In this document: piece after piece, positions 1-64,000 of the stretch | Position numbering within the stretch: position 1 is the first letter of the stretch | Layout: every line of letters begins with the position of its first letter | The notes under the pieces: model-generated | Database searches by the model: none | Told to the model about the DNA's origin: nothing | What the model saw: the letters and a program-made list of their open reading frames with translations, nothing else | Translations under genes and position numbers: made by a program | DNA from: Gloeobacterales cyanobacterium | GTDB taxonomy: Bacteria > Cyanobacteriota > Cyanobacteriia > Gloeobacterales > PMM-0068 | Assembly: GCA_038245785.1 (NCBI GenBank) | Contig: JBBRSB010000007.1 | Span: 1 to 64,000 of the forward strand | Direction: 5' to 3' | DNA length: 64,000 nt

Positions 1-1
1 A

Positions 2-141
2 GTGCTAAAAGTGTTTCGAATCCTAGCTGGACCGTATCGCAATCGACGACGGCGATTTGGATTGCGTTTGAATCTGATAGCAGGGATCTCCAATTTTGAA
101 CGCTTCCTAAAAGTTCCAGCCTGATTCGTGCAAGAGCTCTA
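2..141 (+). mobile_element. 3' end of IS5-family (ISL2-like) transposase plus terminal repeat, inserted into the IS701 ORF
   Basis: Frame 2..124 reads VLKVFRILAGPYRNRRRRFGLRLNLIAGISNF, a typical IS5/ISL2 C-terminus, followed by TTCGTGCAAGAGCTCTA. Confidence 0.7.
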
Positions 142-955
142 CTTCTTGAGTGGCATCCGTCGAATCTTGAGATAAGTCGTTGGTCACGACAAACTCCGTT
201 CTGTTGGTGGAAACAGTAACCCGGAACAGTTTCACCTTCTTGTCTTTTGGAAAGCCCCGCACCTTAATGAGCTTACCGTCCCTCAATTCACCCGCACTCC
301 AAACCAACTCGTCAATCCGCTCGTAAGGCTTAGTACCCCCGCTGTCATCCACGCGACGGTTACGCTTGAGCGGACAGTAGTAAATTTTGCCCAAAGCATC
401 AATCTGGGCCAGCAGCTTCTGAGCTGCATACCAACTATCCATCAGCACCGTGCTAAATGGCAACTGCTTGCTATGCACGACCCCGCCCAGCATCTCGGCC
501 ACATGCTCAAGTTTACTGTGACCGTCTCCCGCTGGGTCATACAGGCGATAGTCAATCACCCAAAACTGTCCCGTTTGGGCATTTACGTAGACACAGCTAA
601 TGAGCCCAATCCCGAGAATCACTCGGTGCTCATTGCCACTGTACTGTCGGCGCGTCAGCTCAATAGCCGATGAGTACTGTTTGTCTAAGACAGTGTCATC
701 GAAGAGGAGATAGGCGTCGTCTGAGGTTTGGACAAGTGCTTTTAGGTTATCCCACAATAGGTGTGGAGTGAGCTTCTCGCCCCGAAGATAGCGATTAATG
801 CGGTCATGGCTGATTCCATGAAGATGGTCTGCCAAGTTCGTTACGGTGTAGTTGATGGGACTACTGAGCAGATATTGGCAGTAGTCCAGTTTGGTGAACT
901 TCATTCCTCAAGTTTAGTTTTTCCCACTCCTTCTCTTTCATTTGCGTAAGTCCTG
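107..955 (-). mobile_element. IS701-family element; transposase (107..904) truncated at its C-terminus
   Basis: MKFTKLDYCQYLLSS start, LLFDDTVLDK and VLMDSWY DDE motifs; end sequence CAGGACTTACGCA at 943-955 (minus); ORF runs into the IS5 end. Confidence 0.85.
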
Positions 956-1271
956 GCAATGATGGTTACCAGTTGAGAGATGGTAAAGTGCCCCTAGCTG
1001 TATGGGTAACTTTTCATGGATCCAAAGGTCAAAATGCGCTTGGGCTGGATGTAGTTTTATCAGATAAACGAGTAATTTCAGCCCCGCTGGCCGTCGGCTC
1101 GATTGGGCAGTCACCCTAGCAAACGTGGGAAGCGCTAGTAACCTCAACCCCCACATGGGAGAAGGTTAAGTCGAACTATGCCTTGTCTAAAGAGCGAATA
1201 CGAGACGCTGATTACCTACGGAATATTGACAAGCCAAAATGGGTCTGGTTGTTGTAAACCATCATTGTGAT

Positions 1272-1980
1272 TCACACATATCCTTTGTCCGCAAAGACGC
1301 TGTCCATCAAGCCTTGGAGCAATTGAGGCACAGGTGCTCGGTCATCAACATTCCCAGCAGTTAAAGCAACATTGAGTAATTCTCCCTGGTCATTGACTAC
1401 CAGGTGAAACTTGAAACCGAAGAACCAATCTACAGAGGTTTTAGCGTGTTGGGCCGAGCCTTGAAAGACCTTATGTTGAGGAATCCGGCGATTATGACAG
1501 ACTTTGTGTCCGGCAGGCGGAGCCGAGAGGCTGGTGGAATCCATAAAACTAACTTCAGTACAGGAACCAAAACAATGGCGCAAATAGGCATACAGCGGAA
1601 ATAGGACATCGGGCATCCATTCGACAAACCGTTGATAGCTGACTAAGCCTGGAAAGACTAGCCGCCAGTGCACGCAGACCTTTTCCAGATAGAAAGCTTT
1701 GAAATTGCGATAGGCCGACTGGTGAATGGTTCCTGAGCCCTGCCAAAGGAAGGTAATCAGGATGGTCATAATCTCACTGAGGCACACGCGGCGGGCTCGG
1801 TTGCGATGCTTCAGCTCATCTTGGAGTAAGTGTTGTTGCCAACAGAGTTCAAACGCTTGACAGAAGTCATCGACGCAGCAAAAAAAGTTCTTCTAAAATA
1901 GTAATAGAACGAGCAGATGGGTTGTGAACTAAGCACTTTCAGCTTATCTGCTCTGTCTTTTCTTATCTCGAACTCACGTT
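1272..1980 (-). pseudogene. IS982-family transposase pseudogene with left end
   Basis: LEELF/CCVDDFCQ N-terminus (frameshifted near 1885), LSEIMTILI, SFMDST, GFKFHLVVN, VFADKGY; end AACGTGAGTTCG at 1969-1980; 3' truncated; two small in-frame insertions. Confidence 0.85.
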
Positions 1981-2198
1981 TCTTTAATACTGCTGGCAAC
2001 GTTACTGCCGATATCATCCAGCGGTAAATCAACAATCCTCACCATGGGTAGGCGAATAAATTTGCTCGTGTCGCTTTTTCTTCCAACTCTAAAGAGACGG
2101 GCTTCCAGGCATTCTGCACTACCCTTGTGAGCGAGATTTCTAACGCTCTTATATGATGCTGATGAGGAAAAACCACATCAGAGTGAGTGCTTTATCTT

Positions 2199-2582
2199 CT
2201 ACAAAGTAGGATTACATGTAAAACTCGAGATCTTACCCGCTCGTACTAACGCTCTACCTCTGGCTCTGCAGGCCGCCATCGATCTGTATTTACCTCCAAT
2301 TCTGGTTGTTCTAGTCGTTCTATATTTTTTTGATTGTATTCTTCGCTGTCGATCGCTATCTGATGCAGATCTCAATTTCCAAACTTTTCCGCTACGCAAA
2401 CAGCGATATCTTCTGATAGTTCCGGCTTGTATCATCTCTCTTCCTCTAGCTTTACAAGACGCCTCAGATGTGAATGTACCTAAAGATGAGGTACTGGTAG
2501 TACCTGAGTGGGCTGGCATAGAAGTTGCGCTCATGGCAATCGCAACCACTGCTGAGATGCAAATCTTTCTGAACTGAGGCAT
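2199..2582 (-). CDS. Small secreted, highly basic protein with two Cys-containing repeats
   Basis: Signal-peptide-like N-terminus ending PAHS; repeats SEASCKARGREMIQAGTIRRYRC and SMAACRARGRALVRAGKISSFTC. Confidence 0.6.
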   Translation of the reverse strand: MPQFRKICISAVVAIAMSATSMPAHSGTTSTSSLGTFTSEASCKARGREMIQAGTIRRYRCLRSGKVWKLRSASDSDRQRRIQSKKYRTTRTTRIGGKYRSMAACRARGRALVRAGKISSFTCNPTL

Positions 2583-2724
2583 AATTCTATCGTCTCTTGA
2601 GGGTTAAACGTCAAGCGCTTTGTTGTGTTTCGACAGATTAATTATAGTGCGTCCATACAATAGTTTGGACACCTTTTAGCCTGAATCAGTTGGTATTGAT
2701 ACCCTAAATAATGTGTGAATCACA

Positions 2725-2880
2725 AAGATGTGTTGCTGCCACTGAGGTTCAAGCGCTTGGCAGAAGTCGTCGACGCAACAAAAGAGTTCTTCTAAAGTAA
2801 TCATAGGACGAGCAGATGGGGTGTGACTTAAGCACTTTCAGCTTATCTGCTCTGTCTTTTCTTATCCCGAACTCACGTTA
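2725..2880 (-). mobile_element. Second IS982 left-end remnant
   Basis: Diverged direct repeat of about 1846-1980; encodes MITLEELFCCVDDFCQALEPQWQQH; end TAACGTGAGTTCGGGATAAG. Confidence 0.8.
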
Positions 2881-3168
2881 TCAACTCACGTTATCTAGTA
2901 CCTCGTCCGCTTACGACTGAGCTATTTATGCTGAACACACGTGAACCAAATATTTCTATTGATTCTTAAGTCTTGGTAGCTGAAGATAAGGCATTTTGTT
3001 GAGAAGCTTAAGCTTTAGAAATTTTGCGTAAAAACATAGGGTATATCTCCAATCATTAGCAGGAGGCAAAACAGCATCAAAGCTTGGGAGAAAGCCCTGA
3101 GTTTTGAGTGAGCCTCTAACCATTCATTTTGGGAATAAGCCATAGCTCATGTTCCTGCTTCTGTAAAC

Positions 3169-3810
3169 ATGGAAAGTTTCAAACTTATTCTTGAAGGACT
3201 CTATCAGGGAAGGCCACTTTCTTCCTATTCTCCAGGTCAAAGAATTTCTCTTCTAGAAGATGAAGTCTTTATTGTATATCGCGGCATTATTCGGACGCAG
3301 AACTTACAGGAGGAAGGAGAAGAATCTATCTTAGGCTTGGTAGGCCCGATGATGCCCATTTCCTCAAAATTCACTATGCTCAATTCCTATGAGGCTTATG
3401 CCTTAACTGCGGTAGATCTGCTGCGTCTAACGTGGGACGAAGTATTTAACTCTATAGATCTATTAAGAGAGCTAAATCGCGCTTTGATTCAGCGGCTCCT
3501 GCATGCGGAAGTATTGTTAGATTTGAGGAGCAAGCGACAAATCAGCGAACGTTTGATTGCCTTTCTATACTTTTTGGCTCAGGAATATGGTTAACCAACC
3601 TCTAGAGGAATTCGCTTAGACATTCAGCTAACCCATCAACAGATAGCTGATGCTATTAGTACAACATGAGTCACCACTACACGCTTATTGGGAGTACTCA
3701 AGAAAGCCTCAATGATCAAAATTGGCTAAGACCGTACTATCTATATCTTGCCTAGACTATACCGTAATCAAGAATTCAACTTTATCAGCAAACCGCCCGC
3801 AGAGAGTTAG
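3169..3810 (+). pseudogene. Crp/Fnr-family transcriptional regulator pseudogene
   Basis: cNMP-binding-like region, then the frame continues through stops at 3592 (TAA), 3667 (TGA) and 3727 (TAA) as IRLDIQLTHQQIADAISTT*VTTTRLL, a Crp HTH. Confidence 0.85.
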
Positions 3811-3915
3811 GAAGGACGGCGTGGGGCTAGTGTAAAATTTCAGCGTTCTGCTACCAGACTCGACTGCGGATCATAAAAAGAGTGCTGTTACTTAGCGTAC
3901 TGGGTCTGTACTCTT

Positions 3916-4159
3916 CTACTTGACAGAGAATACCTCATCAAACTTGCGCGTGATTGGATCGAGTAAGAAGCTCAAGACTGTTTTCTGTCGCAGAACAATT
4001 TCTCCCGTGGCGGACATTCCAGGGGTCAGAGGTTTGTCTTCGCTGCGTGCCATCATAGACAATTTATTCAATCGAACTCTGGTCGGAAAATTCTTTTCAT
4101 TCTGACCTGGCTGTCCTGCATTTTTTCTTTAGTAACAGCATTGGGGCTAATAACCGTGC
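3916..4159 (-). pseudogene. Displaced, diverged copy of the hlyD 3' end
   Basis: Aligns by eye to about 5987-6238, including the stop codon, with many third-position changes and small deletions. Confidence 0.85.
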
Positions 4160-4415
4160 ATTACTCATCCACTGGGCCTCTTTTTCAGAAGCAGATCAAA
4201 AGTACTTTTTCAATGATCACCAAAGCATAGAGTTTCTAACTAATTAACTTACAACTTGTGGCTCCGGAACAACTTGATGTAATGCCTGTAACAGGGACAA
4301 ATCAGGCAGAGCATGCTAGCATGTGGTCCAAGCAAACGATCTTACTTAGCTTCTACTGTATATAAGCAAAAAGATGGGTAGGGGTGAAGTCTGAAACAAC
4401 AATGAGGAAATCACA

Positions 4416-5861
4416 ATGCTTCCCCCTGAAGATAGAGAATTACTCAAAAGTTCTAGGAAAGCCTCCGTTTCGGCTCCTTCTCCATTCCAAAGGCCCTATT
4501 TCGGGAGCGCGAATGCAGCAGAGCACCGTGCTAGTTCTAGTGCTCCTAAGCTTGCGGTGAAGCCTCACCCCGTAAAATCAGGTTTTACCAAAGATCCTCA
4601 TCCCGGTTCTGCCAATGCGGCAGAACACAGAGCTCTTGCTACGCCTCACCCTGTAAAGTCAGGTTTTACCAAAGCGCCTTACTCCGGTTCTGCCAATGCA
4701 GCGGAACATCGAGCTCTTACTAGACCTCACCCTGCAAAATCAGGTTTTACTAAAGATCCTCATTCCAGTTCTGCTAATGCGGAAGAGTACAGAGTTCTTG
4801 CTACGCCTCACCCTGTAAAATCAGGTTTTACCAAAGGTTCTTATTCCGGTTCTGCCAATGCAGCGGAACATCGCCAGATCCTCAATGTACAAAAAGAGGA
4901 TCAAGCGGTTAAGAAGGTGCAGCTAGAACAGCAGCGGCGTTTAGCGGGAATTCCGAATTATCGTAATGCAGCAGTTAATAGTGAAATGCGCGAGGCCATA
5001 ATCACTCAAGTTCATCAGGATGCCCTAAAGGACCCTGCCTATCGCTCCCATGAAGCGCGAATAAAGCGAGAAACCGACCTTTCTCTGAAGGTGCAGCGTG
5101 ATAGAGCACTGCAAGAGCATTCAAAGCAGCAGCCTCAGGAGAAGAAGCATTGGTGGGATAAAGCCACTGACTTTGTCAAAGACCATTCAAAAGATATTGG
5201 TCATGGTGCCTTAGATGCTGCTGGTTTTATTCCAGTTGTGGGAGGGGTTGCAGATTTAGCTAACGCTGGCTGGTACCTAGCAGAAGGAGATAAGACAAAT
5301 GCGGCCCTCTCCGCTGCCGCTGCTGTTCCTTTTGCAGGTGATGCAGTAGCTGCAACAGCCATAGGTGCAAAAATTGCTGTAAAAACTGCTGTAGCGGCGA
5401 AAGGAGTTCACTTAGCTTCTGCTGCCGTTGGAGGTATTAAGGCTGACAAAGCTATTGGCAAGGCCGAAAAAGCTAAGACTTATATTACTTATTCCTTTAG
5501 AAATAGTGACGACGTAGTTCATTATGTTGGGCGTGCAAGTGGTAAAGGAACACCTCGAGAAGTTTTGATGGGGAGAATTGAAAGAGGTCATGACATTGCT
5601 AAAAATTTCCCCGATCTAAAGCCTCATATTGAGGGTGTGCAGGGTAGCAAAGCTGCTAATAAAGGTGCAGAGGACGTATTGTACTCGCGGAACCAGATCC
5701 GTAATCCAAGTGCTGTTGATGGAAAAAAAATGGCACCTGGAGCAAGTGAAACCGGGAAACAATTGCTAAATCGGACAAATACTATGAGTAATAAGCCCTG
5801 GATCGCTAGAACAACCGGCAGAAAGAACATTAGTGAATATGCAAAAGACTTAAGAGAGTAG
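4416..5861 (+). CDS. Polymorphic-toxin-like protein: N-terminal tandem repeats, pre-toxin TG-like segment, GIY-YIG-like C-terminus
   Basis: GHGALDAAGFIPVVGGVADLANAGWYLAEGD...AAAAVPFAG pre-toxin motif; TYITYSF...HYVGRA...R...H resembles GIY-YIG. Confidence 0.65.
   Translation: MLPPEDRELLKSSRKASVSAPSPFQRPYFGSANAAEHRASSSAPKLAVKPHPVKSGFTKDPHPGSANAAEHRALATPHPVKSGFTKAPYSGSANAAEHRALTRPHPAKSGFTKDPHSSSANAEEYRVLATPHPVKSGFTKGSYSGSANAAEHRQILNVQKEDQAVKKVQLEQQRRLAGIPNYRNAAVNSEMREAIITQVHQDALKDPAYRSHEARIKRETDLSLKVQRDRALQEHSKQQPQEKKHWWDKATDFVKDHSKDIGHGALDAAGFIPVVGGVADLANAGWYLAEGDKTNAALSAAAAVPFAGDAVAATAIGAKIAVKTAVAAKGVHLASAAVGGIKADKAIGKAEKAKTYITYSFRNSDDVVHYVGRASGKGTPREVLMGRIERGHDIAKNFPDLKPHIEGVQGSKAANKGAEDVLYSRNQIRNPSAVDGKKMAPGASETGKQLLNRTNTMSNKPWIARTTGRKNISEYAKDLRE
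4563..4875 (+). repeat. Four tandem 81-bp (27-aa) coding repeats
   Basis: PHPVKSGFTKxPxxGSANAAEHRxLxT units start at 4563, 4644, 4725 and 4806, with a partial unit upstream. Confidence 0.95.
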
Positions 5862-5986
5862 AATTACGGCTAGCCAAGTTGCTTGGCGAGCAGCTCTATC
5901 AGAAAGCATAGGATCGATCGCGGGCAACAATTTCTCCCGTGGTACAGATCACTTTGTCTATCACCAGAGCTGCTATCTCTATTAAT

Positions 5987-7273
5987 CTACTTGATAGAAA
6001 ACACCTCATCAAATTTCCGAGTAATCGGATCAAGTAAGAAGCTCAGAACTGTCTTTTGTCGCAGAACGATTTCCCCTGTGGCGGACATTCCAGGCGTCAA
6101 AGGTTTGTCTTCGCCGCGTGCCATCACGGACAGTTTATTCAATCGAACTTTGGTCGGAAAGTTCTTTTCATTCTGACCTGTCTGCCCTGCGTTTTTCTCT
6201 TTACTAACAGCATTGGGACTGACATAAATAACCGTGCCGTCAATAATGCCAAATTCTTGGTAGGGAAAGGCATCCACTTTTACTTTTACCTTCATCCCTT
6301 CATCCACAAATCCTCGGTACTGGTTCGGCAAATCAACCTGCAATATCGGTTCTTTTCCACTAGGAAGAATGGATAATAATTCGTCCCCTGTTTGCACAAT
6401 TCCTTTGCTTCGCGTCACATTGATATTGTAGATATTTCCAGAAATGGGAGCGGTTATCTTTTGTCCTTTCTGCTTATCCTTAGCCTGGTCCAATTGTCGT
6501 TTAAGCGCTTCTCGTTCTTCCCGACGCTGACTTAGTTGACTTAGGTTACTCCCTTTGTAGTCTTCGCTGAGCTGTTGAATCTTGGTTTGCTGAGCGGCAA
6601 TATTCTTTTCTAGATCGCTCACTTTGTTTTGAGCACGGTCACAGTCCATGCGGGGAGAGGCCCCTTGCCCACTGAGACGGCAGTAACTATTGGCTTCTCG
6701 TTGGGCAAAGGTAAGACTACGACGCAAACGCTGACCTTCAATTTCAGCTTCCCGTATCCGTGCTGCCTGTCCTCCAGCTGCCCCGCCAGTGGCCCGTTGA
6801 AGGTCGATATCCATCATTTTAATTTGTTCGCTCAGCCTCTTAACATCTGTGGCAGGCTGATTGGCATCCAGTTCTATTAAGATGTCTCCTTTGTTCACAT
6901 ATTGGCCTTCTTTGACCTTAATCGATTGAATCCCACCGTTTGTTAGCGAACGTACGGGCTGAATTTGTTCTGAAGGCAGTAATTCGCCTGGAGCGACCGC
7001 GACTTCATCTACTTTACTAAAAGCGGCCCAGCCAATTGCTCCGAATACAGCAAAACTAAGGCTTACGGCTACCAATCGCGTATAGAGCGGGGGTAACTCT
7101 TGTACTGCCTGACCTAATTCATAGGAAAGATACGTGGCCTCATCAGCAAATTCTTGCCTAGTCTGTCGAGCTAGGGCGGAAGAAGGATCTAAAGGGTCTA
7201 AGGGTTCAACTTCTGGCGGCTGCGATTTATTTGTAGAGAAAGGCAAGGATTTTAAGAGTTTCATAGGTTTCAC
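5987..7273 (-). CDS. HlyD-family secretion membrane-fusion protein
   Basis: TM helix, VDEVAVAPGEL, coiled coil, ITAPISG, VDAFPYQEFG, LTPGMSATGEI. Confidence 0.92.
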   Translation of the reverse strand: MKPMKLLKSLPFSTNKSQPPEVEPLDPLDPSSALARQTRQEFADEATYLSYELGQAVQELPPLYTRLVAVSLSFAVFGAIGWAAFSKVDEVAVAPGELLPSEQIQPVRSLTNGGIQSIKVKEGQYVNKGDILIELDANQPATDVKRLSEQIKMMDIDLQRATGGAAGGQAARIREAEIEGQRLRRSLTFAQREANSYCRLSGQGASPRMDCDRAQNKVSDLEKNIAAQQTKIQQLSEDYKGSNLSQLSQRREEREALKRQLDQAKDKQKGQKITAPISGNIYNINVTRSKGIVQTGDELLSILPSGKEPILQVDLPNQYRGFVDEGMKVKVKVDAFPYQEFGIIDGTVIYVSPNAVSKEKNAGQTGQNEKNFPTKVRLNKLSVMARGEDKPLTPGMSATGEIVLRQKTVLSFLLDPITRKFDEVFSIK

Positions 7274-7445
7274 ATGGAGGACAGACAGGTCATTTGCCCC
7301 AGTTTGGCTCTAGAAGACTGTTTCTACTCCTAACAGTTCTACCTTAGTTGCGCCAGTTAGGATGCATCTAGGATTACATGACGTCTCTCAGACTCTGTCT
7401 CAGAAGCCGTTTCGGGATAGACCCAAACCGTGCTACTTCTAGGGC

Positions 7446-8390
7446 ATGGTAAATCCTTGGATTTTCTTAGCTGCTTGGGTTTTGGACCGCATCGTGGGAG
7501 ATCCGGTGCGTTGGTTGCATCCTGTGCAGGTCATGGGTTGGATGATCAGCCGATGGCGAGATTGGAGTTTTGCGCACCTCAAAGAATCACCTTTACTTCT
7601 TAAGCTATCGGGAATAGCGCTGACTTTGTTGTTGACCTTGGGCAGTGCGGCCTTGGTCTGGGCTGTAATCCTTGGGGCTGGTTTGATTCATCCTTTCTTC
7701 GGCTGGGTAACAGAAGCATTGATTTTAGCCAGTGGTTTGGCGGGTCGTTCTCTAAACGATGCAGCCTGGGCCGTGCTCAAACCGCTGGCAGCCGGAAATC
7801 TTCCTCAAGCCCGTGAGACCTTGGCTATCTATGTCGGGCGGGACACAGAAAACCTGGATTCCTCGGAAGTACTTCGGGCGGTGATAGAAACCGTGGCCGA
7901 GAATACCACTGATGGCGTACTGGCTCCTTTGTTCTGGGCAGTGATTGGCGGCGCTCCCTTAGTCATCGCTTTTAAAGCAGCCAGCACCTTGGATTCGATG
8001 ATTGGCTATCGTCGAGCACTCTACGAGCCTTTTGGTTGGGCGGGAGCCCGTTTGGATGATGTTTTGAACTGGCTTCCGGCTCGATTGATGGCTCTGAGCT
8101 TGGGCGTCCTTACGGGGAAATTAGGAGTCGTAAACAAGATTGTGCAGAGAGACGCTGCCCAAGATCCCAGCCCCAATGCTGGGGTAAGTATGGCTGCTTT
8201 TGCTGCAGTGTTGGGTGTGCGATTAGGAGGAGAGAATAGCTACCGAGGAGAGAAGAAAGTCAAACCGTATTTAGGGGATTCACTTAAGCCACTAACACAG
8301 GACATTGTCTTGCAAACGCTGAAACTTTTAGACCGTTTACAGGTTCTGTGGATAGGAATTGGTTTTATCATGCTTTTACTAAAGCTATAG
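7446..8390 (+). CDS. cbiB: Adenosylcobinamide-phosphate synthase CbiB/CobD
   Basis: GDP..LHPV, VGRDT, ETVAENTTDG, STLDSMIGYR, SPNAG motifs. Confidence 0.93.
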   Translation: MVNPWIFLAAWVLDRIVGDPVRWLHPVQVMGWMISRWRDWSFAHLKESPLLLKLSGIALTLLLTLGSAALVWAVILGAGLIHPFFGWVTEALILASGLAGRSLNDAAWAVLKPLAAGNLPQARETLAIYVGRDTENLDSSEVLRAVIETVAENTTDGVLAPLFWAVIGGAPLVIAFKAASTLDSMIGYRRALYEPFGWAGARLDDVLNWLPARLMALSLGVLTGKLGVVNKIVQRDAAQDPSPNAGVSMAAFAAVLGVRLGGENSYRGEKKVKPYLGDSLKPLTQDIVLQTLKLLDRLQVLWIGIGFIMLLLKL

Positions 8391-8490
8391 CAAAACACAA
8401 TCACTTCGATAATGAAGAATCAGATTTTATCATTAACTATGACATCAAGTATAGGATGGGTACAAATGCTGGGGAGGAGGAATAAAACTA

Positions 8491-8796
8491 ATGAATGGAA
8501 ACATTATCATTCCAAAAGAGAAGATTGCTGATTTCTGCCAGCGGCATCATATTCGTCAATTAGCCTTGTTTGGTTCAGTTCTGAGAGGTGATTTTGGAGC
8601 TGATAGTGACGTTGATATTTTAGTAGAGTTCAAGCCTGGGCATACCCCAGGATTTATCAGTCTCTATGATATGGAAGAAGAACTTTCTAGCTTTTTGGAA
8701 GGTCGCAAAATCGACTTGGTAACAGCCAAGTTTCTCAACCATAGAATTCGGGATAAAGTCTTAGCTGAAGCCGAGGTCCAATATGTCGAAGGATGA
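8491..8796 (+). CDS. Minimal nucleotidyltransferase (MntA-type antitoxin)
   Basis: LFGSVLRGDFGADSDVDILVEF motif. Confidence 0.9.
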   Translation: MNGNIIIPKEKIADFCQRHHIRQLALFGSVLRGDFGADSDVDILVEFKPGHTPGFISLYDMEEELSSFLEGRKIDLVTAKFLNHRIRDKVLAEAEVQYVEG

Positions 8797-9127
8797 CAAA
8801 GATGACCTTGTGTACGTAGGTCATATGCTTGATATAACTCAGAAAGCTTTGTCATTTATTTAGGGTAAAAGTCGGGAAGATTTTGATAATGATGAGATTC
8901 TTCGTCTAGCACTAACACACCTTTTACAGATTATTGGTGAATCAGCTCGTCGTGTTTCTCAAGAATTTCGTGAAGAAAATCCTCAAATTCCCTGGAAGGC
9001 AATTGTCGGGATGCGGATGAAAGTTGTTCATGATTATCTGGACGTTGATGAAGATATTGTCTGGGATACGTTAGCGCAAGAACTTCCAAAATTGCTCAGC
9101 GCTCTGGAGAAAATCCTTCCCTCATAG
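8783..9127 (+). pseudogene. HEPN/DUF86 (HepT-type) toxin with internal stop
   Basis: Overlaps the MNT gene; TAG at 8861-8863; continues LQIIGESARRV...IPWKAIVGMRMKVVHDY (RX4HXY). Confidence 0.85.
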
Positions 9128-9267
9128 AGACTTGGCTATCAGGTTAAGGCCTGATTAGGTGCTGCTAGAACTACAATGTACTCATCCTTTCCTGAAAGTG
9201 CTCCACAAGCCAGAGCATAGCTGATGAAATAGCTGGATGATAGTCCTCTCTTATGGAACTTTGAGAT

Positions 9268-9915
9268 ATGTTCGCCCTCGTCTCGCCTGAAAAAGTTCAG
9301 TTACCGCCAGGAGCCGTCATGCGACTGCCTGCAACTTGGCAAGACTATCAAGCTCTGAGTCAGCAAAGGGGCGATCAGGCCATCCCACGGATTAAGTACC
9401 GCACTGGAGAAGTCTTCCTGATGTCGCCGCTCCCTGAACACGCACGCAATGCACATTTGATTGCCAATGTCGTGACCGTGTTGCTCGATCATCTAGGGCG
9501 AGACTACGAAGCCTTCACTCCAGTCACCATGGAACTCCCAGAAAAGAGTGGAATTGAACCAGACTATTGCTTCTACATTAATAATTGGCAAGCAGTGGCA
9601 GGTAAGAAACGAATCGATTGGAGCATCAATCCTCCACCGGATCTTGTACTTGAAGTTGATGTCACTAGCTATACCAACGTCAATGATTACCTACCCTATC
9701 GAGTTCCTGAAGTTTGGTTACTTAGAGGTGATCAGGTCATTATCTATTGCTTGCACAATGAAGAATATAGCTCTCAAACGAGTAGTCAGTATTTCCCCGA
9801 TGTACATGTACAGGCAGTCGTTGCTGAATGTCTCCATGCTGCTTATGAACGCAATACCAGTGCAGCCATCCGTGAGCTAAGACAGTATTTGGTTAACTCA
9901 ATCAGTCAGCGCTGA
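9268..9915 (+). CDS. Uma2-family endonuclease-like protein
   Basis: MSPLPEH, IEPDYCFYI, PPDLVLEVD, VPEVW. Confidence 0.9.
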   Translation: MFALVSPEKVQLPPGAVMRLPATWQDYQALSQQRGDQAIPRIKYRTGEVFLMSPLPEHARNAHLIANVVTVLLDHLGRDYEAFTPVTMELPEKSGIEPDYCFYINNWQAVAGKKRIDWSINPPPDLVLEVDVTSYTNVNDYLPYRVPEVWLLRGDQVIIYCLHNEEYSSQTSSQYFPDVHVQAVVAECLHAAYERNTSAAIRELRQYLVNSISQR

Positions 9916-9967
9916 CTTCAGATCCTGCCAGAACTACAATATATTCATCCTTCCAATAAGGGATCTC

Positions 9968-10531
9968 ATGAGTCAAACGACCGATCAGGTGCGCTGGACC
10001 TCCGCTGACCTAGAACTGTTTCCAGATGACGGGAACCGTTATGAAATTATTGAGGGAGAACTATTCGTAACCAAGGCTCCTCACTGGAAACACCAAAAAG
10101 CCTGTTCCAGAATCATCTTTGCCTTTGAATCCTGGCATCAAAAAACGGGATTGGGTGAAATAGTACCTGCTCCCGGCATTCTCTTTTCTGATGACAACAA
10201 CGTCATTCCCGATGTTGTCTGGGCTAGCAAAGAACGACTAGCTCTATCCCTAGACGAAGCGGGACATCTCACCTCCGCGCCAGAACTGATTGTAGAAGTC
10301 TTGTCTGCTGGAACGGAAAACGCAAGACGGGACCGAGAGCTAAAACTCAAACTGTACTCGGAACGGGGCGTGCAGGAATATTGGATTATCGATTGGTGCA
10401 AGCCCCAGCTTGAAATTTATCGCCGCACCCAGGCCACCCTGAAACTCGTTGCGACCTTGCTTCCCAACGATGAACTAAGCAGTCCCTTATTACCCGGTTT
10501 TACCTATCCAGTGTCCCAATTATTCGCTTGA
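9968..10531 (+). CDS. Uma2-family endonuclease-like protein
   Basis: RYEIIEGEL, PDVVW, PELIVEVLS, KLYSERGVQEYWIID. Confidence 0.92.
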   Translation: MSQTTDQVRWTSADLELFPDDGNRYEIIEGELFVTKAPHWKHQKACSRIIFAFESWHQKTGLGEIVPAPGILFSDDNNVIPDVVWASKERLALSLDEAGHLTSAPELIVEVLSAGTENARRDRELKLKLYSERGVQEYWIIDWCKPQLEIYRRTQATLKLVATLLPNDELSSPLLPGFTYPVSQLFA

Positions 10532-10664
10532 GGTCTTATGGGGTAGTGATTGGCACGTTTCGGTCAATAATTCCCAGGCGACCTTGAGCGCACTTGACCG
10601 TATTTGAATTCTTGAGCCAGACTGAGAATATAAAGTGTACGTACTAAGTTACGCGGGAGTCTCT

Positions 10665-12161
10665 ATGGAACATGCTCCCTTGAAATGCCTGAACTATATC
10701 AACGGTCAGTGGTTACCTGCTCAATCAGCCTCTACCCTGGAACGATATAACCCTGCGGATCGGCGGGAACTGGTGGCGACTTTCCCGCATTCCAGTGCAG
10801 CAGATGTGGATGAGGCCGTTCAGGCTGCGCGTCAAGCCTATAGAAACTGGCGACTGGTCCCTGCTCCAGCCCGTGCCGAATATGTACAGCGGATGGGAGC
10901 CTTGCTCCTACAGCGTAAAGAAGAATTGGCCTATCTCATGAGTCGGGAGATGGGTAAACCCTTGCTCGAAACCCGTGGCGATGTGCAAGAAGGGATTGAT
11001 TGTGCCCTCTATAGCGCGGGAGAAGGCCGTCGCTTATTCGGTCAAACAACGCCTTCGGAAATGCACAACAAGTTTGCGATGACCCTGCGGATGCCTATTG
11101 GGGTATGTGCCCTGATTACCCCCTGGAATTTTCCAATCGCCATACCCTGCTGGAAAGCATTCCCAGCCCTAGTTTGCGGCAATACGATTATTCTCAAACC
11201 CGCTGAAGACACCTCGGCCTGTGCCACGCTGCTATTTCAAATCTTCGAAGAGGCTGGATTACCCGCAGGCGTCGTCAATTTGGTCTATGGTCCAGGAGAA
11301 GAAGTTGGTCAGGCGCTGGTCGAACATCCTGGAGTGGATCTTGTTTCCTTCACAGGGTCTTCTGCCGTTGGCGCGCAGGTGGGAGCTATCTGTGGGCGCA
11401 CGCATAAGCGAGTGTGCTTAGAGATGGGAGGCAAAAATGCCCAAGTAGTGATGGAAGATGCGGACCTGGAACTGGCCCTAGAAGGAGCGCTCTGGGGAGC
11501 TTTTGGCACCACGGGCCAGCGCTGTACCGCTACCAGCCGCTTGATTCTCCACAGCCAGATCAAAGCCCCTTTTACCGAAATGCTTGTAGAACGGACCCAA
11601 AAGTTACGGCTTGGACCGGGCATCGCTCCCCACACGGATATCGGTCCTTTAGTGAGCCAAAAGCAACTCCAACGGGTGAGCGACTATCTTAAAATTGCCC
11701 GTCATGAAGGGGCGAAAGTCCTGATTGGAGGAAAGGTAGCCAGTCAGGAAGAACTCAAACATGGTTATTTCTTCCAGCCTACTATCCTTGACCATGTCCA
11801 GCCTGATAGCCGGATTGCCCGTGAAGAAATTTTTGGGCCCGTGGTCGCTTTGCTGGAAGTGCATTCCTTTGAAGAAGCAATTGCGGTCCTAAACGATACG
11901 CCCTATGGTCTGTCTTCTTCGGTCTATACCCGTGATGTGAATCGGGCGTTCCAGGCAATGCGCGACATTGAAGCCGGGATTACCTATATCAATGGCCCAA
12001 CGATCGGAGCAGAAGTGCATTTGCCCTTCGGTGGAGTTAAGCAAACAGGGAATGGTCATCGGGAAGCAGGGAGTACGGCCCTGGATATTTTTACAGAGTG
12101 GAAAACAGTCTATGTAGACTTTTCGGGCCACTTGCAACGCGCTCAAATTGATAACCGTTAG
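10665..12161 (+). CDS. NAD(P)-dependent aldehyde dehydrogenase
   Basis: ITPWNFP, FTGS, LEMGGKN, catalytic GQRCTA, EEIFGPV; GGAG upstream of ATG 10665. Confidence 0.95.
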
Positions 12162-12191
12162 CGGCCTGTAATCTGCTTTTAGAGGAGTGAC

Positions 12192-13508
12192 ATGCTGAGT
12201 ATTCCCACCGACCGACCGCTACCCCGCGTTCCGCAGCTAAGTACTCCCCTGCCGGGACCGCGTGCCCGTGACCTGATCGAGCGAGACCAAGCCGTTACCT
12301 CTCCTTCCTATACCCGTGGTTATCCCTTGGTAGTGGCGCGCGGTGAGGGCTGCATGCTCGAAGATGTAGATGGCAACGTTTTTTTGGACCTGACAGCAGG
12401 CATTGCCGTCACTGCTACAGGCCATGCCCATCCTGAAGTCGTTCGGGCGATCCAAAATCAGGCGGCTCGTCTGATTCACATGTCGGGAACGGATTTTTAT
12501 TACGGTCCGATGGTAGAACTGGCCGAGTCTCTGGCCGCCCGTGCCCCTTTTCCGCTGTTAGAACATGGACCACGTGCCCGTGTGTTCTTTAGTAATTCGG
12601 GAGCAGAGTCCAATGAAGGTGCCATCAAACTAGCCCGTTACTATACGGAGCGTTCTCAGATTATTGCTTTCTTGGGCGCTTTTCATGGACGCACCTATGG
12701 AGCCATGTCCCTCACAGGATCTAAGGCGATTCAGCGCAAGCGATTCGGTCCTTTGCTTCCAGGCGTAACCCATATTCCCTACGGCACCCAAGCCAGCCTG
12801 GATTATTTGGAAAAGCAGCTCTTCCCTACGGTTCTCCCGCCTGAAGAAGTGGCAGCCATCGTCGTGGAGCCGATTCAAGGAGAAGGGGGCTACATAGTTC
12901 CGGAAGATGGCTTTCTGGAAAGAATTCGCAGCATCTGTGACCGCCACGGCATCTTGATGGTGGTCGATGAAGTCCAGTCAGGCATGGGCCGCACGGGTCA
13001 CCTCTTTGCCACGGAACATTGGGGGGTCATGCCGGATGTGGTCACCTTAGCAAAGGGGATTGCCAGTGGACTGCCTTTAGGCGCCATCTTGGCCCGACCT
13101 GAACTGATGACTTGGCCTCCAGGCTCCCATGCCACCACCTTTGGTGGAAATCCCGTTGCCTGTGCGGCGGGAAATGCGACGTTACGACTCTTGGAAGCCG
13201 GACTGATCGACAATGCACAGAAGATGGGTGTTGTATTACAGGATGGACTGAGCAAGTTGGCACAACACTTCCCTCAGGTGTCTTTGCCTCGAGGGAAAGG
13301 ACTGATGGTGGCAGTTGACGTGCTAAATGCTGAGGGAAACCTCAATTCTGAACTGAGAAACCAGCTTGTAGACCGAGCCTTTTACAAAGGACTTTTGCTC
13401 TTGGGCTGTGGCAAAGCGGCTATCCGTTTTTGCCCACCTTTAGTAATCGATAGTGAACAGATTCACGTCGCTCTGGGAATTTTGACGGAACTATTGAAAG
13501 AAATCTAA
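12192..13508 (+). CDS. Class III PLP aminotransferase (omega-amino acid type)
   Basis: SGAESNE, FHGRT, EPIQGEGG, DEVQSGMGRTG, AKGIASG. Confidence 0.93.
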   Translation: MLSIPTDRPLPRVPQLSTPLPGPRARDLIERDQAVTSPSYTRGYPLVVARGEGCMLEDVDGNVFLDLTAGIAVTATGHAHPEVVRAIQNQAARLIHMSGTDFYYGPMVELAESLAARAPFPLLEHGPRARVFFSNSGAESNEGAIKLARYYTERSQIIAFLGAFHGRTYGAMSLTGSKAIQRKRFGPLLPGVTHIPYGTQASLDYLEKQLFPTVLPPEEVAAIVVEPIQGEGGYIVPEDGFLERIRSICDRHGILMVVDEVQSGMGRTGHLFATEHWGVMPDVVTLAKGIASGLPLGAILARPELMTWPPGSHATTFGGNPVACAAGNATLRLLEAGLIDNAQKMGVVLQDGLSKLAQHFPQVSLPRGKGLMVAVDVLNAEGNLNSELRNQLVDRAFYKGLLLLGCGKAAIRFCPPLVIDSEQIHVALGILTELLKEI

Positions 13509-13740
13509 CTCATTAACTGGGAGATTAAACTTACCTCTATCATCGCGATCTTGCTCTTATGTTAGTCACAGAACCTCTGTAGCTTTAGTTGATGGAAATT
13601 AGATCCTTTATTGTTCTCCGGTGAAATATAGAGTAAACCTGAATATGGAGGCTATCAGAACTCTATATTCCTAGTTTAACCATTTTTAATGGCACATAAA
13701 TTTTTATAACACTGAGGCTTAAAAAATCTGGGAGGATTGA

Positions 13741-14631
13741 ATGAAGAAAGGTCAAATGGCACAACTTCTTTGGCAGAAGCTGTGGGAAGACTATCGCCTG
13801 CGGGTTAGCTATGCGCGCAGCTATGAAGAGATGATTCTGGAGGCAGGTGGAACGGTGGTCAATGACCATATTGCCTTTCGTTCTTTGCGTCTTCGGGTAG
13901 AGGGTAGAAGTTTAGGAATTGCCTATCTGGAGGATGTAGTTAAAGCACTGGGTTATGAAATGGCTGGGGAGTATATCTTTTCTGACCAGAAACTCTATGC
14001 TCGGCACTATCAGCACCCTGAGCAAGAAGCATTGGGTCTACCTAAACTATTCATCAGTGAATTAATCGTAGAGCTGCTTCCTGAGCCGATTGCTCAAATG
14101 ATCAAGAAAACGGTTAAATCTGGAGAATTTTTCGAGCCATGGAATCTAGAGCAATGGATTGAAACAGGGCAAGTAGATCAACTGCAGAAAGTTTTCACCC
14201 GTCCTTGGTCAGCTCCTTTCAAGTCAGTGGTTGAAGCCGTTCACGAAGTCACTCAATATGGAGCCTGGGTCTTACTCCATGGTCATGAGGTCAATCATTT
14301 CACGGGCTATATCAATCGCCAACATGCTCCACAATATCCAGATATTGAACATACGGCCGATGCGCTAGAGCAGCGTGGAATTCCAATGAAAACATTGATT
14401 GAAGGCGATATCGGGAGTGGTTTGCGTCAAACTGCTACATGGGCAGTAACAGAGATGAGCTCCGTCCATGATGATGTCAGTGGTGCCCTCATTCAAATTC
14501 CCTGGACCTATGCCTACTATGAAATAGCAGAAAGGAATGAAGTAGAAGTTGCTCCTGGCAAGAAAGCTTTATTTGAAGGCTTCCTTGGCCCTCAGGCAAG
14601 CAATCTATTCGAAATGACCCGCAAGCAGTAG
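13741..14631 (+). CDS. DUF1338 protein (2-oxoadipate dioxygenase/decarboxylase-like)
   Basis: NDHIAFR, LYARHY.HP, PKLFISEL, NHFT, LRQTA, YYEIAER, FEGF...A..LFEMT. Confidence 0.8.
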   Translation: MKKGQMAQLLWQKLWEDYRLRVSYARSYEEMILEAGGTVVNDHIAFRSLRLRVEGRSLGIAYLEDVVKALGYEMAGEYIFSDQKLYARHYQHPEQEALGLPKLFISELIVELLPEPIAQMIKKTVKSGEFFEPWNLEQWIETGQVDQLQKVFTRPWSAPFKSVVEAVHEVTQYGAWVLLHGHEVNHFTGYINRQHAPQYPDIEHTADALEQRGIPMKTLIEGDIGSGLRQTATWAVTEMSSVHDDVSGALIQIPWTYAYYEIAERNEVEVAPGKKALFEGFLGPQASNLFEMTRKQ

Positions 14632-14712
14632 GGCAATTTAGGCATACTGGGAGTAAGGGGTCGTAAACCCTTTCCAGAATCTCTCTGAGAAGCTACGCTA
14701 CGGTGGGCAGCG

Positions 14713-17484
14713 ATGAGTAAGTGGCACACCTGCGATGTGAACGATGTACTTCAAGAATTGGGTAGTGATAAAACTCAAGGGTTAAGTCTAGAAGAAGCTA
14801 AACAGCGCCTAGTCCAGCAAGGGCTCAACGAGCTTATTGAAAAAGGGTGTAAGAATCCCTGGCTCATTCTCTGGGAACAGGTGACTGCCACGATGGTAGT
14901 CGTTCTGATTGTGGCGGCTATTGCCTCCGCAGCCCTAGGAGATTATCACGATGCGCTCGCCATCCTAGCAATTGTTGTTCTATTTAGCCTATTGGGATTT
15001 AGCCAGGAATATAAAGCGGAAAAAGCGATGGCTGCGCTGAAAAAGCTGGCTGTACCCACGGTAAAAGTGAAGCGGAGCGGACAAATTCAGGAAGTCTCAG
15101 CTCGTGAATTAGTCGCAGGAGATTTGGTACTCCTAGAAACCGGGGACCTCGTTCCTGCCGACTGTCGGCTGCTAGAAAGCGTAAACCTGCGAATACAAGA
15201 AGCCTCCCTCACTGGGGAATCAGAGCCAGTAGAGAAACAAACGGAGTTCCTGGGAAAAGAGGATTTGCCCTTGGGTGACCGTAGCAACATGGCCTATATG
15301 GGTACGGTCATCTCCTATGGACGGGGACAGGGAGTGGTCACGGACACAGGCATGAGGACTGAGCTGGGCCACATTGCTTCGATGATCCAATCCGTGGCTC
15401 AAGGACAAACCCCGCTCCAAAAGCGCTTAGACCAACTGGGAAAAATACTGGCCGTGATTGCCTTAGCGATTGCAGCTGTGATTTTCCTGCTTGGCTTCCT
15501 GCGCGGGGAAGACCTGAAATTGATGTTCATGACAGCGGTCAGTATGGCAGTAGCTGCCGTCCCAGAAGGGTTACCCGCCGTTGTTACCATCTCCTTATCT
15601 CTGGGGGCACAGCGGATGCTCAAACGCCACGCCCTGATTCGCAAATTACCCGCAGTAGAGACCTTGGGTTCTGTGACCGTGATTTGCTCGGACAAAACCG
15701 GAACCCTGACTGAAAATCGGATGACCGTAACGATGATTGACCTGGCTGGGCATCGTTTAGACCTGACAGAGCCGGATAGTCAGAACATTACCTTAACGCT
15801 CAGTGATGGACTTTTTTCTGCCGAAGGCAAACCATCCATATCTTCTGCTCTGGGATTACTGATGGTGGGAGGAGCATTGTGTAATGACGCGCTGCTGCAA
15901 TCGAACGGTAATGGCTCAAATGGCCCCGATGGCAAGACGAACTCCTATGCCGTCGTGGGAGACCCGACGGAAAGCGCTCTGGTATTAGCCGCTGCCCGTT
16001 TAGGATTAGAAAAAACGCATTTAGAACATAATTTTCCTAGAGTTTCCGAGGTCCCCTTCGACTCTGACCGCAAACGGATGACGACTGTACACCACCTACC
16101 TTTAGGCCCAGATAGCCTGGGAATTAAAACGCCCTATGTTGCCTTTACCAAGGGGGCCGTGGATAGTCTCTTAGAAGTTTCAAGCAAAGTTTGGGTGCAG
16201 CATAGGGCTGAGCCTCTCACCGATGAATGGCGTATCCGGATTGCCGCTACGAACGATGGATTGGCTCAACAGGGCATCCGGGTTTTAGGGATAGCCTTCC
16301 GGTCTTTGGAAGAACCTTCTTCTAACGGGCATGCAGTTTCAGTAGAACAAAATCTAGTTTTTATTGGCATGGTCGGGATGATTGACCCGGCCCGGCCTGA
16401 GGTCAGAGATGCTGTTCAAACCTGCAAGCTCGCCGGGATTCGCCCTGTGATGATCACAGGGGACCATCCTTTGACGGCGTCTTATATTGCCCAGGAATTA
16501 GGCATGAGCGAGGGCGGTCGGGTTCTGACGGGTCAGGACCTAGAACGCATGTCCACGGAGGAATTGGAGGGCTTAGTCGAAGAGGTATCGGTCTATGCCA
16601 GGGTTTCACCAGAGCACAAACTCAAAATCGTGGGTGCTTTGCAAAGCCGAGGCCATGTGGTGGCGATGACCGGAGATGGTGTCAACGATGCCCCTGCTTT
16701 AACAAAAGCAGATATTGGGGTGGCGATGGGAATCACGGGTACGGATGTAGCCAAAGAAGCGGCTGATATGGTTCTGCAGGATGACAACTTTGCCACGATT
16801 GTCGCTTCCGTAGAGGAAGGCCGAACAATCTATGACAACATTCGCAAGTTTATCAAGTTCTCGATTGCGGGCAATCTCGGCAAAATTCTAGTCGTCATTC
16901 TCGCTCCTTTTTTGGGAATGCCTCTACCGCTATTACCATTACAAATTCTCTGGCTCAATCTATTAACCGATGGACTGCTTGGTCTTGGTTTGAGTGTAGA
17001 ACCTGCCGAGCGCAACACGATGCAGCGTCCCCCGATTGCACGGGATAGCAATATCTTTGGCGATGGCATGGGTCGTCAGATTGTCTGGGTTGGCCTGCTA
17101 ATTGGTTTGGTAGCGCTTGCAGTCAGTTATGAAGCCTGGCAAACGAACCAGGCGCACTGGCAAACTTTGGTATTCACCACCCTTGCTTTTCTACAAATTG
17201 GACAAGCGCTGGCGGTTCGTTCTTTCAGAGATTCTGTGTTCAAGATTGGTCTCTGGTCGAATAAGCTACTGCTTGGCATGGTAGTTTTGGTCTTTGGATT
17301 GCAACTGGCTGTAGTCTACATGCCTCTTTTACAAGAAATTTTCACCACGGTACCGTTAGCTCCTAAAGAACTTCTGATTAGTCTCTTGCTAGGCAGCGCT
17401 ATCTTCTGGGGGATTGAATTAGAGAAGTGGTTGATTCGGCGTAACTGCGCCCCTCTATCGCCATCAGCTTCTCCGCAGTCATAG
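14713..17484 (+). CDS. Cation-transporting P-type ATPase (P2A-like)
   Basis: [28 protein letters not shown]. Confidence 0.95.
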
Positions 17485-17490
17485 AAGGGA

Positions 17491-17580
17491 TCATAAGCGT
17501 TGGGGTGCTAGGCCAGACCTCTGGAGACCTATCAGTTTAATTCAGACATTTTTCTACTCCAGCTGAGCAAACCGCTATGA
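17491..17580 (-). repeat. Degenerate attC-like repeat, family A
   Basis: Homologous to 23092-23178 and 28198-28284. Confidence 0.6.
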
Positions 17581-17630
17581 GTTCTCACACATTCTCCGAC
17601 GAGTGAGGCAGCAGTTCTATATAAGCCGTT

Positions 17631-17771
17631 TTATTCTGCCTCCCGCTTCGCAAATAGAATGAACATCACGATGACAGCGCTCACCATAGTCGCCACGGCC
17701 AAAGCCCAAAACCATCCCAGTTCAAACTTGATGCTGAAAATGAAATCTTTGTGTATAGTGTTCGTGTTCAT
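17631..17771 (-). CDS. Possible 46-aa single-pass membrane peptide
   Basis: MNTNTIHKDFIFSIKFELGWFWALAVATMVSAVIVMFILFAKREAE, directly downstream of the DMT gene; below the ORF-track cutoff. Confidence 0.35.
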   Translation of the reverse strand: MNTNTIHKDFIFSIKFELGWFWALAVATMVSAVIVMFILFAKREAE

Positions 17772-17811
17772 TTCGAGAGCGATGACTGACGGCTTGCACT
17801 TCACTATTTAA

Positions 17812-18669
17812 CTATGACTTTTCAATTGGCAGTTTCCTGTCGACAATTACCAATGCAATTCCACCGAGAATTGCAGTAGAGGCGAGCAATAGACGTAACG
17901 TGATCGCTTCACCAAGAAAAACAATGCCCCCCACAGCCGCGATCACTGGCACACTGAGCTGTACCGTTGCTGCGCTCGTTGCCTTCAGCCTGCGCAAGGC
18001 CGTGTACCAAATCACATATCCAACGCCTGAGGCCAACGTGCCAGAGGATATCGCGTACCAAAAACCAGAACTGTCCAGTGAGTTCCAGGGAAATGTAATC
18101 ACGCTTAGTAACGCTGCTAGGAGCGCAGCACGCAAGAAGTTCCCGGCTGTGACGAAGGTTGGGTCGCCAGCACCTTTTCCGCGCAAGGAATAGACTCCCC
18201 AGGCAATACCAGCGCCTAACATTAATAGGGAGCCAAGAAGAGGCGGCGCTGAGACCCCTGGCAATATTAGTCCCACAAGTCCGCTGAACGCGCAAAGGAG
18301 CCCTGCAGATTGCCGCATTCCTAGACGCTCGCCAGCCCATAGCCCATAGCCGATCATCGTTGCCTGCACTGCGCCAAAAAGCAGTAATGTGCCGGTCGCA
18401 GCTGGCAAACTGACATAGGCATACGAGAATGCGGCTGCATAGATAAAAAGTGCCAGTGCAGACGGCCAACTGCCTGCCGTGCTGTTTGTGCCACTACGCA
18501 TTCGCGTGATTAGCCAAAGCGTAAGCGCACCGGAGATGATTCGGATGGAGGTGAAACTGGCTGCGTCAATGCTGGTATGTCTCAACGCTAACCGGCAGAG
18601 CAGGGAGTTGCCCGCGAACGCAATCATCGCCAGCAAGGTAAGGAAAAATGTCTGGGTACGCGACATCAA
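17812..18669 (-). CDS. DMT/EamA-family transporter
   Basis: About 10 TM segments, AFAGNSLLCRLAL, TVQLSVPVIAA..G..FLGE. Confidence 0.9.
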   Translation of the reverse strand: MMSRTQTFFLTLLAMIAFAGNSLLCRLALRHTSIDAASFTSIRIISGALTLWLITRMRSGTNSTAGSWPSALALFIYAAAFSYAYVSLPAATGTLLLFGAVQATMIGYGLWAGERLGMRQSAGLLCAFSGLVGLILPGVSAPPLLGSLLMLGAGIAWGVYSLRGKGAGDPTFVTAGNFLRAALLAALLSVITFPWNSLDSSGFWYAISSGTLASGVGYVIWYTALRRLKATSAATVQLSVPVIAAVGGIVFLGEAITLRLLLASTAILGGIALVIVDRKLPIEKS

Positions 18670-19073
18670 GAGCTGCTCGGGATATCAGGCATGTTGGTAT
18701 TCTCTATGACCAACCCTAGTAGGTTTATTGGGTAAGGCTGCACTCGCTTAATGATATTGCCTTTGACGTGGTAGCAGATTTTGGTCAGCTTGAAAAACCA
18801 GACTTTTGAGAAAAAGACACCATTTCTAGTCCTAACCATAACCCGTCTTTAATCCACAATCCGTAGGCTAATTCAGGCGATATGCAATTTTATCTTTGAA
18901 ATCCTGGATTTATCGTGGGATAGCCATCTTATATGCTTCACGGGAATAAGGAGAAAGCCTAACCCACAGGCATTTTGAAAAAGTTACACATCGCTTTAAT
19001 TTCTCAACTGGAGTGGTACTGGCAGGAGCAACCTTTCCAAAATGCGCCCACGGACCCAAAAATAATCGAGGAC

Positions 19074-20228
19074 ATGATGATTACAAAGCTTGGCCAATCA
19101 GTGTTTCAGCGCGTCACCACTGCGCGCTTGCTCCGTAAAGTGTGTTTACTGGCGATAACCGTGCCGTTGATCGCAGGTTTTACCATCAGTTTGGCGACTG
19201 CCAAAGAGTACGAGGGCGAGGGCGAGAACGAGCCATACGCGATTGGACTTTGGGGCGATCTACCCTATTCAGATGTACAGGCGATGGTGGGGGTTCCGAA
19301 CCTTATTGCTGACATGAACGCGCAAAACCTGGTCTTCACGGTCCACGACGGTGATCTGAAAGCGGGCAACTCTATAGCCAACTCGGTCACGCCGACTACC
19401 TGCAGCGACGCCCTCTATACCCAGTCCCTCGCCTATTTCAACACTCTAAAGGCCCCAGCCATCTTTACACCGGGCGACAACGATTGGACTGACTGCGACC
19501 GCCCCTCCAATGGTGGATTTAGCTCACGCGAGCGCCTCGACTTCGAGCGTGGAGTATTCTTCAGCACGAAATTTTCCCAGGGACAGCGTAAGCTCGCCCT
19601 GACCGTGCAGACAACGCCGCTGTGTCTAGGTGTAAGCGGTCCGGTTCCCTGTGTCGAAAACCGTCGCTGGACGATCGGAGCGGTTACCTATGCGACACTC
19701 AATGTCCAGGGTTCGTGCAACAACCTATGTGACACGGCACCCGACCCGGAAGAGTATGAAGCGCGAAACGCGGCCAATATTGCATGGCTGCAAGAGACCT
19801 TCAAAGCGGCAAAAGCACGAAACTCGGCGGCGGTCATGTTAATCACCCAAGCCGATCCGGGGTGGGATCTGACAGACGGAACCAGAGCGCCTTTGCGTGA
19901 TCCGAAGACACTCGCACAAACCGATGGACAGCCTGATGGCTACCAGAAATTTTTATTAGCCTTGCGTGATGAGGTAATCGCTTTTGGTAGACCGGTTGCC
20001 TACGTGCACGGAGACTCTCACTACCACCGCATTGACAAGCCATTTCTGGATGCTCAAGGCAAACGCCTCGAAAACTTCACGCGTGTCGAGACCTTTGGCG
20101 ACAATGCCGCTAACGGCCTCAACGACGTGCACTGGGTCAAGGTGACGGTCAATCCCCGTAGCCGAGAGGTATTTTCCTATCAGGCGCAGATTGTTCCAGA
20201 TAATCGGGTGGCGGTTCCAGCTCCTTAG
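19074..20228 (+). CDS. Secreted calcineurin-like metallophosphoesterase
   Basis: Signal-like segment, GDLPY, HDGD, PGDNDWTDC, HGDSH; GAGGA upstream of ATG 19074. Confidence 0.75.
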   Translation: MMITKLGQSVFQRVTTARLLRKVCLLAITVPLIAGFTISLATAKEYEGEGENEPYAIGLWGDLPYSDVQAMVGVPNLIADMNAQNLVFTVHDGDLKAGNSIANSVTPTTCSDALYTQSLAYFNTLKAPAIFTPGDNDWTDCDRPSNGGFSSRERLDFERGVFFSTKFSQGQRKLALTVQTTPLCLGVSGPVPCVENRRWTIGAVTYATLNVQGSCNNLCDTAPDPEEYEARNAANIAWLQETFKAAKARNSAAVMLITQADPGWDLTDGTRAPLRDPKTLAQTDGQPDGYQKFLLALRDEVIAFGRPVAYVHGDSHYHRIDKPFLDAQGKRLENFTRVETFGDNAANGLNDVHWVKVTVNPRSREVFSYQAQIVPDNRVAVPAP

Positions 20229-20264
20229 CGCCATGCGGTTTCTCATTAGCGATATCAAGCCACA

Positions 20265-20303
20265 ACTCCTCCCGCGTTCAAGATACGGGAGGAGTTGTTT
20301 TTA
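20265..20303 (+). terminator. Rho-independent terminator
   Basis: Stem ACTCCTCCCG...CGGGAGGAGT followed by TGTTTTT. Confidence 0.75.
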
Positions 20304-20442
20304 AGCAATTGCTTATCTTCTGTGACAACGATGAATCTTAGCAAAAGGAGTTTCCACTAAATCGGGTAAAGGGCAGTTCTAGTCAAAAGGAGAAGTGTAT
20401 AGAATGTTTGCTGCACGATATCACCTGTAGTATCATTTTATT

Positions 20443-20700
20443 ATGGCCAAAGCGGAAAAGATTCTGGAAAAGATGCGCCGCAATCCTCGTGATTGGCGTA
20501 TTGAGGACTTGGAGTCTTTAGCTGCACGGTTTGGGCTAGAGGTTCGTAAGCCTGGGGGCAGCCATGCCGTCTTCTTCCATAAAGCTACGGGAAGACAGCT
20601 TTCTGTACCAGCAAAACGACCGATTAAACCAATTTATGTGATGGCGTTTATTACGTTGCTGGATGAGATAGAGGTGGATGATGAGCAAGACGAAGTTTGA
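20443..20700 (+). CDS. hicA: HicA-family toxin
   Basis: GGSHAVF, SVPAKRPIKPIYV; overlaps hicB. Confidence 0.85.
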   Translation: MAKAEKILEKMRRNPRDWRIEDLESLAARFGLEVRKPGGSHAVFFHKATGRQLSVPAKRPIKPIYVMAFITLLDEIEVDDEQDEV

Positions 20701-21046
20701 TGACTATCCCTTTGATTTACGCCCTCTATCTGATGCTGAGGGTGGAGGCTGGCTGATTACTTGGGCGGATCTGCCTGGATGTATGAGCGATGGCGAAAGT
20801 CCTGAAGAAGCGATTGAGAACGGACGGGATGCTTTTGCAGTTTGGACGGCTGTTCGCCAAGATGATTTAAAAAAATCTGCACCGAAGCCTATGACTGGAG
20901 CGAATAAGCCCGCTCGTTTTGTACTGCGTACACCGAGAACGATGCACACCCGTTTAGTGGAAAGGGCTAAGGCCGAAGGGGTATCTTTGAATACGTTGGT
21001 AACAACGTTTATTGCAGAAGGTCTTGGTCAGCCGCAGAAAATTTAG
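20678..21046 (+). CDS. hicB: HicB-family antitoxin
   Basis: DLPGCMSDGESPEEA and C-terminal RHH AKAEGVSLN. Confidence 0.9.
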   Translation: MMSKTKFDDYPFDLRPLSDAEGGGWLITWADLPGCMSDGESPEEAIENGRDAFAVWTAVRQDDLKKSAPKPMTGANKPARFVLRTPRTMHTRLVERAKAEGVSLNTLVTTFIAEGLGQPQKI

Positions 21047-21084
21047 GAAAATAGGCTTCGAGTTGGTAAATTCAATTCAACATC

Positions 21085-21405
21085 TTAAGGAATTATGACC
21101 TCAATATAGCTACCAATGGTTGACGCAGCAACAGCCTCTGCGACAGCAGAAACCTCAGATTTAATTCGAGGCCAACTAGTAGTACTCAAGACGACAACTG
21201 ATATTTTTCGTATGCTCAGATTTTGTTGATAGCGTAAGTTCATGTCGGTAGTAAGCAAAACAGTAAAATCATTATTTTCAGCAGCTTGCAGCAACTCACC
21301 GTTTTTGAGGGTTGACCACCCTTTCTCGAATGCTGTTACAACTTCATGGCCAACCAGGTAGCGCCGCAGCGGTACCGGTGTGCCCTGATCGAAGAGTATG
21401 CGCAC
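21085..21405 (-). CDS. DUF5615 PIN-like toxin
   Basis: MRILFDQGTP...NGELL...LLTTD.NL.YQQNL. Confidence 0.8.
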   Translation of the reverse strand: MRILFDQGTPVPLRRYLVGHEVVTAFEKGWSTLKNGELLQAAENNDFTVLLTTDMNLRYQQNLSIRKISVVVLSTTSWPRIKSEVSAVAEAVAASTIGSYIEVIIP

Positions 21406-21627
21406 TTACGCTACGATAAAACTACTACGGGCGGCATGCTCTAGCACTAGGCGCGCTTGAGCAAGCGTGACGCCAGGAAACAAATCAGGAAACTCAGAAA
21501 TAGCTACACCGTCTTCGAGGTTCTCGAACAAGGCCGCAATTGGCACGCGACTGCCACGAAACACCCAAGCCCCACTAAAGCGGTCTGGATCTCGTTCAAC
21601 AGCATCGCAAGTAGACCAATCAATCAT
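21406..21627 (-). CDS. DUF433 antitoxin
   Basis: SGAWVFRGSRVP..LFENLEDG...FPGV. Confidence 0.85.
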   Translation of the reverse strand: MIDWSTCDAVERDPDRFSGAWVFRGSRVPIAALFENLEDGVAISEFPDLFPGVTLAQARLVLEHAARSSFIVA

Positions 21628-21778
21628 AAACTTGATCGTAGCACGTTGACCTAGCCCATTAAAGTGGTCCAATCAATGTGCGAGTTTTGCCGTTCGAGTT
21701 GATGGCGTCGCCATACTTCACATTCTTTAATTTCATCATATTGTGAAAGAGCTTCTTCTAAGTTGGCCTGACACATTT

Positions 21779-22035
21779 CTAGTGTCCCGTAGTTATCATT
21801 CTCAGCAAGGAATATTGCATCACCTCAGCAGCGTTGAACAATGCTTCCTCTTTCGTTTCACCCTCAGTAAAGGTATCAGGGAGGTCAACAAAAGTTACTA
21901 AAAAGCTTCTATCGGCCTGCATATCAATAATTGCTGGGCATTTAATTTCCATAATGTACCTCACTTAAGTTTGGCACTGGTCTGCCTCCGAATAGCGGAA
22001 ATCAAACCCTACCCGAGATCGCGTGTACCGTGAAA
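21779..22035 (-). pseudogene. Truncated hicB plus hicA 3' remnant (paralog of 27607-28100)
   Basis: FVDLPDTFTEGETKEEALFNAAEV then divergence; upstream HGTRDLG*GLISAIRRQT. Confidence 0.8.
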
Positions 22036-22092
22036 ATGTGTATTGACTGTCCGGCGCATGCGCTGGCTAGACATGAGTTTAGCCGCTATTAC

Positions 22093-22620
22093 TTAAGCAA
22101 TTAGAGCCTTAATATTTTCTTGGAAATTTGGCTCCACCTTTTGCCACCTCTTAGCACTATTAACGTCCATGTTAGTTTTGGCAATCTCTATTAGTGCATC
22201 ATCAATCGAATACGTTTTGGCTTCTCTCAACCAGATTAATATTTCTGCTAAGTGCCAAATAGAAGGGGTGCCCTCATAAACAGGAAGTGGAGATCTTGGC
22301 TCATTGGTTACGATCAGCTTCCTGATATTTTGTCGGGTGCATCCAAGAATTTTGGCTACATCTGTTAAACCAACAAAATCTGGTGTAGCTTCAATCAAAG
22401 TAGCATTTGGAATAACTCTTTTAACGTTAGCAATAGCGCTAGAAACAGCTTCATAAGCCGATGATGCTTCACGAATAAAGTTTAGTGAAATATATCCTTT
22501 CCTTCCAACTCCAATTAAGGCATCGTCACAACCGCCTTCATGCAGTTTCTCAACATAAATATCAGGATTATCTTGAGAATTTTGGAGATTAAACTTTAAG
22601 GTAAAATCATACTCTTTCAT
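22093..22620 (-). CDS. HicB-like/HTH DNA-binding protein (putative antitoxin)
   Basis: GCDDALIGVG..G...L.F.REA, PDFVGLTDVAKILGCTRQNIRKL HTH. Confidence 0.7.
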   Translation of the reverse strand: MKEYDFTLKFNLQNSQDNPDIYVEKLHEGGCDDALIGVGRKGYISLNFIREASSAYEAVSSAIANVKRVIPNATLIEATPDFVGLTDVAKILGCTRQNIRKLIVTNEPRSPLPVYEGTPSIWHLAEILIWLREAKTYSIDDALIEIAKTNMDVNSAKRWQKVEPNFQENIKALIA

Positions 22621-22623
22621 TGA

Positions 22624-22896
22624 TCATTCCTCCTCTTCGCTAGAATCATCCGCAACGTTATACCTTGTACAGTTATCAACTATTCGGCGAATCTGCTTCG
22701 CATGATTTCCTGCATTTTTAGGGGTACTCCACACACTAGATATACAAAAATTTCCACATCTACACTCTTTATCGTTGTAAGGGCAATAGAGCTTACCCCA
22801 AGCATGCGAGCCACCAACATCTACACGCCAGCCATTTTGCTCGGCATACTTTAACGCAGCTTCAATCTCTTGTTTTGGGTGAGATCGTCTTCCCAT
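22624..22896 (-). CDS. Cys-rich HicA-like putative toxin
   Basis: GWRV..GGSHAWGKLYCP...CRCG.FC..SVWSTPKN; 3 bp upstream of its partner. Confidence 0.6.
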   Translation of the reverse strand: MGRRSHPKQEIEAALKYAEQNGWRVDVGGSHAWGKLYCPYNDKECRCGNFCISSVWSTPKNAGNHAKQIRRIVDNCTRYNVADDSSEEEE

Positions 22897-23091
22897 AACA
22901 ACCTTTATTTATACAAACTAGACCCAAAACGATTGGTTGTCAAGTGACAACTGCCCGTACAGGCATATTCAGTGTCTATAGTTTTATGCCATCTAAAAAT
23001 GCCGTTCACATGTTGCTAACAGCTAATCACCTCTACAGCATACTAGGCAGACAGCCTCGACCTATACTACCCATATCTAATGAACCGAAGA

Positions 23092-23178
23092 ACTGAACCT
23101 AAGTGCGGACCCAGACGTCTAGAGACATATCAAGTTAATTCAGACATTTTCCTATTCTGGCTGAGCAAACTGTTATGA
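23092..23178 (-). repeat. attC-like site, family A
   Basis: Minus strand: TCATAAC-5nt-GCTCAGCC...GGGTCCGC-6nt-GTTCAGT. Confidence 0.65.
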
Positions 23179-23273
23179 GCTTTTACACAATCTCACGCAT
23201 TATTGTGCTGCTGGCGCAATTGCATATAGTACTGCTACAGAAAAGATTGTGCGATTCAAGCAATTGATTCACA

Positions 23274-23645
23274 TTACTCTGGCTTCCAAACAATTTGAGA
23301 TTGCCTTGCAAGCGAGCCTGCCAATCGTTCCGCCTCGGCTAGATCATCTTCTCGATACGGTAATCCTACGACATTGGCATGATTCACAGAATCCTGTTCC
23401 ACATCCAAGCCAACCTCGCGCACACCCCTGACTTCAAGACTGGCAACTCAATAACACTTGCGAAACAGTTCTGCACACTGCTTTGGAGAACATACATTTG
23501 CTAGGTTCACTGAAAGCCCACGCTCGTTGACTCGTAGAAAATAGGCATCTGCCTTCACTCTTCCTGTATCCTCATTAATCCATTGTTTCCGAAGCAGTGC
23601 TCGATAGACGATGGCATTGTCTGAAAGGGGATCAAACTACCTCAT
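23274..23645 (-). pseudogene. Hypothetical protein with ART-like motif order and two in-frame stops
   Basis: MR*FDPL...IVYRA...AYFLR..ERGLSV...KCY*VASL...NHANVVGLP; stops at 23637-39 and 23448-50. Confidence 0.65.
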
Positions 23646-24034
23646 GCTTGATTCAACCATTCCAACCACTGCAAGAGGGTAGAGACTGTTATCTCTCGTT
23701 CTACCGCATAATTGTTTCCTAGCTCGTGGTATAGGTAGGCTTGCTGGTCAGCACGAGCAGGACAAAGCAGCCGGACTTCGCATTCTGGCTCTAGCTTGCT
23801 TCATGTCAGTCGAATACTGCCTTCCTTATCCGTGGAAATCGATGCTCTTGGAAAGCGCTCGCCCATTGCATCGTAGGCTTCCACAACAAATCCCATCGCC
23901 AACTTAAATGCAACCTGACTCGGTTGTAAAACTCCATACTCACCCGTCTCATCCTCTTCTAAGAGAGCAACGAGGCGTTTCAAAGTCACCGTAATCGGGC
24001 TACTGGATGGTCTAGCCGATTGAGCAATAGTCAT
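23642..24034 (-). pseudogene. Hypothetical partner protein with one in-frame stop
   Basis: Frame continues past TGA 23801-03 to LQWLEWLNQA*, ending in an ATGA overlap with the next gene. Confidence 0.7.
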
Positions 24035-24099
24035 AAACTCAAGGAAATTCAAGAGGTAAGCTAACAACGAGCTTAACATAAGCAATAAGGCAGATTGCA

Positions 24100-24222
24100 G
24101 GAGGGGACAAGTTGATCATAAAAATCAAACATAGAGCAACATTGAAACTAAATGAATTTTAATTCCATTTCCCTATAGATAATCTTGCAGACACACCCCC
24201 AATAATAACCTAGCAAGCTAAC
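24100..24222. repeat. Repeat family C (second copy 29060-29172)
   Basis: Shared AAAATCAAACATAGAGCAACATTG...AGATAA...CAAGCTAAC; homology ends at GCTAAC. Confidence 0.85.
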
Positions 24223-24283
24223 ACCCTGACTGACCGTGATAATCAGAGTGACTCACTTGTCACAGTCAATCCAACTGTTATTT
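24216..24283 (-). repeat. attC-like site after the NACHT gene
   Basis: Minus strand: AAATAAC...TGACTGTGACAA...TTATCACGGTCA...GTTAGCT imperfect hairpin, 8 bp after the stop codon. Confidence 0.7.
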
Positions 24284-24291
24284 CTCGAATT

Positions 24292-26034
24292 TTAAAGAGC
24301 TACTAAGTTAATTATATCTCCATCACTCTTATCAATATCATCTATCTGTAAAGTCAAGCGTTCAATTAATTGTTGACCAACATTTTTGTATGCAATCACC
24401 TTTAACTTAATCTCACCCATTGGAAGTGTAGACAGAATATGAAGAAATGTAGATTCTTCAAGTTCATTGTCCGAAAGAATAGGCATCGACAGTTTCTCTA
24501 AAATGATTTTTTCAAATAGGTCACTGCAACTACAGTCTTTCATCAAAACTCTAGATATGAGAAAAACTTTCATATAAGTTAGGTATGCTAAGTTATCAGT
24601 TAAGTCAGTGGTGCCCAATACTGTAACTAATTTTGAACTAAGATCCTGTAATAGGGGGATAGTTAGCAACTTATGGAAATTCTTATAATCCAATTCTGCT
24701 AACAAACTAAAGAAGTGATCTTTTTCTAACAAAGCCTGGTAGCCCTTCAAGATTTGATCAACAAGTTTTTTATAAATTGTATGCTTATTTTCAGAACTTA
24801 ATTTCTCAACATAGCATGCAGCAAAGTATTCTTGCAGAGATCTGTGAGGAAAAGTATAATCAAGCCCTTCCTTATTAAGAATACCAATTGCAACTTGCAT
24901 GTCTTCAATCAGCTTATCATTGTCAAAGGTAAATTTTTGTTTTCTATTTTTAATTTCGTTGAATTTCATATTTATATACTGAGAAGTAAAAATGTATTCT
25001 TGTTCGAAAAAAGAAATATAAGAAAATATTCTTAGAATCTCTTCAAAAAGTTCTTTGGTTAATCCGCTTTGTTTTTCTCTTACATATGCCATTTTTGACA
25101 TGCTATCGTGAAGTGAAAACAGAGCGTTAAAAACTTGATTATAAAATTCACTTCTCCTTTGTGGAATTGCAGAATAGGTTTGGAATGTCAAAATAAACAT
25201 AGAAAGCAGCAGAGGATTGCTTAGGAACGTTTTATAATTCGAGTTTTCTCTCTTTGCGATTGCAGACGTTATTTTATCTGCTAATTCAGTTTCTTCTTTC
25301 GGTATTTGTTTTTTCACAAAATCGTTGATTTCATTATTTTCTAAGTCACATATAAAATAATTTTTGAAAGTTGACATCATTTCTATGTTTGTATTTGGCC
25401 TCGACGTGATCAAATAATAGTTCTGCGCATATCGATTCACAAAAATATCTATCTCGTTGGTTAGACTTTGTTTCTTTGTTGAATTGATTTCATCATATCC
25501 ATCAAAAAAGAAAAGGAAATTATCTGATTCAAACATCCTTTCTATAATGGCATCAGTAAATCCGATTTTGTTAAATTTTACAATTTCATTTACTATGTAA
25601 GACTTCAAACTTCCAGAATAATCATTTAAATAACGAAGTTCTACTCTAACAGGAATTTTGAATCCTTCAATAAAGCATCTTGTGATTAAGTATTTGACCA
25701 AAGTGCTTTTACCACTACCTGCAAAACCTATTAGGGTAATTTGTTTTTCTTTTGAAAACAGCTTAGAGACCAATTTTGTAGTTTTTCTTGTGTTTCTATT
25801 CCTTGCGTCAACTTCACGAATAAATAGTGGCTGATAAAATTCTTCAAGGCTTTTTGGTTCTGATCTATGAAGAATTGTTTTTGAAAAACGATTTCGCTTA
25901 TACTCTGATTCTTGATATTCAGATATCCGACTAAGGAAAACTTGTTTCAACTCAGAACCGATAAACTGCAATAAGCTATTTATCGACCCCTTCAAGGCAT
26001 CTTTGAGATCGACGATATCTAGTCCGTCAGTCAT
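24292..26034 (-). CDS. NACHT-domain (STAND) NTPase, candidate anti-phage gene
   Basis: GFAGSGKS, FFFDGYDE, ITSRP, NPLLL, FPHRSLQEYFAA; markedly AT-rich. Confidence 0.88.
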   Translation of the reverse strand: MTDGLDIVDLKDALKGSINSLLQFIGSELKQVFLSRISEYQESEYKRNRFSKTILHRSEPKSLEEFYQPLFIREVDARNRNTRKTTKLVSKLFSKEKQITLIGFAGSGKSTLVKYLITRCFIEGFKIPVRVELRYLNDYSGSLKSYIVNEIVKFNKIGFTDAIIERMFESDNFLFFFDGYDEINSTKKQSLTNEIDIFVNRYAQNYYLITSRPNTNIEMMSTFKNYFICDLENNEINDFVKKQIPKEETELADKITSAIAKRENSNYKTFLSNPLLLSMFILTFQTYSAIPQRRSEFYNQVFNALFSLHDSMSKMAYVREKQSGLTKELFEEILRIFSYISFFEQEYIFTSQYINMKFNEIKNRKQKFTFDNDKLIEDMQVAIGILNKEGLDYTFPHRSLQEYFAACYVEKLSSENKHTIYKKLVDQILKGYQALLEKDHFFSLLAELDYKNFHKLLTIPLLQDLSSKLVTVLGTTDLTDNLAYLTYMKVFLISRVLMKDCSCSDLFEKIILEKLSMPILSDNELEESTFLHILSTLPMGEIKLKVIAYKNVGQQLIERLTLQIDDIDKSDGDIINLVAL

Positions 26035-26058
26035 TTATTATCTCCTCGTCTTCCGTAA

Positions 26059-26148
26059 ATTTAACTATTTATTAGACTGACTTTTTCTTTCTAACTACCC
26101 AGTTTGGAGATCTTAGGCTGAAAAAGTCTGCCTGATCACCCGTACAGC
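26059..26148 (-). repeat. attC-like site, family B (other copies 30225-30314, partial about 23020-23045)
   Basis: Minus strand: GCTGTAC-5nt-ATCAGGCA GACTTTTTC...GAAAAAGTC AGTCTAAT-5nt-GTTAAAT. Confidence 0.65.
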
Positions 26149-26210
26149 ATACTAGGCCGATAAACCTTGCGTATACTACCACTTAAGAGAATTAGATGCC
26201 GTCTTGGAGG

Positions 26211-27227
26211 TCAAGGGGTAATACTCAAATAATTAGGGTCAAAGGGCTTCCCAGACTTGAGGACCCCAAAGATGAGATGGGCTAGTTTCCGCATCGCTGC
26301 CACAATCACCTGCATCTTGTTCTTCCCTTTGCTCAACAGCCGCTCACAAAAGGTCTTGATGGGGGGATTGAACCGTTGAGACACCATGGCTGGCATATAT
26401 AGTGCTTTGCGCAAGCGACCATTGCCGGTTCGAGAAATTCGGCTTCGCCCGCGCACTGAAGTACCAGAGGTCTTTTCCTGGGGAGTCAATCCCATATAAG
26501 CAGCAAGTTGTTTGGCATCCACAAATGCATCCCAGGACTGCACCTCAGCCAAAATAACGGATGCGGTAACCCTTCGGCAGGGCTCAGGGGCCACTTCACC
26601 AATTCCAGGAATGCTCCTCAGCAAGTCCTCCTGCTTGAGGCCAGGATGTTGGTCAAAGTGGTCGCGGATAAGTTGTTTGGTTTTCTGGATGTCTTGCTCC
26701 AAGTAGTCCAGATGTTCCTTTATCAGGGTCGCCACCTGCTCGGTGGAAACGGCTAGGCGGTTGTTTTCTTGCTGGCGCATGGCATTCAACGCCTCTAGGC
26801 GGCGGACTAAAGCCTGTAGATGCTTGACCTCGGGGGCAGAGGGCGTCCAAGGCGCAGGCCGCAGGGCAGCACAAAACCGAGCAATGAGGGCGGCATCCAC
26901 CTGGTCATTTTTGGTACGAAGCAGTTCACTTCTGGCAAATCCGTGGCCCCTGAGCCCTGCCGAAGGGAGGACACGAGCTGGATTGACCATGCTCACGGTG
27001 TGGTTGGCTTGGTAGAGCACTTCGGCCACGGCGTCTCCATAGACCCCCGTAGCTTCTAAGCAGGCATGAACGGGACTCACCTGATGGTGATTCAACCAAA
27101 TCAGTAATTCTTGATGCCCCTCTGGAGTATTGGGTATGACTTTGGGTTTGGATTTGCCGTTGGGCAACAGCAAGGCAATATGCAGTTTACTCTTACCCAC
27201 ATCGATGCCAAGGACAGGTTGGGACAT
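26211..27227 (-). CDS. IS110 DEDD recombinase
   Basis: GIDVGK, LEATG, KNDQVDA, SIPGIG, KTSGTS, AAMRKL; two 24-nt in-frame insertions. Confidence 0.93.
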   Translation of the reverse strand: MSQPVLGIDVGKSKLHIALLLPNGKSKPKVIPNTPEGHQELLIWLNHHQVSPVHACLEATGVYGDAVAEVLYQANHTVSMVNPARVLPSAGLRGHGFARSELLRTKNDQVDAALIARFCAALRPAPWTPSAPEVKHLQALVRRLEALNAMRQQENNRLAVSTEQVATLIKEHLDYLEQDIQKTKQLIRDHFDQHPGLKQEDLLRSIPGIGEVAPEPCRRVTASVILAEVQSWDAFVDAKQLAAYMGLTPQEKTSGTSVRGRSRISRTGNGRLRKALYMPAMVSQRFNPPIKTFCERLLSKGKNKMQVIVAAMRKLAHLIFGVLKSGKPFDPNYLSITP

Positions 27228-27264
27228 GGTGAACATCTCCTCTCTTGGGTTCATTAGGCAGACT

Positions 27265-27470
27265 GGGCCCACAACTACCCTTATGAATGCAGGCTCACCC
27301 ATGCTCTGGGGGCCTAAGATGCCGTTCAGCTTGGGAGGACCAATCAATCAAGGCAGAAGGGACTTATCTAATCAACAGGCTCATCGCCTAGGCAGACAAA
27401 CAGCCTCACTTCTGCTTCCTACTTCCTCTGTAGGAAATAGACCTGGAACCAGTATTACCTGGTTACCCGG
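27265..27470 (-). ncRNA. IS110 bridge RNA (boundaries approximate)
   Basis: Guides match this element's own junctions: TTGTCTGCCT (27390-99) and GATTAG (27368-73) for the target; ACGGCATCT (27317-25) and ATAAG (27280-84) for the donor. Confidence 0.85.
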
Positions 27471-27516
27471 TTAACGCTCAAGATACAAGGCAGACAACCT
27501 CGGTCTATATTCCAGT

Positions 27517-27604
27517 GCATAACGGAGGATTTGCACAAAGACTAGTAGAAGCCTAAGATCTATCACTCTGATGTTGCATTTCGTCACTGTGCCCTTAGTC
27601 CAGC
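27517..27604 (-). repeat. attC-like site after hicB (partial relative at 30389-30440)
   Basis: Minus strand: GCTGGAC...GCACAGTGAC...GTCTTTGTGC...GTTATGC. Confidence 0.5.
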
Positions 27605-27606
27605 AA

Positions 27607-28023
27607 CTATTCAAGCGTGAGCACCAAGCGCTTGCCAAGAGCCGCTGCCGCCCGATCAAGGGTTTTAAGCGATGGCCAGTGAGAGGGATTCTCAAGCCTC
27701 TTTGCTGAGGGCCACGAGGTTTCCAACGCCCTGGCAAGATCAGACAAGCTTCGCTCTCCTCGCGCCAGACGTAGCAGCATGGCAGCCTGTGTCTTGGCGT
27801 CAGGTGCTACATAATAAGCGCCTTGCACCCTCTGGCTTGGGGCGGAAATATCCTTCGCCTGATCAATCCGCCAAGCCAGCATTGACGACAACACCTCGAC
27901 TGCGTTAAACAATGCTTCCTCTATCGTTTCACCCTCAGTAAAGGTATCAGGGAGATCAACGAAAGTTACAAAAAAGCTTCCATCGGGCTGCTGGTCTATG
28001 ATTGCTGGGTATTTAATTTCCAT
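27607..28023 (-). CDS. hicB: HicB-family antitoxin with C-terminal HTH
   Basis: FVDLPDTFTEGETIEEA; SLSDLARALETSWPSAKRLEN..HWPSLKTL. Confidence 0.88.
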   Translation of the reverse strand: MEIKYPAIIDQQPDGSFFVTFVDLPDTFTEGETIEEALFNAVEVLSSMLAWRIDQAKDISAPSQRVQGAYYVAPDAKTQAAMLLRLARGERSLSDLARALETSWPSAKRLENPSHWPSLKTLDRAAAALGKRLVLTLE

Positions 28024-28031
28024 AATGCACC

Positions 28032-28100
28032 TCAATTAAGTTTGACACCTGTCTGCTTCTGAATAGCGGAGAGCAAACTCTGCCCAAGGTCGCGTGTACC
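28032..28100 (-). pseudogene. hicA 3' remnant
   Basis: GTRDLGQSLLSAIQKQTGVKLN*; 5' part absent. Confidence 0.7.
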
Positions 28101-28197
28101 AATATATCTTTAATGATATATCAAAAATAGTTAATCTTCATCGCCGTGGGGAAGACTACGTTGGGCTTCTCCATGCTCAGGACTATCAGGCTAGGGA

Positions 28198-28284
28198 ATT
28201 GAACCGAAGGGCTTACCCAGACGTCTGGAGACATGTTTGTTTGATTCAGACATTTTCCTATTCCGGTTGAGCGAGCCGTTATGA
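28198..28284 (-). repeat. attC-like site, family A
   Basis: Minus strand: TCATAAC-5nt-GCTCAACCGGA...TCTGGGTAAGC-6nt-GTTCAAT. Confidence 0.7.
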
Positions 28285-28334
28285 GTTCTTACACAGTCTT
28301 GTGTCTTGTCTGGTGTCCGGCAATTGCAACTAGC

Positions 28335-28763
28335 TTATTCCGAGACTATAGCTTTTGGGCTAATCTCAAGCTGTAATTGTGAACGGTAGAAACAAACATT
28401 GAACTCCATGAAAAAGTTCACTTGTCCTAAAATAAGCGGCACATTTTTAGCTTGTGTCCACGCAAAAACCAGTTTTACAGGCTCAAACTGACCGACTAAG
28501 GCTTGAACAACCACAACACGCGCTTCGTACTGAGCTAAGTTTCCTGTCAAACTCAGTGCTGTTGTTTGCTGTTCCCAGTTATACCCAAGCTCAACTCCCA
28601 CCAAATACGGAAGCACATTTACGCTTGCTCCAGTGTCCAGTAAACCAGATGCTGTAACAGAAGCTTGCTGATGAACCAGAGTAAGGGGCAAGAATGGACG
28701 AAAACTAGCTTCACCTAATGCAGCACCACTAGAGATGAATGAATATCGTTCAGAGTTACGCAT
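28335..28763 (-). CDS. Retropepsin-like (clan AA) aspartic protease
   Basis: LLDTGASVNVLP catalytic motif and PLILGQ..FF..F. Confidence 0.8.
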   Translation of the reverse strand: MRNSERYSFISSGAALGEASFRPFLPLTLVHQQASVTASGLLDTGASVNVLPYLVGVELGYNWEQQTTALSLTGNLAQYEARVVVVQALVGQFEPVKLVFAWTQAKNVPLILGQVNFFMEFNVCFYRSQLQLEISPKAIVSE

Positions 28764-28971
28764 GGTCTTGATTTTTAGCAGCTTGTAGCACTTTTAACAT
28801 GGTATCGGCTGCTTCAACCGCGTCATAGGGCGACCACACTGGATAAGATTGGTCAGGTTTAATTAAATTCGTTTCTTGTTGAGCTAGTCCCGAGATTAAA
28901 ACTTGCATGACATAGAATTTCTCTTCACGACTCAGCCCCTGCAATGTCGAGATTAGTTCTGGTGAAACCAT
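28756..28971 (-). CDS. Small hypothetical partner protein (antitoxin-like)
   Basis: LSREEKFYVMQVL..., YPVWSPYD; overlaps the protease start. Confidence 0.75.
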   Translation of the reverse strand: MVSPELISTLQGLSREEKFYVMQVLISGLAQQETNLIKPDQSYPVWSPYDAVEAADTMLKVLQAAKNQDHA

Positions 28972-29165
28972 GCAAAGCACTCCATGTTGGCTAGGTTGCC
29001 CTATCTATTCTAATTGACCTAGAGATTATCTATCAATATCACCGCAAATGAGATAGTAGAAGGAGCAAATTGTTCATAAAATCAAACATAGAGCAACATT
29101 GGAACTTAAACAAATTTCACCTCAATTTCCCCACAGATAACCTTGTGTACCCACACCAATAGCCA

Positions 29166-29208
29166 AGCTAACTTTCGACGTGAGGCGAGGACCGACGGAG
29201 GGGTTAGG
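29166..29208 (-). repeat. Short (probably internally deleted) attC containing the DUF4365 stop codon
   Basis: Minus strand: ACCTAAC CCTCCGTC...GCCTCACGTCGAAA GTTAGCT; the TAA stop lies within the RYYYAAC box. Confidence 0.75.
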
Positions 29209-30205
29209 TGTCATGCTTGATGTTGAGCAAGTCCATAACTGCGAATGTGATTCGTTTATTCTCTTCGATGCTCATACCAAGCGAGTCTGTCATTGCATTC
29301 AGTCTTGGCCGGTTCTTCACAAGCACATCGAGTATCCGCTTGAGATCGACCGTTATGTCTACTTTTCCGTGCACCTTTGGCTTTCCATTGGTTCGCTTTG
29401 CACGGCACAGGCAGAAAAAATATGTCCGAAGCCCGTACGAACTTGATTGAGTGTTGCAGAAAAAGAACCAGTGCTCAATCAATTGGTCGGCGATTTTGAA
29501 CCACTTTCTGACTCGGGGGATTTCCCAGAGTTCACGCGGATCGTTGTGATAGCCAGCTACGCTAAGTTCTATCCGTCCCTGGAACTTCCTACTTAGTGCC
29601 TCGTTTGACACAATTCGCTGAAAGAATGTAGATAACGGCAATGGGTCAAGGCTCTCGATATCACTTCGATCTATAGCGTAGTAGATAGATTCAAAGGTGG
29701 CTAATGTTTCATTGAAAGACCAATGAGCTTGAAGTGCATCGGAATGGTCGACAGCAGGGCCAACTATTTCTAGAAAATCACTTTTCGTACCGAGTGATAG
29801 TTTGTTCTTCTTCGGGACTGAAATCTTCCAACCAGTGGAAGTCCTCTCAGTTTTTGCGCCCTCAAAACGCACCCAGTAGGATGCCTTGCATTCTGGGTTG
29901 TGGATCAGCAAGATGATGGGAACGGCCGAGTTCAGATAATAATTTAGATGTTTTGTCTCACCATAGTAAGTGAAGCTGGAGGGCGTCTCCGTTGAGAAAT
30001 AAGATGCTCCACTCTTGATTTGTATCGCTAGAGTTTGACCCGTCACTCCTCCATTTTCAGTAACGACATCGATTCCGAAGTTGTATTCCGTGTGGTTGCG
30101 TCTGAATATCCAGCCAAAAACATCATTAACAATCTGAGAAACTGCGTTAACTCCGGCATCGCCGCTACGGGCTGTCTTGGAATATAACGGAAACGGCTGG
30201 CTCAT
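29204..30205 (-). CDS. DUF4365-type PD-(D/E)XK nuclease with DUF1817-like C-terminus
   Basis: FGID...AIQIKSG.SYF, HLNYY; GYHNDPRELWEIPRVRKWF. Confidence 0.75.
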   Translation of the reverse strand: MSQPFPLYSKTARSGDAGVNAVSQIVNDVFGWIFRRNHTEYNFGIDVVTENGGVTGQTLAIQIKSGASYFSTETPSSFTYYGETKHLNYYLNSAVPIILLIHNPECKASYWVRFEGAKTERTSTGWKISVPKKNKLSLGTKSDFLEIVGPAVDHSDALQAHWSFNETLATFESIYYAIDRSDIESLDPLPLSTFFQRIVSNEALSRKFQGRIELSVAGYHNDPRELWEIPRVRKWFKIADQLIEHWFFFCNTQSSSYGLRTYFFCLCRAKRTNGKPKVHGKVDITVDLKRILDVLVKNRPRLNAMTDSLGMSIEENKRITFAVMDLLNIKHDT

Positions 30206-30224
30206 GAGAGTAAGTGTTGATGAT

Positions 30225-30486
30225 ACATAAATATTTATTAGATTGACTTTCTCTGTCTACCCACCCAATTTAGGGATCTTAAGCTAAAGAAGTCGTTATA
30301 ATCACCTGCACAGCAGGCTAGGCAGTCAAGTTCACCTTATGGTACCCACTAAGAGGATTAGACAGACGACCTCAATGTAAATTCCAGTGGATAACGGAGG
30401 ATCTGCTCAGGATTTGGCTATTAGCATGGCTGAGTTTACGGAATTGAACCGAAGGGCTTACTCAGACGTCTGAGTAACTATCAATC
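30225..30486 (-). repeat. ORF-less stack of attC-like repeats including an empty IS110-like site
   Basis: Family B copy 30225-30314, CGTCTGT-CT-AATCC at 30355-30368, partial family A copy from 30443 with palindrome TTACTCAGACGTCTGAGTAA. Confidence 0.7.
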
Positions 30487-30499
30487 ACATAAACCATGC

Positions 30500-31786
30500 A
30501 TGGATGCCTTCACCCAAAAAGCGCATTTCTTTCGCCGGGCCAGCTTTGGAGCCACGCAGCAAGAGTTAGGCAGTAGTGTCAAACCGATAGAGCTACTGGA
30601 GCAGTGGTTGCAAGATAAACAACCCGTTACGAATCTGCTCAGCAAGGAAAGGCCAGAGTCCGAACCTCTTGGGATGACGGAAACGGATAAAAAGTTCAAA
30701 AGAATGCAATTGCGTGCCCAGGGAATCGCTCTTGGTCAGGCCCTCTTAGAACAGATGGTTACGGCGTCCAACCCGCTGCATGAAAAAGTAGTGAACTTTT
30801 GGCGAGACCATTTTGTAGTCTCAGCAAAGAAGTTTAATCTGCCTCATTTTATCGCTGATTATGATCTACGTTTACGGACCCACGCACTGGGAGACTTTCA
30901 GGACTTACTTTGGTCTGTGACGACGAGTCCAGCGATGTTGCGCTATCTGGATAATGGACAAAATCGAGTCGGTAATCCTAACGAGAACTATAGTCGGGAA
31001 TTACTTGAACTATTCACGCTCGGTCGCGGCCAATACACTGAGCAAGATATTCAAGAAGGGGCACGAGCTTTAACGGGATGGGTGACGAATCCTCTGGATT
31101 ATGGGAAGAAAACAGAAGCAATTTTTATACCTCGTCGTCATGATAGTGGACTGAAAAACTACCTGGGGCGACAGGGAAATTTGAAGGCTGAGGATGTCGT
31201 TGAAATTGTCAGTAATCATCCGAGTACCGCCCGCACTTTAGCACGCAAGCTATGGAGTGAATTTGTTTATCCGAATCCAGAGCCTGCCGTTATTCAGCGT
31301 TTAGCCAAGGTCTATCAAAGAAAAAATCGAAATATCCAAGCACTGATTCATGCAATTTTTACCAGTCCCGAATTCTATAGCGCCAAAGCCTATCGTAGCC
31401 GTTTAAAGAATCCCCTCTATTTCACGATTGGGGCTTTGAGACAGTTAGAAATTCAAGCAGACTATCGAAAGGTCTTAGCCAGCCTGAAAGCAATGGAACA
31501 GTTACCCTATAACGCTCTCAGCGTCAAAGGCTGGCCTGAAGATGAAGGTTGGCTCAATGCCCCGTCTTTACTGACACGCATCAATCTTGCCCAGCAATTT
31601 ACCCAGGATTCCGGCGATGAGGGTAGGTTTGTTTACGAACCCGAGAAATTTCCACCCAAAGAACTGACAGCTCTACTGCTAGACAGTTCTACTATTTCAG
31701 CGAATCTGCGCACTACGCTCAAAGGACTTTCTAACCGTGAAAGTGCGGCCTTTTTGCTTGCTTCTCCCCTTTATCAATTGGCTTAA
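30500..31786 (+). CDS. DUF1800 protein
   Basis: FWRDHF, PAMLRYLDN, PNENYSRELLELFTLG, ARALTGW. Confidence 0.9.
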   Translation: MDAFTQKAHFFRRASFGATQQELGSSVKPIELLEQWLQDKQPVTNLLSKERPESEPLGMTETDKKFKRMQLRAQGIALGQALLEQMVTASNPLHEKVVNFWRDHFVVSAKKFNLPHFIADYDLRLRTHALGDFQDLLWSVTTSPAMLRYLDNGQNRVGNPNENYSRELLELFTLGRGQYTEQDIQEGARALTGWVTNPLDYGKKTEAIFIPRRHDSGLKNYLGRQGNLKAEDVVEIVSNHPSTARTLARKLWSEFVYPNPEPAVIQRLAKVYQRKNRNIQALIHAIFTSPEFYSAKAYRSRLKNPLYFTIGALRQLEIQADYRKVLASLKAMEQLPYNALSVKGWPEDEGWLNAPSLLTRINLAQQFTQDSGDEGRFVYEPEKFPPKELTALLLDSSTISANLRTTLKGLSNRESAAFLLASPLYQLA

Positions 31787-31788
31787 TC

Positions 31789-32925
31789 ATGCAAAGACGT
31801 ACTTTTCTAGAAATGCTCTTTAGTGCAACAACCTTACTGGCTCTCAACCCTACGGCTGTCTTAGGAAAAGATCAGAAGACCTTACTTGTGATTGAACTCG
31901 CAGGCGGGAATGATGGCTTGAATACGTTCATTCCCTATGCGGATAGCAACTACCTTCGGCTACGTCCCCGTATTGGCATCAAAGATGGGATTCCTGTCAG
32001 CCATAGCGTTGCACTCAATCCTGGTTTGAAAGACCTAAAACCACTCTTAGAAAGTGGCCAGCTAGCCGTCATTCAAAACGTAGGCTATCCCAATCCTGAC
32101 CTCTCCCATTTTCGTTCCAAAGAAATCTGGCAGAGTGCACATCCTCAAGGTTCTGTGGATAGCGGTTGGCTAGCCCGTTATTTGGAAGCAACTAAGGCCA
32201 AAACGTCCGAGGCTGTCTTCCTCGGAGATGAATACCCCTTGGCCTTAACGGGCAGCAGTACACGCTATTTAGAACTTTCTCCTAACTTGGGCCTGAAAAC
32301 CCAGGGCAAGCTCGGTCAGGCTATCCAAGAAGCTTATCGAGTGCCCCAGAAGCAACCCATGGCCGAGAAAGTTCGTCAGACCGTGCTTGAAAGTACCCAG
32401 GCCGTTCGTGACCTAGCCAAAGATGTAGACCAGCGGGTTCAGCGCCAAGGTTATCCCCCAGGAGACTTAGGTAGACATTTGGCACTCGTCAGTCGTCTGT
32501 TAGAAGTAGGCCCAAAAGTAATCTATCTCACGATTGGAGGCTGGGATACCCATGTCAACCAAGTACAGCGTCATCAAAGACTTTTAGAACAAGTGGGAAA
32601 AGGACTATCCGCCTTGAATCAAGACTTGAAAGCCCGAGGTTTGGATAAAAATATCCTGATCATGGTCCAGAGCGAGTTTGGCCGTAGACCGACAGAGAAT
32701 GGTTCTGGTGGAACAGACCACGGTACAGCCGGACCTGTATGGCTGATCGGACCTGTCCGTGCAGGATTTTATGGGGGTGAGCCTGCCTTGGATAGCTTGC
32801 AGAAAGGAAATCTACCGATGCACGTGGATTTTCGTAGCGTCTACGCCGAGATCCTGGACCGCTGGTTAGGCATGCCTTCTAAGGGGATTCTTTCCGGTAG
32901 TTTTCCTGGGGTAGGAATTCTTTAG
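31789..32925 (+). CDS. DUF1501 protein (Tat-like signal)
   Basis: MQRRTFL, GGNDGLN, SHFRS, GWDTH, SEFGRR, GTDHG. Confidence 0.9.
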   Translation: MQRRTFLEMLFSATTLLALNPTAVLGKDQKTLLVIELAGGNDGLNTFIPYADSNYLRLRPRIGIKDGIPVSHSVALNPGLKDLKPLLESGQLAVIQNVGYPNPDLSHFRSKEIWQSAHPQGSVDSGWLARYLEATKAKTSEAVFLGDEYPLALTGSSTRYLELSPNLGLKTQGKLGQAIQEAYRVPQKQPMAEKVRQTVLESTQAVRDLAKDVDQRVQRQGYPPGDLGRHLALVSRLLEVGPKVIYLTIGGWDTHVNQVQRHQRLLEQVGKGLSALNQDLKARGLDKNILIMVQSEFGRRPTENGSGGTDHGTAGPVWLIGPVRAGFYGGEPALDSLQKGNLPMHVDFRSVYAEILDRWLGMPSKGILSGSFPGVGIL

Positions 32926-32931
32926 TGGTTT

Positions 32932-33261
32932 CTAATTAGTTAACACCCATATCAATGAACCAATCAAGCTAATCCAAACAATAAACAGAATAATTACAGG
33001 CAGATTCAACTCATCCTCTGCCTGATTCTCCTGAGCGCTATACTCAATCTCTCCCTCTCGGTAAAGATTATAGAAGATACGCGATTCATCATCATATAAG
33101 ATGGTGTACGCCATATTAATCTCTTCAAACTGTGCTTTTAATTTAGGATCTTTATTTACGTCAGGATAATATTTACGAGCCAAGTGCATATAGGCTTGCC
33201 GAATCTCCTCTTTATCCGTATCGGCTGGAATATCAAGAACACTATAGAAATCTTTTGTCAT
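32932..33261 (-). CDS. J-domain protein with C-terminal TM helix
   Basis: DFYSVLDI...LARKYYPDVN (HPD changed to YPD). Confidence 0.75.
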   Translation of the reverse strand: MTKDFYSVLDIPADTDKEEIRQAYMHLARKYYPDVNKDPKLKAQFEEINMAYTILYDDESRIFYNLYREGEIEYSAQENQAEDELNLPVIILFIVWISLIGSLIWVLTN

Positions 33262-33429
33262 TTGATGATTCTCAGAGAAGACTAAGTTTGAGAAGAAAAG
33301 ATGAGGCATTAAAGAAGAACATTTAATCCTTCGAACAATAAAAACTAACCAACTCAGCTACCTCGCGTGCTTGACCAGCTCAGGCAAATTGCTCGGCTGA
33401 TGACCCTACAGGGAGGAGAATCCGGGCTA

Positions 33430-33711
33430 CTACTTGCCGTAATGCTGTTCAAGTAACGTCCGCAGCATATCCACCATCGGAACGCCTTCTTCAACTGCTT
33501 GGGCTTTAATCGCTTTATGCAGAGGTTTTGGAATATCCAACGTGAGACGCTTCTGTTTCACGGCTTTTTCCAGTTCTAGCTCTTTCGGAGTAGGACGAGC
33601 CTCAGCAGTGGGGGCTTCTTCTGCGCTGCTCTGAGACAACGCTGGCTCCAGAACAGCGGGAACTGAGTCAGGCTTTCGACGTGAACTAAGTTTGGCTTTC
33701 TTTTCGACCAT
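33430..33711 (-). CDS. ParG-like ribbon-helix-helix protein
   Basis: Disordered N-terminus, then KRLTLDIPKPLHKAIKAQAVEEG..M.D..R.LL. Confidence 0.7.
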   Translation of the reverse strand: MVEKKAKLSSRRKPDSVPAVLEPALSQSSAEEAPTAEARPTPKELELEKAVKQKRLTLDIPKPLHKAIKAQAVEEGVPMVDMLRTLLEQHYGK

Positions 33712-33816
33712 CGGTTGATCTCCAGGTAGGTGAGCGTTTGCACTGCGGATCGGGCGAGAGCTTTCAGGTGCGTCGCCCCATTCGCTGTTTGAAATGGGCA
33801 GAATCAGTCAGTCTGT

Positions 33817-33874
33817 ATTTACAGGTTACCCATATTTACAGGGTAATCACATTTACAGATTACCGTATTTACAG
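33817..33874. repeat. Four phased ATTTACAG direct repeats (centromere/operator-like)
   Basis: Copies at 33817, 33834, 33851 and 33867. Confidence 0.85.
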
Positions 33875-33999
33875 AAATAAGTTTTGACTGAATTGTTACA
33901 ATCTCAGCGCGTCAAGACTGCGACCTTTTGCCAGGCCCAGCAGCGGTTGTGACCTTCACCCAGAGGAGAGGAGAGAAGCCCAGTGCAGATCATGGCTCA

Positions 34000-34791
34000 C
34001 TAACCAAATAAATTAGCGTTCAAAGCCTCATAGCTTTTATTAAAAGGACATTGGACGCGACAGGTACGGCACCAACGACCATCCGTGTACCTGTTGAGAT
34101 TCTCTTTATTGAAAATGTAGGGTTTATGAGAGAAGTGGGAGCTGACCCACTGCCAGGAAAGAGCATTGGAAGCAATATCTCCATCTAACAGATATTCTCG
34201 GAAAAGTCGGTAGCCCGCTAACCAACTAATTCCTCGAAAATGACAGACATAGGCAGCGAACCAAAGCCGCTCATGATTGTGAAGATAGCCTGTGTCGAAT
34301 AGTGTCTCCAGAATGCCATCCATACACGGTAAGCCTGTAGTAGCAGTGGCAATATCTTCAGGAAGCTCTTCTGGAGCCTGATATTGCGTGCGCACTTTAG
34401 CCTCTTCGATCCCTTCCCAAATACCCTGGTTATAGTAGGCATAAGCGGCATAGAAAAACTCCCGCCAGGTGAGTTGTCGCAAAAACTCTTCCAGTCCTTT
34501 ATTTTGAGCAGGAGAGCCATGACGTTCGAGCAGAAAGGTTTGCACCTCTTTTGGGGTAACCATGCCATGACGCAAGTAAGGAGAGAGAAAACTCACAGCA
34601 TCACTAACATAGTTGCGCTGGGTATAGCCTTTAACCTCAAAGGCTTCTAGTTGCGCTAAGGCATGCACGCGTCCGCCAGGAGTATCTTCCACATAGGTAG
34701 GATTTCCTGTGTAATACTCCTGAAAATTTTCTTGAATATAGGCACAAACTTGCTCTCGGCTTTCTAAATCAGTGCGCAGTTCCATCGGCAA
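34000..34791 (-). CDS. Short photolyase/cryptochrome FAD-binding-domain protein
   Basis: SFLSPYLRHG, QLTWREFF, TGYLHNHERLW, LLDGD.ASN.LSWQW; no N-terminal antenna domain. Confidence 0.85.
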   Translation of the reverse strand: MPMELRTDLESREQVCAYIQENFQEYYTGNPTYVEDTPGGRVHALAQLEAFEVKGYTQRNYVSDAVSFLSPYLRHGMVTPKEVQTFLLERHGSPAQNKGLEEFLRQLTWREFFYAAYAYYNQGIWEGIEEAKVRTQYQAPEELPEDIATATTGLPCMDGILETLFDTGYLHNHERLWFAAYVCHFRGISWLAGYRLFREYLLDGDIASNALSWQWVSSHFSHKPYIFNKENLNRYTDGRWCRTCRVQCPFNKSYEALNANLFG

Positions 34792-34819
34792 TTATTTTAG
34801 AGACATTCCATATTATGAG

Positions 34820-35791
34820 TTAGACCTGATTTTGTAACTGCTGCAACTGTTCGGGAGATAGCCATTTTTGGCACTCTTTAATCACTTTACTTTGGAGCGC
34901 ATGGAGGATTTTAGCTTCAGAGGATCCAGACTGCTTCAAGCTCGTATACATGAGCCGTAGAGCTTTCAGGTTATGGAAAGAAGGGTCAATTTGATAAGCT
35001 TTTTCCAAAGCCGTATTGAATGCTGCCAAATCCCTATCTATCAGAGCATAGTAACCTGCCTGCTCATATTCTCTGGCCGATAGCTTGGACGGCGGCGTAA
35101 TAGGAGCAGCCGTAGAGGAAGTAGCCATGGGTGGAGACGGAACAATCGCTGCATTTGCGGTAGCTGCCACTATATTTTGCGGTGGAGCAGTCGGGGCAGG
35201 AGAGACTAGACTAGGGTAGGTCACTTGGGCCGTAACCTTAGAATCAGCCTGTGATAGAGAAGGCTGATAAACAATCTCTTTTGCATCAGGGGCCAATCGA
35301 GCCACACTAGACTTCGGACCGATAAGCGTCAGACCGTACCAGGTGACCAATCCGGGCATAATCACACAGGCCATAAGAGCCGCCGTACCAGAATAGCGCC
35401 TATAAAAAGCCTGACGGTTGCGCAGTACAATCCTCAGCGTTCTTAGCGCTTTGGCCGTTCTGTTAAGAGAAGCTCTCAGGGCTGGTTCGGGAGTATTCCA
35501 AATCGTTTCATCCGCATGGCAGAAGTTCTCGAAATCGCTATCTAATTTAGAAAATCGCTGTTCTCTTTCGGCAATCTGTAGTTTGAGGGCATCCAGCTGC
35601 CGTGCCAGCCGAGACACCTCCAAAGTAAGAGCCTGTTCTAAGGGCCGGACCCGCTTTTCTTGAGTGCCTAGAGAGGAATGTTCAGTATTTTTAGGCGGAA
35701 GGCTACTTAATTCCGAGGAAAAGACCTCTACCGCCGCAGTAGATGAATGATCCTCGGTCTCACAAGTGCTCACTTCGCTCTTAGTTTCCAT
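34820..35791 (-). CDS. Hypothetical membrane-anchored coiled-coil protein
   Basis: 323-aa ORF with coiled coil, TM segment and Pro/Ala linker. Confidence 0.6.
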   Translation of the reverse strand: METKSEVSTCETEDHSSTAAVEVFSSELSSLPPKNTEHSSLGTQEKRVRPLEQALTLEVSRLARQLDALKLQIAEREQRFSKLDSDFENFCHADETIWNTPEPALRASLNRTAKALRTLRIVLRNRQAFYRRYSGTAALMACVIMPGLVTWYGLTLIGPKSSVARLAPDAKEIVYQPSLSQADSKVTAQVTYPSLVSPAPTAPPQNIVAATANAAIVPSPPMATSSTAAPITPPSKLSAREYEQAGYYALIDRDLAAFNTALEKAYQIDPSFHNLKALRLMYTSLKQSGSSEAKILHALQSKVIKECQKWLSPEQLQQLQNQV

Positions 35792-35983
35792 ATCCTGATC
35801 TTATTTTATCTCTGCCCGTAGTGAAACACTTAATGAGACCTATTTTGTTGGTTAGTGAAGGAGAGGTGGATGCACTAGCCTCTCCTATAAATGATTAAAT
35901 AAGCGGAGAAGAAGAGAATATGTCAAACACAGGATACCCATTTACTAGTGGCTCTGTAGATGTACGCTCGTAAAGAAATATTA

Positions 35984-36685
35984 TTACTCGAAACCAAAAC
36001 CCTTAACGTTCTTTAGATTGGCCCCTTCCAGGTTTGCACCGATAAGATTGGCTCCTTCCAGATTGGCCCCCTCTAAGTCGGCCCCAACCAAATTTGCGTC
36101 TGCGAGATTGGCAATGCTCAGGTCCGCACCCCTCAAGTTTGCTCCATGCAGATAGGCTGCATGAAGATTGACTCGGCTTAGACAAGCTTTGTGTAAATTA
36201 GCCTGATTAAAATCTGCAGCCCTCAGGTCTGCATTAAATAGATTGGTCCCACGGCAGTCAGCCCCCCCCAAATCAGCAGCACGCAGGTCTGCTGACCGCA
36301 AATCAACATTCCTAAGCCTCGCTCTACTCAAATTCGCCATGCTGAGGTTGGCATCAAAAAGATTAGCCTGGCTGAGGTCGCCATCACTGAGGTTAGCGTT
36401 ACCGAGATTGGCACCAAAAAAATTAGCCTGCTGTAAGCGGGCTTTACTTAAATTAGCTCCACGCAAATCCGCCCTCCGAAAGTCAGCCTGTCTGAGGTCT
36501 GACGAACTCAAGTTGGCAATCCGTAAGACCGCATAGAAGAAGTCGGCCGCGAAGAAATTAGAATTACTTAAATTAGCTTCGGATAGGTCTGCTCGATAAA
36601 AATAGAAGCCGGGTAAATCAAGCCCGGACAGATTCAAGCCTTGCATTCTCGGATACTTACTAAGAAGAGCATCACGGGTAATCAT
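35984..36685 (-). CDS. Pentapeptide-repeat protein
   Basis: Continuous A(D/N)Lxx repeats. Confidence 0.95.
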   Translation of the reverse strand: MITRDALLSKYPRMQGLNLSGLDLPGFYFYRADLSEANLSNSNFFAADFFYAVLRIANLSSSDLRQADFRRADLRGANLSKARLQQANFFGANLGNANLSDGDLSQANLFDANLSMANLSRARLRNVDLRSADLRAADLGGADCRGTNLFNADLRAADFNQANLHKACLSRVNLHAAYLHGANLRGADLSIANLADANLVGADLEGANLEGANLIGANLEGANLKNVKGFGFE

Positions 36686-36687
36686 AG

Positions 36688-37209
36688 TTATGCTTTTATA
36701 TTAGTAGGCTTGTAGTTAGGCTGTAGCTTATTAGCAGGATTGGGAGAATTTTGAAGATCTTGAATCTCTCGATTTTCTTTACGCTCTATATAGTCAGGCA
36801 GAGCAGGCATTTTGCTAGACAAAAAATCCTGAACAGAGAGGGCCGAACGTATTTGGATACGACGCCGGAAATCATCAAAATCAGCTTCTAAACTAAGAAT
36901 TTTTCGATCCTCTGCCTCTAGTCTTAAATTCAGATAATCCACTTCTCTCAGGAGGCTTACAACCTCATCTTTCAGCAAAAACTCTCTATCACTTTCCGGC
37001 TGACTTTCACTGGGCCATTCGAACAAGTCTTGATCATCAATTTCATCCAACTCAAGCGGCGATCTATTCGATTGACTTAGTGCAAGTGCAATATCATCCG
37101 TAAAGTCTTTATCGCAAGCAACGCAGTAGTAAGCGCCTCCTAAATAGCTCTCTTTAGAGACTACGGTTCTTTCACGTATAGAATTACTACCGCAATATGG
37201 ACAATTCAT
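36688..37209 (-). CDS. Hypothetical protein with N-terminal zinc ribbon
   Basis: CPYC...CVAC; stop 2 bp before the pentapeptide gene. Confidence 0.6.
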   Translation of the reverse strand: MNCPYCGSNSIRERTVVSKESYLGGAYYCVACDKDFTDDIALALSQSNRSPLELDEIDDQDLFEWPSESQPESDREFLLKDEVVSLLREVDYLNLRLEAEDRKILSLEADFDDFRRRIQIRSALSVQDFLSSKMPALPDYIERKENREIQDLQNSPNPANKLQPNYKPTNIKA

Positions 37210-37299
37210 ATATGTACAAATTATCGAAAATTATATAGAAACTACTCTACTTTATAGGGTACCCAAAGATGCATCACCGCGTGCGTGGAATTAGGCTGA

Positions 37300-37854
37300 T
37301 TAGAAGATCTTCTGTTCTACTCCAAATCCTACCAAAACAAGATTTTCCAGAGGCTGATTGGCGGTTGGGCGTCGGTAGGTCAAGATCTTGCGAATCCTCG
37401 TGTTTGGGTTAATCAACGTAATCGAATCGACAGCGACAACTTCCGTATAGGTAGTAGTCATCAAGAGTTCTTGCTTTTGAGGATCGAAGCGGAAGTGGGC
37501 CACCATCGGCTTTGCTTCTTCGTAGGCCCGGTCTCTTAGATAGGCTCCTTCTAGGACAGGAGCATCTTGTTGGTCAGGGACAAAAAGCATATTGAGTTCT
37601 TGAGAAACTTCTTCGCCTTTCTCCGAAACTGTCTGGAAGGCTAAATAAAAACCCAAGAGGCTGTCCACGAGAAGAGAAGGGCGCTCGTTATCGCGAAGGA
37701 CTTTTTCCTTTAGCGTGGGGTTTAAGGTGCGGATAATAAATTCTGTGCGCGAACGCTCCACTTCCTGGCGCGTCAAATAGTGATAGGTGCGCTCAGTGGC
37801 CCAAGCTCCGATACAACAGTCAAAAAAATAGTGAAATTTATGTATGGCGTCCAT
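37300..37854 (-). CDS. CpcS/CpeS-family phycobiliprotein lyase (CpcV-like)
   Basis: FFDCCIGAWATERTYHYL, YLRDRAYEE, TRIR...GFGVEQK. Confidence 0.8.
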   Translation of the reverse strand: MDAIHKFHYFFDCCIGAWATERTYHYLTRQEVERSRTEFIIRTLNPTLKEKVLRDNERPSLLVDSLLGFYLAFQTVSEKGEEVSQELNMLFVPDQQDAPVLEGAYLRDRAYEEAKPMVAHFRFDPQKQELLMTTTYTEVVAVDSITLINPNTRIRKILTYRRPTANQPLENLVLVGFGVEQKIF

Positions 37855-38033
37855 AGGGTCGTAGGCTGAGCTCCAGTGATCATTTTCTATTTTTAGGGCA
37901 GGTGCGGACAAGTAGAACACAAAAACCAGTAGAAGTACTCAGAAAACTGACTCTTTTTCATACGTCTAGTGTCGGAAGCGTTTACCCACCCCCAGGGTTA
38001 GTGCTACATTATCGCAAATGGTCAGGTGTTCAC

Positions 38034-39704
38034 ATGGTTAGCTTCTCCCGAGAACCAGAGCCGTTTAAGTCTAACGCTCCAAAATCTCTCGGCATCGTGG
38101 TACAGGGCTCTCTTAGTCTGGGATTGGAAGCCAGACTGAATGCCGATGTGTCTGTAGAAGATATGCGGGTAGGCAAATTTGTAATTATCAAGGGCCGTAG
38201 AACACGCTTTTTTTCGATGCTGACCGATGTAGTCCTCGGCACCTCTAGCCCCAAAATTTTGATGAATCCTCCAGACCATGATGATGATTTTATGTCTGAA
38301 GTTCTAGCAGGGACAGGCACTTTTGGTACAGTAAAGCTGACGCCGATGCTCATGTTCGAACCAGAGACCAATGAGTTGCGTCCGGTAAAGACAGTCCCTT
38401 CTCACTTTGCCCAGGTTTTAGATGCCACCGAGTTTGACTTTACCCAAGTTTTTGGGAGCGAGGCAGACCCTGAGCGCAAGAATTTCAACATTGGTCAGCC
38501 CCTCGATATGGATGTACCGATTTGTCTGGACCTGGAGCGTTTTGTCGAACGTTCTAATGGCATTTTTGGAAAGTCAGGAACGGGTAAATCTTTCTTAACG
38601 CGTTTGATTCTCAGCGGCGTGATTCGCAAGAAAGCAGCGGTCAACCTGATTTTTGATATGCATTCTGAATATGGCTGGGAAGCGGCCAAAGAAGGGAAAG
38701 AAAGCAGCACCGTAAAGGGCCTACGCCAGCTATTCACGGGTCAGGTGCAAATCTATACCCTAGACCCAGAAGCGAGTAAGCGGCGAGGCGTCCGGGATGC
38801 TCGTGAACTCTATATCAGCATGAATCAGATTGATGTGGATGACCTGAGTTTGATACGGGGAGAGCTGAATCTTTCCGATGCCAGTATTGAAAATGCAATT
38901 ATTCTACGCAATCACTTCGGCGAGAACTGGATTAGCCGTTTGATGACGATGAGCAACGGTGAAATTCAAGAATTTTGTCAAGAGAATATGGGCAACGCTC
39001 CCTCGATTATGGCCCTGCAGCGCAAGCTAAACCGATTGGAAGACCTGAAATATCTCAAGACCGTATGCCCCCATGACTATCTTTCGGAACTAACCAATAT
39101 TCTGTCCAGTGGAAAACACGTTGTCATTGAGTTCGGTTCCCAAGGTTCTCTGCTTAGCTACATGCTGGCCGCCAATATCATCACCCGCAAGCTGCATGGA
39201 GAATATGTCAAACGAGCAGAGCGATATCTCCAGTCTAAGGACCCTAAAGATAAGCCCCGCCAGTTGATGATCACGATTGAAGAAGCCCACCGCTTCCTGG
39301 ACCCAAAACAGGCCAAGCAGACTATTTTTGGGACGATTGCACGCGAGATGCGCAAGTATTTTGTCACGCTCCTAGTAGTTGACCAGCGCCCTTCTGGAAT
39401 TGATAACGAAGTGATGTCTCAACTGGGCACCCGGATCACGGCCCTTTTAAATGACGATAAAGATATTGATGCCGTTTTCACAGGCGTAGCCGGAGGCCAA
39501 GCGCTGAGGACGGTCCTCTCCCAAATGGACCCCAAGCAACAAGCGCTGATTCTTGGCTACGCCGTACCGATGGCGGTGGTCGTGCGCACCCGCGCCTACG
39601 ATGAAAAGTTCTATCGAGAGATTGGGGCAGATTTGTGGGAAGACCGCTCGGATGAAGATATTCGTTCAGCGGCAGAGTTGGCTAAATCGGATCTAGGTTT
39701 CTGA
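38034..39704 (+). CDS. HerA-family ATPase
   Basis: HAS-barrel-like N-terminus, GKSGTGKS, IFDMHSEY, IEEAHRF, AREMRKY, DQRPS. Confidence 0.88.
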   Translation: MVSFSREPEPFKSNAPKSLGIVVQGSLSLGLEARLNADVSVEDMRVGKFVIIKGRRTRFFSMLTDVVLGTSSPKILMNPPDHDDDFMSEVLAGTGTFGTVKLTPMLMFEPETNELRPVKTVPSHFAQVLDATEFDFTQVFGSEADPERKNFNIGQPLDMDVPICLDLERFVERSNGIFGKSGTGKSFLTRLILSGVIRKKAAVNLIFDMHSEYGWEAAKEGKESSTVKGLRQLFTGQVQIYTLDPEASKRRGVRDARELYISMNQIDVDDLSLIRGELNLSDASIENAIILRNHFGENWISRLMTMSNGEIQEFCQENMGNAPSIMALQRKLNRLEDLKYLKTVCPHDYLSELTNILSSGKHVVIEFGSQGSLLSYMLAANIITRKLHGEYVKRAERYLQSKDPKDKPRQLMITIEEAHRFLDPKQAKQTIFGTIAREMRKYFVTLLVVDQRPSGIDNEVMSQLGTRITALLNDDKDIDAVFTGVAGGQALRTVLSQMDPKQQALILGYAVPMAVVVRTRAYDEKFYREIGADLWEDRSDEDIRSAAELAKSDLGF

Positions 39705-39765
39705 AATGCGGTGGCTAGCCCCAGAATGGAAGTAGGAGGCTTTTTCTTCTTGCCTAGACAATCCC

Positions 39766-40191
39766 ATGACTGACCTGACTGAGCGTGCGCGTTCCCTTTC
39801 TATCGCCTGTGGCCCTGAGGATAAAGGCTATCAATCTCATCTTTTGCTCTGCGCGGACCAAAGCAAGCCCCTCTGTTGTGACAAAGCTACGGGGTTAGTT
39901 GCCTGGGACTATCTTAAAAAGCGCATTAGAGAACTGGGACTGGAAGGACCAGAAGCGACGCAACCCGTTTTTCGCAGCAAGGTAAACTGCCTGCGGGTCT
40001 GTCAAAATGGTCCCATCCTCTTGGTTTATCCCGGCGGTTATTGGTACCACAGTGCTACGCCTGAAGTGATTGAGCGCATTCTGCAAGAGCATATCCTTCG
40101 CGGCATTCCGGTCCAGGAATATCTCTTTGCCGAAAATCCGCTCCCTTCGACTCCGCTCAGGGAGCCTATGCGGGGAGAAGGAGAAAAGTAG
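39766..40191 (+). CDS. Thioredoxin-like [2Fe-2S] ferredoxin
   Basis: HLLLCADQSKPLCC, CLRVCQNGPILLVYP. Confidence 0.88.
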   Translation: MTDLTERARSLSIACGPEDKGYQSHLLLCADQSKPLCCDKATGLVAWDYLKKRIRELGLEGPEATQPVFRSKVNCLRVCQNGPILLVYPGGYWYHSATPEVIERILQEHILRGIPVQEYLFAENPLPSTPLREPMRGEGEK

Positions 40192-40213
40192 TTCTTAATT
40201 CCTTATCCACACT

Positions 40214-41287
40214 TTAAAGAATCAAGTTCAAGTCACCAAACTCATGCCAAAGATAGCGATCCTTTACCGCTTCCTGATACGCTTCTCGAATCACCGAGGG
40301 AGGTAAGAAAGCGGTGAGTAAATCAAGATGGCTGGCCTCTGGCTCATGCAATCCGGTTAATAGCCCCTCTACGGCTTTAAGGTGATGGTTCTCTGTAATC
40401 CGCAGCCGAGTGTATCCGTGCCCTGCCTGCACATTGCTTGCTTTATCAACCACTGACTCCAAAGCTCGAACTACGGTGGTTCCCACTGCAATGACCCGCC
40501 CACCTGCTTGATGGGTCTGGTTAATCTTCTGAGCCGTCGCCTCACTGATGAAGTACTCCTCTTCAGAAGCAAGATGCTCAGCATCAAGGTCGTCATCCAT
40601 GTAAGAAGAAAGTCCCGTGTGCAAAACAATCTGGGCGGTTTGGATTCCTTGCCGCTGAAGGTCGAACAACAGTTTCCAGGTAAAGGCTCGCCCTGCGGAC
40701 GGCATCTCGGCAGAACCCGGTTCTTTTGCGTAGACGGTCTGGTAATAGTCGAGGTCCCAAGGGGCAGACACATACTCATAGCGAATCGGTTGTCCCAGGC
40801 GGTAAAGCGAATTGATTAACTCCGTTCCTGATTGAGAGAACCGAAGTTTCCAGAGCCGTGGAATCGTGGGATCGCGCGACTCTACGATCGCGCTTAACTG
40901 CGGACTGAAGTGAAGATGCATTCCGCTTTGCAAGCCACAGGCAAAGGGTTCGCCCTCTTGGCACAACAAGAGTGCCAGCCAGGAGTTATCCGGTAAGTGC
41001 TCCGCTAAACGAACCTGCATACAGGCTCCAATGGGAGCTTCACACCCCTCAAGGGCAGCAGGAAGCGTTCGACTGGAGTTAAAGACGAGCAAATCGCCAG
41101 GGCGCAGAAAGTTGCCCAACTGATCAAAGCGGCTATGTTCTACTCGAAAAGTTTGGCGCTTCTCTGCCGCAGACGTTTCACGAGCAATAACCATTAACCG
41201 GACACGATCGCGAGCAATCCCTCTGCGCTCTGGTGGTTCTTTCGCAGAAAGCTCAGGCGGAAGCGTGAAGGAAAAGGGGGCAGACAT
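40214..41287 (-). CDS. QueA-like protein (divergent paralog)
   Basis: GDLLVFNSSR, YQTVYA..PGS, IAVGTTVVRALES; canonical APTAGLHF replaced by MPSAGRAF. Confidence 0.8.
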   Translation of the reverse strand: MSAPFSFTLPPELSAKEPPERRGIARDRVRLMVIARETSAAEKRQTFRVEHSRFDQLGNFLRPGDLLVFNSSRTLPAALEGCEAPIGACMQVRLAEHLPDNSWLALLLCQEGEPFACGLQSGMHLHFSPQLSAIVESRDPTIPRLWKLRFSQSGTELINSLYRLGQPIRYEYVSAPWDLDYYQTVYAKEPGSAEMPSAGRAFTWKLLFDLQRQGIQTAQIVLHTGLSSYMDDDLDAEHLASEEEYFISEATAQKINQTHQAGGRVIAVGTTVVRALESVVDKASNVQAGHGYTRLRITENHHLKAVEGLLTGLHEPEASHLDLLTAFLPPSVIREAYQEAVKDRYLWHEFGDLNLIL

Positions 41288-41334
41288 GGCTCAGTCCTTT
41301 TTTGTTGAGAATAAGCAACTTCATGGGTCCCGGA

Positions 41335-41405
41335 AGCCCCCTAAATCCCCCAATGCTGGGGGACTTTGAAGTCAGAACCCCCCAGCATTGGGGGGCAGGG
41401 GGGCG
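41335..41405. repeat. G/C-run double-hairpin dispersed repeat
   Basis: CCCCCAATGCTGGGGG ACTTTGAAGTCAGAA CCCCCCAGCATTGGGGGG; inverted relative at 63150-63290. Confidence 0.8.
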
Positions 41406-41409
41406 AAAC

Positions 41410-42171
41410 TCAAGCAACTTCATGAGGAGCTTCCTCAAAGTCATCCTCATCCTGTGCATGAAACCGTTGTCCACTCACTTCCTGGGACTCATCCGATGCT
41501 AGATAGACGAAGATGTCTGTAACTTCTTTGGGGTCAGCCCATTGATTCGGGTCTTCCTCAGGTTCAGCCGCACGGTGCATGGCCGTATTCATATTTCCTG
41601 GGTCAACCCAATTAACACGAACCTTGCTGTCTATAAGTTCGGCGGCCCAAGTTTGGGACAGTCCTTCTAGACCAAATTTCGAGATGCCATAAGCACCCCA
41701 ACCGGGATATCCGGTCACGCCTGCATCACTGGTGACGTTGATAATTGAACCACCCTGTTCAATCATGGCAGGCAACGCTTTCTTAATCAGCAGAAAGGGT
41801 GCAATCAGGTTCGTATTAAGCACGTTGTGGAAATCTACGAGCGGATAGTCGAGCAAAAAGGGCATGGGAGAAGGACCAATCGCAGAAGCATTGTTCACTA
41901 AAATATCCAGCTTCCCCTGAAACTCATTAAGCGTAGTCGCAATGACGCGCTCAACATCACTGGGTTGGCTAAGATCCGCCGCGATGGCTAACACTTTTGT
42001 TTCAGGTGCAGCTTCCTGAATGAGCTGGCGAGCTTTCTCCAGCAACTCAGCCCCACGCGCGACAATGGCAAGGCCTGCTGCTCCTTCTTGGGCAAATGCG
42101 AGCGCAAGCTGCAATCCCAATCCCTGTGAAGCCCCTGTAATTAACCCATATTTTTCTTGCAGTCTACTCAT
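41410..42171 (-). CDS. SDR-family oxidoreductase
   Basis: TGASQGLG, NNAS, YGISK. Confidence 0.92.
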   Translation of the reverse strand: MSRLQEKYGLITGASQGLGLQLALAFAQEGAAGLAIVARGAELLEKARQLIQEAAPETKVLAIAADLSQPSDVERVIATTLNEFQGKLDILVNNASAIGPSPMPFLLDYPLVDFHNVLNTNLIAPFLLIKKALPAMIEQGGSIINVTSDAGVTGYPGWGAYGISKFGLEGLSQTWAAELIDSKVRVNWVDPGNMNTAMHRAAEPEEDPNQWADPKEVTDIFVYLASDESQEVSGQRFHAQDEDDFEEAPHEVA

Positions 42172-42547
42172 TGTTTGACTCCTAAGAACCCTGACCCTCT
42201 TGGCCAGCGGAGAACAGCTTATCTTTCTTATATCATAGTCATAATGAGCATGAGTTAGTGTCCACAAGATTTGAGCGCAAGTTGTGTCACTGCTTGAGAA
42301 GTCTTCCGCATTTCTCACTCATAAGACTTTTGAAGACTCGCTTGCCCCAGAGAATATGTCGAAATTTTCGCTTTTTTTTGACACATTCTACTGATATGTC
42401 GATACTGTCGACACCTTCTTGACATCCTCCCCATCGCATGGCTTGTGAGGATTCCTAAGCTTCAGCTCGAAAAGTGGATCTTTGCAAGCTGTTGTAGGTC
42501 ATGATTTATGCTGAAGATAGAATTTACTTTGCAATCGTTGTTTAACC

Positions 42548-42808
42548 GTGCGTCAATTTCTGAAGCCAATTAATCTGGAAATCTCTCCAGACTCTCTGAG
42601 CCAAGGCGAACAGGCAATCCGCCAAACGCTGGCTCTACAGCTCTATGCCCAGGATATTTTTACCTTTGGGCAAGCCCGACGATTAGCGGATTTGTCGGTG
42701 TGGGAATTCCAACAACTGCTGGCACAAAACAAAATCGAGCGTCATTACAAAGAAACAGACTTGGCCCAGGATGTGGATTCAATTGAGACAGGCACCTGGC
42801 AATCGTGA
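42548..42808 (+). CDS. UPF0175-family antitoxin
   Basis: ALQLYA...TFGQARRLADLSVWEFQQLL. Confidence 0.85.
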   Translation: MRQFLKPINLEISPDSLSQGEQAIRQTLALQLYAQDIFTFGQARRLADLSVWEFQQLLAQNKIERHYKETDLAQDVDSIETGTWQS

Positions 42809-43290
42809 CCGTCATCTGCAACGCTACACCTCTGATTAATTTCGCTGTCACTAATCGCCTAAATATTTTGCAAGAAACCTTCGGGCGAATCATCATCCCC
42901 CAGGCTGTTTATCATGAAACCACAGGGACTGGCTTTCCCGGTTCATCCTCTGTGAAGCAGGCGATCGCGGCAAAATGGTTAGAGGTTCGTCCAGTCTCGA
43001 TAGTAGGTGCCAATATTGCTCCAGAGCTGGATGACGGAGAGCGAGAAGCTGTCGCTCTTGCCCTCGAAACAGGCATTCAGCGTATTCTCCTGGATGAGCG
43101 TGAAGCCCGTCAGGTCGCTCAACAACTTGGCTTACAAGTTATGGGCACTTTGGGGATTCTTTTGCTTGCCAAAAACCGTCAGACGATTCCCCAGGTACGC
43201 CCATTACTGGATGCCATGATCAACACAGCCCAATACTGGGTCAGTGACACACTTTATCAGCAAGTTTTACGACAAGCTGGAGAGTTATAA
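42805..43290 (+). CDS. DUF3368 PIN-domain protein
   Basis: ICNATPLI, LDDGEREA, LLDEREAR, GTLGILL. Confidence 0.88.
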   Translation: MTVICNATPLINFAVTNRLNILQETFGRIIIPQAVYHETTGTGFPGSSSVKQAIAAKWLEVRPVSIVGANIAPELDDGEREAVALALETGIQRILLDEREARQVAQQLGLQVMGTLGILLLAKNRQTIPQVRPLLDAMINTAQYWVSDTLYQQVLRQAGEL

Positions 43291-43787
43291 GTTTGCCCAG
43301 CGACAGCGAGGGTGACCTCTACCAGCAATTCTTGTTTTGCCATGAGGGTATCAAGAAATGTCGGGGTACAGCACTAACTCTAGCCTGCGTCCTAATATTT
43401 TTGACCACTGCTCTCTCTTTAGAGAAAGAGCCTTAAATGTTGCACTTTATTTTTGAATCAGCGGAGAATAAAGTGCAAGTACTCATAGAAATAAGACAAT
43501 ACAAACCAATTCAAAGTATTTCTATGTACATGGAACTTCATCAACTCTTCATAAAAGAGGAGCATTCGTTTCCTCCTGTTTTCTCACATAAAATCTAATT
43601 TTTCGACGAACACAAGCAATATTTTAGGGATCGCAATAATCAGCTAAAGACTAACTAAGTTCACCGATAGATCTTACAATTGACATTCTCTTTTTCTACT
43701 CAGTATAATTACCCTTAGGTGTTTGCTTGCCACACAGCTAAAGTAAAACTCTTGTAAGACCAAGGAAATGTTAATGCAAGAATAGGT

Positions 43788-43965
43788 ATGTTTGAGAATG
43801 CTTTGTCTCTTTGTGATTAAGGTATTGCTTTGAATGATAAGAATCCAGCACATTACAACAATCGTGCTGCTATCCTAAAGACACTGAGACAATTTCAGGA
43901 GGCTATTGAGCAATGTGAGGAGTGAGGAGATTATTCGAAAGTTTCCTGACTATGGGAAGGCCATT
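43788..43965 (+). pseudogene. TPR-protein remnant
   Basis: MFENALSLCD*GIALNDKNPAHYNNRAAILKTLRQFQEAIEQ with a stop and a short GAGGAGT duplication. Confidence 0.5.
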
Positions 43966-44049
43966 CTTTTTATGTATAAGTAGCCAAGCATTGAGGTTGG
44001 TCACTATAAAGGTTCTATTTCTACTTAAATTTATTTCGTTTAGCACAAA

Positions 44050-46425
44050 ATGTTTAGCGATGCACAGTTTGCAACGGAAATACTGCTGATGAAATCATTA
44101 TCTGGATTTATAGCGTATCCATCTCAGCCTATAGCCATTGGTTCAGTGATTTCACAAGCACTAAATTCACTAAAGCCTGACGCGGCAAAAATTCATCTCA
44201 CTTCTTGGCAAGAAAATGATATTGCAGGTCGTTTTCTAATTGATCCAATCCTTACCAACATCAGTATTTCTGATGTTTTAGTGGCTGATATTACACGCCT
44301 GAACTTCAATGTTATTTTTGAGATTGGATACGCCATTGGTCGTAAGAAACGGGTATATTTAGTCCGTAATGATGCGCTAACTGGCTCAGATACTCTGATC
44401 CGCGAAGTTGGTATATTTGATACGCTTGGATACAACCAGTATTCAAATTCTGATGAACTCGCAACTCTGTTACGAGCAATTGTGGATGTTAAACCACTAT
44501 CCTTTGATGCCAATCAAATTAACACGAGCGCTCCAGTCTATCTTGTTCTACCCCGGAAAAAGACGGATTTAGAAATTAGACTTGTATCCCGAATCAAGAA
44601 AGCACGCTTACAATTTCGCAGCTTTGATGCTGAGGAATTAGGTCGCCTCGCTGCAGGTGAAGCAATTGAGAATGTAGCAAAATCTCATGGCATAGTCCTT
44701 CCTCTTCTCTCAAAGGAACGAATAGATTTTGAAGTTCACAACTTCCGTGCGGCCTTTGTTGCTGGCTTAGCAATGGCACTTGATAAAATCTTACTACTTT
44801 TACAAGAAGGAGAAGATCCCGTTCCGCTGGATTACCGAGACCTTGTGAAGAGCTTTCGAGGCTTAGATCAAATTAATGTTTACATCGCTGACTTTGCTAC
44901 GGAAGTTGGTGCTCGCTTCCAATCCACTTCCTCTCCGATTGTTTCTGAACCTAAGACTTTCCTTGAGCGATTAAACTTAGGTGCATCCGCAGCCGAGAAT
45001 GAGTTACAGGATTTGGGTAATTACTACATAGAAACAGATGAATATAGACGTGCGTTAAGTGGAGAGGTGCGTGTAGTAACAGGACGTAAAGGAGCTGGGA
45101 AAACAGCATTATTTGCTCAAGTTCGTAATAAATTACGTCAAGATAGAAGTAGAGTTGTATTGGATTTAAAACCAGAAGGCTTTCAGTTACTTAAGTTTAG
45201 AGAAAAAGTACTTGATTACCTTGAAGAAGGTACCAAAGAACATACTATTACTGCATTTTGGGAGTACTTGCTATTATTGGAGATTTGCCATAAGCTCTTG
45301 CAAAAGGACGAAGAATTTCATTTGCGTGACAATCGGCTATATGAGCCATATCGCTTACTTGCGCAGGCATATAAAGAAGACGAATACGTATCAGAGGGTG
45401 ATTTCTCAGAACGTATGCTCAAGCTAACGCAGCGTATAGCTGATGACTTTGCTTCATCTCAAACTGATCGAGACGAACTTAAATATTTAAAAACTGGCCA
45501 GATTACAGAATTATTGTACAAACATAATCTGACTGCCCTACGTAAGCGTGTAATAGAGTACTTGAAATACAAAAAAGGATTATGGCTTCTCTTTGACAAC
45601 TTAGACAAAGGATGGCCAGCGCACGGAGTAACTCCAGAAGATGTTCTAACACTTCGATGTCTGATAGATGCAATGTCTAAGATTGAGAGAGAACTCCGTA
45701 AACATAACATTGACTGTCATGGCATCGTGTTCATTCGTAATGATGTATATGAGCTTTTGGTTGCGAATACTCCAGACAGAGGAAAGGTAGCCAGCATTAC
45801 ATTGGATTGGACTGATCCTGAGTTGATGAGGGAACTTTTGAGGCGTAGATTTCTTTACACCGACACAGGTATCGCTGATAACTCATCATTTGATGAGATT
45901 TGGCGACAAATTGCGACCACGCACATTCAAGGAGAAGAGACATCACATTACTTAATCGACCGAAGCCTTATGCGTCCTCGTGCCCTTATTGACTTAGTGC
46001 GCTTTTGTCGAAGCCATGCAGTAAACCTCAGACATGATCGTATCGAAGTTGCAGACATAGAACACGGAGAAGAAGCGTACTCAAATGAATTATTAAGCAA
46101 CATAGATTTTGAAATACAAGATGTTGAACCCTCAGCTGCGGGATTGCTGTATGAATTTATAGAATCCAATGAAGTACTTTCAGGAACCGATATTTACAAT
46201 ATTTTATCAAAAGCTGTTGGTGAAAACAAAGCAGGTCTAATGCTTTCACTCCTCCTATGGTATGGCTTTTTCGGTGTAATGCGTGAGGACGGAGAAACAA
46301 CATACATCTATTCGGTAAAATATGATATTAAGCGGCTTGAAGCAATGCTCAAAAAGCGTGGACTCGAGAATGCTTCATTCAAGATAAATCCTGCATTTTG
46401 GCGTGCCCTTGAAATACGAAACTGA
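44050..46425 (+). CDS. Tandem NDT/TIR-like domains fused to a P-loop ATPase (candidate defence protein)
   Basis: VADIT.LNFNV.FEIGYA.G; second ..HNFRAAFVAGLAMA; LG..AAE.E, GRKGAGKT, LLFDNLD, MRPR. Confidence 0.7.
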   Translation: MFSDAQFATEILLMKSLSGFIAYPSQPIAIGSVISQALNSLKPDAAKIHLTSWQENDIAGRFLIDPILTNISISDVLVADITRLNFNVIFEIGYAIGRKKRVYLVRNDALTGSDTLIREVGIFDTLGYNQYSNSDELATLLRAIVDVKPLSFDANQINTSAPVYLVLPRKKTDLEIRLVSRIKKARLQFRSFDAEELGRLAAGEAIENVAKSHGIVLPLLSKERIDFEVHNFRAAFVAGLAMALDKILLLLQEGEDPVPLDYRDLVKSFRGLDQINVYIADFATEVGARFQSTSSPIVSEPKTFLERLNLGASAAENELQDLGNYYIETDEYRRALSGEVRVVTGRKGAGKTALFAQVRNKLRQDRSRVVLDLKPEGFQLLKFREKVLDYLEEGTKEHTITAFWEYLLLLEICHKLLQKDEEFHLRDNRLYEPYRLLAQAYKEDEYVSEGDFSERMLKLTQRIADDFASSQTDRDELKYLKTGQITELLYKHNLTALRKRVIEYLKYKKGLWLLFDNLDKGWPAHGVTPEDVLTLRCLIDAMSKIERELRKHNIDCHGIVFIRNDVYELLVANTPDRGKVASITLDWTDPELMRELLRRRFLYTDTGIADNSSFDEIWRQIATTHIQGEETSHYLIDRSLMRPRALIDLVRFCRSHAVNLRHDRIEVADIEHGEEAYSNELLSNIDFEIQDVEPSAAGLLYEFIESNEVLSGTDIYNILSKAVGENKAGLMLSLLLWYGFFGVMREDGETTYIYSVKYDIKRLEAMLKKRGLENASFKINPAFWRALEIRN

Positions 46426-46699
46426 TGCCTTTCAGGGCTTTAAAATGCTAAGCGAACATATTATAGAGTGTCAATCTATATTGATATTTCTGAAGTGCTT
46501 ACCAGGGTTACCACCCTTTACTGTCAGTCATGAACAGGCGGTAGCAGCATTGAATCCCTGAGGTTGATGTCGAGAAAGTTTCTATATAATACGTATTTAG
46601 TCTGCAAGTATTGTTGGTGAAGGTGATATGTTGCTAAGTCTTCAGCATAGTTGACTATGTTAGAATTAGCATCATTTCTAGCAATATATAGAGATAGGT

Positions 46700-47563
46700 A
46701 TGCAACTAAAAAAGTCAAAATCTCAGATTGAACGTGAGTTGATAGATTTCATGAATTACGGATACAGCATTCTCACTACCATACAGTCAGAGTTTATAAG
46801 AAAAAAATGGAAGGGAATATTTTCATTTGAAGATGACCAAAGGCAATGTAATACCGTAGACCAGTGGACAGCAGATGCCATATCATTTATTTCTTCTGTA
46901 TTTCCTACTTACTTTGAAATTAAAGACTTCGAAATCTCGATGCATCCGGAGCCAAATAGTCTCTCTTTGCTCTCTTCTAATCATGCTCTTAGAAATTTAT
47001 TAAAGCATAGAATTAGACTACTTGATCAGGTTGTCAGGAATAATATAAATAGATATGATGATGCAAGAAAACTTAGAATTTTTATAGATGAGATTTATAG
47101 CTTCAAAGACGTAGAAAAAGTAATACCAGGAATGGTAATAGATTTACTTGACGATGGCTTGCTGAATCAGTCGGAAGATTTTATTCAAATTAGCCTGGAA
47201 GAAATTCTTACTGTTCCATTTCATAAAAAGGATTGGGGTGGAGAAGTAAATGATTTATATACAGCAAATATCATCATTACAGGGGTTAGAGTAGCAACTG
47301 CATTTCTTCTAAAAGGTAATGGACTTAAAAAGAAAATTCTCGAAGTAAGAGATTGCGGTAAGAACGGGAATCAAATTATAAGACTGTGTGATTCACCTGC
47401 CCAACTTTTTATCATTCAGTTTGTAGGTGAAATATCTGAGTACGTGGTGCGAGATATTGAAGGGAAAGTTAATGAACTACAACTACAAGGTAAGATAGCG
47501 CAATACTGCATAATGGATGGACAGGATACAGCACGTATACTACGGGCATATGGCAAGCTGTAG
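46700..47563 (+). CDS. Hypothetical protein with C-terminal restriction-endonuclease-like motif
   Basis: DWGGE.ND...AFLLKG; AT-rich. Confidence 0.55.
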   Translation: MQLKKSKSQIERELIDFMNYGYSILTTIQSEFIRKKWKGIFSFEDDQRQCNTVDQWTADAISFISSVFPTYFEIKDFEISMHPEPNSLSLLSSNHALRNLLKHRIRLLDQVVRNNINRYDDARKLRIFIDEIYSFKDVEKVIPGMVIDLLDDGLLNQSEDFIQISLEEILTVPFHKKDWGGEVNDLYTANIIITGVRVATAFLLKGNGLKKKILEVRDCGKNGNQIIRLCDSPAQLFIIQFVGEISEYVVRDIEGKVNELQLQGKIAQYCIMDGQDTARILRAYGKL

Positions 47564-47649
47564 TAAGCTTGTGGTTCTCGAAGATCGAAACTGGTGAAGA
47601 TACATCAGATATGATCAAGACAGTACGAAAAGCTACGCAAGACAGCAGC

Positions 47650-47928
47650 ATGAACATCAGTCTAAATCTGCCTTCAGAATTGGAAGATGAGCTATCCACT
47701 GAAGCATCCAAACTCAAATTGCCCTTGGATGAATGCATTTTACGTATTCTTTCTTTACGTCCTTTCCCTCAAAATCCGCCCAAAACAGGTGCAGAACTGG
47801 TTGCCTATTGGGAAAGTGCTGGGGTCATCAACTCACGTCCTGATATCACGGACAGCCAGGAATACGCTCGTAGATTGCGTCATGAAGCTAAAACTCGTGA
47901 GCGGGTAAAATCCGCCAGATGGCTTTAG
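47650..47928 (+). CDS. Orphan antitoxin-like protein
   Basis: MNISLNLPSELEDEL (RHH-like), PKTGAELVAYW. Confidence 0.6.
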   Translation: MNISLNLPSELEDELSTEASKLKLPLDECILRILSLRPFPQNPPKTGAELVAYWESAGVINSRPDITDSQEYARRLRHEAKTRERVKSARWL

Positions 47929-47973
47929 GTAAGAATTACTTTAAAGATTGGCAGTCAGTTGACTGAATTTGTT

Positions 47974-48198
47974 ATGGCATCTACATCCCGTATTGTTCAT
48001 AGCGACCCCGATATTCTGGGAGGAACTCCTGTTTTTGTTGGAACGCGCGTACCCATGAGAACCCTGCTTGACTATCTTGAAGCGGGTGATTCATTGGAGG
48101 TGTTTCTAGACCATTTCCCTAGTGTTAGTCGTGAACAGGCGATTGCGGCTCTTGAACTAGCAAAAGAAATGCTGACGGCCTATGCGAATCCTGCTTGA
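47974..48198 (+). CDS. DUF433 antitoxin
   Basis: DPDILGGTPVFVGTRVP. Confidence 0.9.
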   Translation: MASTSRIVHSDPDILGGTPVFVGTRVPMRTLLDYLEAGDSLEVFLDHFPSVSREQAIAALELAKEMLTAYANPA

Positions 48199-48220
48199 TG
48201 AATGTGCCCCACGACCTTTC
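48182..48220 (+). pseudogene. DUF5615 toxin 5' stub
   Basis: MRILLDECAPRP overlapping the DUF433 end; remainder absent. Confidence 0.65.
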
Positions 48221-48267
48221 AGCCTGTCTGAATTAGAATAGCCATAGCAGGTTCGCCGGAGAGCAAA

Positions 48268-48495
48268 ATGGATACATCGATTCTTGACAAAGTGGTTGAG
48301 CAGTTACGCGGGATGCCGCAGAATTTACAGAAACAAGTCCTAGAATTTGCTAAAACTTTGACCGATTCAACCGTTCAAGGGGTTCCTGGTTCTCAACTTC
48401 TACGGTTTGCAGGCACAATCCAACCCGACGATCTTGTGTCGATGAGTGAAGCGATTGAGCAAGGCTGCGAACAGGTCGATACTAATGAGTGGTAG
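48268..48495 (+). CDS. DUF2281-like antitoxin
   Basis: LQKQVLEFAKTL...LLRFAGTI; overlaps vapC. Confidence 0.7.
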   Translation: MDTSILDKVVEQLRGMPQNLQKQVLEFAKTLTDSTVQGVPGSQLLRFAGTIQPDDLVSMSEAIEQGCEQVDTNEW

Positions 48496-48874
48496 CTACT
48501 TATTGGACACGAACATCATCATTGCGCTATTTGCAAGTGAGGCGGCAGTTAGAAGCAGTTTTGCACAAGCAGAGGCAGTGTTTGTTCCAAGCATTGTGGT
48601 GGGTGAGTTGTGTTACGGTGCGAGAAAATCAGCACGAACAACTGAGAATTTAGAACGGATTGAAGAGTTGGTCGTTGAGAGCGCTGTGCTGGTTTGTGAT
48701 ACAGAGACAGCACAGCGTTATGGAGAAGTCAAAAATAAACTGCGCCTCAAGGGGAGACCGCTCCCAGAAAACGATATTTGGATTGCTGCGCTTGCTCTTC
48801 AATATAATCTAACGTTAGTGACACGCGATGCTCATTTTCAAGAGATTGAGAATTTGCAAACCATTGCTTGGTAG
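48485..48874 (+). CDS. vapC: VapC PIN-domain toxin
   Basis: LLDTNIII, GELCYGA, ENDIWIAA, LVTRDAHF. Confidence 0.92.
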   Translation: MSGSYLLDTNIIIALFASEAAVRSSFAQAEAVFVPSIVVGELCYGARKSARTTENLERIEELVVESAVLVCDTETAQRYGEVKNKLRLKGRPLPENDIWIAALALQYNLTLVTRDAHFQEIENLQTIAW

Positions 48875-48883
48875 ATGACAGTG

Positions 48884-48956
48884 GTCGAACAAATCGTTGG
48901 AGCAGCTAGCAAACTTGCGCGTCTCGTTACAAGCACGTCAAAATTTGAATAAGGAG
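48884..48956 (+). repeat. Collapsed attC-like site plus cassette leader (second copy 51506-51565)
   Basis: GTCGAAC-AAATC-GTTGGAGC then G(C/T)TAGCAAACTTGCGCGTCTC...GCACGTCAAAAT. Confidence 0.65.
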
Positions 48957-49030
48957 AGTTGACGGTAGATTTTGCGCACAACTGAGAATAATTGGTTGCG
49001 AATATAGCGTTTATTAACCATACTGAGGAC

Positions 49031-49528
49031 ATGAGCACGATTACAGATACCCATTTCAACCCATCTGAGCTGTCCGAAGAGGAGAAACAACGGCTTCAGA
49101 AAGTACTGGAGACTGAAGTCCGCCCCATACTCTTGAGCATGGATGGCGATCATGCTATCGAGTTACCGAAGCCCGTAAATGACCTATTTATCGAAATCCT
49201 ACAGGCGATCCGACGAAACGAAGCTGTATTTCTTGTACACGAAGACGAGGCGTTCACCACCCAGGCGGCAGCGGACTATCTAGGCGTTTCGCGGCAGTTC
49301 TTCGTCCGCCTCTTGGAAACTGGAAAGCTCCCTTTCCACCGCGTTGGTACTCATCGCCGGGTGCTCTTCAAAGATTTGGTCGCTTATCGCCAAACCCGGA
49401 GCCGCGAACGACTGGCCAAGCTCGACGAAATGACGGCGGAGCTGGTGGAAGCTGACCTTGATGCCCAATATGTAGATCTCACGCGCCCCGACCCGAAAAG
49501 CTACTCGGCCAGAGAGGAGGTTTTATGA
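49031..49528 (+). CDS. Excisionase-like HTH protein (usually paired with a PIN gene)
   Basis: FTTQAAADYLGVSRQFFVRLLETGKLPFHRVGTHRRV. Confidence 0.85.
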   Translation: MSTITDTHFNPSELSEEEKQRLQKVLETEVRPILLSMDGDHAIELPKPVNDLFIEILQAIRRNEAVFLVHEDEAFTTQAAADYLGVSRQFFVRLLETGKLPFHRVGTHRRVLFKDLVAYRQTRSRERLAKLDEMTAELVEADLDAQYVDLTRPDPKSYSAREEVL

Positions 49529-49758
49529 AGAAGGAAGTTGAGCATGAGATGGAAGACGAACTTCGTTCTGAGTATGATTTTGCTCAAATGGGGAAGGGTA
49601 TTAAGGGTAAGTATGTTGAGCGATACCGTTCAGGAACAAATTTAGTGCTTTTAGATCCCGATGTTGCTCAAGCTTTTCCCAATGATATGGCAGTGAATGA
49701 AGCACTAAGAATGTTAATCCAGATTGCCCAGCGCCAGCAGCCCAAAAATACACTCTAA
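49525..49758 (+). CDS. BrnA-like antitoxin (orphan)
   Basis: DELRSEYDF, LDPDVAQAFP...VNEALR.LI. Confidence 0.7.
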   Translation: MKKEVEHEMEDELRSEYDFAQMGKGIKGKYVERYRSGTNLVLLDPDVAQAFPNDMAVNEALRMLIQIAQRQQPKNTL

Positions 49759-49822
49759 ACCTGACCATCTCGGTATCGAGTAAGCTGTACGTATGAACTT
49801 CTGAAATCTAGAGGCGCATGAT

Positions 49823-50038
49823 ATGACACTAGCTGAGGTGCTTCCTTCGGCGCGACAACTCTCCGCAACAGAAAAACTCAAGCTGATTCGGATTCTGATA
49901 GAAGATTTGGATATAACTGAGGATATTTCACCGTTAGAACCCTTCAAGACCTATGACCTACCGACTCCCTACGATAGTTTTGGGGCGGGTGCAGTTCTCG
50001 TGGAGACCCTCAAGTCACCAGATGCAGGCCACCAGTAA
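49823..50038 (+). CDS. Small partner protein, homologue of 28756-28971
   Basis: LSATEKLKLIRIL..., YDLPTPYD. Confidence 0.75.
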   Translation: MTLAEVLPSARQLSATEKLKLIRILIEDLDITEDISPLEPFKTYDLPTPYDSFGAGAVLVETLKSPDAGHQ

Positions 50039-50041
50039 CGT

Positions 50042-50446
50042 ATGCGATTTAAGTATTCAACCACTCGTCCAACCCAAAACGAGTTTGATAGCCTGCCAAG
50101 ACTTCCACTTACATTGCAGCAAGACAATCGCAGCATTGAAACGATTGGTTTAGTGGATAGCGGAGCTACAGTTAACGTCTTGCCTTACGAACTAGGTCTG
50201 CAATTAGGTGCTGTTTAGGATGATCGCAAAGCCATTATTCGATTAGCGGGTAATCTCGGTAATCAGCCAGCGATGCCTTTTTCCGCAACCGCTCAAATTG
50301 GGAATTTTACACCAACCAAATTGGTGTTTGCCTGGGTGAGCAGTCCGAATGTACCCTTAATTCTTGGTCAAACTAACTTTTTCCTTGAGTTTGATATTTG
50401 TTTTTACCGCTCTAAGTCTGAGTTTGAAATTAAACTGAAATCATAG
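50042..50446 (+). pseudogene. Retropepsin-like aspartic protease with internal stop
   Basis: LVDSGATVNVLP, TAG at 50216-18 where the paralog has Trp, PLILGQTNFF. Confidence 0.85.
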
Positions 50447-50545
50447 CCAGCTAGCTATGCCAGTGAGGCTGTCATTAGTACGTGTCTAATACGATGACTC
50501 CGACACGCTGTGCTAGAGTTCAGAGCTAAAGCTCAAGAGATTACG

Positions 50546-50833
50546 ATGACTTCACAAGTGGTTTATCCTCACATCGAGAAGCCAGAGGGTCAGCCTGCTC
50601 ACTTACAAAGGTTGCCCCGCATTCGGGTTGCTCAAATTGTGATGGACTACTTAGCCTATGGCTGGTCCGTAGAGGAGATGTGTCACCAGCATCCTTACCT
50701 CCGCCCCCCGGAAGCTTATGCAGCGATGGGTTACTACTTCGACTACCAGGAAGAAATCGATAGCGAAATTCGCAGTGAATGGGAACAAGCACAGCGAGAA
50801 AGAAAGCAAACTCTTGATTGCACAAACCTCTAA
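50546..50833 (+). CDS. DUF433 protein (orphan)
   Basis: RIRVAQIV...GWSVEE...P.L....YAAM.YY.D..EEI. Confidence 0.8.
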   Translation: MTSQVVYPHIEKPEGQPAHLQRLPRIRVAQIVMDYLAYGWSVEEMCHQHPYLRPPEAYAAMGYYFDYQEEIDSEIRSEWEQAQRERKQTLDCTNL

Positions 50834-50949
50834 ATCTAAAGAGTGGTTAAATACTGTCGAATACTTGCCCTTTCGGTGAGTGACGAAGGAAATAGACTTT
50901 CACAGTATGTATGATAGATGTAAATAACTCAATTTCATTGCGCCGCTTT

Positions 50950-51174
50950 ATGGACTACCACGACATCATCACCATTGAGCCTGGAAAACGCAGTGGCAAG
51001 CCTTGTATTCGAGGAATGCGAATCACGGTGTACGACATCTTAGAATATTTGGCGGGTGGCATGACCGAAGCCAAAATTTTAGAAGATTTTTCTGAACTCA
51101 CCTCAGAGGACATCAAAGCTTGTCTTGCTTTCGCGGCTGACCGCGAGAAGAAACTATTTGTAGCATCGCTGTGA
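50950..51174 (+). CDS. DUF433 antitoxin
   Basis: PGKRSGKPCIRGMRITVYDIL. Confidence 0.92.
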   Translation: MDYHDIITIEPGKRSGKPCIRGMRITVYDILEYLAGGMTEAKILEDFSELTSEDIKACLAFAADREKKLFVASL

Positions 51175-51503
51175 AATTGCTATTAGATGAAAACTTGTCA
51201 GACCGGATTATTTACAAAATTATTGATTTATACCCCGATTCTGAACATGTCAAGACCCTGGCATTGATGAATACAGAAGACGTCATTATCTGGGAATATG
51301 CGAAAGTTAATGGTTTTGTGATTGTTTCTAAAGACTCTGACTTCCATCAGCGCAGTTTACTTTACGGTCATCCACCTAAGTTTGTTTATCTTCGGATTGG
51401 CAATAGCCCAACGTCAAAGATTACTCAAATTTTGAGCGATAACTTTGACACTATCATTCAGTTTGAAGAGAGAGAGGCAGAGAGCATCCTAGTGTTGGCA
51501 TAG
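51171..51503 (+). CDS. DUF5615 PIN-like toxin
   Basis: MKLLLDENLS, IVSKDSDF, GHPPK..LRIGN. Confidence 0.9.
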   Translation: MKLLLDENLSDRIIYKIIDLYPDSEHVKTLALMNTEDVIIWEYAKVNGFVIVSKDSDFHQRSLLYGHPPKFVYLRIGNSPTSKITQILSDNFDTIIQFEEREAESILVLA

Positions 51504-51614
51504 TGTGGAGCAGTTAGCAAACTTGCGCGTCTCATTTCAGGCACGTCAAAATATAAATAAGGATGAAAGGGGATTAATCATGAGCTTGTCACCTGAAATA
51601 CCAATACGCTCTTC

Positions 51615-53021
51615 CTAACGAACGTAGCGAACACTCTCGACCTGACGGGTAAACAGTTCTGTAAAGATACTCAAAACGGTGCGTTTGCGGGTGCGGATAT
51701 TCGCGGAAAGAGACATTCCAGATTGAAGGGTTACGGGCTGCTTATCAATAAGCAAGTCTTGCTGGTTCAGGCGAATTTCCACAGGGAAGCGATAGAAATT
51801 ATAGATCTGGTCCGGCGGTAAGGCATCGGAACCAATTTGGACTACCTTTCCTTTGACATCGCCGTACTCACTAAAAGGAAAAGAGTCAATGCGAACATCC
51901 ACATCCATTCCTTCTTGAATGAAGCCAATATCCCGATTGGTAATGAATACTTTGGCAACCAGGTTTTTATCAGGGACAATTTTGAGAATCGGCTCGCTGG
52001 TAGAGACCACAGCCCCAGGCGTATTCGATTGAAAATCAAAAACTTTGCCGCTGACGGGTGCTTTCAGCTCTTCGTACTGCATCGCCACCTTGCCCCGCTT
52101 TAGCTGACCTTCCAGTTCAGAAAGCTTCTTGTCGTTATCGGCTATCTTGGTTAGGAGTTCCTTGCGATTGAGGGCCGTTGTATTTTGTAAGCGTTGCTGG
52201 GCTTGGGTAGTCGAGGCCTGGAGTCGCTTTTGCTCTTCCCCTAAACGGTCCACTTCGGCCCGACGTTGACGGACTTCCTGTTCTTGACGTCGATACTGAA
52301 GCCTGGGAATACCTCCTTCATCGGCCACAGACTTCAAATCATCAAGGATGTTCTGATTGAGCGCGAGGACATCCTGGGCACTAGCTAAGGCAAAATTATT
52401 CTGGCTGAGTTGTCGTTCGGACTGCTGAATTTCTGACTGAACCCCGGCCAATCGAGAGTTTGCTTCGGCTTGACTGGCTAGGAGCAAGGCTTGTTTGTCT
52501 AGGCTGAGGTTGGGCGCTGGTCTTGAACCTTGCAGCTGGGCACGATAGAGCTGATTTTCTTGGGCTAAAGCATCCCGGATGGCGATGTTGGCGGTCATGT
52601 CCGCCTCAGCATTTCTAGGATCGAGTTTCAACAAAGGTTGGCCTTTCTTTACCTGCTGGCCATCTTTCACGTAGACCGATTTGATCACCCCATTGGCAGG
52701 AGCCTGAACTTTTTTGACTGCTCCCATCGGTTCCAGTTTGCCCTGGGCCGAAACCGCTTCATCGATCTGGAAGACTGCAGCCCAGATAATTACAAAACTG
52801 GTTATAGCTACCAATAACCAGATAATCAGCCGCGACCAAAGGGGAGACTGTCTCAGGATAATGGGCTGGTCAAACGCTTGAGACGAGGTCAAACTCCGGC
52901 TAGGTATGGGGGCTAGCGAAAGCGACACCTGCTTTTGAATAGTCCCTGAACTAATCGGTTGAATAGCCTTGCTGGATTGATTGTTTTGACTAGGCTCTTG
53001 GACTCGATGGTTCGAATTCAT
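51615..53021 (-). CDS. HlyD-family type I secretion adaptor
   Basis: IDEAVSAQGKLEP, LKAPVSG, RIDSFPFSEYG, LQSGMS. Confidence 0.93.
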   Translation of the reverse strand: MNSNHRVQEPSQNNQSSKAIQPISSGTIQKQVSLSLAPIPSRSLTSSQAFDQPIILRQSPLWSRLIIWLLVAITSFVIIWAAVFQIDEAVSAQGKLEPMGAVKKVQAPANGVIKSVYVKDGQQVKKGQPLLKLDPRNAEADMTANIAIRDALAQENQLYRAQLQGSRPAPNLSLDKQALLLASQAEANSRLAGVQSEIQQSERQLSQNNFALASAQDVLALNQNILDDLKSVADEGGIPRLQYRRQEQEVRQRRAEVDRLGEEQKRLQASTTQAQQRLQNTTALNRKELLTKIADNDKKLSELEGQLKRGKVAMQYEELKAPVSGKVFDFQSNTPGAVVSTSEPILKIVPDKNLVAKVFITNRDIGFIQEGMDVDVRIDSFPFSEYGDVKGKVVQIGSDALPPDQIYNFYRFPVEIRLNQQDLLIDKQPVTLQSGMSLSANIRTRKRTVLSIFTELFTRQVESVRYVR

Positions 53022-53032
53022 ACGTTCCCTTT

Positions 53033-55987
53033 CTATAGCTGAGCTTGTTGTTGCTGATAGAGGCAGTAATAGCGGCCTTTGAGCGCAGTCAATTCGTCAT
53101 GAGTCCCTTGTTCTACCACCGCGCCTTGGTCCATGACGACAATCACGTCGGCATTCCGTATAGTGCTCAGGCGATGGGTAATAAAGAAGACGCTTCGTCC
53201 ACGGAAAACTTCGACCAGATTTTGGCAGACCTGACGCTCCGTGTTGTAGTCCAGGGCACTGGTGGCTTCGTCTAAAACTAAGAGCTGTGGATTTTGCAGC
53301 ACCATCCGGGCAATGGCGATTCGCTGCCGCTGCCCCCCAGAGAGCGCAGAACCCCGCTCCCCAACCCGCGTGTTGTAGCCATTGGGCAAGGACATGATGA
53401 ACTCGTGGGCTACTGCCACCTTAGCGGCATAGACGATTTCTTCTGGAGAAGCCTCAGGAGAGGCCAGAGCAATGTTTTCCTGAACAGTGCCATCGAATAA
53501 GAGCGGGTCTTGCAGGACTAAACCGATTTGCTGACGCAGAGAATACAACTCTACTTTGCTAATGTCATAGCCATCCACCAGAATTCTTCCCGCTTCCGCT
53601 TCATAAAGCCGAGGCAGGAGTTTCATCAAAGTGCTTTTGCCAGAACCACTTTGGCCGACGACACCAACAAAGGTTCCTACTGGAAAATCCAGGCTGACAT
53701 TGATTAACTGGGGAGCAGCACTGCCATTGCTGGCGAAGCGGAAGGTAACATTTTCGTACTTCACCGCACCTTGAATCGCAGGCATCGGGATGTTCTGACG
53801 GTCCAGATCTTCTGCTTCACGGGGCGTATCGACAATATCGCTCAGGCGCTCCAGAGACAAAGCCGTTTCCTGGAAGTTTTGCCAGAGCTGCACGAGCCGC
53901 AGTAGAGGACTGGTGGTATAGCCCGCAATAATCCGGAAAGCAATCAGCTGGCCCAAGGTTAACTGCCCTTTGAGGACGAGATAGGCTCCAACCCACAGCA
54001 GAAGCAAACCAGAGAGTTGATTGAGGAACTGACTGAAAGAGTTAGCCGCTGTAGCCGTGAGGACGGTATTAAAACCAGCACTCACGTAGCGGCCATAGCG
54101 CTCTTGCCATTGCCAGCGAGAACGTAGTTCGATATTTTGAGCCTTGACCGTCTGGATGCCGGAAATCGCCTCGACAAAATAGGATTGAGCTTCGGCATTG
54201 CGTTCTGCTTTGGTCCGCAACTGCCTGCGAATAATCGGTGAAGCCAGGAAGGTAACTAAGGCAAAGAGTGGAATCGTAGACAAGGCCACCAGGGTTAACA
54301 CCCAGCTATAGATAGCCATGACCACGATGTAGATTACGGAGAAGATGGCGTCTAAGACGACGGTGAGTGCGGTTCCGGTTAGGAATTGACGGATATTTTC
54401 GAGCTCATTGACGCGAGTGGATAACTCCCCCACCGGACGTTTTTCAAAATAACGAAGAGGCAGACGCAAGAGGTGGTCAATAATTTCTGCGCCCAAAGCC
54501 ATATCAATACGATTGGTTGTATCGACAAAGAGATAGGTTCGCAAAGCGCCTAGTAAGGCTTCAAAGACAGCTACGACGAGCAGGAAAATACCCAAGACCT
54601 GCAGCGTATCCAAACTGTTTTGGACTAAAACTTTGTCAATGATGATCTGGACGATCAGGGGATTGGCTAAACCAAAAAGTTGGACAAAGAAGGAAGCGAC
54701 CAGTACTTCAAACAAGACTTTACGGTAGCGCCAGAGGGAAGGCAAAAACCAACTCAGGCTAAATCGCTGCTGAGGAGTTTGGGGAGTGGTTTTCAGCAGT
54801 AGAACCTGGCCTTCCTCTCCCCAAAGCCGCATAAACTCTGCGGACTTACAGCGCACAATACCCTTGCTTGGGATTCCTAAAACCAATTCCTTGTCGCTGA
54901 TCCGAAAGAGTACCGCCAGGTGATCTTGCCAGCGCACTAGAGCAGGGGCCTGTAGACGAGCGACTGCTGTGGCAGGCACGGTCACCAGTTGTGCATTCAA
55001 CCCCATCAGTTCGGCAACCGCCCCGCAAACAGACAGGGGCAGCTCCCCCGCACGCTCAAGCTGCTGACCGAGCACCCGACGAATAACTTCCCTGCGGAAT
55101 GGAGTATCTAAGGACTTACTAAGCATCTGAAAACAGGCGAGGGCTTCTTCCAGCGCACCACGCCCCCGCACAAGGGGATATTGCTCCTGTTGCTTACGAT
55201 TTTCTACAGGCTCAGGCACTACTTCTGGAGCATAGGGAATGGTCTCTATGGGAAGAACAGCCTGGGTCAGCGCGGGAAGGGCCTGCATTGGTCGCAACCG
55301 TTCTCGAAATCCCACGAGCCGCGCCGGGCTTTCCACGTTTAGCTCAGAACGTCCATTATTAGGAACGAGTCGACTGCCCACGGGAAAATGTGTAATTACA
55401 CCGCTGCTGACCAACCAAACCCAGTCAGGGTCCAACTGCTGGGCCAATTGTTTGCCGGTCGGCAGAACGCGCACCTGGACTGCTGACCCAATTTCGGTAG
55501 CTAATTCTTTTAAATCAACGGTGCCATCGGCCTGCTGCGCTAGCTGTGCGCCTAATAGGTCAAATAGCTCAATAAAAGCGCACTGGTCTTGGAAGGCTGC
55601 ACGGAAAGAGGATTCCTGGGTGACTAATTCCAAAAAATCTGCAGCGGGTAGAGCAAATCCAATCAGCTCTGTCGAAGCGGTAACAGTTTCACAGGCAATA
55701 CCGCGCACAAGACCAGCCCAACCGATAACATCACCAGGCTCCAGAATCTGGAGGGTTGTTGGTATTTCTGTCCGGGGATCATAGCCGAGCAGTCGCGCTT
55801 GTCCTTCGTAGAGAATAAATACCTGGGTGGGAAGCTTCTCTCGGACCAGGATCGCTTGCCCCATTCGATAGCGCAGGGGTTGCAGCTTTTCGAGCAACTT
55901 TTCGAGCGCAGGAGCGGATAGTTGGTCAAAAGGAGTGTAGTTTATTAAAAAACTTTTGAGTGTATCGCGCGTAGAAATATAGGTCAT
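53033..55987 (-). CDS. Type I secretion ABC transporter with cNMP-binding and C39-like domains
   Basis: ABC membrane domain, GQSGSGKS, LSGGQRQR, LDEATSALD. Confidence 0.93.
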   Translation of the reverse strand: MTYISTRDTLKSFLINYTPFDQLSAPALEKLLEKLQPLRYRMGQAILVREKLPTQVFILYEGQARLLGYDPRTEIPTTLQILEPGDVIGWAGLVRGIACETVTASTELIGFALPAADFLELVTQESSFRAAFQDQCAFIELFDLLGAQLAQQADGTVDLKELATEIGSAVQVRVLPTGKQLAQQLDPDWVWLVSSGVITHFPVGSRLVPNNGRSELNVESPARLVGFRERLRPMQALPALTQAVLPIETIPYAPEVVPEPVENRKQQEQYPLVRGRGALEEALACFQMLSKSLDTPFRREVIRRVLGQQLERAGELPLSVCGAVAELMGLNAQLVTVPATAVARLQAPALVRWQDHLAVLFRISDKELVLGIPSKGIVRCKSAEFMRLWGEEGQVLLLKTTPQTPQQRFSLSWFLPSLWRYRKVLFEVLVASFFVQLFGLANPLIVQIIIDKVLVQNSLDTLQVLGIFLLVVAVFEALLGALRTYLFVDTTNRIDMALGAEIIDHLLRLPLRYFEKRPVGELSTRVNELENIRQFLTGTALTVVLDAIFSVIYIVVMAIYSWVLTLVALSTIPLFALVTFLASPIIRRQLRTKAERNAEAQSYFVEAISGIQTVKAQNIELRSRWQWQERYGRYVSAGFNTVLTATAANSFSQFLNQLSGLLLLWVGAYLVLKGQLTLGQLIAFRIIAGYTTSPLLRLVQLWQNFQETALSLERLSDIVDTPREAEDLDRQNIPMPAIQGAVKYENVTFRFASNGSAAPQLINVSLDFPVGTFVGVVGQSGSGKSTLMKLLPRLYEAEAGRILVDGYDISKVELYSLRQQIGLVLQDPLLFDGTVQENIALASPEASPEEIVYAAKVAVAHEFIMSLPNGYNTRVGERGSALSGGQRQRIAIARMVLQNPQLLVLDEATSALDYNTERQVCQNLVEVFRGRSVFFITHRLSTIRNADVIVVMDQGAVVEQGTHDELTALKGRYYCLYQQQQAQL

Positions 55988-56748
55988 GAAGAAGTTCCTA
56001 TAAGCTCTTTAGTCTCAAAATCCTGGGCTTGCATAGGACCTAGGTTTTCCAGCTGTTCTTGAAGCCAGCTTTGGAATAATTCAGCTAAAAGCTGTTGCCG
56101 CATCGGTTCATCCAACTGTGCGGGAATAAACTTTTCTAAGCGAACAATCACCCACCATTGCCCTAGCTGCATCGGAGCCCACAGTTGCTCTGGCTGACTA
56201 ACTGCCAGCACTCTTGCCAGGGTGGGATGCAGCGTTCCCAAGGGGATAGGACCAACCAGTCCGCCCGTTTGAGCCTCGGGGCCTTGCGAGTATTCACAAG
56301 CCAGGGGCGCAAAGCTCTGTTCCTGGTCATAGATGCGAAAGTAGAGTTCCTGGGCTACCCCTAAGTCTTGGATGCGGATCAGGCTATAGACGGCTCGGTC
56401 CAGGTGAGATTTACGCTGGAGAAAGTAAGATTCCAACTTCTTTTCCCACATAGCCCGTTTATAGCGTTCCAGGCGTAAGGGTCTAGTTGCCAGGGTCGTC
56501 AATTGTCTACGGGTTATGTGCTGTTTCGCTAACCAGGCTTGTTGCTCTGTCTCAGAGCCGATTTGATGCTGCTCATAGAACTGCTGTAAGCACTGAGCCT
56601 GTTCTTCCACCGTGCAGCCTATTTCGGCAATCGCTTGGTCTGTGACAAGCTCCCGTAGAAGCTGGGGCAACAGTTGATAACCAGCCAGGAGCGGCACCAG
56701 CTCCCCAGCGGTGATGATCCGATTGCCTACTTTGAGGATTCCAGTCAT
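55984..56748 (-). CDS. PpiC/parvulin-type peptidylprolyl isomerase
   Basis: YSLIR...AQELYFRI, YSQGPEAQTGGLVGP. Confidence 0.85.
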   Translation of the reverse strand: MTGILKVGNRIITAGELVPLLAGYQLLPQLLRELVTDQAIAEIGCTVEEQAQCLQQFYEQHQIGSETEQQAWLAKQHITRRQLTTLATRPLRLERYKRAMWEKKLESYFLQRKSHLDRAVYSLIRIQDLGVAQELYFRIYDQEQSFAPLACEYSQGPEAQTGGLVGPIPLGTLHPTLARVLAVSQPEQLWAPMQLGQWWVIVRLEKFIPAQLDEPMRQQLLAELFQSWLQEQLENLGPMQAQDFETKELIGTSS

Positions 56749-56757
56749 ATTATTCCT

Positions 56758-58545
56758 CTATCCAGTCACAAGCGGTCCGTTGCTGACCCCGGCGACTAAG
56801 CCATTAAGGGCCACCGCAGTGTTCACGGCAAAAGGATGAGGCAGACTCCCCTGGGCAAAGTCACCTTTAGGATTGACTTCAAATTGGCTGACAATCTGGG
56901 GTTGGCGATGTCTAATTTCCTCAGGATTGGCTATTAGCTCCGCTTCGGTATAGGGAGCGATTCCATAGGTCGTTACCGTCAGTTTTTGGGTGCTGGGAGC
57001 AATTTCAAAGTCGGTCCAGCTGTAGCTATGGGCTGCTACATAATCTCCCTGGAGCAAGGTGGCATCAATCAAACCTTTCGCCACAGGTAAATTGGCATTT
57101 AAACCGATGGGGTCATAGCCCAAGGGAGCCAGCTGCGCATTGAGGAGCTGCTTCAGAAAGTCATCTTTATCATTGACAAGGCTGTCTAGATCGTTGGCCA
57201 CAGGTAGCGCGTCGTAAAAAGCTTTCTGCTCCTTAGAAAGAAGACCAAAAGCTGAGGAAAGATCCACGACTGTCGGACCGAGGGGCGCATCAAAGCCGAC
57301 AGAGCCTGTGGTGATTTCGAAGGCATTAGTCGCTTTCTGGTCCTGGCCTGGCCCTTCTTGATAGGTAAGGTTATTGACCAAGGTGCCGTGGATATCAGCA
57401 GCGACAAAGACCACGTTATTAATGTGGTTGTCATCAATAAACTTCAGCAGTTCGGTGCGCTCGGTCCCATAGCCTTCATAGCGGTCTCCAGCAGCCGTCA
57501 CCCCCAGATTTTGGATCGGCTCAGGCACCATCACGAACTTCCAGGTAATGCCCTGCTGATCGGCTTGGAGCAAATCTCGTTTCAGGTCTGCCAGCTGTTG
57601 ATTACCCAATAGGGTGCGACGAGTGGTTTGCTGTTCTGTCAGTGGGTCAATATCAAAAGAACGGGCCAAAAATGCACCGACTTGCGCTGGGTCCGCAGCA
57701 TTGCCCACAGGACTAAGCTCTTGATCTCGGAAGGACCGAGCATCAAGCAGGAAGGTCGCTGCGTCCTTGCCGTAGGTATTAGAGCGGTAGAGCTTTTGTG
57801 CTCCGGCGGTGCGTGGATCACCCGTATCGCCGTAGAACTCATTGCGGAGAGGATTGTACTCCTGGAAGGCCTGTACGCCATTTTTATAGAGGGTCGTATT
57901 GTTAATCAGCCCTGTGGTGGTCCCAAAGCGGGGATCGGAAGCAGCGGGGGCTCCTCCGGCAAAATCATTCGTTACTTCATGGTCATCCAAGGTGGACAGG
58001 ATTGAAGTAGAAGCCCTAAGGTCTCCGAAGGCATTCAGGCCTGAGCGGTCACTGTAGACTTCATTATGTTTGACCCGGAATTCATCGAGCGTGGTGGCTT
58101 GGGCCAGCGGTAGATCTGGAGAAGGGAAGTCAGCGTAAATCGTATCGCCATGCTCAATGAAGAAGTCCAGGTTTAGTTCAGGAGCGTTACGAATCGCAGG
58201 ATAGGGGCTCAATTCACCCCGCCAATCGCCTGCCACTCCGAAACGCAATCCAATACTCGTCCCCGGATCGGCTGCCGTCTTAAACTGACCTAGGGCCGTA
58301 TTTCCATTGGCATCGGTGACCCGATAAAAGTAGCGAGTGCCAGCAGTAAGCTCTTGCACTTCTTGCTTCACTGGCACTAGGGGCTCTGTGACCGTCTGGC
58401 TGAAGCTGCCTAGAATGCCGCTGAAGTCAGGGTCTGTCGCATACTCAAAGGTGACTGAGCCAGGAGTCGCGCTTCGGGTCCACAAAACCGTAGAGGATTG
58501 GGTCGTATCGCCGGAAGCTACTTGGTTTGGAAAGGCACTATCCAT
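56758..58545 (-). CDS. phoD: PhoD-family alkaline phosphatase
   Basis: VASGD, GDTIYAD, DDHEV.ND, LDARSFRD, ADIH. Confidence 0.88.
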   Translation of the reverse strand: MDSAFPNQVASGDTTQSSTVLWTRSATPGSVTFEYATDPDFSGILGSFSQTVTEPLVPVKQEVQELTAGTRYFYRVTDANGNTALGQFKTAADPGTSIGLRFGVAGDWRGELSPYPAIRNAPELNLDFFIEHGDTIYADFPSPDLPLAQATTLDEFRVKHNEVYSDRSGLNAFGDLRASTSILSTLDDHEVTNDFAGGAPAASDPRFGTTTGLINNTTLYKNGVQAFQEYNPLRNEFYGDTGDPRTAGAQKLYRSNTYGKDAATFLLDARSFRDQELSPVGNAADPAQVGAFLARSFDIDPLTEQQTTRRTLLGNQQLADLKRDLLQADQQGITWKFVMVPEPIQNLGVTAAGDRYEGYGTERTELLKFIDDNHINNVVFVAADIHGTLVNNLTYQEGPGQDQKATNAFEITTGSVGFDAPLGPTVVDLSSAFGLLSKEQKAFYDALPVANDLDSLVNDKDDFLKQLLNAQLAPLGYDPIGLNANLPVAKGLIDATLLQGDYVAAHSYSWTDFEIAPSTQKLTVTTYGIAPYTEAELIANPEEIRHRQPQIVSQFEVNPKGDFAQGSLPHPFAVNTAVALNGLVAGVSNGPLVTG

Positions 58546-58565
58546 CGAGGCTGGTTTCCTTTGAT

Positions 58566-61136
58566 TTAGGTGAAGACGAAACTACTGGTATTGATGGAAG
58601 AGCTCTGCACGCCTAACAGAACCGCCAGGTCTTTTCCCTGATTGGAGATAAAGGTATCTGCCCCTCGTTGACTTAGAGAAAGGTCCCGAAACGATAATCC
58701 CAGCCCGGAAATGCCAAGGACATCGGTGCCTACCTGGAAATCGGTGATGGTATTAGCCGTTTTAGGAATCACGCCATTGGCTATCCAGAATTGGTCGGCG
58801 CCATCGCCTCCAGTCAGGTTGTTGCGCCCCCCTTCCCCAACAAAGAAACGGTCATTGAGCGCTGTCCCAATTAGCGAATCGTTCTTATCTAAGAAGAAGT
58901 CTTTCCCTGCCTTTGGATCGGGATTGACGCCTGCACGGGGGTCCAGCTTGAGGGGATTCTCCAACTTCAGCAGAATGCTCTCGTTGTTATCAATGGCCGG
59001 GGGCCGACCGATGGAGAAAGGATAGTTGTTGTCATTGGCTACCAGGATCGTGTTTTTATCAAGGACCAGAACATCTTCGATGGTCTCGAAAGGGAATTTG
59101 AAGGTGGTTTTGCCATCTTTATTGAGGTCGTTGGGGTCCTGGATATTGAGCAGATCCACTACTTCCTCTTTGGCAAAAAAACCGTCGCTATCTTTCTTGG
59201 AGAGGTCCACCTTGAAGATTTTTTTGAATTTGGCAGCATCTCCCTGATTGGGGTCGCGCTCAATCACCAGATACTCATTGCTGTTGATAACGGTAAAGTC
59301 TCCAATCGCATTGCTTGGGCTTTCCAGGCGATAGTAGCCAAGCAGTCCCTGAAACTTACTGGAAGCAACATCAAACTCGTAGACCCTGAGGGCATTGGTA
59401 GGATCTCCCACCACAGGCCCTTCTAGTAAAGGATAGAGTTTGGTCCGATCTGGGCTGATTGCCAATCCCTCAAAGCCTTTAGAGCGACCGAGATTGGAAA
59501 GTTTCTCTCCAGAGAGGACATCCGGATTCTGGGGAGAACGGACCAGATCTTCGGTGGCCTGCGTCCGGACTTTAACGCCCGTGCCGGAGAAATCGGTAAA
59601 GTAACCATCTACCCCAAGCTGAATAAACTGGCGGTACTCTAACTCTGGGTCTCCCTTATAGTCGGCAGCCAAATAGCGGTCTTCGTTACGGAAGGTATAA
59701 GGATGGACCAGCAAGTTCGCAGCATGGGCATCCTTGACCAAAGACGTGGGAGAGAGCAAGGTCTTGTCGGCATCATTGACGGCTCCATCCCCGTTGATAT
59801 CATCTGCCTTTCCATCGCCATCAGCATCGGTGCCTTTGACAGAGACGATCATCCGTTTCCAGGGGCCAATTCCGTCAGCATAGCTAGCAATTTCTTTTAA
59901 GCCTTCGGGGGTCCGCAAGTCTCCATAGGTGCGAGGGTCTCCACTGACTACAAAATCGTAGGGTCTGGTTTCAATCAGCTTGCCATCGAGGGCCACATCG
60001 GTTGCATCCAGCAGTTGGATCAGGGGCAGATCAATCAGCTGATTGAGTTTCTTCAGATTGCCCACTTCAAAAGATTGGATAAATACTCGGCTTGGGTCAG
60101 TGAAGTTATTCTGCCTCAGGATATCGACGAGGGGCTGTTCGAGGGATAAACCGACGGAGGCATGATAGGTAGGATGTTTGGTTTCAGGATAAATGCCAAT
60201 TTTGCGTCCCGTTTCCGCTTCCACCTGCTTGACCAGGTCAATGATCTCTTGGAGGGTGGGGACTTCAAACTGACCATTGAAAGATTGGTCACGGAAAGGC
60301 AGACGCTCTTTTGCTTTCAATGTCTTAATTTCAGCCAGGGTGAAATCATCGGCAAACCAGCCTGTCTCCGCTACACCATCAATCGTTTTTGTGCTGAAGC
60401 GGTCTGCAAATTCTGGTCGGTCCGCAACGTCTGTCGTGTCCTTAATGTTGACTTCGTGGCGCGCAATCAGGACTCCATCCTTGGTCGAAACGAGGTCAGG
60501 TTCAATAAAATCAGCGCCTAGCTCAATCGCTAACCCATAGGAAGCCAGGGTATGTTCTGGCCGGAGTCCGGCAGTTCCTCGATGACCAATAACAATCGGA
60601 GGCTTTCCATCCAACGTATTGAGCTTTGGAACATTGGGAGTGCTAACCGGAGCATCTAAAAGTTTGCCTGTTGCATCGAAATGCAATAGATAGGGTCCAA
60701 ATTCATCGCCGATCCAGATTGTGCCATCCTTAGCCAAAACGAAGGACTCAACGTCAAAATCAGCCCCAGTCAGCAGACGGTCATTCGTCCCGTCATTGGT
60801 GATTTTAAAAGGAACCTTGCCATCGGGGTCTGAGAGCTGGATAAAGTCTAAAACCTTGACACTGCCATCTCCTGACTGCTCACGCTGAAAGTTGGGCTCC
60901 AGACGATACAGGCGCAATAGAAAGTCAGCACTGTTGTCTTTCGCTCCAAAGCCATTATCCGCAAGGAACCAGTAGGAATTCTGTCCTGCAGACTGAACGC
61001 CGCTAAAACCTTGAACAGGTTGCCCTGTAAAAGGTCCCGTCCGACCATTCGCAGAAATATTTTTACCTGCATCGGGACCTTCAGCAAAGGTATCGGCAGG
61101 CAGTTGAGCAAATCCTTGTAGCTGTACGTTTGGCAT
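58566..61136 (-). CDS. Phytase-like esterase with inserted glycerophosphodiester phosphodiesterase domain and RTX-like C-terminus
   Basis: DEFGPY, IGHRG...[35 protein letters not shown]. Confidence 0.85.
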
Positions 61137-61196
61137 GGGTGGCGATTCCTGGTAGCTAACAGTAGAAAATTCGTGGTTTGAGTTTGTATATGAATA

Positions 61197-61228
61197 AAAA
61201 GGGCAGACTCAGCCGTGGGCCTGCCCAG
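61197..61228 (-). terminator. Rho-independent terminator
   Basis: Minus strand: GGGCAGGCCCACGGCTGAGTCTGCCC TTTTT. Confidence 0.65.
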
Positions 61229-61252
61229 GATCCCATTTGTCGCTTTGAAAAC

Positions 61253-62977
61253 CTAAATTCCAAGAGGATTAGGCTGAGTCCCCGGCAGTGCCACTAGGTT
61301 TTGGCTTAGGGGGTCACTGTTGGGTATCCCTAGACTTTCGCTACCTGTGCCCAAGCCCTGCTGCCAGTTAAGGGAAGAAAGCGTGTTGGCCGTAACGCTA
61401 GCATCACTGCCAAAATCTTCCACTACCCCTGTAACGCGAGCGTCCCGTGGTCTAGCGAGCAGGAGCTGGCCCCCTTCGACATAGCTGCCGTTGAGCCCAG
61501 CCTTGCCTGTGACGGTGTGAGCCTGAACAGCAAACAGGTAAGAAGTATCGTCTGCTTCGATAATTCCAGAAGTTTCCCATTCACCGCGTGCAGGGCCATT
61601 GAACTGTTTTCCTGCCGCGTTTTCATCAATCTCGATAATACGAGTAAGCGCCCCGGTAGCGATTTCATAGCGCCAGATAGAACCCTCGCGGCCTTCGGCG
61701 GCTAGGAGTTCACCTCCGAAAGCGGTTTCATCTTCCTGAAACAGAACATTCCCTGCCCGGTCTACCAGGACGTTGTCATAGCTGACACCCGTGCCGGGTC
61801 CCCCTTTGAGTACCAGCTCAAAATTATCGATCGAGCCCGTGGGGTCATGGGGATTAAGACTGAAACGATAGAGCCGACCGTAAGGATTTTCAGCCTCACT
61901 GGCAACTTTGGCATCATCGGTAGTGTCCCTGGGGTTACCGCCTAATTTCTCCTTGGTCCCCGTGGTGTTGAAATAAAAAGTTCCAGGATTACTGGGGTCT
62001 TCGGCAATGTCCTCAAGACGCTGGAAATTGGTGGATTTCCCAGCAGCATTAACGAACGTACTCAAGGCATCGCCGGTTGCCAGAGGTTTACCATCTGGAC
62101 CAAATACAGCCGATTTATCAACCTTGACCCATTGAGCAGATTTGGGAATCCCTTTATCAATTTGTCCTTCAAAATCTATCCCATCGACTCGGAGCGCGTA
62201 CAAATCACCGTTCTTGAAACCATTGGGGTCGTCTGCTGTCTTGGTCCCCACCCACATGTAGAGTTCGCCATCGGCATTGTCTTCAGTGGATAGCAGCACC
62301 GTCTTATCCGCATTGGTAGCCCGATATTGGCTAGCAGCAAGCACATTCTCTTTGGCAAAACGGCCCAGGCCCTCTAGGGCTTGGGCTGTACCATCGGGGG
62401 TAATGGCCCATCCTCGGCTCTTGGAGTCCGTTTCTTCTGCAGTGAAGAATACTGGAACCTCCTCACCGCTGGCATCAACAAAGCCATTTTGGGCGAGATA
62501 AGCGGAGCAGAAGCGCGTAAAGCTTAAAGCGGACCCTCCTGGACCAACATACTGTCCACTTTTCGTATCTAAAGAATAGGTTCCGGTGCTGTCTACAGCC
62601 CGTTCGATCAAGTTCTTACCGCCTATGGCGTTCCAGTCTTCATCAAAAACCAGGAGCGATACGCGGGCTCCCTGAATTTGACCCGGAACCGTGCTTGAAA
62701 TATCACTGGTAGTAGGAGCCCCGGAGCTGTTCACCGCCGAAATTTCATGATTTAAAAAAACGTAGTTAAAACCATTAGCTTTATAAACGCCCATGCCGTC
62801 AGGAATCCCAGCCAGAGCATAGGTTTTTGTCGCACTAACGGTAGGGTTCGACAAGTCACCTTCAAGCAGAGGGACTTCATCGCCGACTGTGAGCAATGGA
62901 GTTAAATCAAAACCATCACCATCTGCAGTACTCGTAGTGTAGGGAGCCGCAGTAGACTTACCGTTAACGACAGCCAT
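61253..62977 (-). CDS. PhoX-like phosphatase (DUF839-like)
   Basis: GIPDGMG, FLNHE, RFCS, GRFAKEN, RLED, DNV...QED, WETSG, VQAH, EGGQL. Confidence 0.75.
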
Positions 62978-63059
62978 ACAATTTCATCTCCAATATTTCT
63001 GTTTGCTTATTTAATTGAGAAGAAGAGCTCACCTTGCCAAGAGGTAGCGTCTCACCCCA

Positions 63060-63089
63060 TGGTTAAGGCAAGGCTATTTAAACTTTAAG
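63060..63089 (-). promoter_or_regulatory. Candidate SphR/PhoB Pho box
   Basis: Minus strand: CTTAAAGT-3nt-AATAGCCT-3nt-CTTAACCA, 11-bp period, upstream of the phosphatase cluster. Confidence 0.5.
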
Positions 63090-63149
63090 AAGCCAATAAG
63101 AAGTAGCTAAATTTTTTATGAAATAAAAAAGCCTTAAAAGTTAAAATCT

Positions 63150-63290
63150 CCCCTCTAGCCCCCCTGCCCCCCAACTTTGGGGGGTTCTGACTCAAAGTCC
63201 CCCTTAGCTTGCTTCTCGTTGGCGTTCGCGTAGCGTCTCTGTAAGAGACAGCCTGCCGGAGGCACAGAGTAAGTTGGGGGATTAGGGAGC
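63150..63290. repeat. Double-hairpin repeat with nested small dispersed repeats
   Basis: Inverse of 41335-41405, interrupted by GGCGTTCGCGTAGCGTCTCTGTAAGAGA and GCCTGCCGGAGGCAC. Confidence 0.7.
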
Positions 63291-63341
63291 GCATACTAGC
63301 AATGCTGCTGAGAGCTTAAAGTTACTTTTTTGCTAGGGGAG

Positions 63342-64000
63342 CTACTCCTGTACCAACACCATTTCTCTCCTCCGTCTTTCTGCTTCCAAATAGACGAGAA
63401 GAGCATTGACATCGGCTGGATTCACTCCACCAATGCGACTTGCTTGACCAATCGTTTGAGGGCGAATTTTAGTTAGCTTTTCGCGGGATTCTTTGGAGAG
63501 AAATTCTAGTTTTTGGTAATCTAAAGTATAGGGAATTTTCTGATTAGCATGTTTACTTAATTGTTCAATCTGGCGATTTTGGCGGTTAATATAGCCTTCA
63601 TACTTAATAGCAATTTCCGCTCCTTCTCGGATCGCTTGGTCTAGCCCAGGCAGGCTGTACCATTCTTGGGGAGTCGAAAGGCCAGAGGCTTCTAAGATTT
63701 CGTAGTGCACTCCAGGGCGGCGCAAGAGATCCGCTAAAGACATCCCCGGCTTGAATCCTTCTTTGGTCATTTCTGTGAATTTTTGACCAGCGATCGATTG
63801 ATCCTGGACCCGGATGGTCTGTAAGCGCTGGATTTCCTCGCCAATGGACCGATATTTATCCGTGAACAACTGCCAACGGCGGTCATCAATCAGACCAATC
63901 TCATGACCGATGGGCGTTAAGCGCTGGTCCGCATTATCGGAACGGAGAACCAAACGGTATTCTGAACGAGAAGTAAGCATCCGGTATGGTTCACGGATTT
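63342..64000 (-). CDS. mnmG: tRNA uridine modification enzyme MnmG (3' part)
   Basis: EPYRMLTSRSEYRL.LR.DNAD.RL, IKYEGYI, IGQASRIGGVNPAD. Confidence 0.96.
   Translation of the reverse strand, partial: IREPYRMLTSRSEYRLVLRSDNADQRLTPIGHEIGLIDDRRWQLFTDKYRSIGEEIQRLQTIRVQDQSIAGQKFTEMTKEGFKPGMSLADLLRRPGVHYEILEASGLSTPQEWYSLPGLDQAIREGAEIAIKYEGYINRQNRQIEQLSKHANQKIPYTLDYQKLEFLSKESREKLTKIRPQTIGQASRIGGVNPADVNALLVYLEAERRRREMVLVQE

Follow-up and report, generated by a model that had tools for sequence, protein, structure and literature searches.

Thousands of bridge RNAs have been described in the IS110 family of insertion sequences. For the IS1111-attC group, a seekRNA was reportedly shown by Siddiquee and colleagues in 2024. 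Among the systems closest to the locus considered here is IS621 of Escherichia coli, whose bridge RNA and guide positions (Durrant et al., 2024; PMC11208160) and structures (Hiraizumi et al., 2024; PMC11208158, PDB 8wt6) have been described. A long left end combined with a short right end is given as a mark of the IS110 group (PMC11208160, PMC11187229), and REP elements are described as habitual targets of the family (PMC11208160). Integron sites are the targets of the IS1111-attC group, which comprises ISKpn4, ISPst6 and their relatives (Tetu and Holmes, 2008; Post and Hall, 2009; both cited in PMC11187229), and the subterminal inverted repeats of IS1111 are 11-13 bp long (PMC11187229). In Pseudomonas putida, all copies of ISPpu9 and ISPpu10 are reported from one intergenic repeat (PMC12288879; bioRxiv 10.64898/2026.03.19.712850).

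The window, that is, the whole stretch of 64,000 nucleotides analysed here, very probably carries an IS110-group insertion sequence that is full-length and follows the IS621-type layout; its bridge RNA is aimed at a repeat that is most likely an integron site. Elements of this kind are familiar, and the locus adds one more member to them.

The element, its recombinase and its insertion site

The IS110-group element is complete and occupies 1,294 nt of the minus strand (27487..26194). Read on that strand, the left flank ends in ...TTGTCTGC-CT at 27497-27488, which is the left target half with the CT core, and the element begins with TGTATCTTGAG at 27487. Its right end reads ...ACGGCAT-CT at 26202-26194, the left donor half with the CT core, and is followed by the flank AATTC at 26193-26189, the right target half, which is AATCC in paralogous empty sites. 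An uninterrupted paralogue on contig C3 (G000), near 223073, reads ccgaggttgtctgcct followed directly by aatcctcttaagtggtagtatacgc and is continuous with both window flanks. Because this empty paralogue equals the two flanks sharing one CT, the ends of the element are fixed to the base. It also indicates that insertion at CT was scarless, with no duplication past CT. The donor ACGGCAT-CT-TGTAT and the target TGTCTGC-CT-AATTC, which the initial annotation had read from the ends and flanks, are both confirmed at these positions of the window. A target-like 14-mer, AGTCTGC-CT-AATGA, lies within the left end at 27251..27264 (minus strand) and differs at 2 bases in variant copies.

The non-coding left end, which is predicted to encode the bridge RNA, begins with TGTAT and is 260 nt long (27228..27487, minus strand), while the right end extends 17 nt past the stop codon, as is the pattern in the IS110 group. 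Long subterminal inverted repeats were not found in the window element. For comparison, relatives were gathered by a genome search, and 21 had a defined left end. The alignment of left-end starts comprised 19 of them, after exclusion of L027 and L037 as near-duplicates or length outliers, and the alignment used for the helix test comprised 12, leaving out L034, L038, L042, L043, L044, L050 and L052 as well. Nine distant loci of 32-50% identity from other phyla, found by a contig-level locus search, were excluded from the analysis. The TGTAT start is invariant (19/19 aligned relatives), and the CT core is present in 20 of 21 elements.

Joining the two ends would bring together a -35-like hexamer, TTGACC (26209..26214), which lies in the right end and overlaps the TGA stop codon, and a -10-like hexamer, TATCTT (27480..27485), both on the minus strand. 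The TTGACC-17nt-TATCTT arrangement that had been predicted to arise on circularisation is borne out as a pattern match, with 9 of 12 consensus positions, and a junction-spanning pattern of this kind occurs in 17 of the 19 elements having both ends. In the integrated form, no promoter-like site was found upstream of the left end. By analogy with IS621, the element would excise scarlessly as a circle, and an RNA transcribed from the junction promoter would connect the junction of the circle to a genomic site that it matches, with the recombinase exchanging strands at the CT core.

The recombinase gene (26211..27227, minus strand) encodes 338 amino acids plus a stop codon. Its product matches PF01548 (1.9e-20) and PF02371 (1.2e-23), as well as the IS621 recombinase chain 8wt6_A at an E-value of 6.6e-73, with the catalytic positions aligned. 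The DEDD residues D9, E58, D108 and D111 do not vary across the alignment and correspond to D11, E60, D102 and D105 of IS621; likewise, the invariant serine motif S254-G255 in the Tnp domain corresponds to S241-G242. The roles of these residues are taken from the IS621 structures (PMC11208158). The gene also contains two in-frame insertions of 24 nt on the minus strand. Insertion 1 (26946..26969) adds LPSAGLRG after NPARV in the RuvC-like domain, and insertion 2 (26571..26594) adds VAPEPCRR after SIPGIGE in the Tnp domain. The two are reverse complements of each other (100% complementary over 25 nt), and insertion 1 belongs to a small dispersed repeat. Small dispersed repeats of about 21-27 nt, inserted in mobile elements and genes, were reportedly described in cyanobacteria by Elhai and colleagues in 2008 (Genome Research). 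In size and setting, the two insertions look like such repeats.

Guides and helices of the bridge RNA

The left end contains two internal loops, one of which matches the flanks and the other the joined ends of the element; all their coordinates refer to the minus strand. The target-binding loop is bounded by an outer helix (helix 1) with the 5' arm GCAGAAG at 27409..27415 and the 3' arm CTTCTGC at 27353..27359. Within it, the left target guide (LTG), TTTGTCTGCCT, at 27400-27390 and the right target guide (RTG), TTGATTAG, at 27375-27368 surround an inner hairpin, AGGC-GATGA-GCCT, at 27389-27377 (helix 2). Over 10 nt, the LTG is identical to the left flank, reading as its top strand plus CT, and the RTG is complementary to CT plus the right flank, being the reverse complement of CT-AATCAA. 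The bases after the RTG, AU, occupy the handshake position. The donor-binding loop and its outer helix (helix 3) span 27272..27332, with AAGCTG at 27332-27327 pairing with GTAGTTG at 27278-27272. Here, the left donor guide (LDG), ACGGCATCT, at 27325-27317 and the right donor guide (RDG), TTCATAAG, at 27287-27280 surround an inner hairpin at 27316-27290 (helix 4). One of these guides serves the element's own right end plus CT, the LDG being identical to 26202-26194, and the other serves CT plus its own left end: AUAAG of the RDG pairs with CTTGT of the donor, one of the pairs being a U:G wobble. Immediately after the RDG comes a G, the handshake base that faces target position 7 (C).

In the window, the guide matches amount to 10/10 for the LTG, 5/7 for the RTG, 9/9 for the LDG and 5/5, including the wobble, for the RDG. 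The right flank, CT-AATTC, has one noted mismatch against the CT-AATCA of the guide. Within the window, TTGTCTGCCT has just two occurrences, of which one is in the flank and the other in the guide.

The same correspondence extends to the relatives. Over 21 elements, the LTG agrees with its own flank at a mean of 8.0 of 9 positions, compared with 4.6 of 9 for the flanks of other loci, and in 2 of 21 relatives the flank match is just 5/9. In 17/19 elements, the final 7 nt of the right end have the same sequence as the LDG of that element. The handshake base of the target loop pairs with donor position 7 in 20/21 elements, and that of the donor loop with target position 7 in 18/21. The RDG reads ACAAG in 18 of 20 relatives and GCAAG in the other 2. 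The donor left half is ACGGCAT in the window element, as against ACAGTAT in 11 of 19 cyanobacterial relatives.

RNAalifold recovered two hairpins only, with 7 pairs in total, from the full-length left-end alignment; therefore, the four loop-bounding helices were named from constrained folds and then tested on a separate MAFFT alignment that was not fitted to any structure. In the unconstrained fold of the single sequence, the two target guides pair with each other (z-score -2.43), and 5 of 200 shuffles fold equally well. In the alignment of 12 cyanobacterial relatives, 84.3% of the cells in the four helices are paired, compared with 71.6 +/- 1.3 in shuffles, none of which reaches the observed value (0/500); controls with slid partners gave 23-55%. 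Compensatory changes occur in 20 of the 25 pairs. They affect 10 of 12 pairs in helix 1, 3 of 4 in helix 2 (89.6% of cells paired), 4 of 5 in helix 3 (91.7%) and 3 of 4 in helix 4 (97.9%). The placement of guides around two stem-loops in the non-coding left end, as originally proposed, is confirmed by their coordinates and by the matches to flanks and ends, and the guides do fall in internal loops, which are bounded by covarying helices.

The target repeat and its link to an integron

The guides are set for nGTCTG(C/T)-CT-AATCA, and this motif occurs in both orientations within a species-specific repeat of about 200 nt. The repeat is dispersed, with 15 copies on 12 contigs (nhmmer), which supports the earlier view that the target motif recurs as a repeat. 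GTCTGYCTAATC occurs 4 times at <=1 mismatch where 0.51 would be expected, a count that none of 100 shuffles attains. A census of the 14-mer at <=2 mismatches gave 29-30 sites against about 32 by chance and is informative only for sites with <=1 mismatch (3 plus 1). In the window, the rest of the interrupted repeat (26062..26193, minus strand) ends in ...AGTCAGTCTAATAAATA followed by GTTAAAT before a NACHT gene. A second, uninterrupted copy (30258..30406, minus strand; E 3.2e-44) contains an empty site, CGTCTGT-CT-AATCC, at 30368-30355, and the middle part of a third copy (23022..23074, minus strand; E 1e-06) contains TGTCTGC-CT at 23053-23045. The empty-like site and the left-half match near 23044 in the initial annotation were thereby located. 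A separate idea, that the repeated block 28192-28227 / 30437-30472 is a tRNA fragment, was rejected, as ARAGORN found no tRNA in 15000-40000.

Other copies of the element occupy similar sites. The LTG reads ...TGCCT in the window copy, which lies at a ...TGC-CT site, and has changed from C to T in the two other genome copies, on C9 and C52, which carry ...TGTCT and are located at T-bearing ...TGT-CT sites. The sites of other copies read nGTCTGT-CT-AATCA and TCTCTGT-CT-AATCA, and the right flank is CT-AATCA at five further sites (C53, C2, one in sequencing run X3 and two in X7). A copy at a site unrelated to the window target, which would count against the guide reading, was not found among them. 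Comparisons with runs X1, X3 and X7 are based on assembled contigs of DNA runs. In contigs of four runs, which do not reveal rare forms, neither a circle junction nor an empty form of the window site was seen, and this result counts neither way. Variant copies in all three have C at 27283 in the RDG; the handshake base of their donor loop is C, which is unpaired with their target T at position 7. Among the copies, which number at least three, that in the window is the most derived. No X1 contig ran over the two insertion sites with the 24-nt insertions missing. The description of the element as a natural reprogrammed variant holds in the ordinary sense only, in that every IS110 lineage has its own guides.

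An integron integrase gene is located at C2:301-1263. Its product scores 480 bits with TIGR02249 against a cut-off of 265, which is passed in 0 of 14 control genomes, and also has PF00589 and PF13495. The gene directly adjoins one copy of the repeat and an end of the insertion sequence, and the repeat exactly spans the distance from the intI start codon to the GTTAGGC of the first cassette. Elsewhere, the repeat precedes defence-like or toxin-antitoxin-like genes. Because of its position as the spacer between intI and the first cassette and its place before such genes, the repeat is most likely an integron recombination-site region, either attI- or attC-like. From the repeat structure, contigs C2 and C52 appear to be joined across the insertion sequence.

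Several features of the repeat deviate from a canonical attC. Its length of about 200 nt exceeds the usual length of attC, and its inner motifs have AAT/ATT compared with AAC/GTT in the canonical core. The single-stranded DNA folds of three copies differ, and site A pairs with site B in C53 alone, so that no hairpin is common to the three. An Rfam search of three repeat-bearing loci gave nothing above noise (CRISPR-DR9 at E 0.42). Home-made scans found attC-like hairpins on C52 at 807-917 (-46 kcal/mol), 1251-1307 and 2213-2299 and one candidate in the window at 24216-24283, the latter scan being unspecific when relaxed because control regions yield 4-10 hits per strand, as many as the test regions. 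The strict scan was too strict and missed obvious sites in relative G151. Accordingly, the host "cassette array" of the initial annotation stands in part: the repeat is linked to an integron, but its copies are dispersed, and the window has one convincing attC-like hairpin and no dense attC array.

Alternative explanations and comparison with known systems

The guide-like matches could be coincidental or a copied flank, with the left end serving as a 5' UTR and the protein choosing the site. This is highly improbable. The left end has no Rfam family match, and a search of 26000-27700 returned no family below E 8, the sole match being sR46 at E 8; we take this to mean that Rfam 15 is without a fitting bridge-RNA model, and the miss is not counted against the RNA. 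Against coincidence, the 260-nt left end holds one exact match of 10 nt and another, independent one of 9 nt, for which simple arithmetic gives expectations of about 2e-4 and 1e-3. In addition, the guide matches of 20 relatives to their own, differing flanks and ends fall in the same alignment columns as those of the window, the bounding helices covary, and the mechanism has been experimentally established for a homologue that matches at the E-value given above (PMC11208160, PMC11208158). It is quite possible, though not probable, that the architecture is right but the window copy is a dead relic and only other copies of the family are active. Both insertions are missing from 11/11 aligned relatives, from IS621 and from the approximately 95%-identical elements in contigs of runs X3 and X7; one lies in the RuvC-like domain, the other directly follows the conserved PGIGE of the Tnp domain, and both are modelled at pLDDT <50. 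The RDG ATAAG is unique to the window copy among 21 elements, the right flank AATTC departs from the AATCA of the guide, and the first 134-142 nt of its left end are only 91-93% identical to those of the other two copies. Nevertheless, the reading frame is unbroken over 338 codons with every DEDD and Ser-Gly position retained, both insertions are placed between secondary-structure elements in the predicted model, and the remaining fold is modelled with confidence (mean pLDDT 79.4). The U:G wobble still pairs, and the LTG and the handshake base fit the copy's own C-bearing site, which indicates that the guides were coherent at the time of insertion.

A further explanation concerns the target and not the element. 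The repeat may be an ordinary REP- or MITE-like dispersed repeat that has no integron function and lies before intI by chance; this is conceivable but somewhat doubtful. Consistent with it, single copies occur on C1 (twice), C5, C12, C18, C25, C30 and C40, and the repeat has inverted ends, TAGGCTGCAAA...TTTGCAGCCTA, and adopts a long hairpin fold in C53. Targeting of REP elements is typical of the IS110 family (PMC11208160), and home-made scans found no canonical attC array in the window. A chance neighbour of intI would not readily account for a repeat that fills the gap between the start codon and GTTAGGC exactly. It also fits poorly with the homology stopping at the GTT core: judged by eye, 8 of 10 copies in a unit context end in ...TAATAAATA followed by GTT... 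and then by unrelated DNA, with differing genes past the core, all in the same direction, and 6 of the 10 agree with the full GTTRRRY consensus. Short N-terminal fragments of intI on C52 (10763-10861, near a weak repeat copy) and on C9 (394-528) point the same way. An integron recombination site remains the preferred reading of the repeat. A more far-reaching version of it is rather unlikely. In that version, IS110-type guides are set for the core-like motif GYCTAAT/ATTAGRC, which recurs in both orientations within an attI-like platform repeat, the integron being chromosomal and its host a cyanobacterium related to Gloeobacter. The lineage would then be a second, independent RNA-guided insertion sequence parasitising integrons beside IS1111-attC, the approximately 15 solo repeats before defence and toxin-antitoxin genes would make up a multi-site integron on which one IntI acts in trans, and the C/T difference between sister copies, which their sites mirror, would represent natural retargeting within one genome.

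For annotation, the locus illustrates that one copy of an IS110 element is enough to deduce its target and its donor once the layout is known, which is useful but no longer new. For the engineering of bridge recombinases, it offers a natural element with a non-standard donor half, ACGGCAT, and a U:G wobble in the RDG that is either tolerated or decaying. Its two natural 8-aa loop insertions mark places where the recombinase may accept insertions. Should the repeat prove to be a genuine site of IntI, an integron platform can be separated from its cassettes by IS110-type insertion sequences and not just by those of the IS1111-attC type; the copy lying between intI and the first cassette would illustrate this.

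In the literature searched, no report was found of an IS110-type element in an integron-linked repeat. The targets of ISPpu9 and ISPpu10 are proteobacterial REP-type repeats, and their abstracts report no link to an integron. With the IS1111-attC group, the window element shares a DEDD recombinase, a short guide RNA, insertion at one place in one orientation and, probably, an association with integron sites. In that group, however, the guide RNA is encoded downstream of the gene and the elements possess subterminal inverted repeats, whereas the non-coding region of the window element lies upstream, its right end is 17 nt and such repeats are absent. Moreover, the target of the IS1111-attC group is one end of a canonical attC, while that of the window element is a motif in a 200-nt repeat with a probable integron role.

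The IS621 bridge-RNA layout that the initial annotation had recognised is upheld, as are the four guides, the CT core and, as a pattern match, the junction promoter. Both elements possess a two-domain recombinase, a long left end, a 17-nt right end and a CT core, together with an upstream bridge RNA whose target- and donor-binding loops agree in guide order, strandedness and handshake positions. Like IS621, the window element targets a repeated host sequence, and its putative promoter would likewise be split by the junction of the circle. In contrast to IS621, the window element has different guides and hence the target nGTCTG(C/T)-CT-AATCA. Its host is an early-branching cyanobacterium, its target repeat is linked to an integron instead of being a REP element, and the window copy carries a wobble in the RDG as well as two insertions of 8 aa.

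Element boundaries and recombinase

The boundaries of the element were defined by searching its own assembly for the element ends and flanking DNA. The ends are present at four other contig ends, and contig C3 carries a copy of the flanking DNA without the element, reading ccgaggttgtctgcct|aatcctcttaagtgg... at C3:~223073, where a single CT joins both window flanks. Because this empty copy continues both flanks through one CT, the element occupies 27487..26194 on the minus strand (1,294 nt), starting TGTATCTTGAG and ending ...GACGGCATCT. Compared with C3, the insertion site has no duplication beyond the shared CT core. These ends bear out the donor ACGGCAT-CT-TGTAT and target TGTCTGC-CT-AATTC of the initial annotation.

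The recombinase gene (27227..26214, stop 26213..26211, minus strand) has 338 codons and encodes both IS110-family domains, PF01548 (1.9e-20) and PF02371 (1.2e-23). It matches the IS621 recombinase, whose structure is solved, at E 6.6e-73. The IS621 catalytic positions D11, E60, D102, D105 and S241-G242 (PMC11208158) align with D9, E58, D108, D111 and S254-G255, which are unchanged across eight cyanobacterial homologues. As had been proposed, TTGACC is followed after 17 nt by TATCTT once the ends are joined, and the -35-like TTGACC (26209-26214) includes the recombinase stop codon TGA. A similar junction-spanning pattern occurs in 17 of 19 elements, and no promoter-like site was found upstream of the integrated left end. 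The putative circle-junction promoter is a pattern match alone.

Bridge RNA guides and their sites

In the layout given in PMC11208160, the left target guide has the same sense as the left target and core, and the right target guide complements the core and right target. The donor loop follows an analogous plan, with discontiguous pairing of the right donor guide. In the window element, the target guides TTTGTCTGCCT (27400-27390) and TTGATTAG (27375-27368) flank a hairpin at 27389-27377, and the donor guides ACGGCATCT (27325-27317) and TTCATAAG (27287-27280) flank another at 27316-27290, all on the minus strand. Just two occurrences of TTGTCTGCCT exist in the 64-kb window, the flank and the guide. 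A single-sequence fold of the left end (z-score -2.43) paired the two target guides with each other and, taken alone, is not convincing. Since no Rfam model matched the element either, relatives were brought in. In a 12-sequence MAFFT alignment fitted to no structure, 84.3% of cells were paired in the four loop-bounding helices, a value reached by 0/500 shuffles (71.6 +/- 1.3), and slid helix partners gave 23-55%. Compensatory change was found at 20 of the 25 pairs, and RNAalifold alone recovered only two hairpins. The helix pairing and compensatory change therefore place the guides in internal loops, in agreement with the layout first suggested.

Homologues at E <= 1e-40 were found in 43 of 401 same-class genomes (best 68% identity). 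The left-end start could be placed for 21 elements, the window copy included, and is TGTAT in every one. Across these elements, the left target guide 9-mer, taken from aligned columns, agrees with the element's own left flank at 8.0/9 bases on average (9 in nine elements, 8 in seven, 7 in three and 5 in two), compared with 4.6/9 for the flanks of other loci (420 comparisons). The right end was located for 19 elements; in 17 of these, the 7-mer directly preceding CT is identical to the left donor guide of that element, and four distinct 7-mers are represented. The right target guides of relatives match CT plus 2 to 5 further right-flank bases, consistent with the family's reported length of 4-7 nt (PMC11208160). 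Pairing at the handshake positions defined in PMC11208158 is likewise as expected: in 20/21 elements donor position 7 pairs with the base that follows the right target guide, and in 18/21 target position 7 pairs with the base that follows the right donor guide.

By their repeat structure, the four contig ends pair up as two more copies, C53 + C9 at ...TCTCTGT-CT|AATCA... and C52 + C2 at ...AGTCTGT-CT|AATCA..., so that, as anticipated, other genomic copies lie at related sites. Both carry the left target guide TTTGTCTGTCT, while the window copy combines TTTGTCTGCCT with a C-bearing site; guide and site thus agree at the C/T position in all three copies. This is suggestive, not proof, that the guide change follows the site within one genome. 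One misfit is the donor-loop handshake base, which is C in the variant copies and does not pair with T at target position 7. Metagenome contigs from two other studies (X3 and X7) hold ~95% identical elements, with three right flanks reading CT-AATCA.

The target repeat and integrons

The three occupied sites lie within one ~200-nt repeat, site A being oriented opposite to sites B and C. By nhmmer (E < 1e-3), 16 pieces represent 15 copies on 12 contigs, including four seeds and three copies in the window; of 14 genomes from the order, this is the only one in which the repeat was found. Good 14-mer targets are few, 3 plus 1 at <=1 mismatch. The initial annotation placed the target in a cassette array. 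The target does recur in the repeat, and a copy (C2:146-267) adjoins an intact integron integrase gene (C2:301-1263) and an IS right end (C2:1-148). This gene was the genome's one match over the curated cut-off (TIGR02249, 480 bits vs 265), which none of 14 control genomes exceeded. On C52, the apparent continuation of C2 across the IS copy, the repeat ends ...TAATAAATA|GTTAGGC and a nucleotidyltransferase gene follows, after which come strong attC-like hairpins at 807-917, 1251-1307 and 2213-2299. At least three cassettes with such hairpins lie at C52:200-2420, namely the nucleotidyltransferase, a 105-aa ORF and an HTH/Clp_N protein. Additionally, among ten repeat copies chosen by eye for unit context, homology stops at the GTT core in eight and GTTRRRY fits six. 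The genes that follow differ but share direction (NACHT, DUF4365, GmrSD/HEPN, CBS/FRG). Integrons exist in the order, since the complete genome G151 carries an ordinary array next to its own IntI, and PMC4889954 also mentions integrons in cyanobacteria. At this G151 locus (C1:154000-173999, about 3600-12000), the IntI homologue has 43% identity, and the canonical cassette array after it has attC sites running from GCC(C/T)AAC to GTTAGGC at 0.6-0.9 kb spacing.

Alternatively, the target could be a REP/MITE-like repeat lying at intI by chance. The length and dispersal of the repeat, its AAT/ATT inner motifs, the low specificity of a home-made attC scan once relaxed, and the presence of a single convincing attC-like hairpin in the window (24216-24283) all count against a simple attC reading and leave the "array" only partly supported. 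Against chance placement stand the homology limit at the GTT core and the copy beside the integrase gene. On balance, a link between the repeat and the integron is somewhat favored.

The window hairpin is a 68-nt imperfect palindrome, AAATAAC...GTTAGCT, on the minus strand directly 3' of the NACHT stop, and near 29165-29207, after the DUF4365 gene, is a shorter ACCTAAC...GTTAGCT stretch. Integrase-model fragments, some with stop codons, at C8:134271-134843, C52:10763-10861 and C9:394-528 are possibly decayed integron platforms. Positions 21800-30500 of the window form a one-directional run of small genes resembling toxin-antitoxin or defence genes (two HicB-like, DUF5615, NACHT NTPase, Asp_protease_2, DUF4365), and between them lie repeated blocks of several families. 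One such block, a 212-nt duplication (21818-22029, 27889-28100), spans the starts of both hicB-like genes. Another block (28192-28227, 30437-30472, 23086-23121) comprises the palindrome CCAGACGTCTGG and then a T-arm-like GGTTCAATTCC, at which ARAGORN found no tRNA.

State of the window copy and relation to known elements

The window recombinase gene contains two in-frame 24-nt insertions in opposite orientation (26946-26969 and 26571-26594, minus strand), exact reverse complements of each other across 25 nt. The encoded additions are LPSAGLRG, following NPARV, and VAPEPCRR, following SIPGIGE, and both insertions are missing from 11/11 aligned relatives, IS621 and the X3/X7 elements. Both belong to a small dispersed ~24-nt repeat, CCCTTCG[GA]CAnnGCTCAGGGGCCAC, with 15 genome matches at <=3 mismatches to its 19-mer core (e.g., C47:16372-16399 and C21:~31760). 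In an AlphaFold model (8-sequence alignment, mean pLDDT 79.4), they fall, at low confidence, between secondary-structure elements, with the remaining fold intact. The right donor guide is ATAAG, leaving a U:G wobble, while relatives have ACAAG (18/20) or GCAAG (2/20) and the variant copies keep the C. The right flank is AATTC, compared with AATCC at paralogous sites and AATCA predicted by the guide. Judged from the insertions, guide change and flank, the window copy is the most derived. The element's left end also contains, past the donor loop and before the ribosome-binding site, a target-like 14-mer, AGTCTGC-CT-AATGA (27264-27251, minus strand). It suits the guides as well as the occupied site does; the variant copies have two base differences in it, and relatives lack a counterpart.

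Overall, the original observation is confirmed and its interpretation supported. The points of note are the covariation of guide and site within one genome, the naturally occurring insertions in loops, a target that may be an integron platform and the 14-mer in the left end. The IS1111 members ISKpn4 and ISPst6 are known to be directed to integron attC sites by guide RNA (PMC11187229); in the literature searched, no such case of the IS110 type was found. By the guide region and ends that define the IS1111 family in PMC11187229, membership was rejected, as the guide region here is upstream and the right end 17 nt. The element has the layout of IS621 and, by prediction, its mechanism, and all defining features that can be read from sequence are present; the RNA is a predicted transcript, and this copy may still be active. 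An IS110/IS621-type bridge-RNA element is a kind already known.
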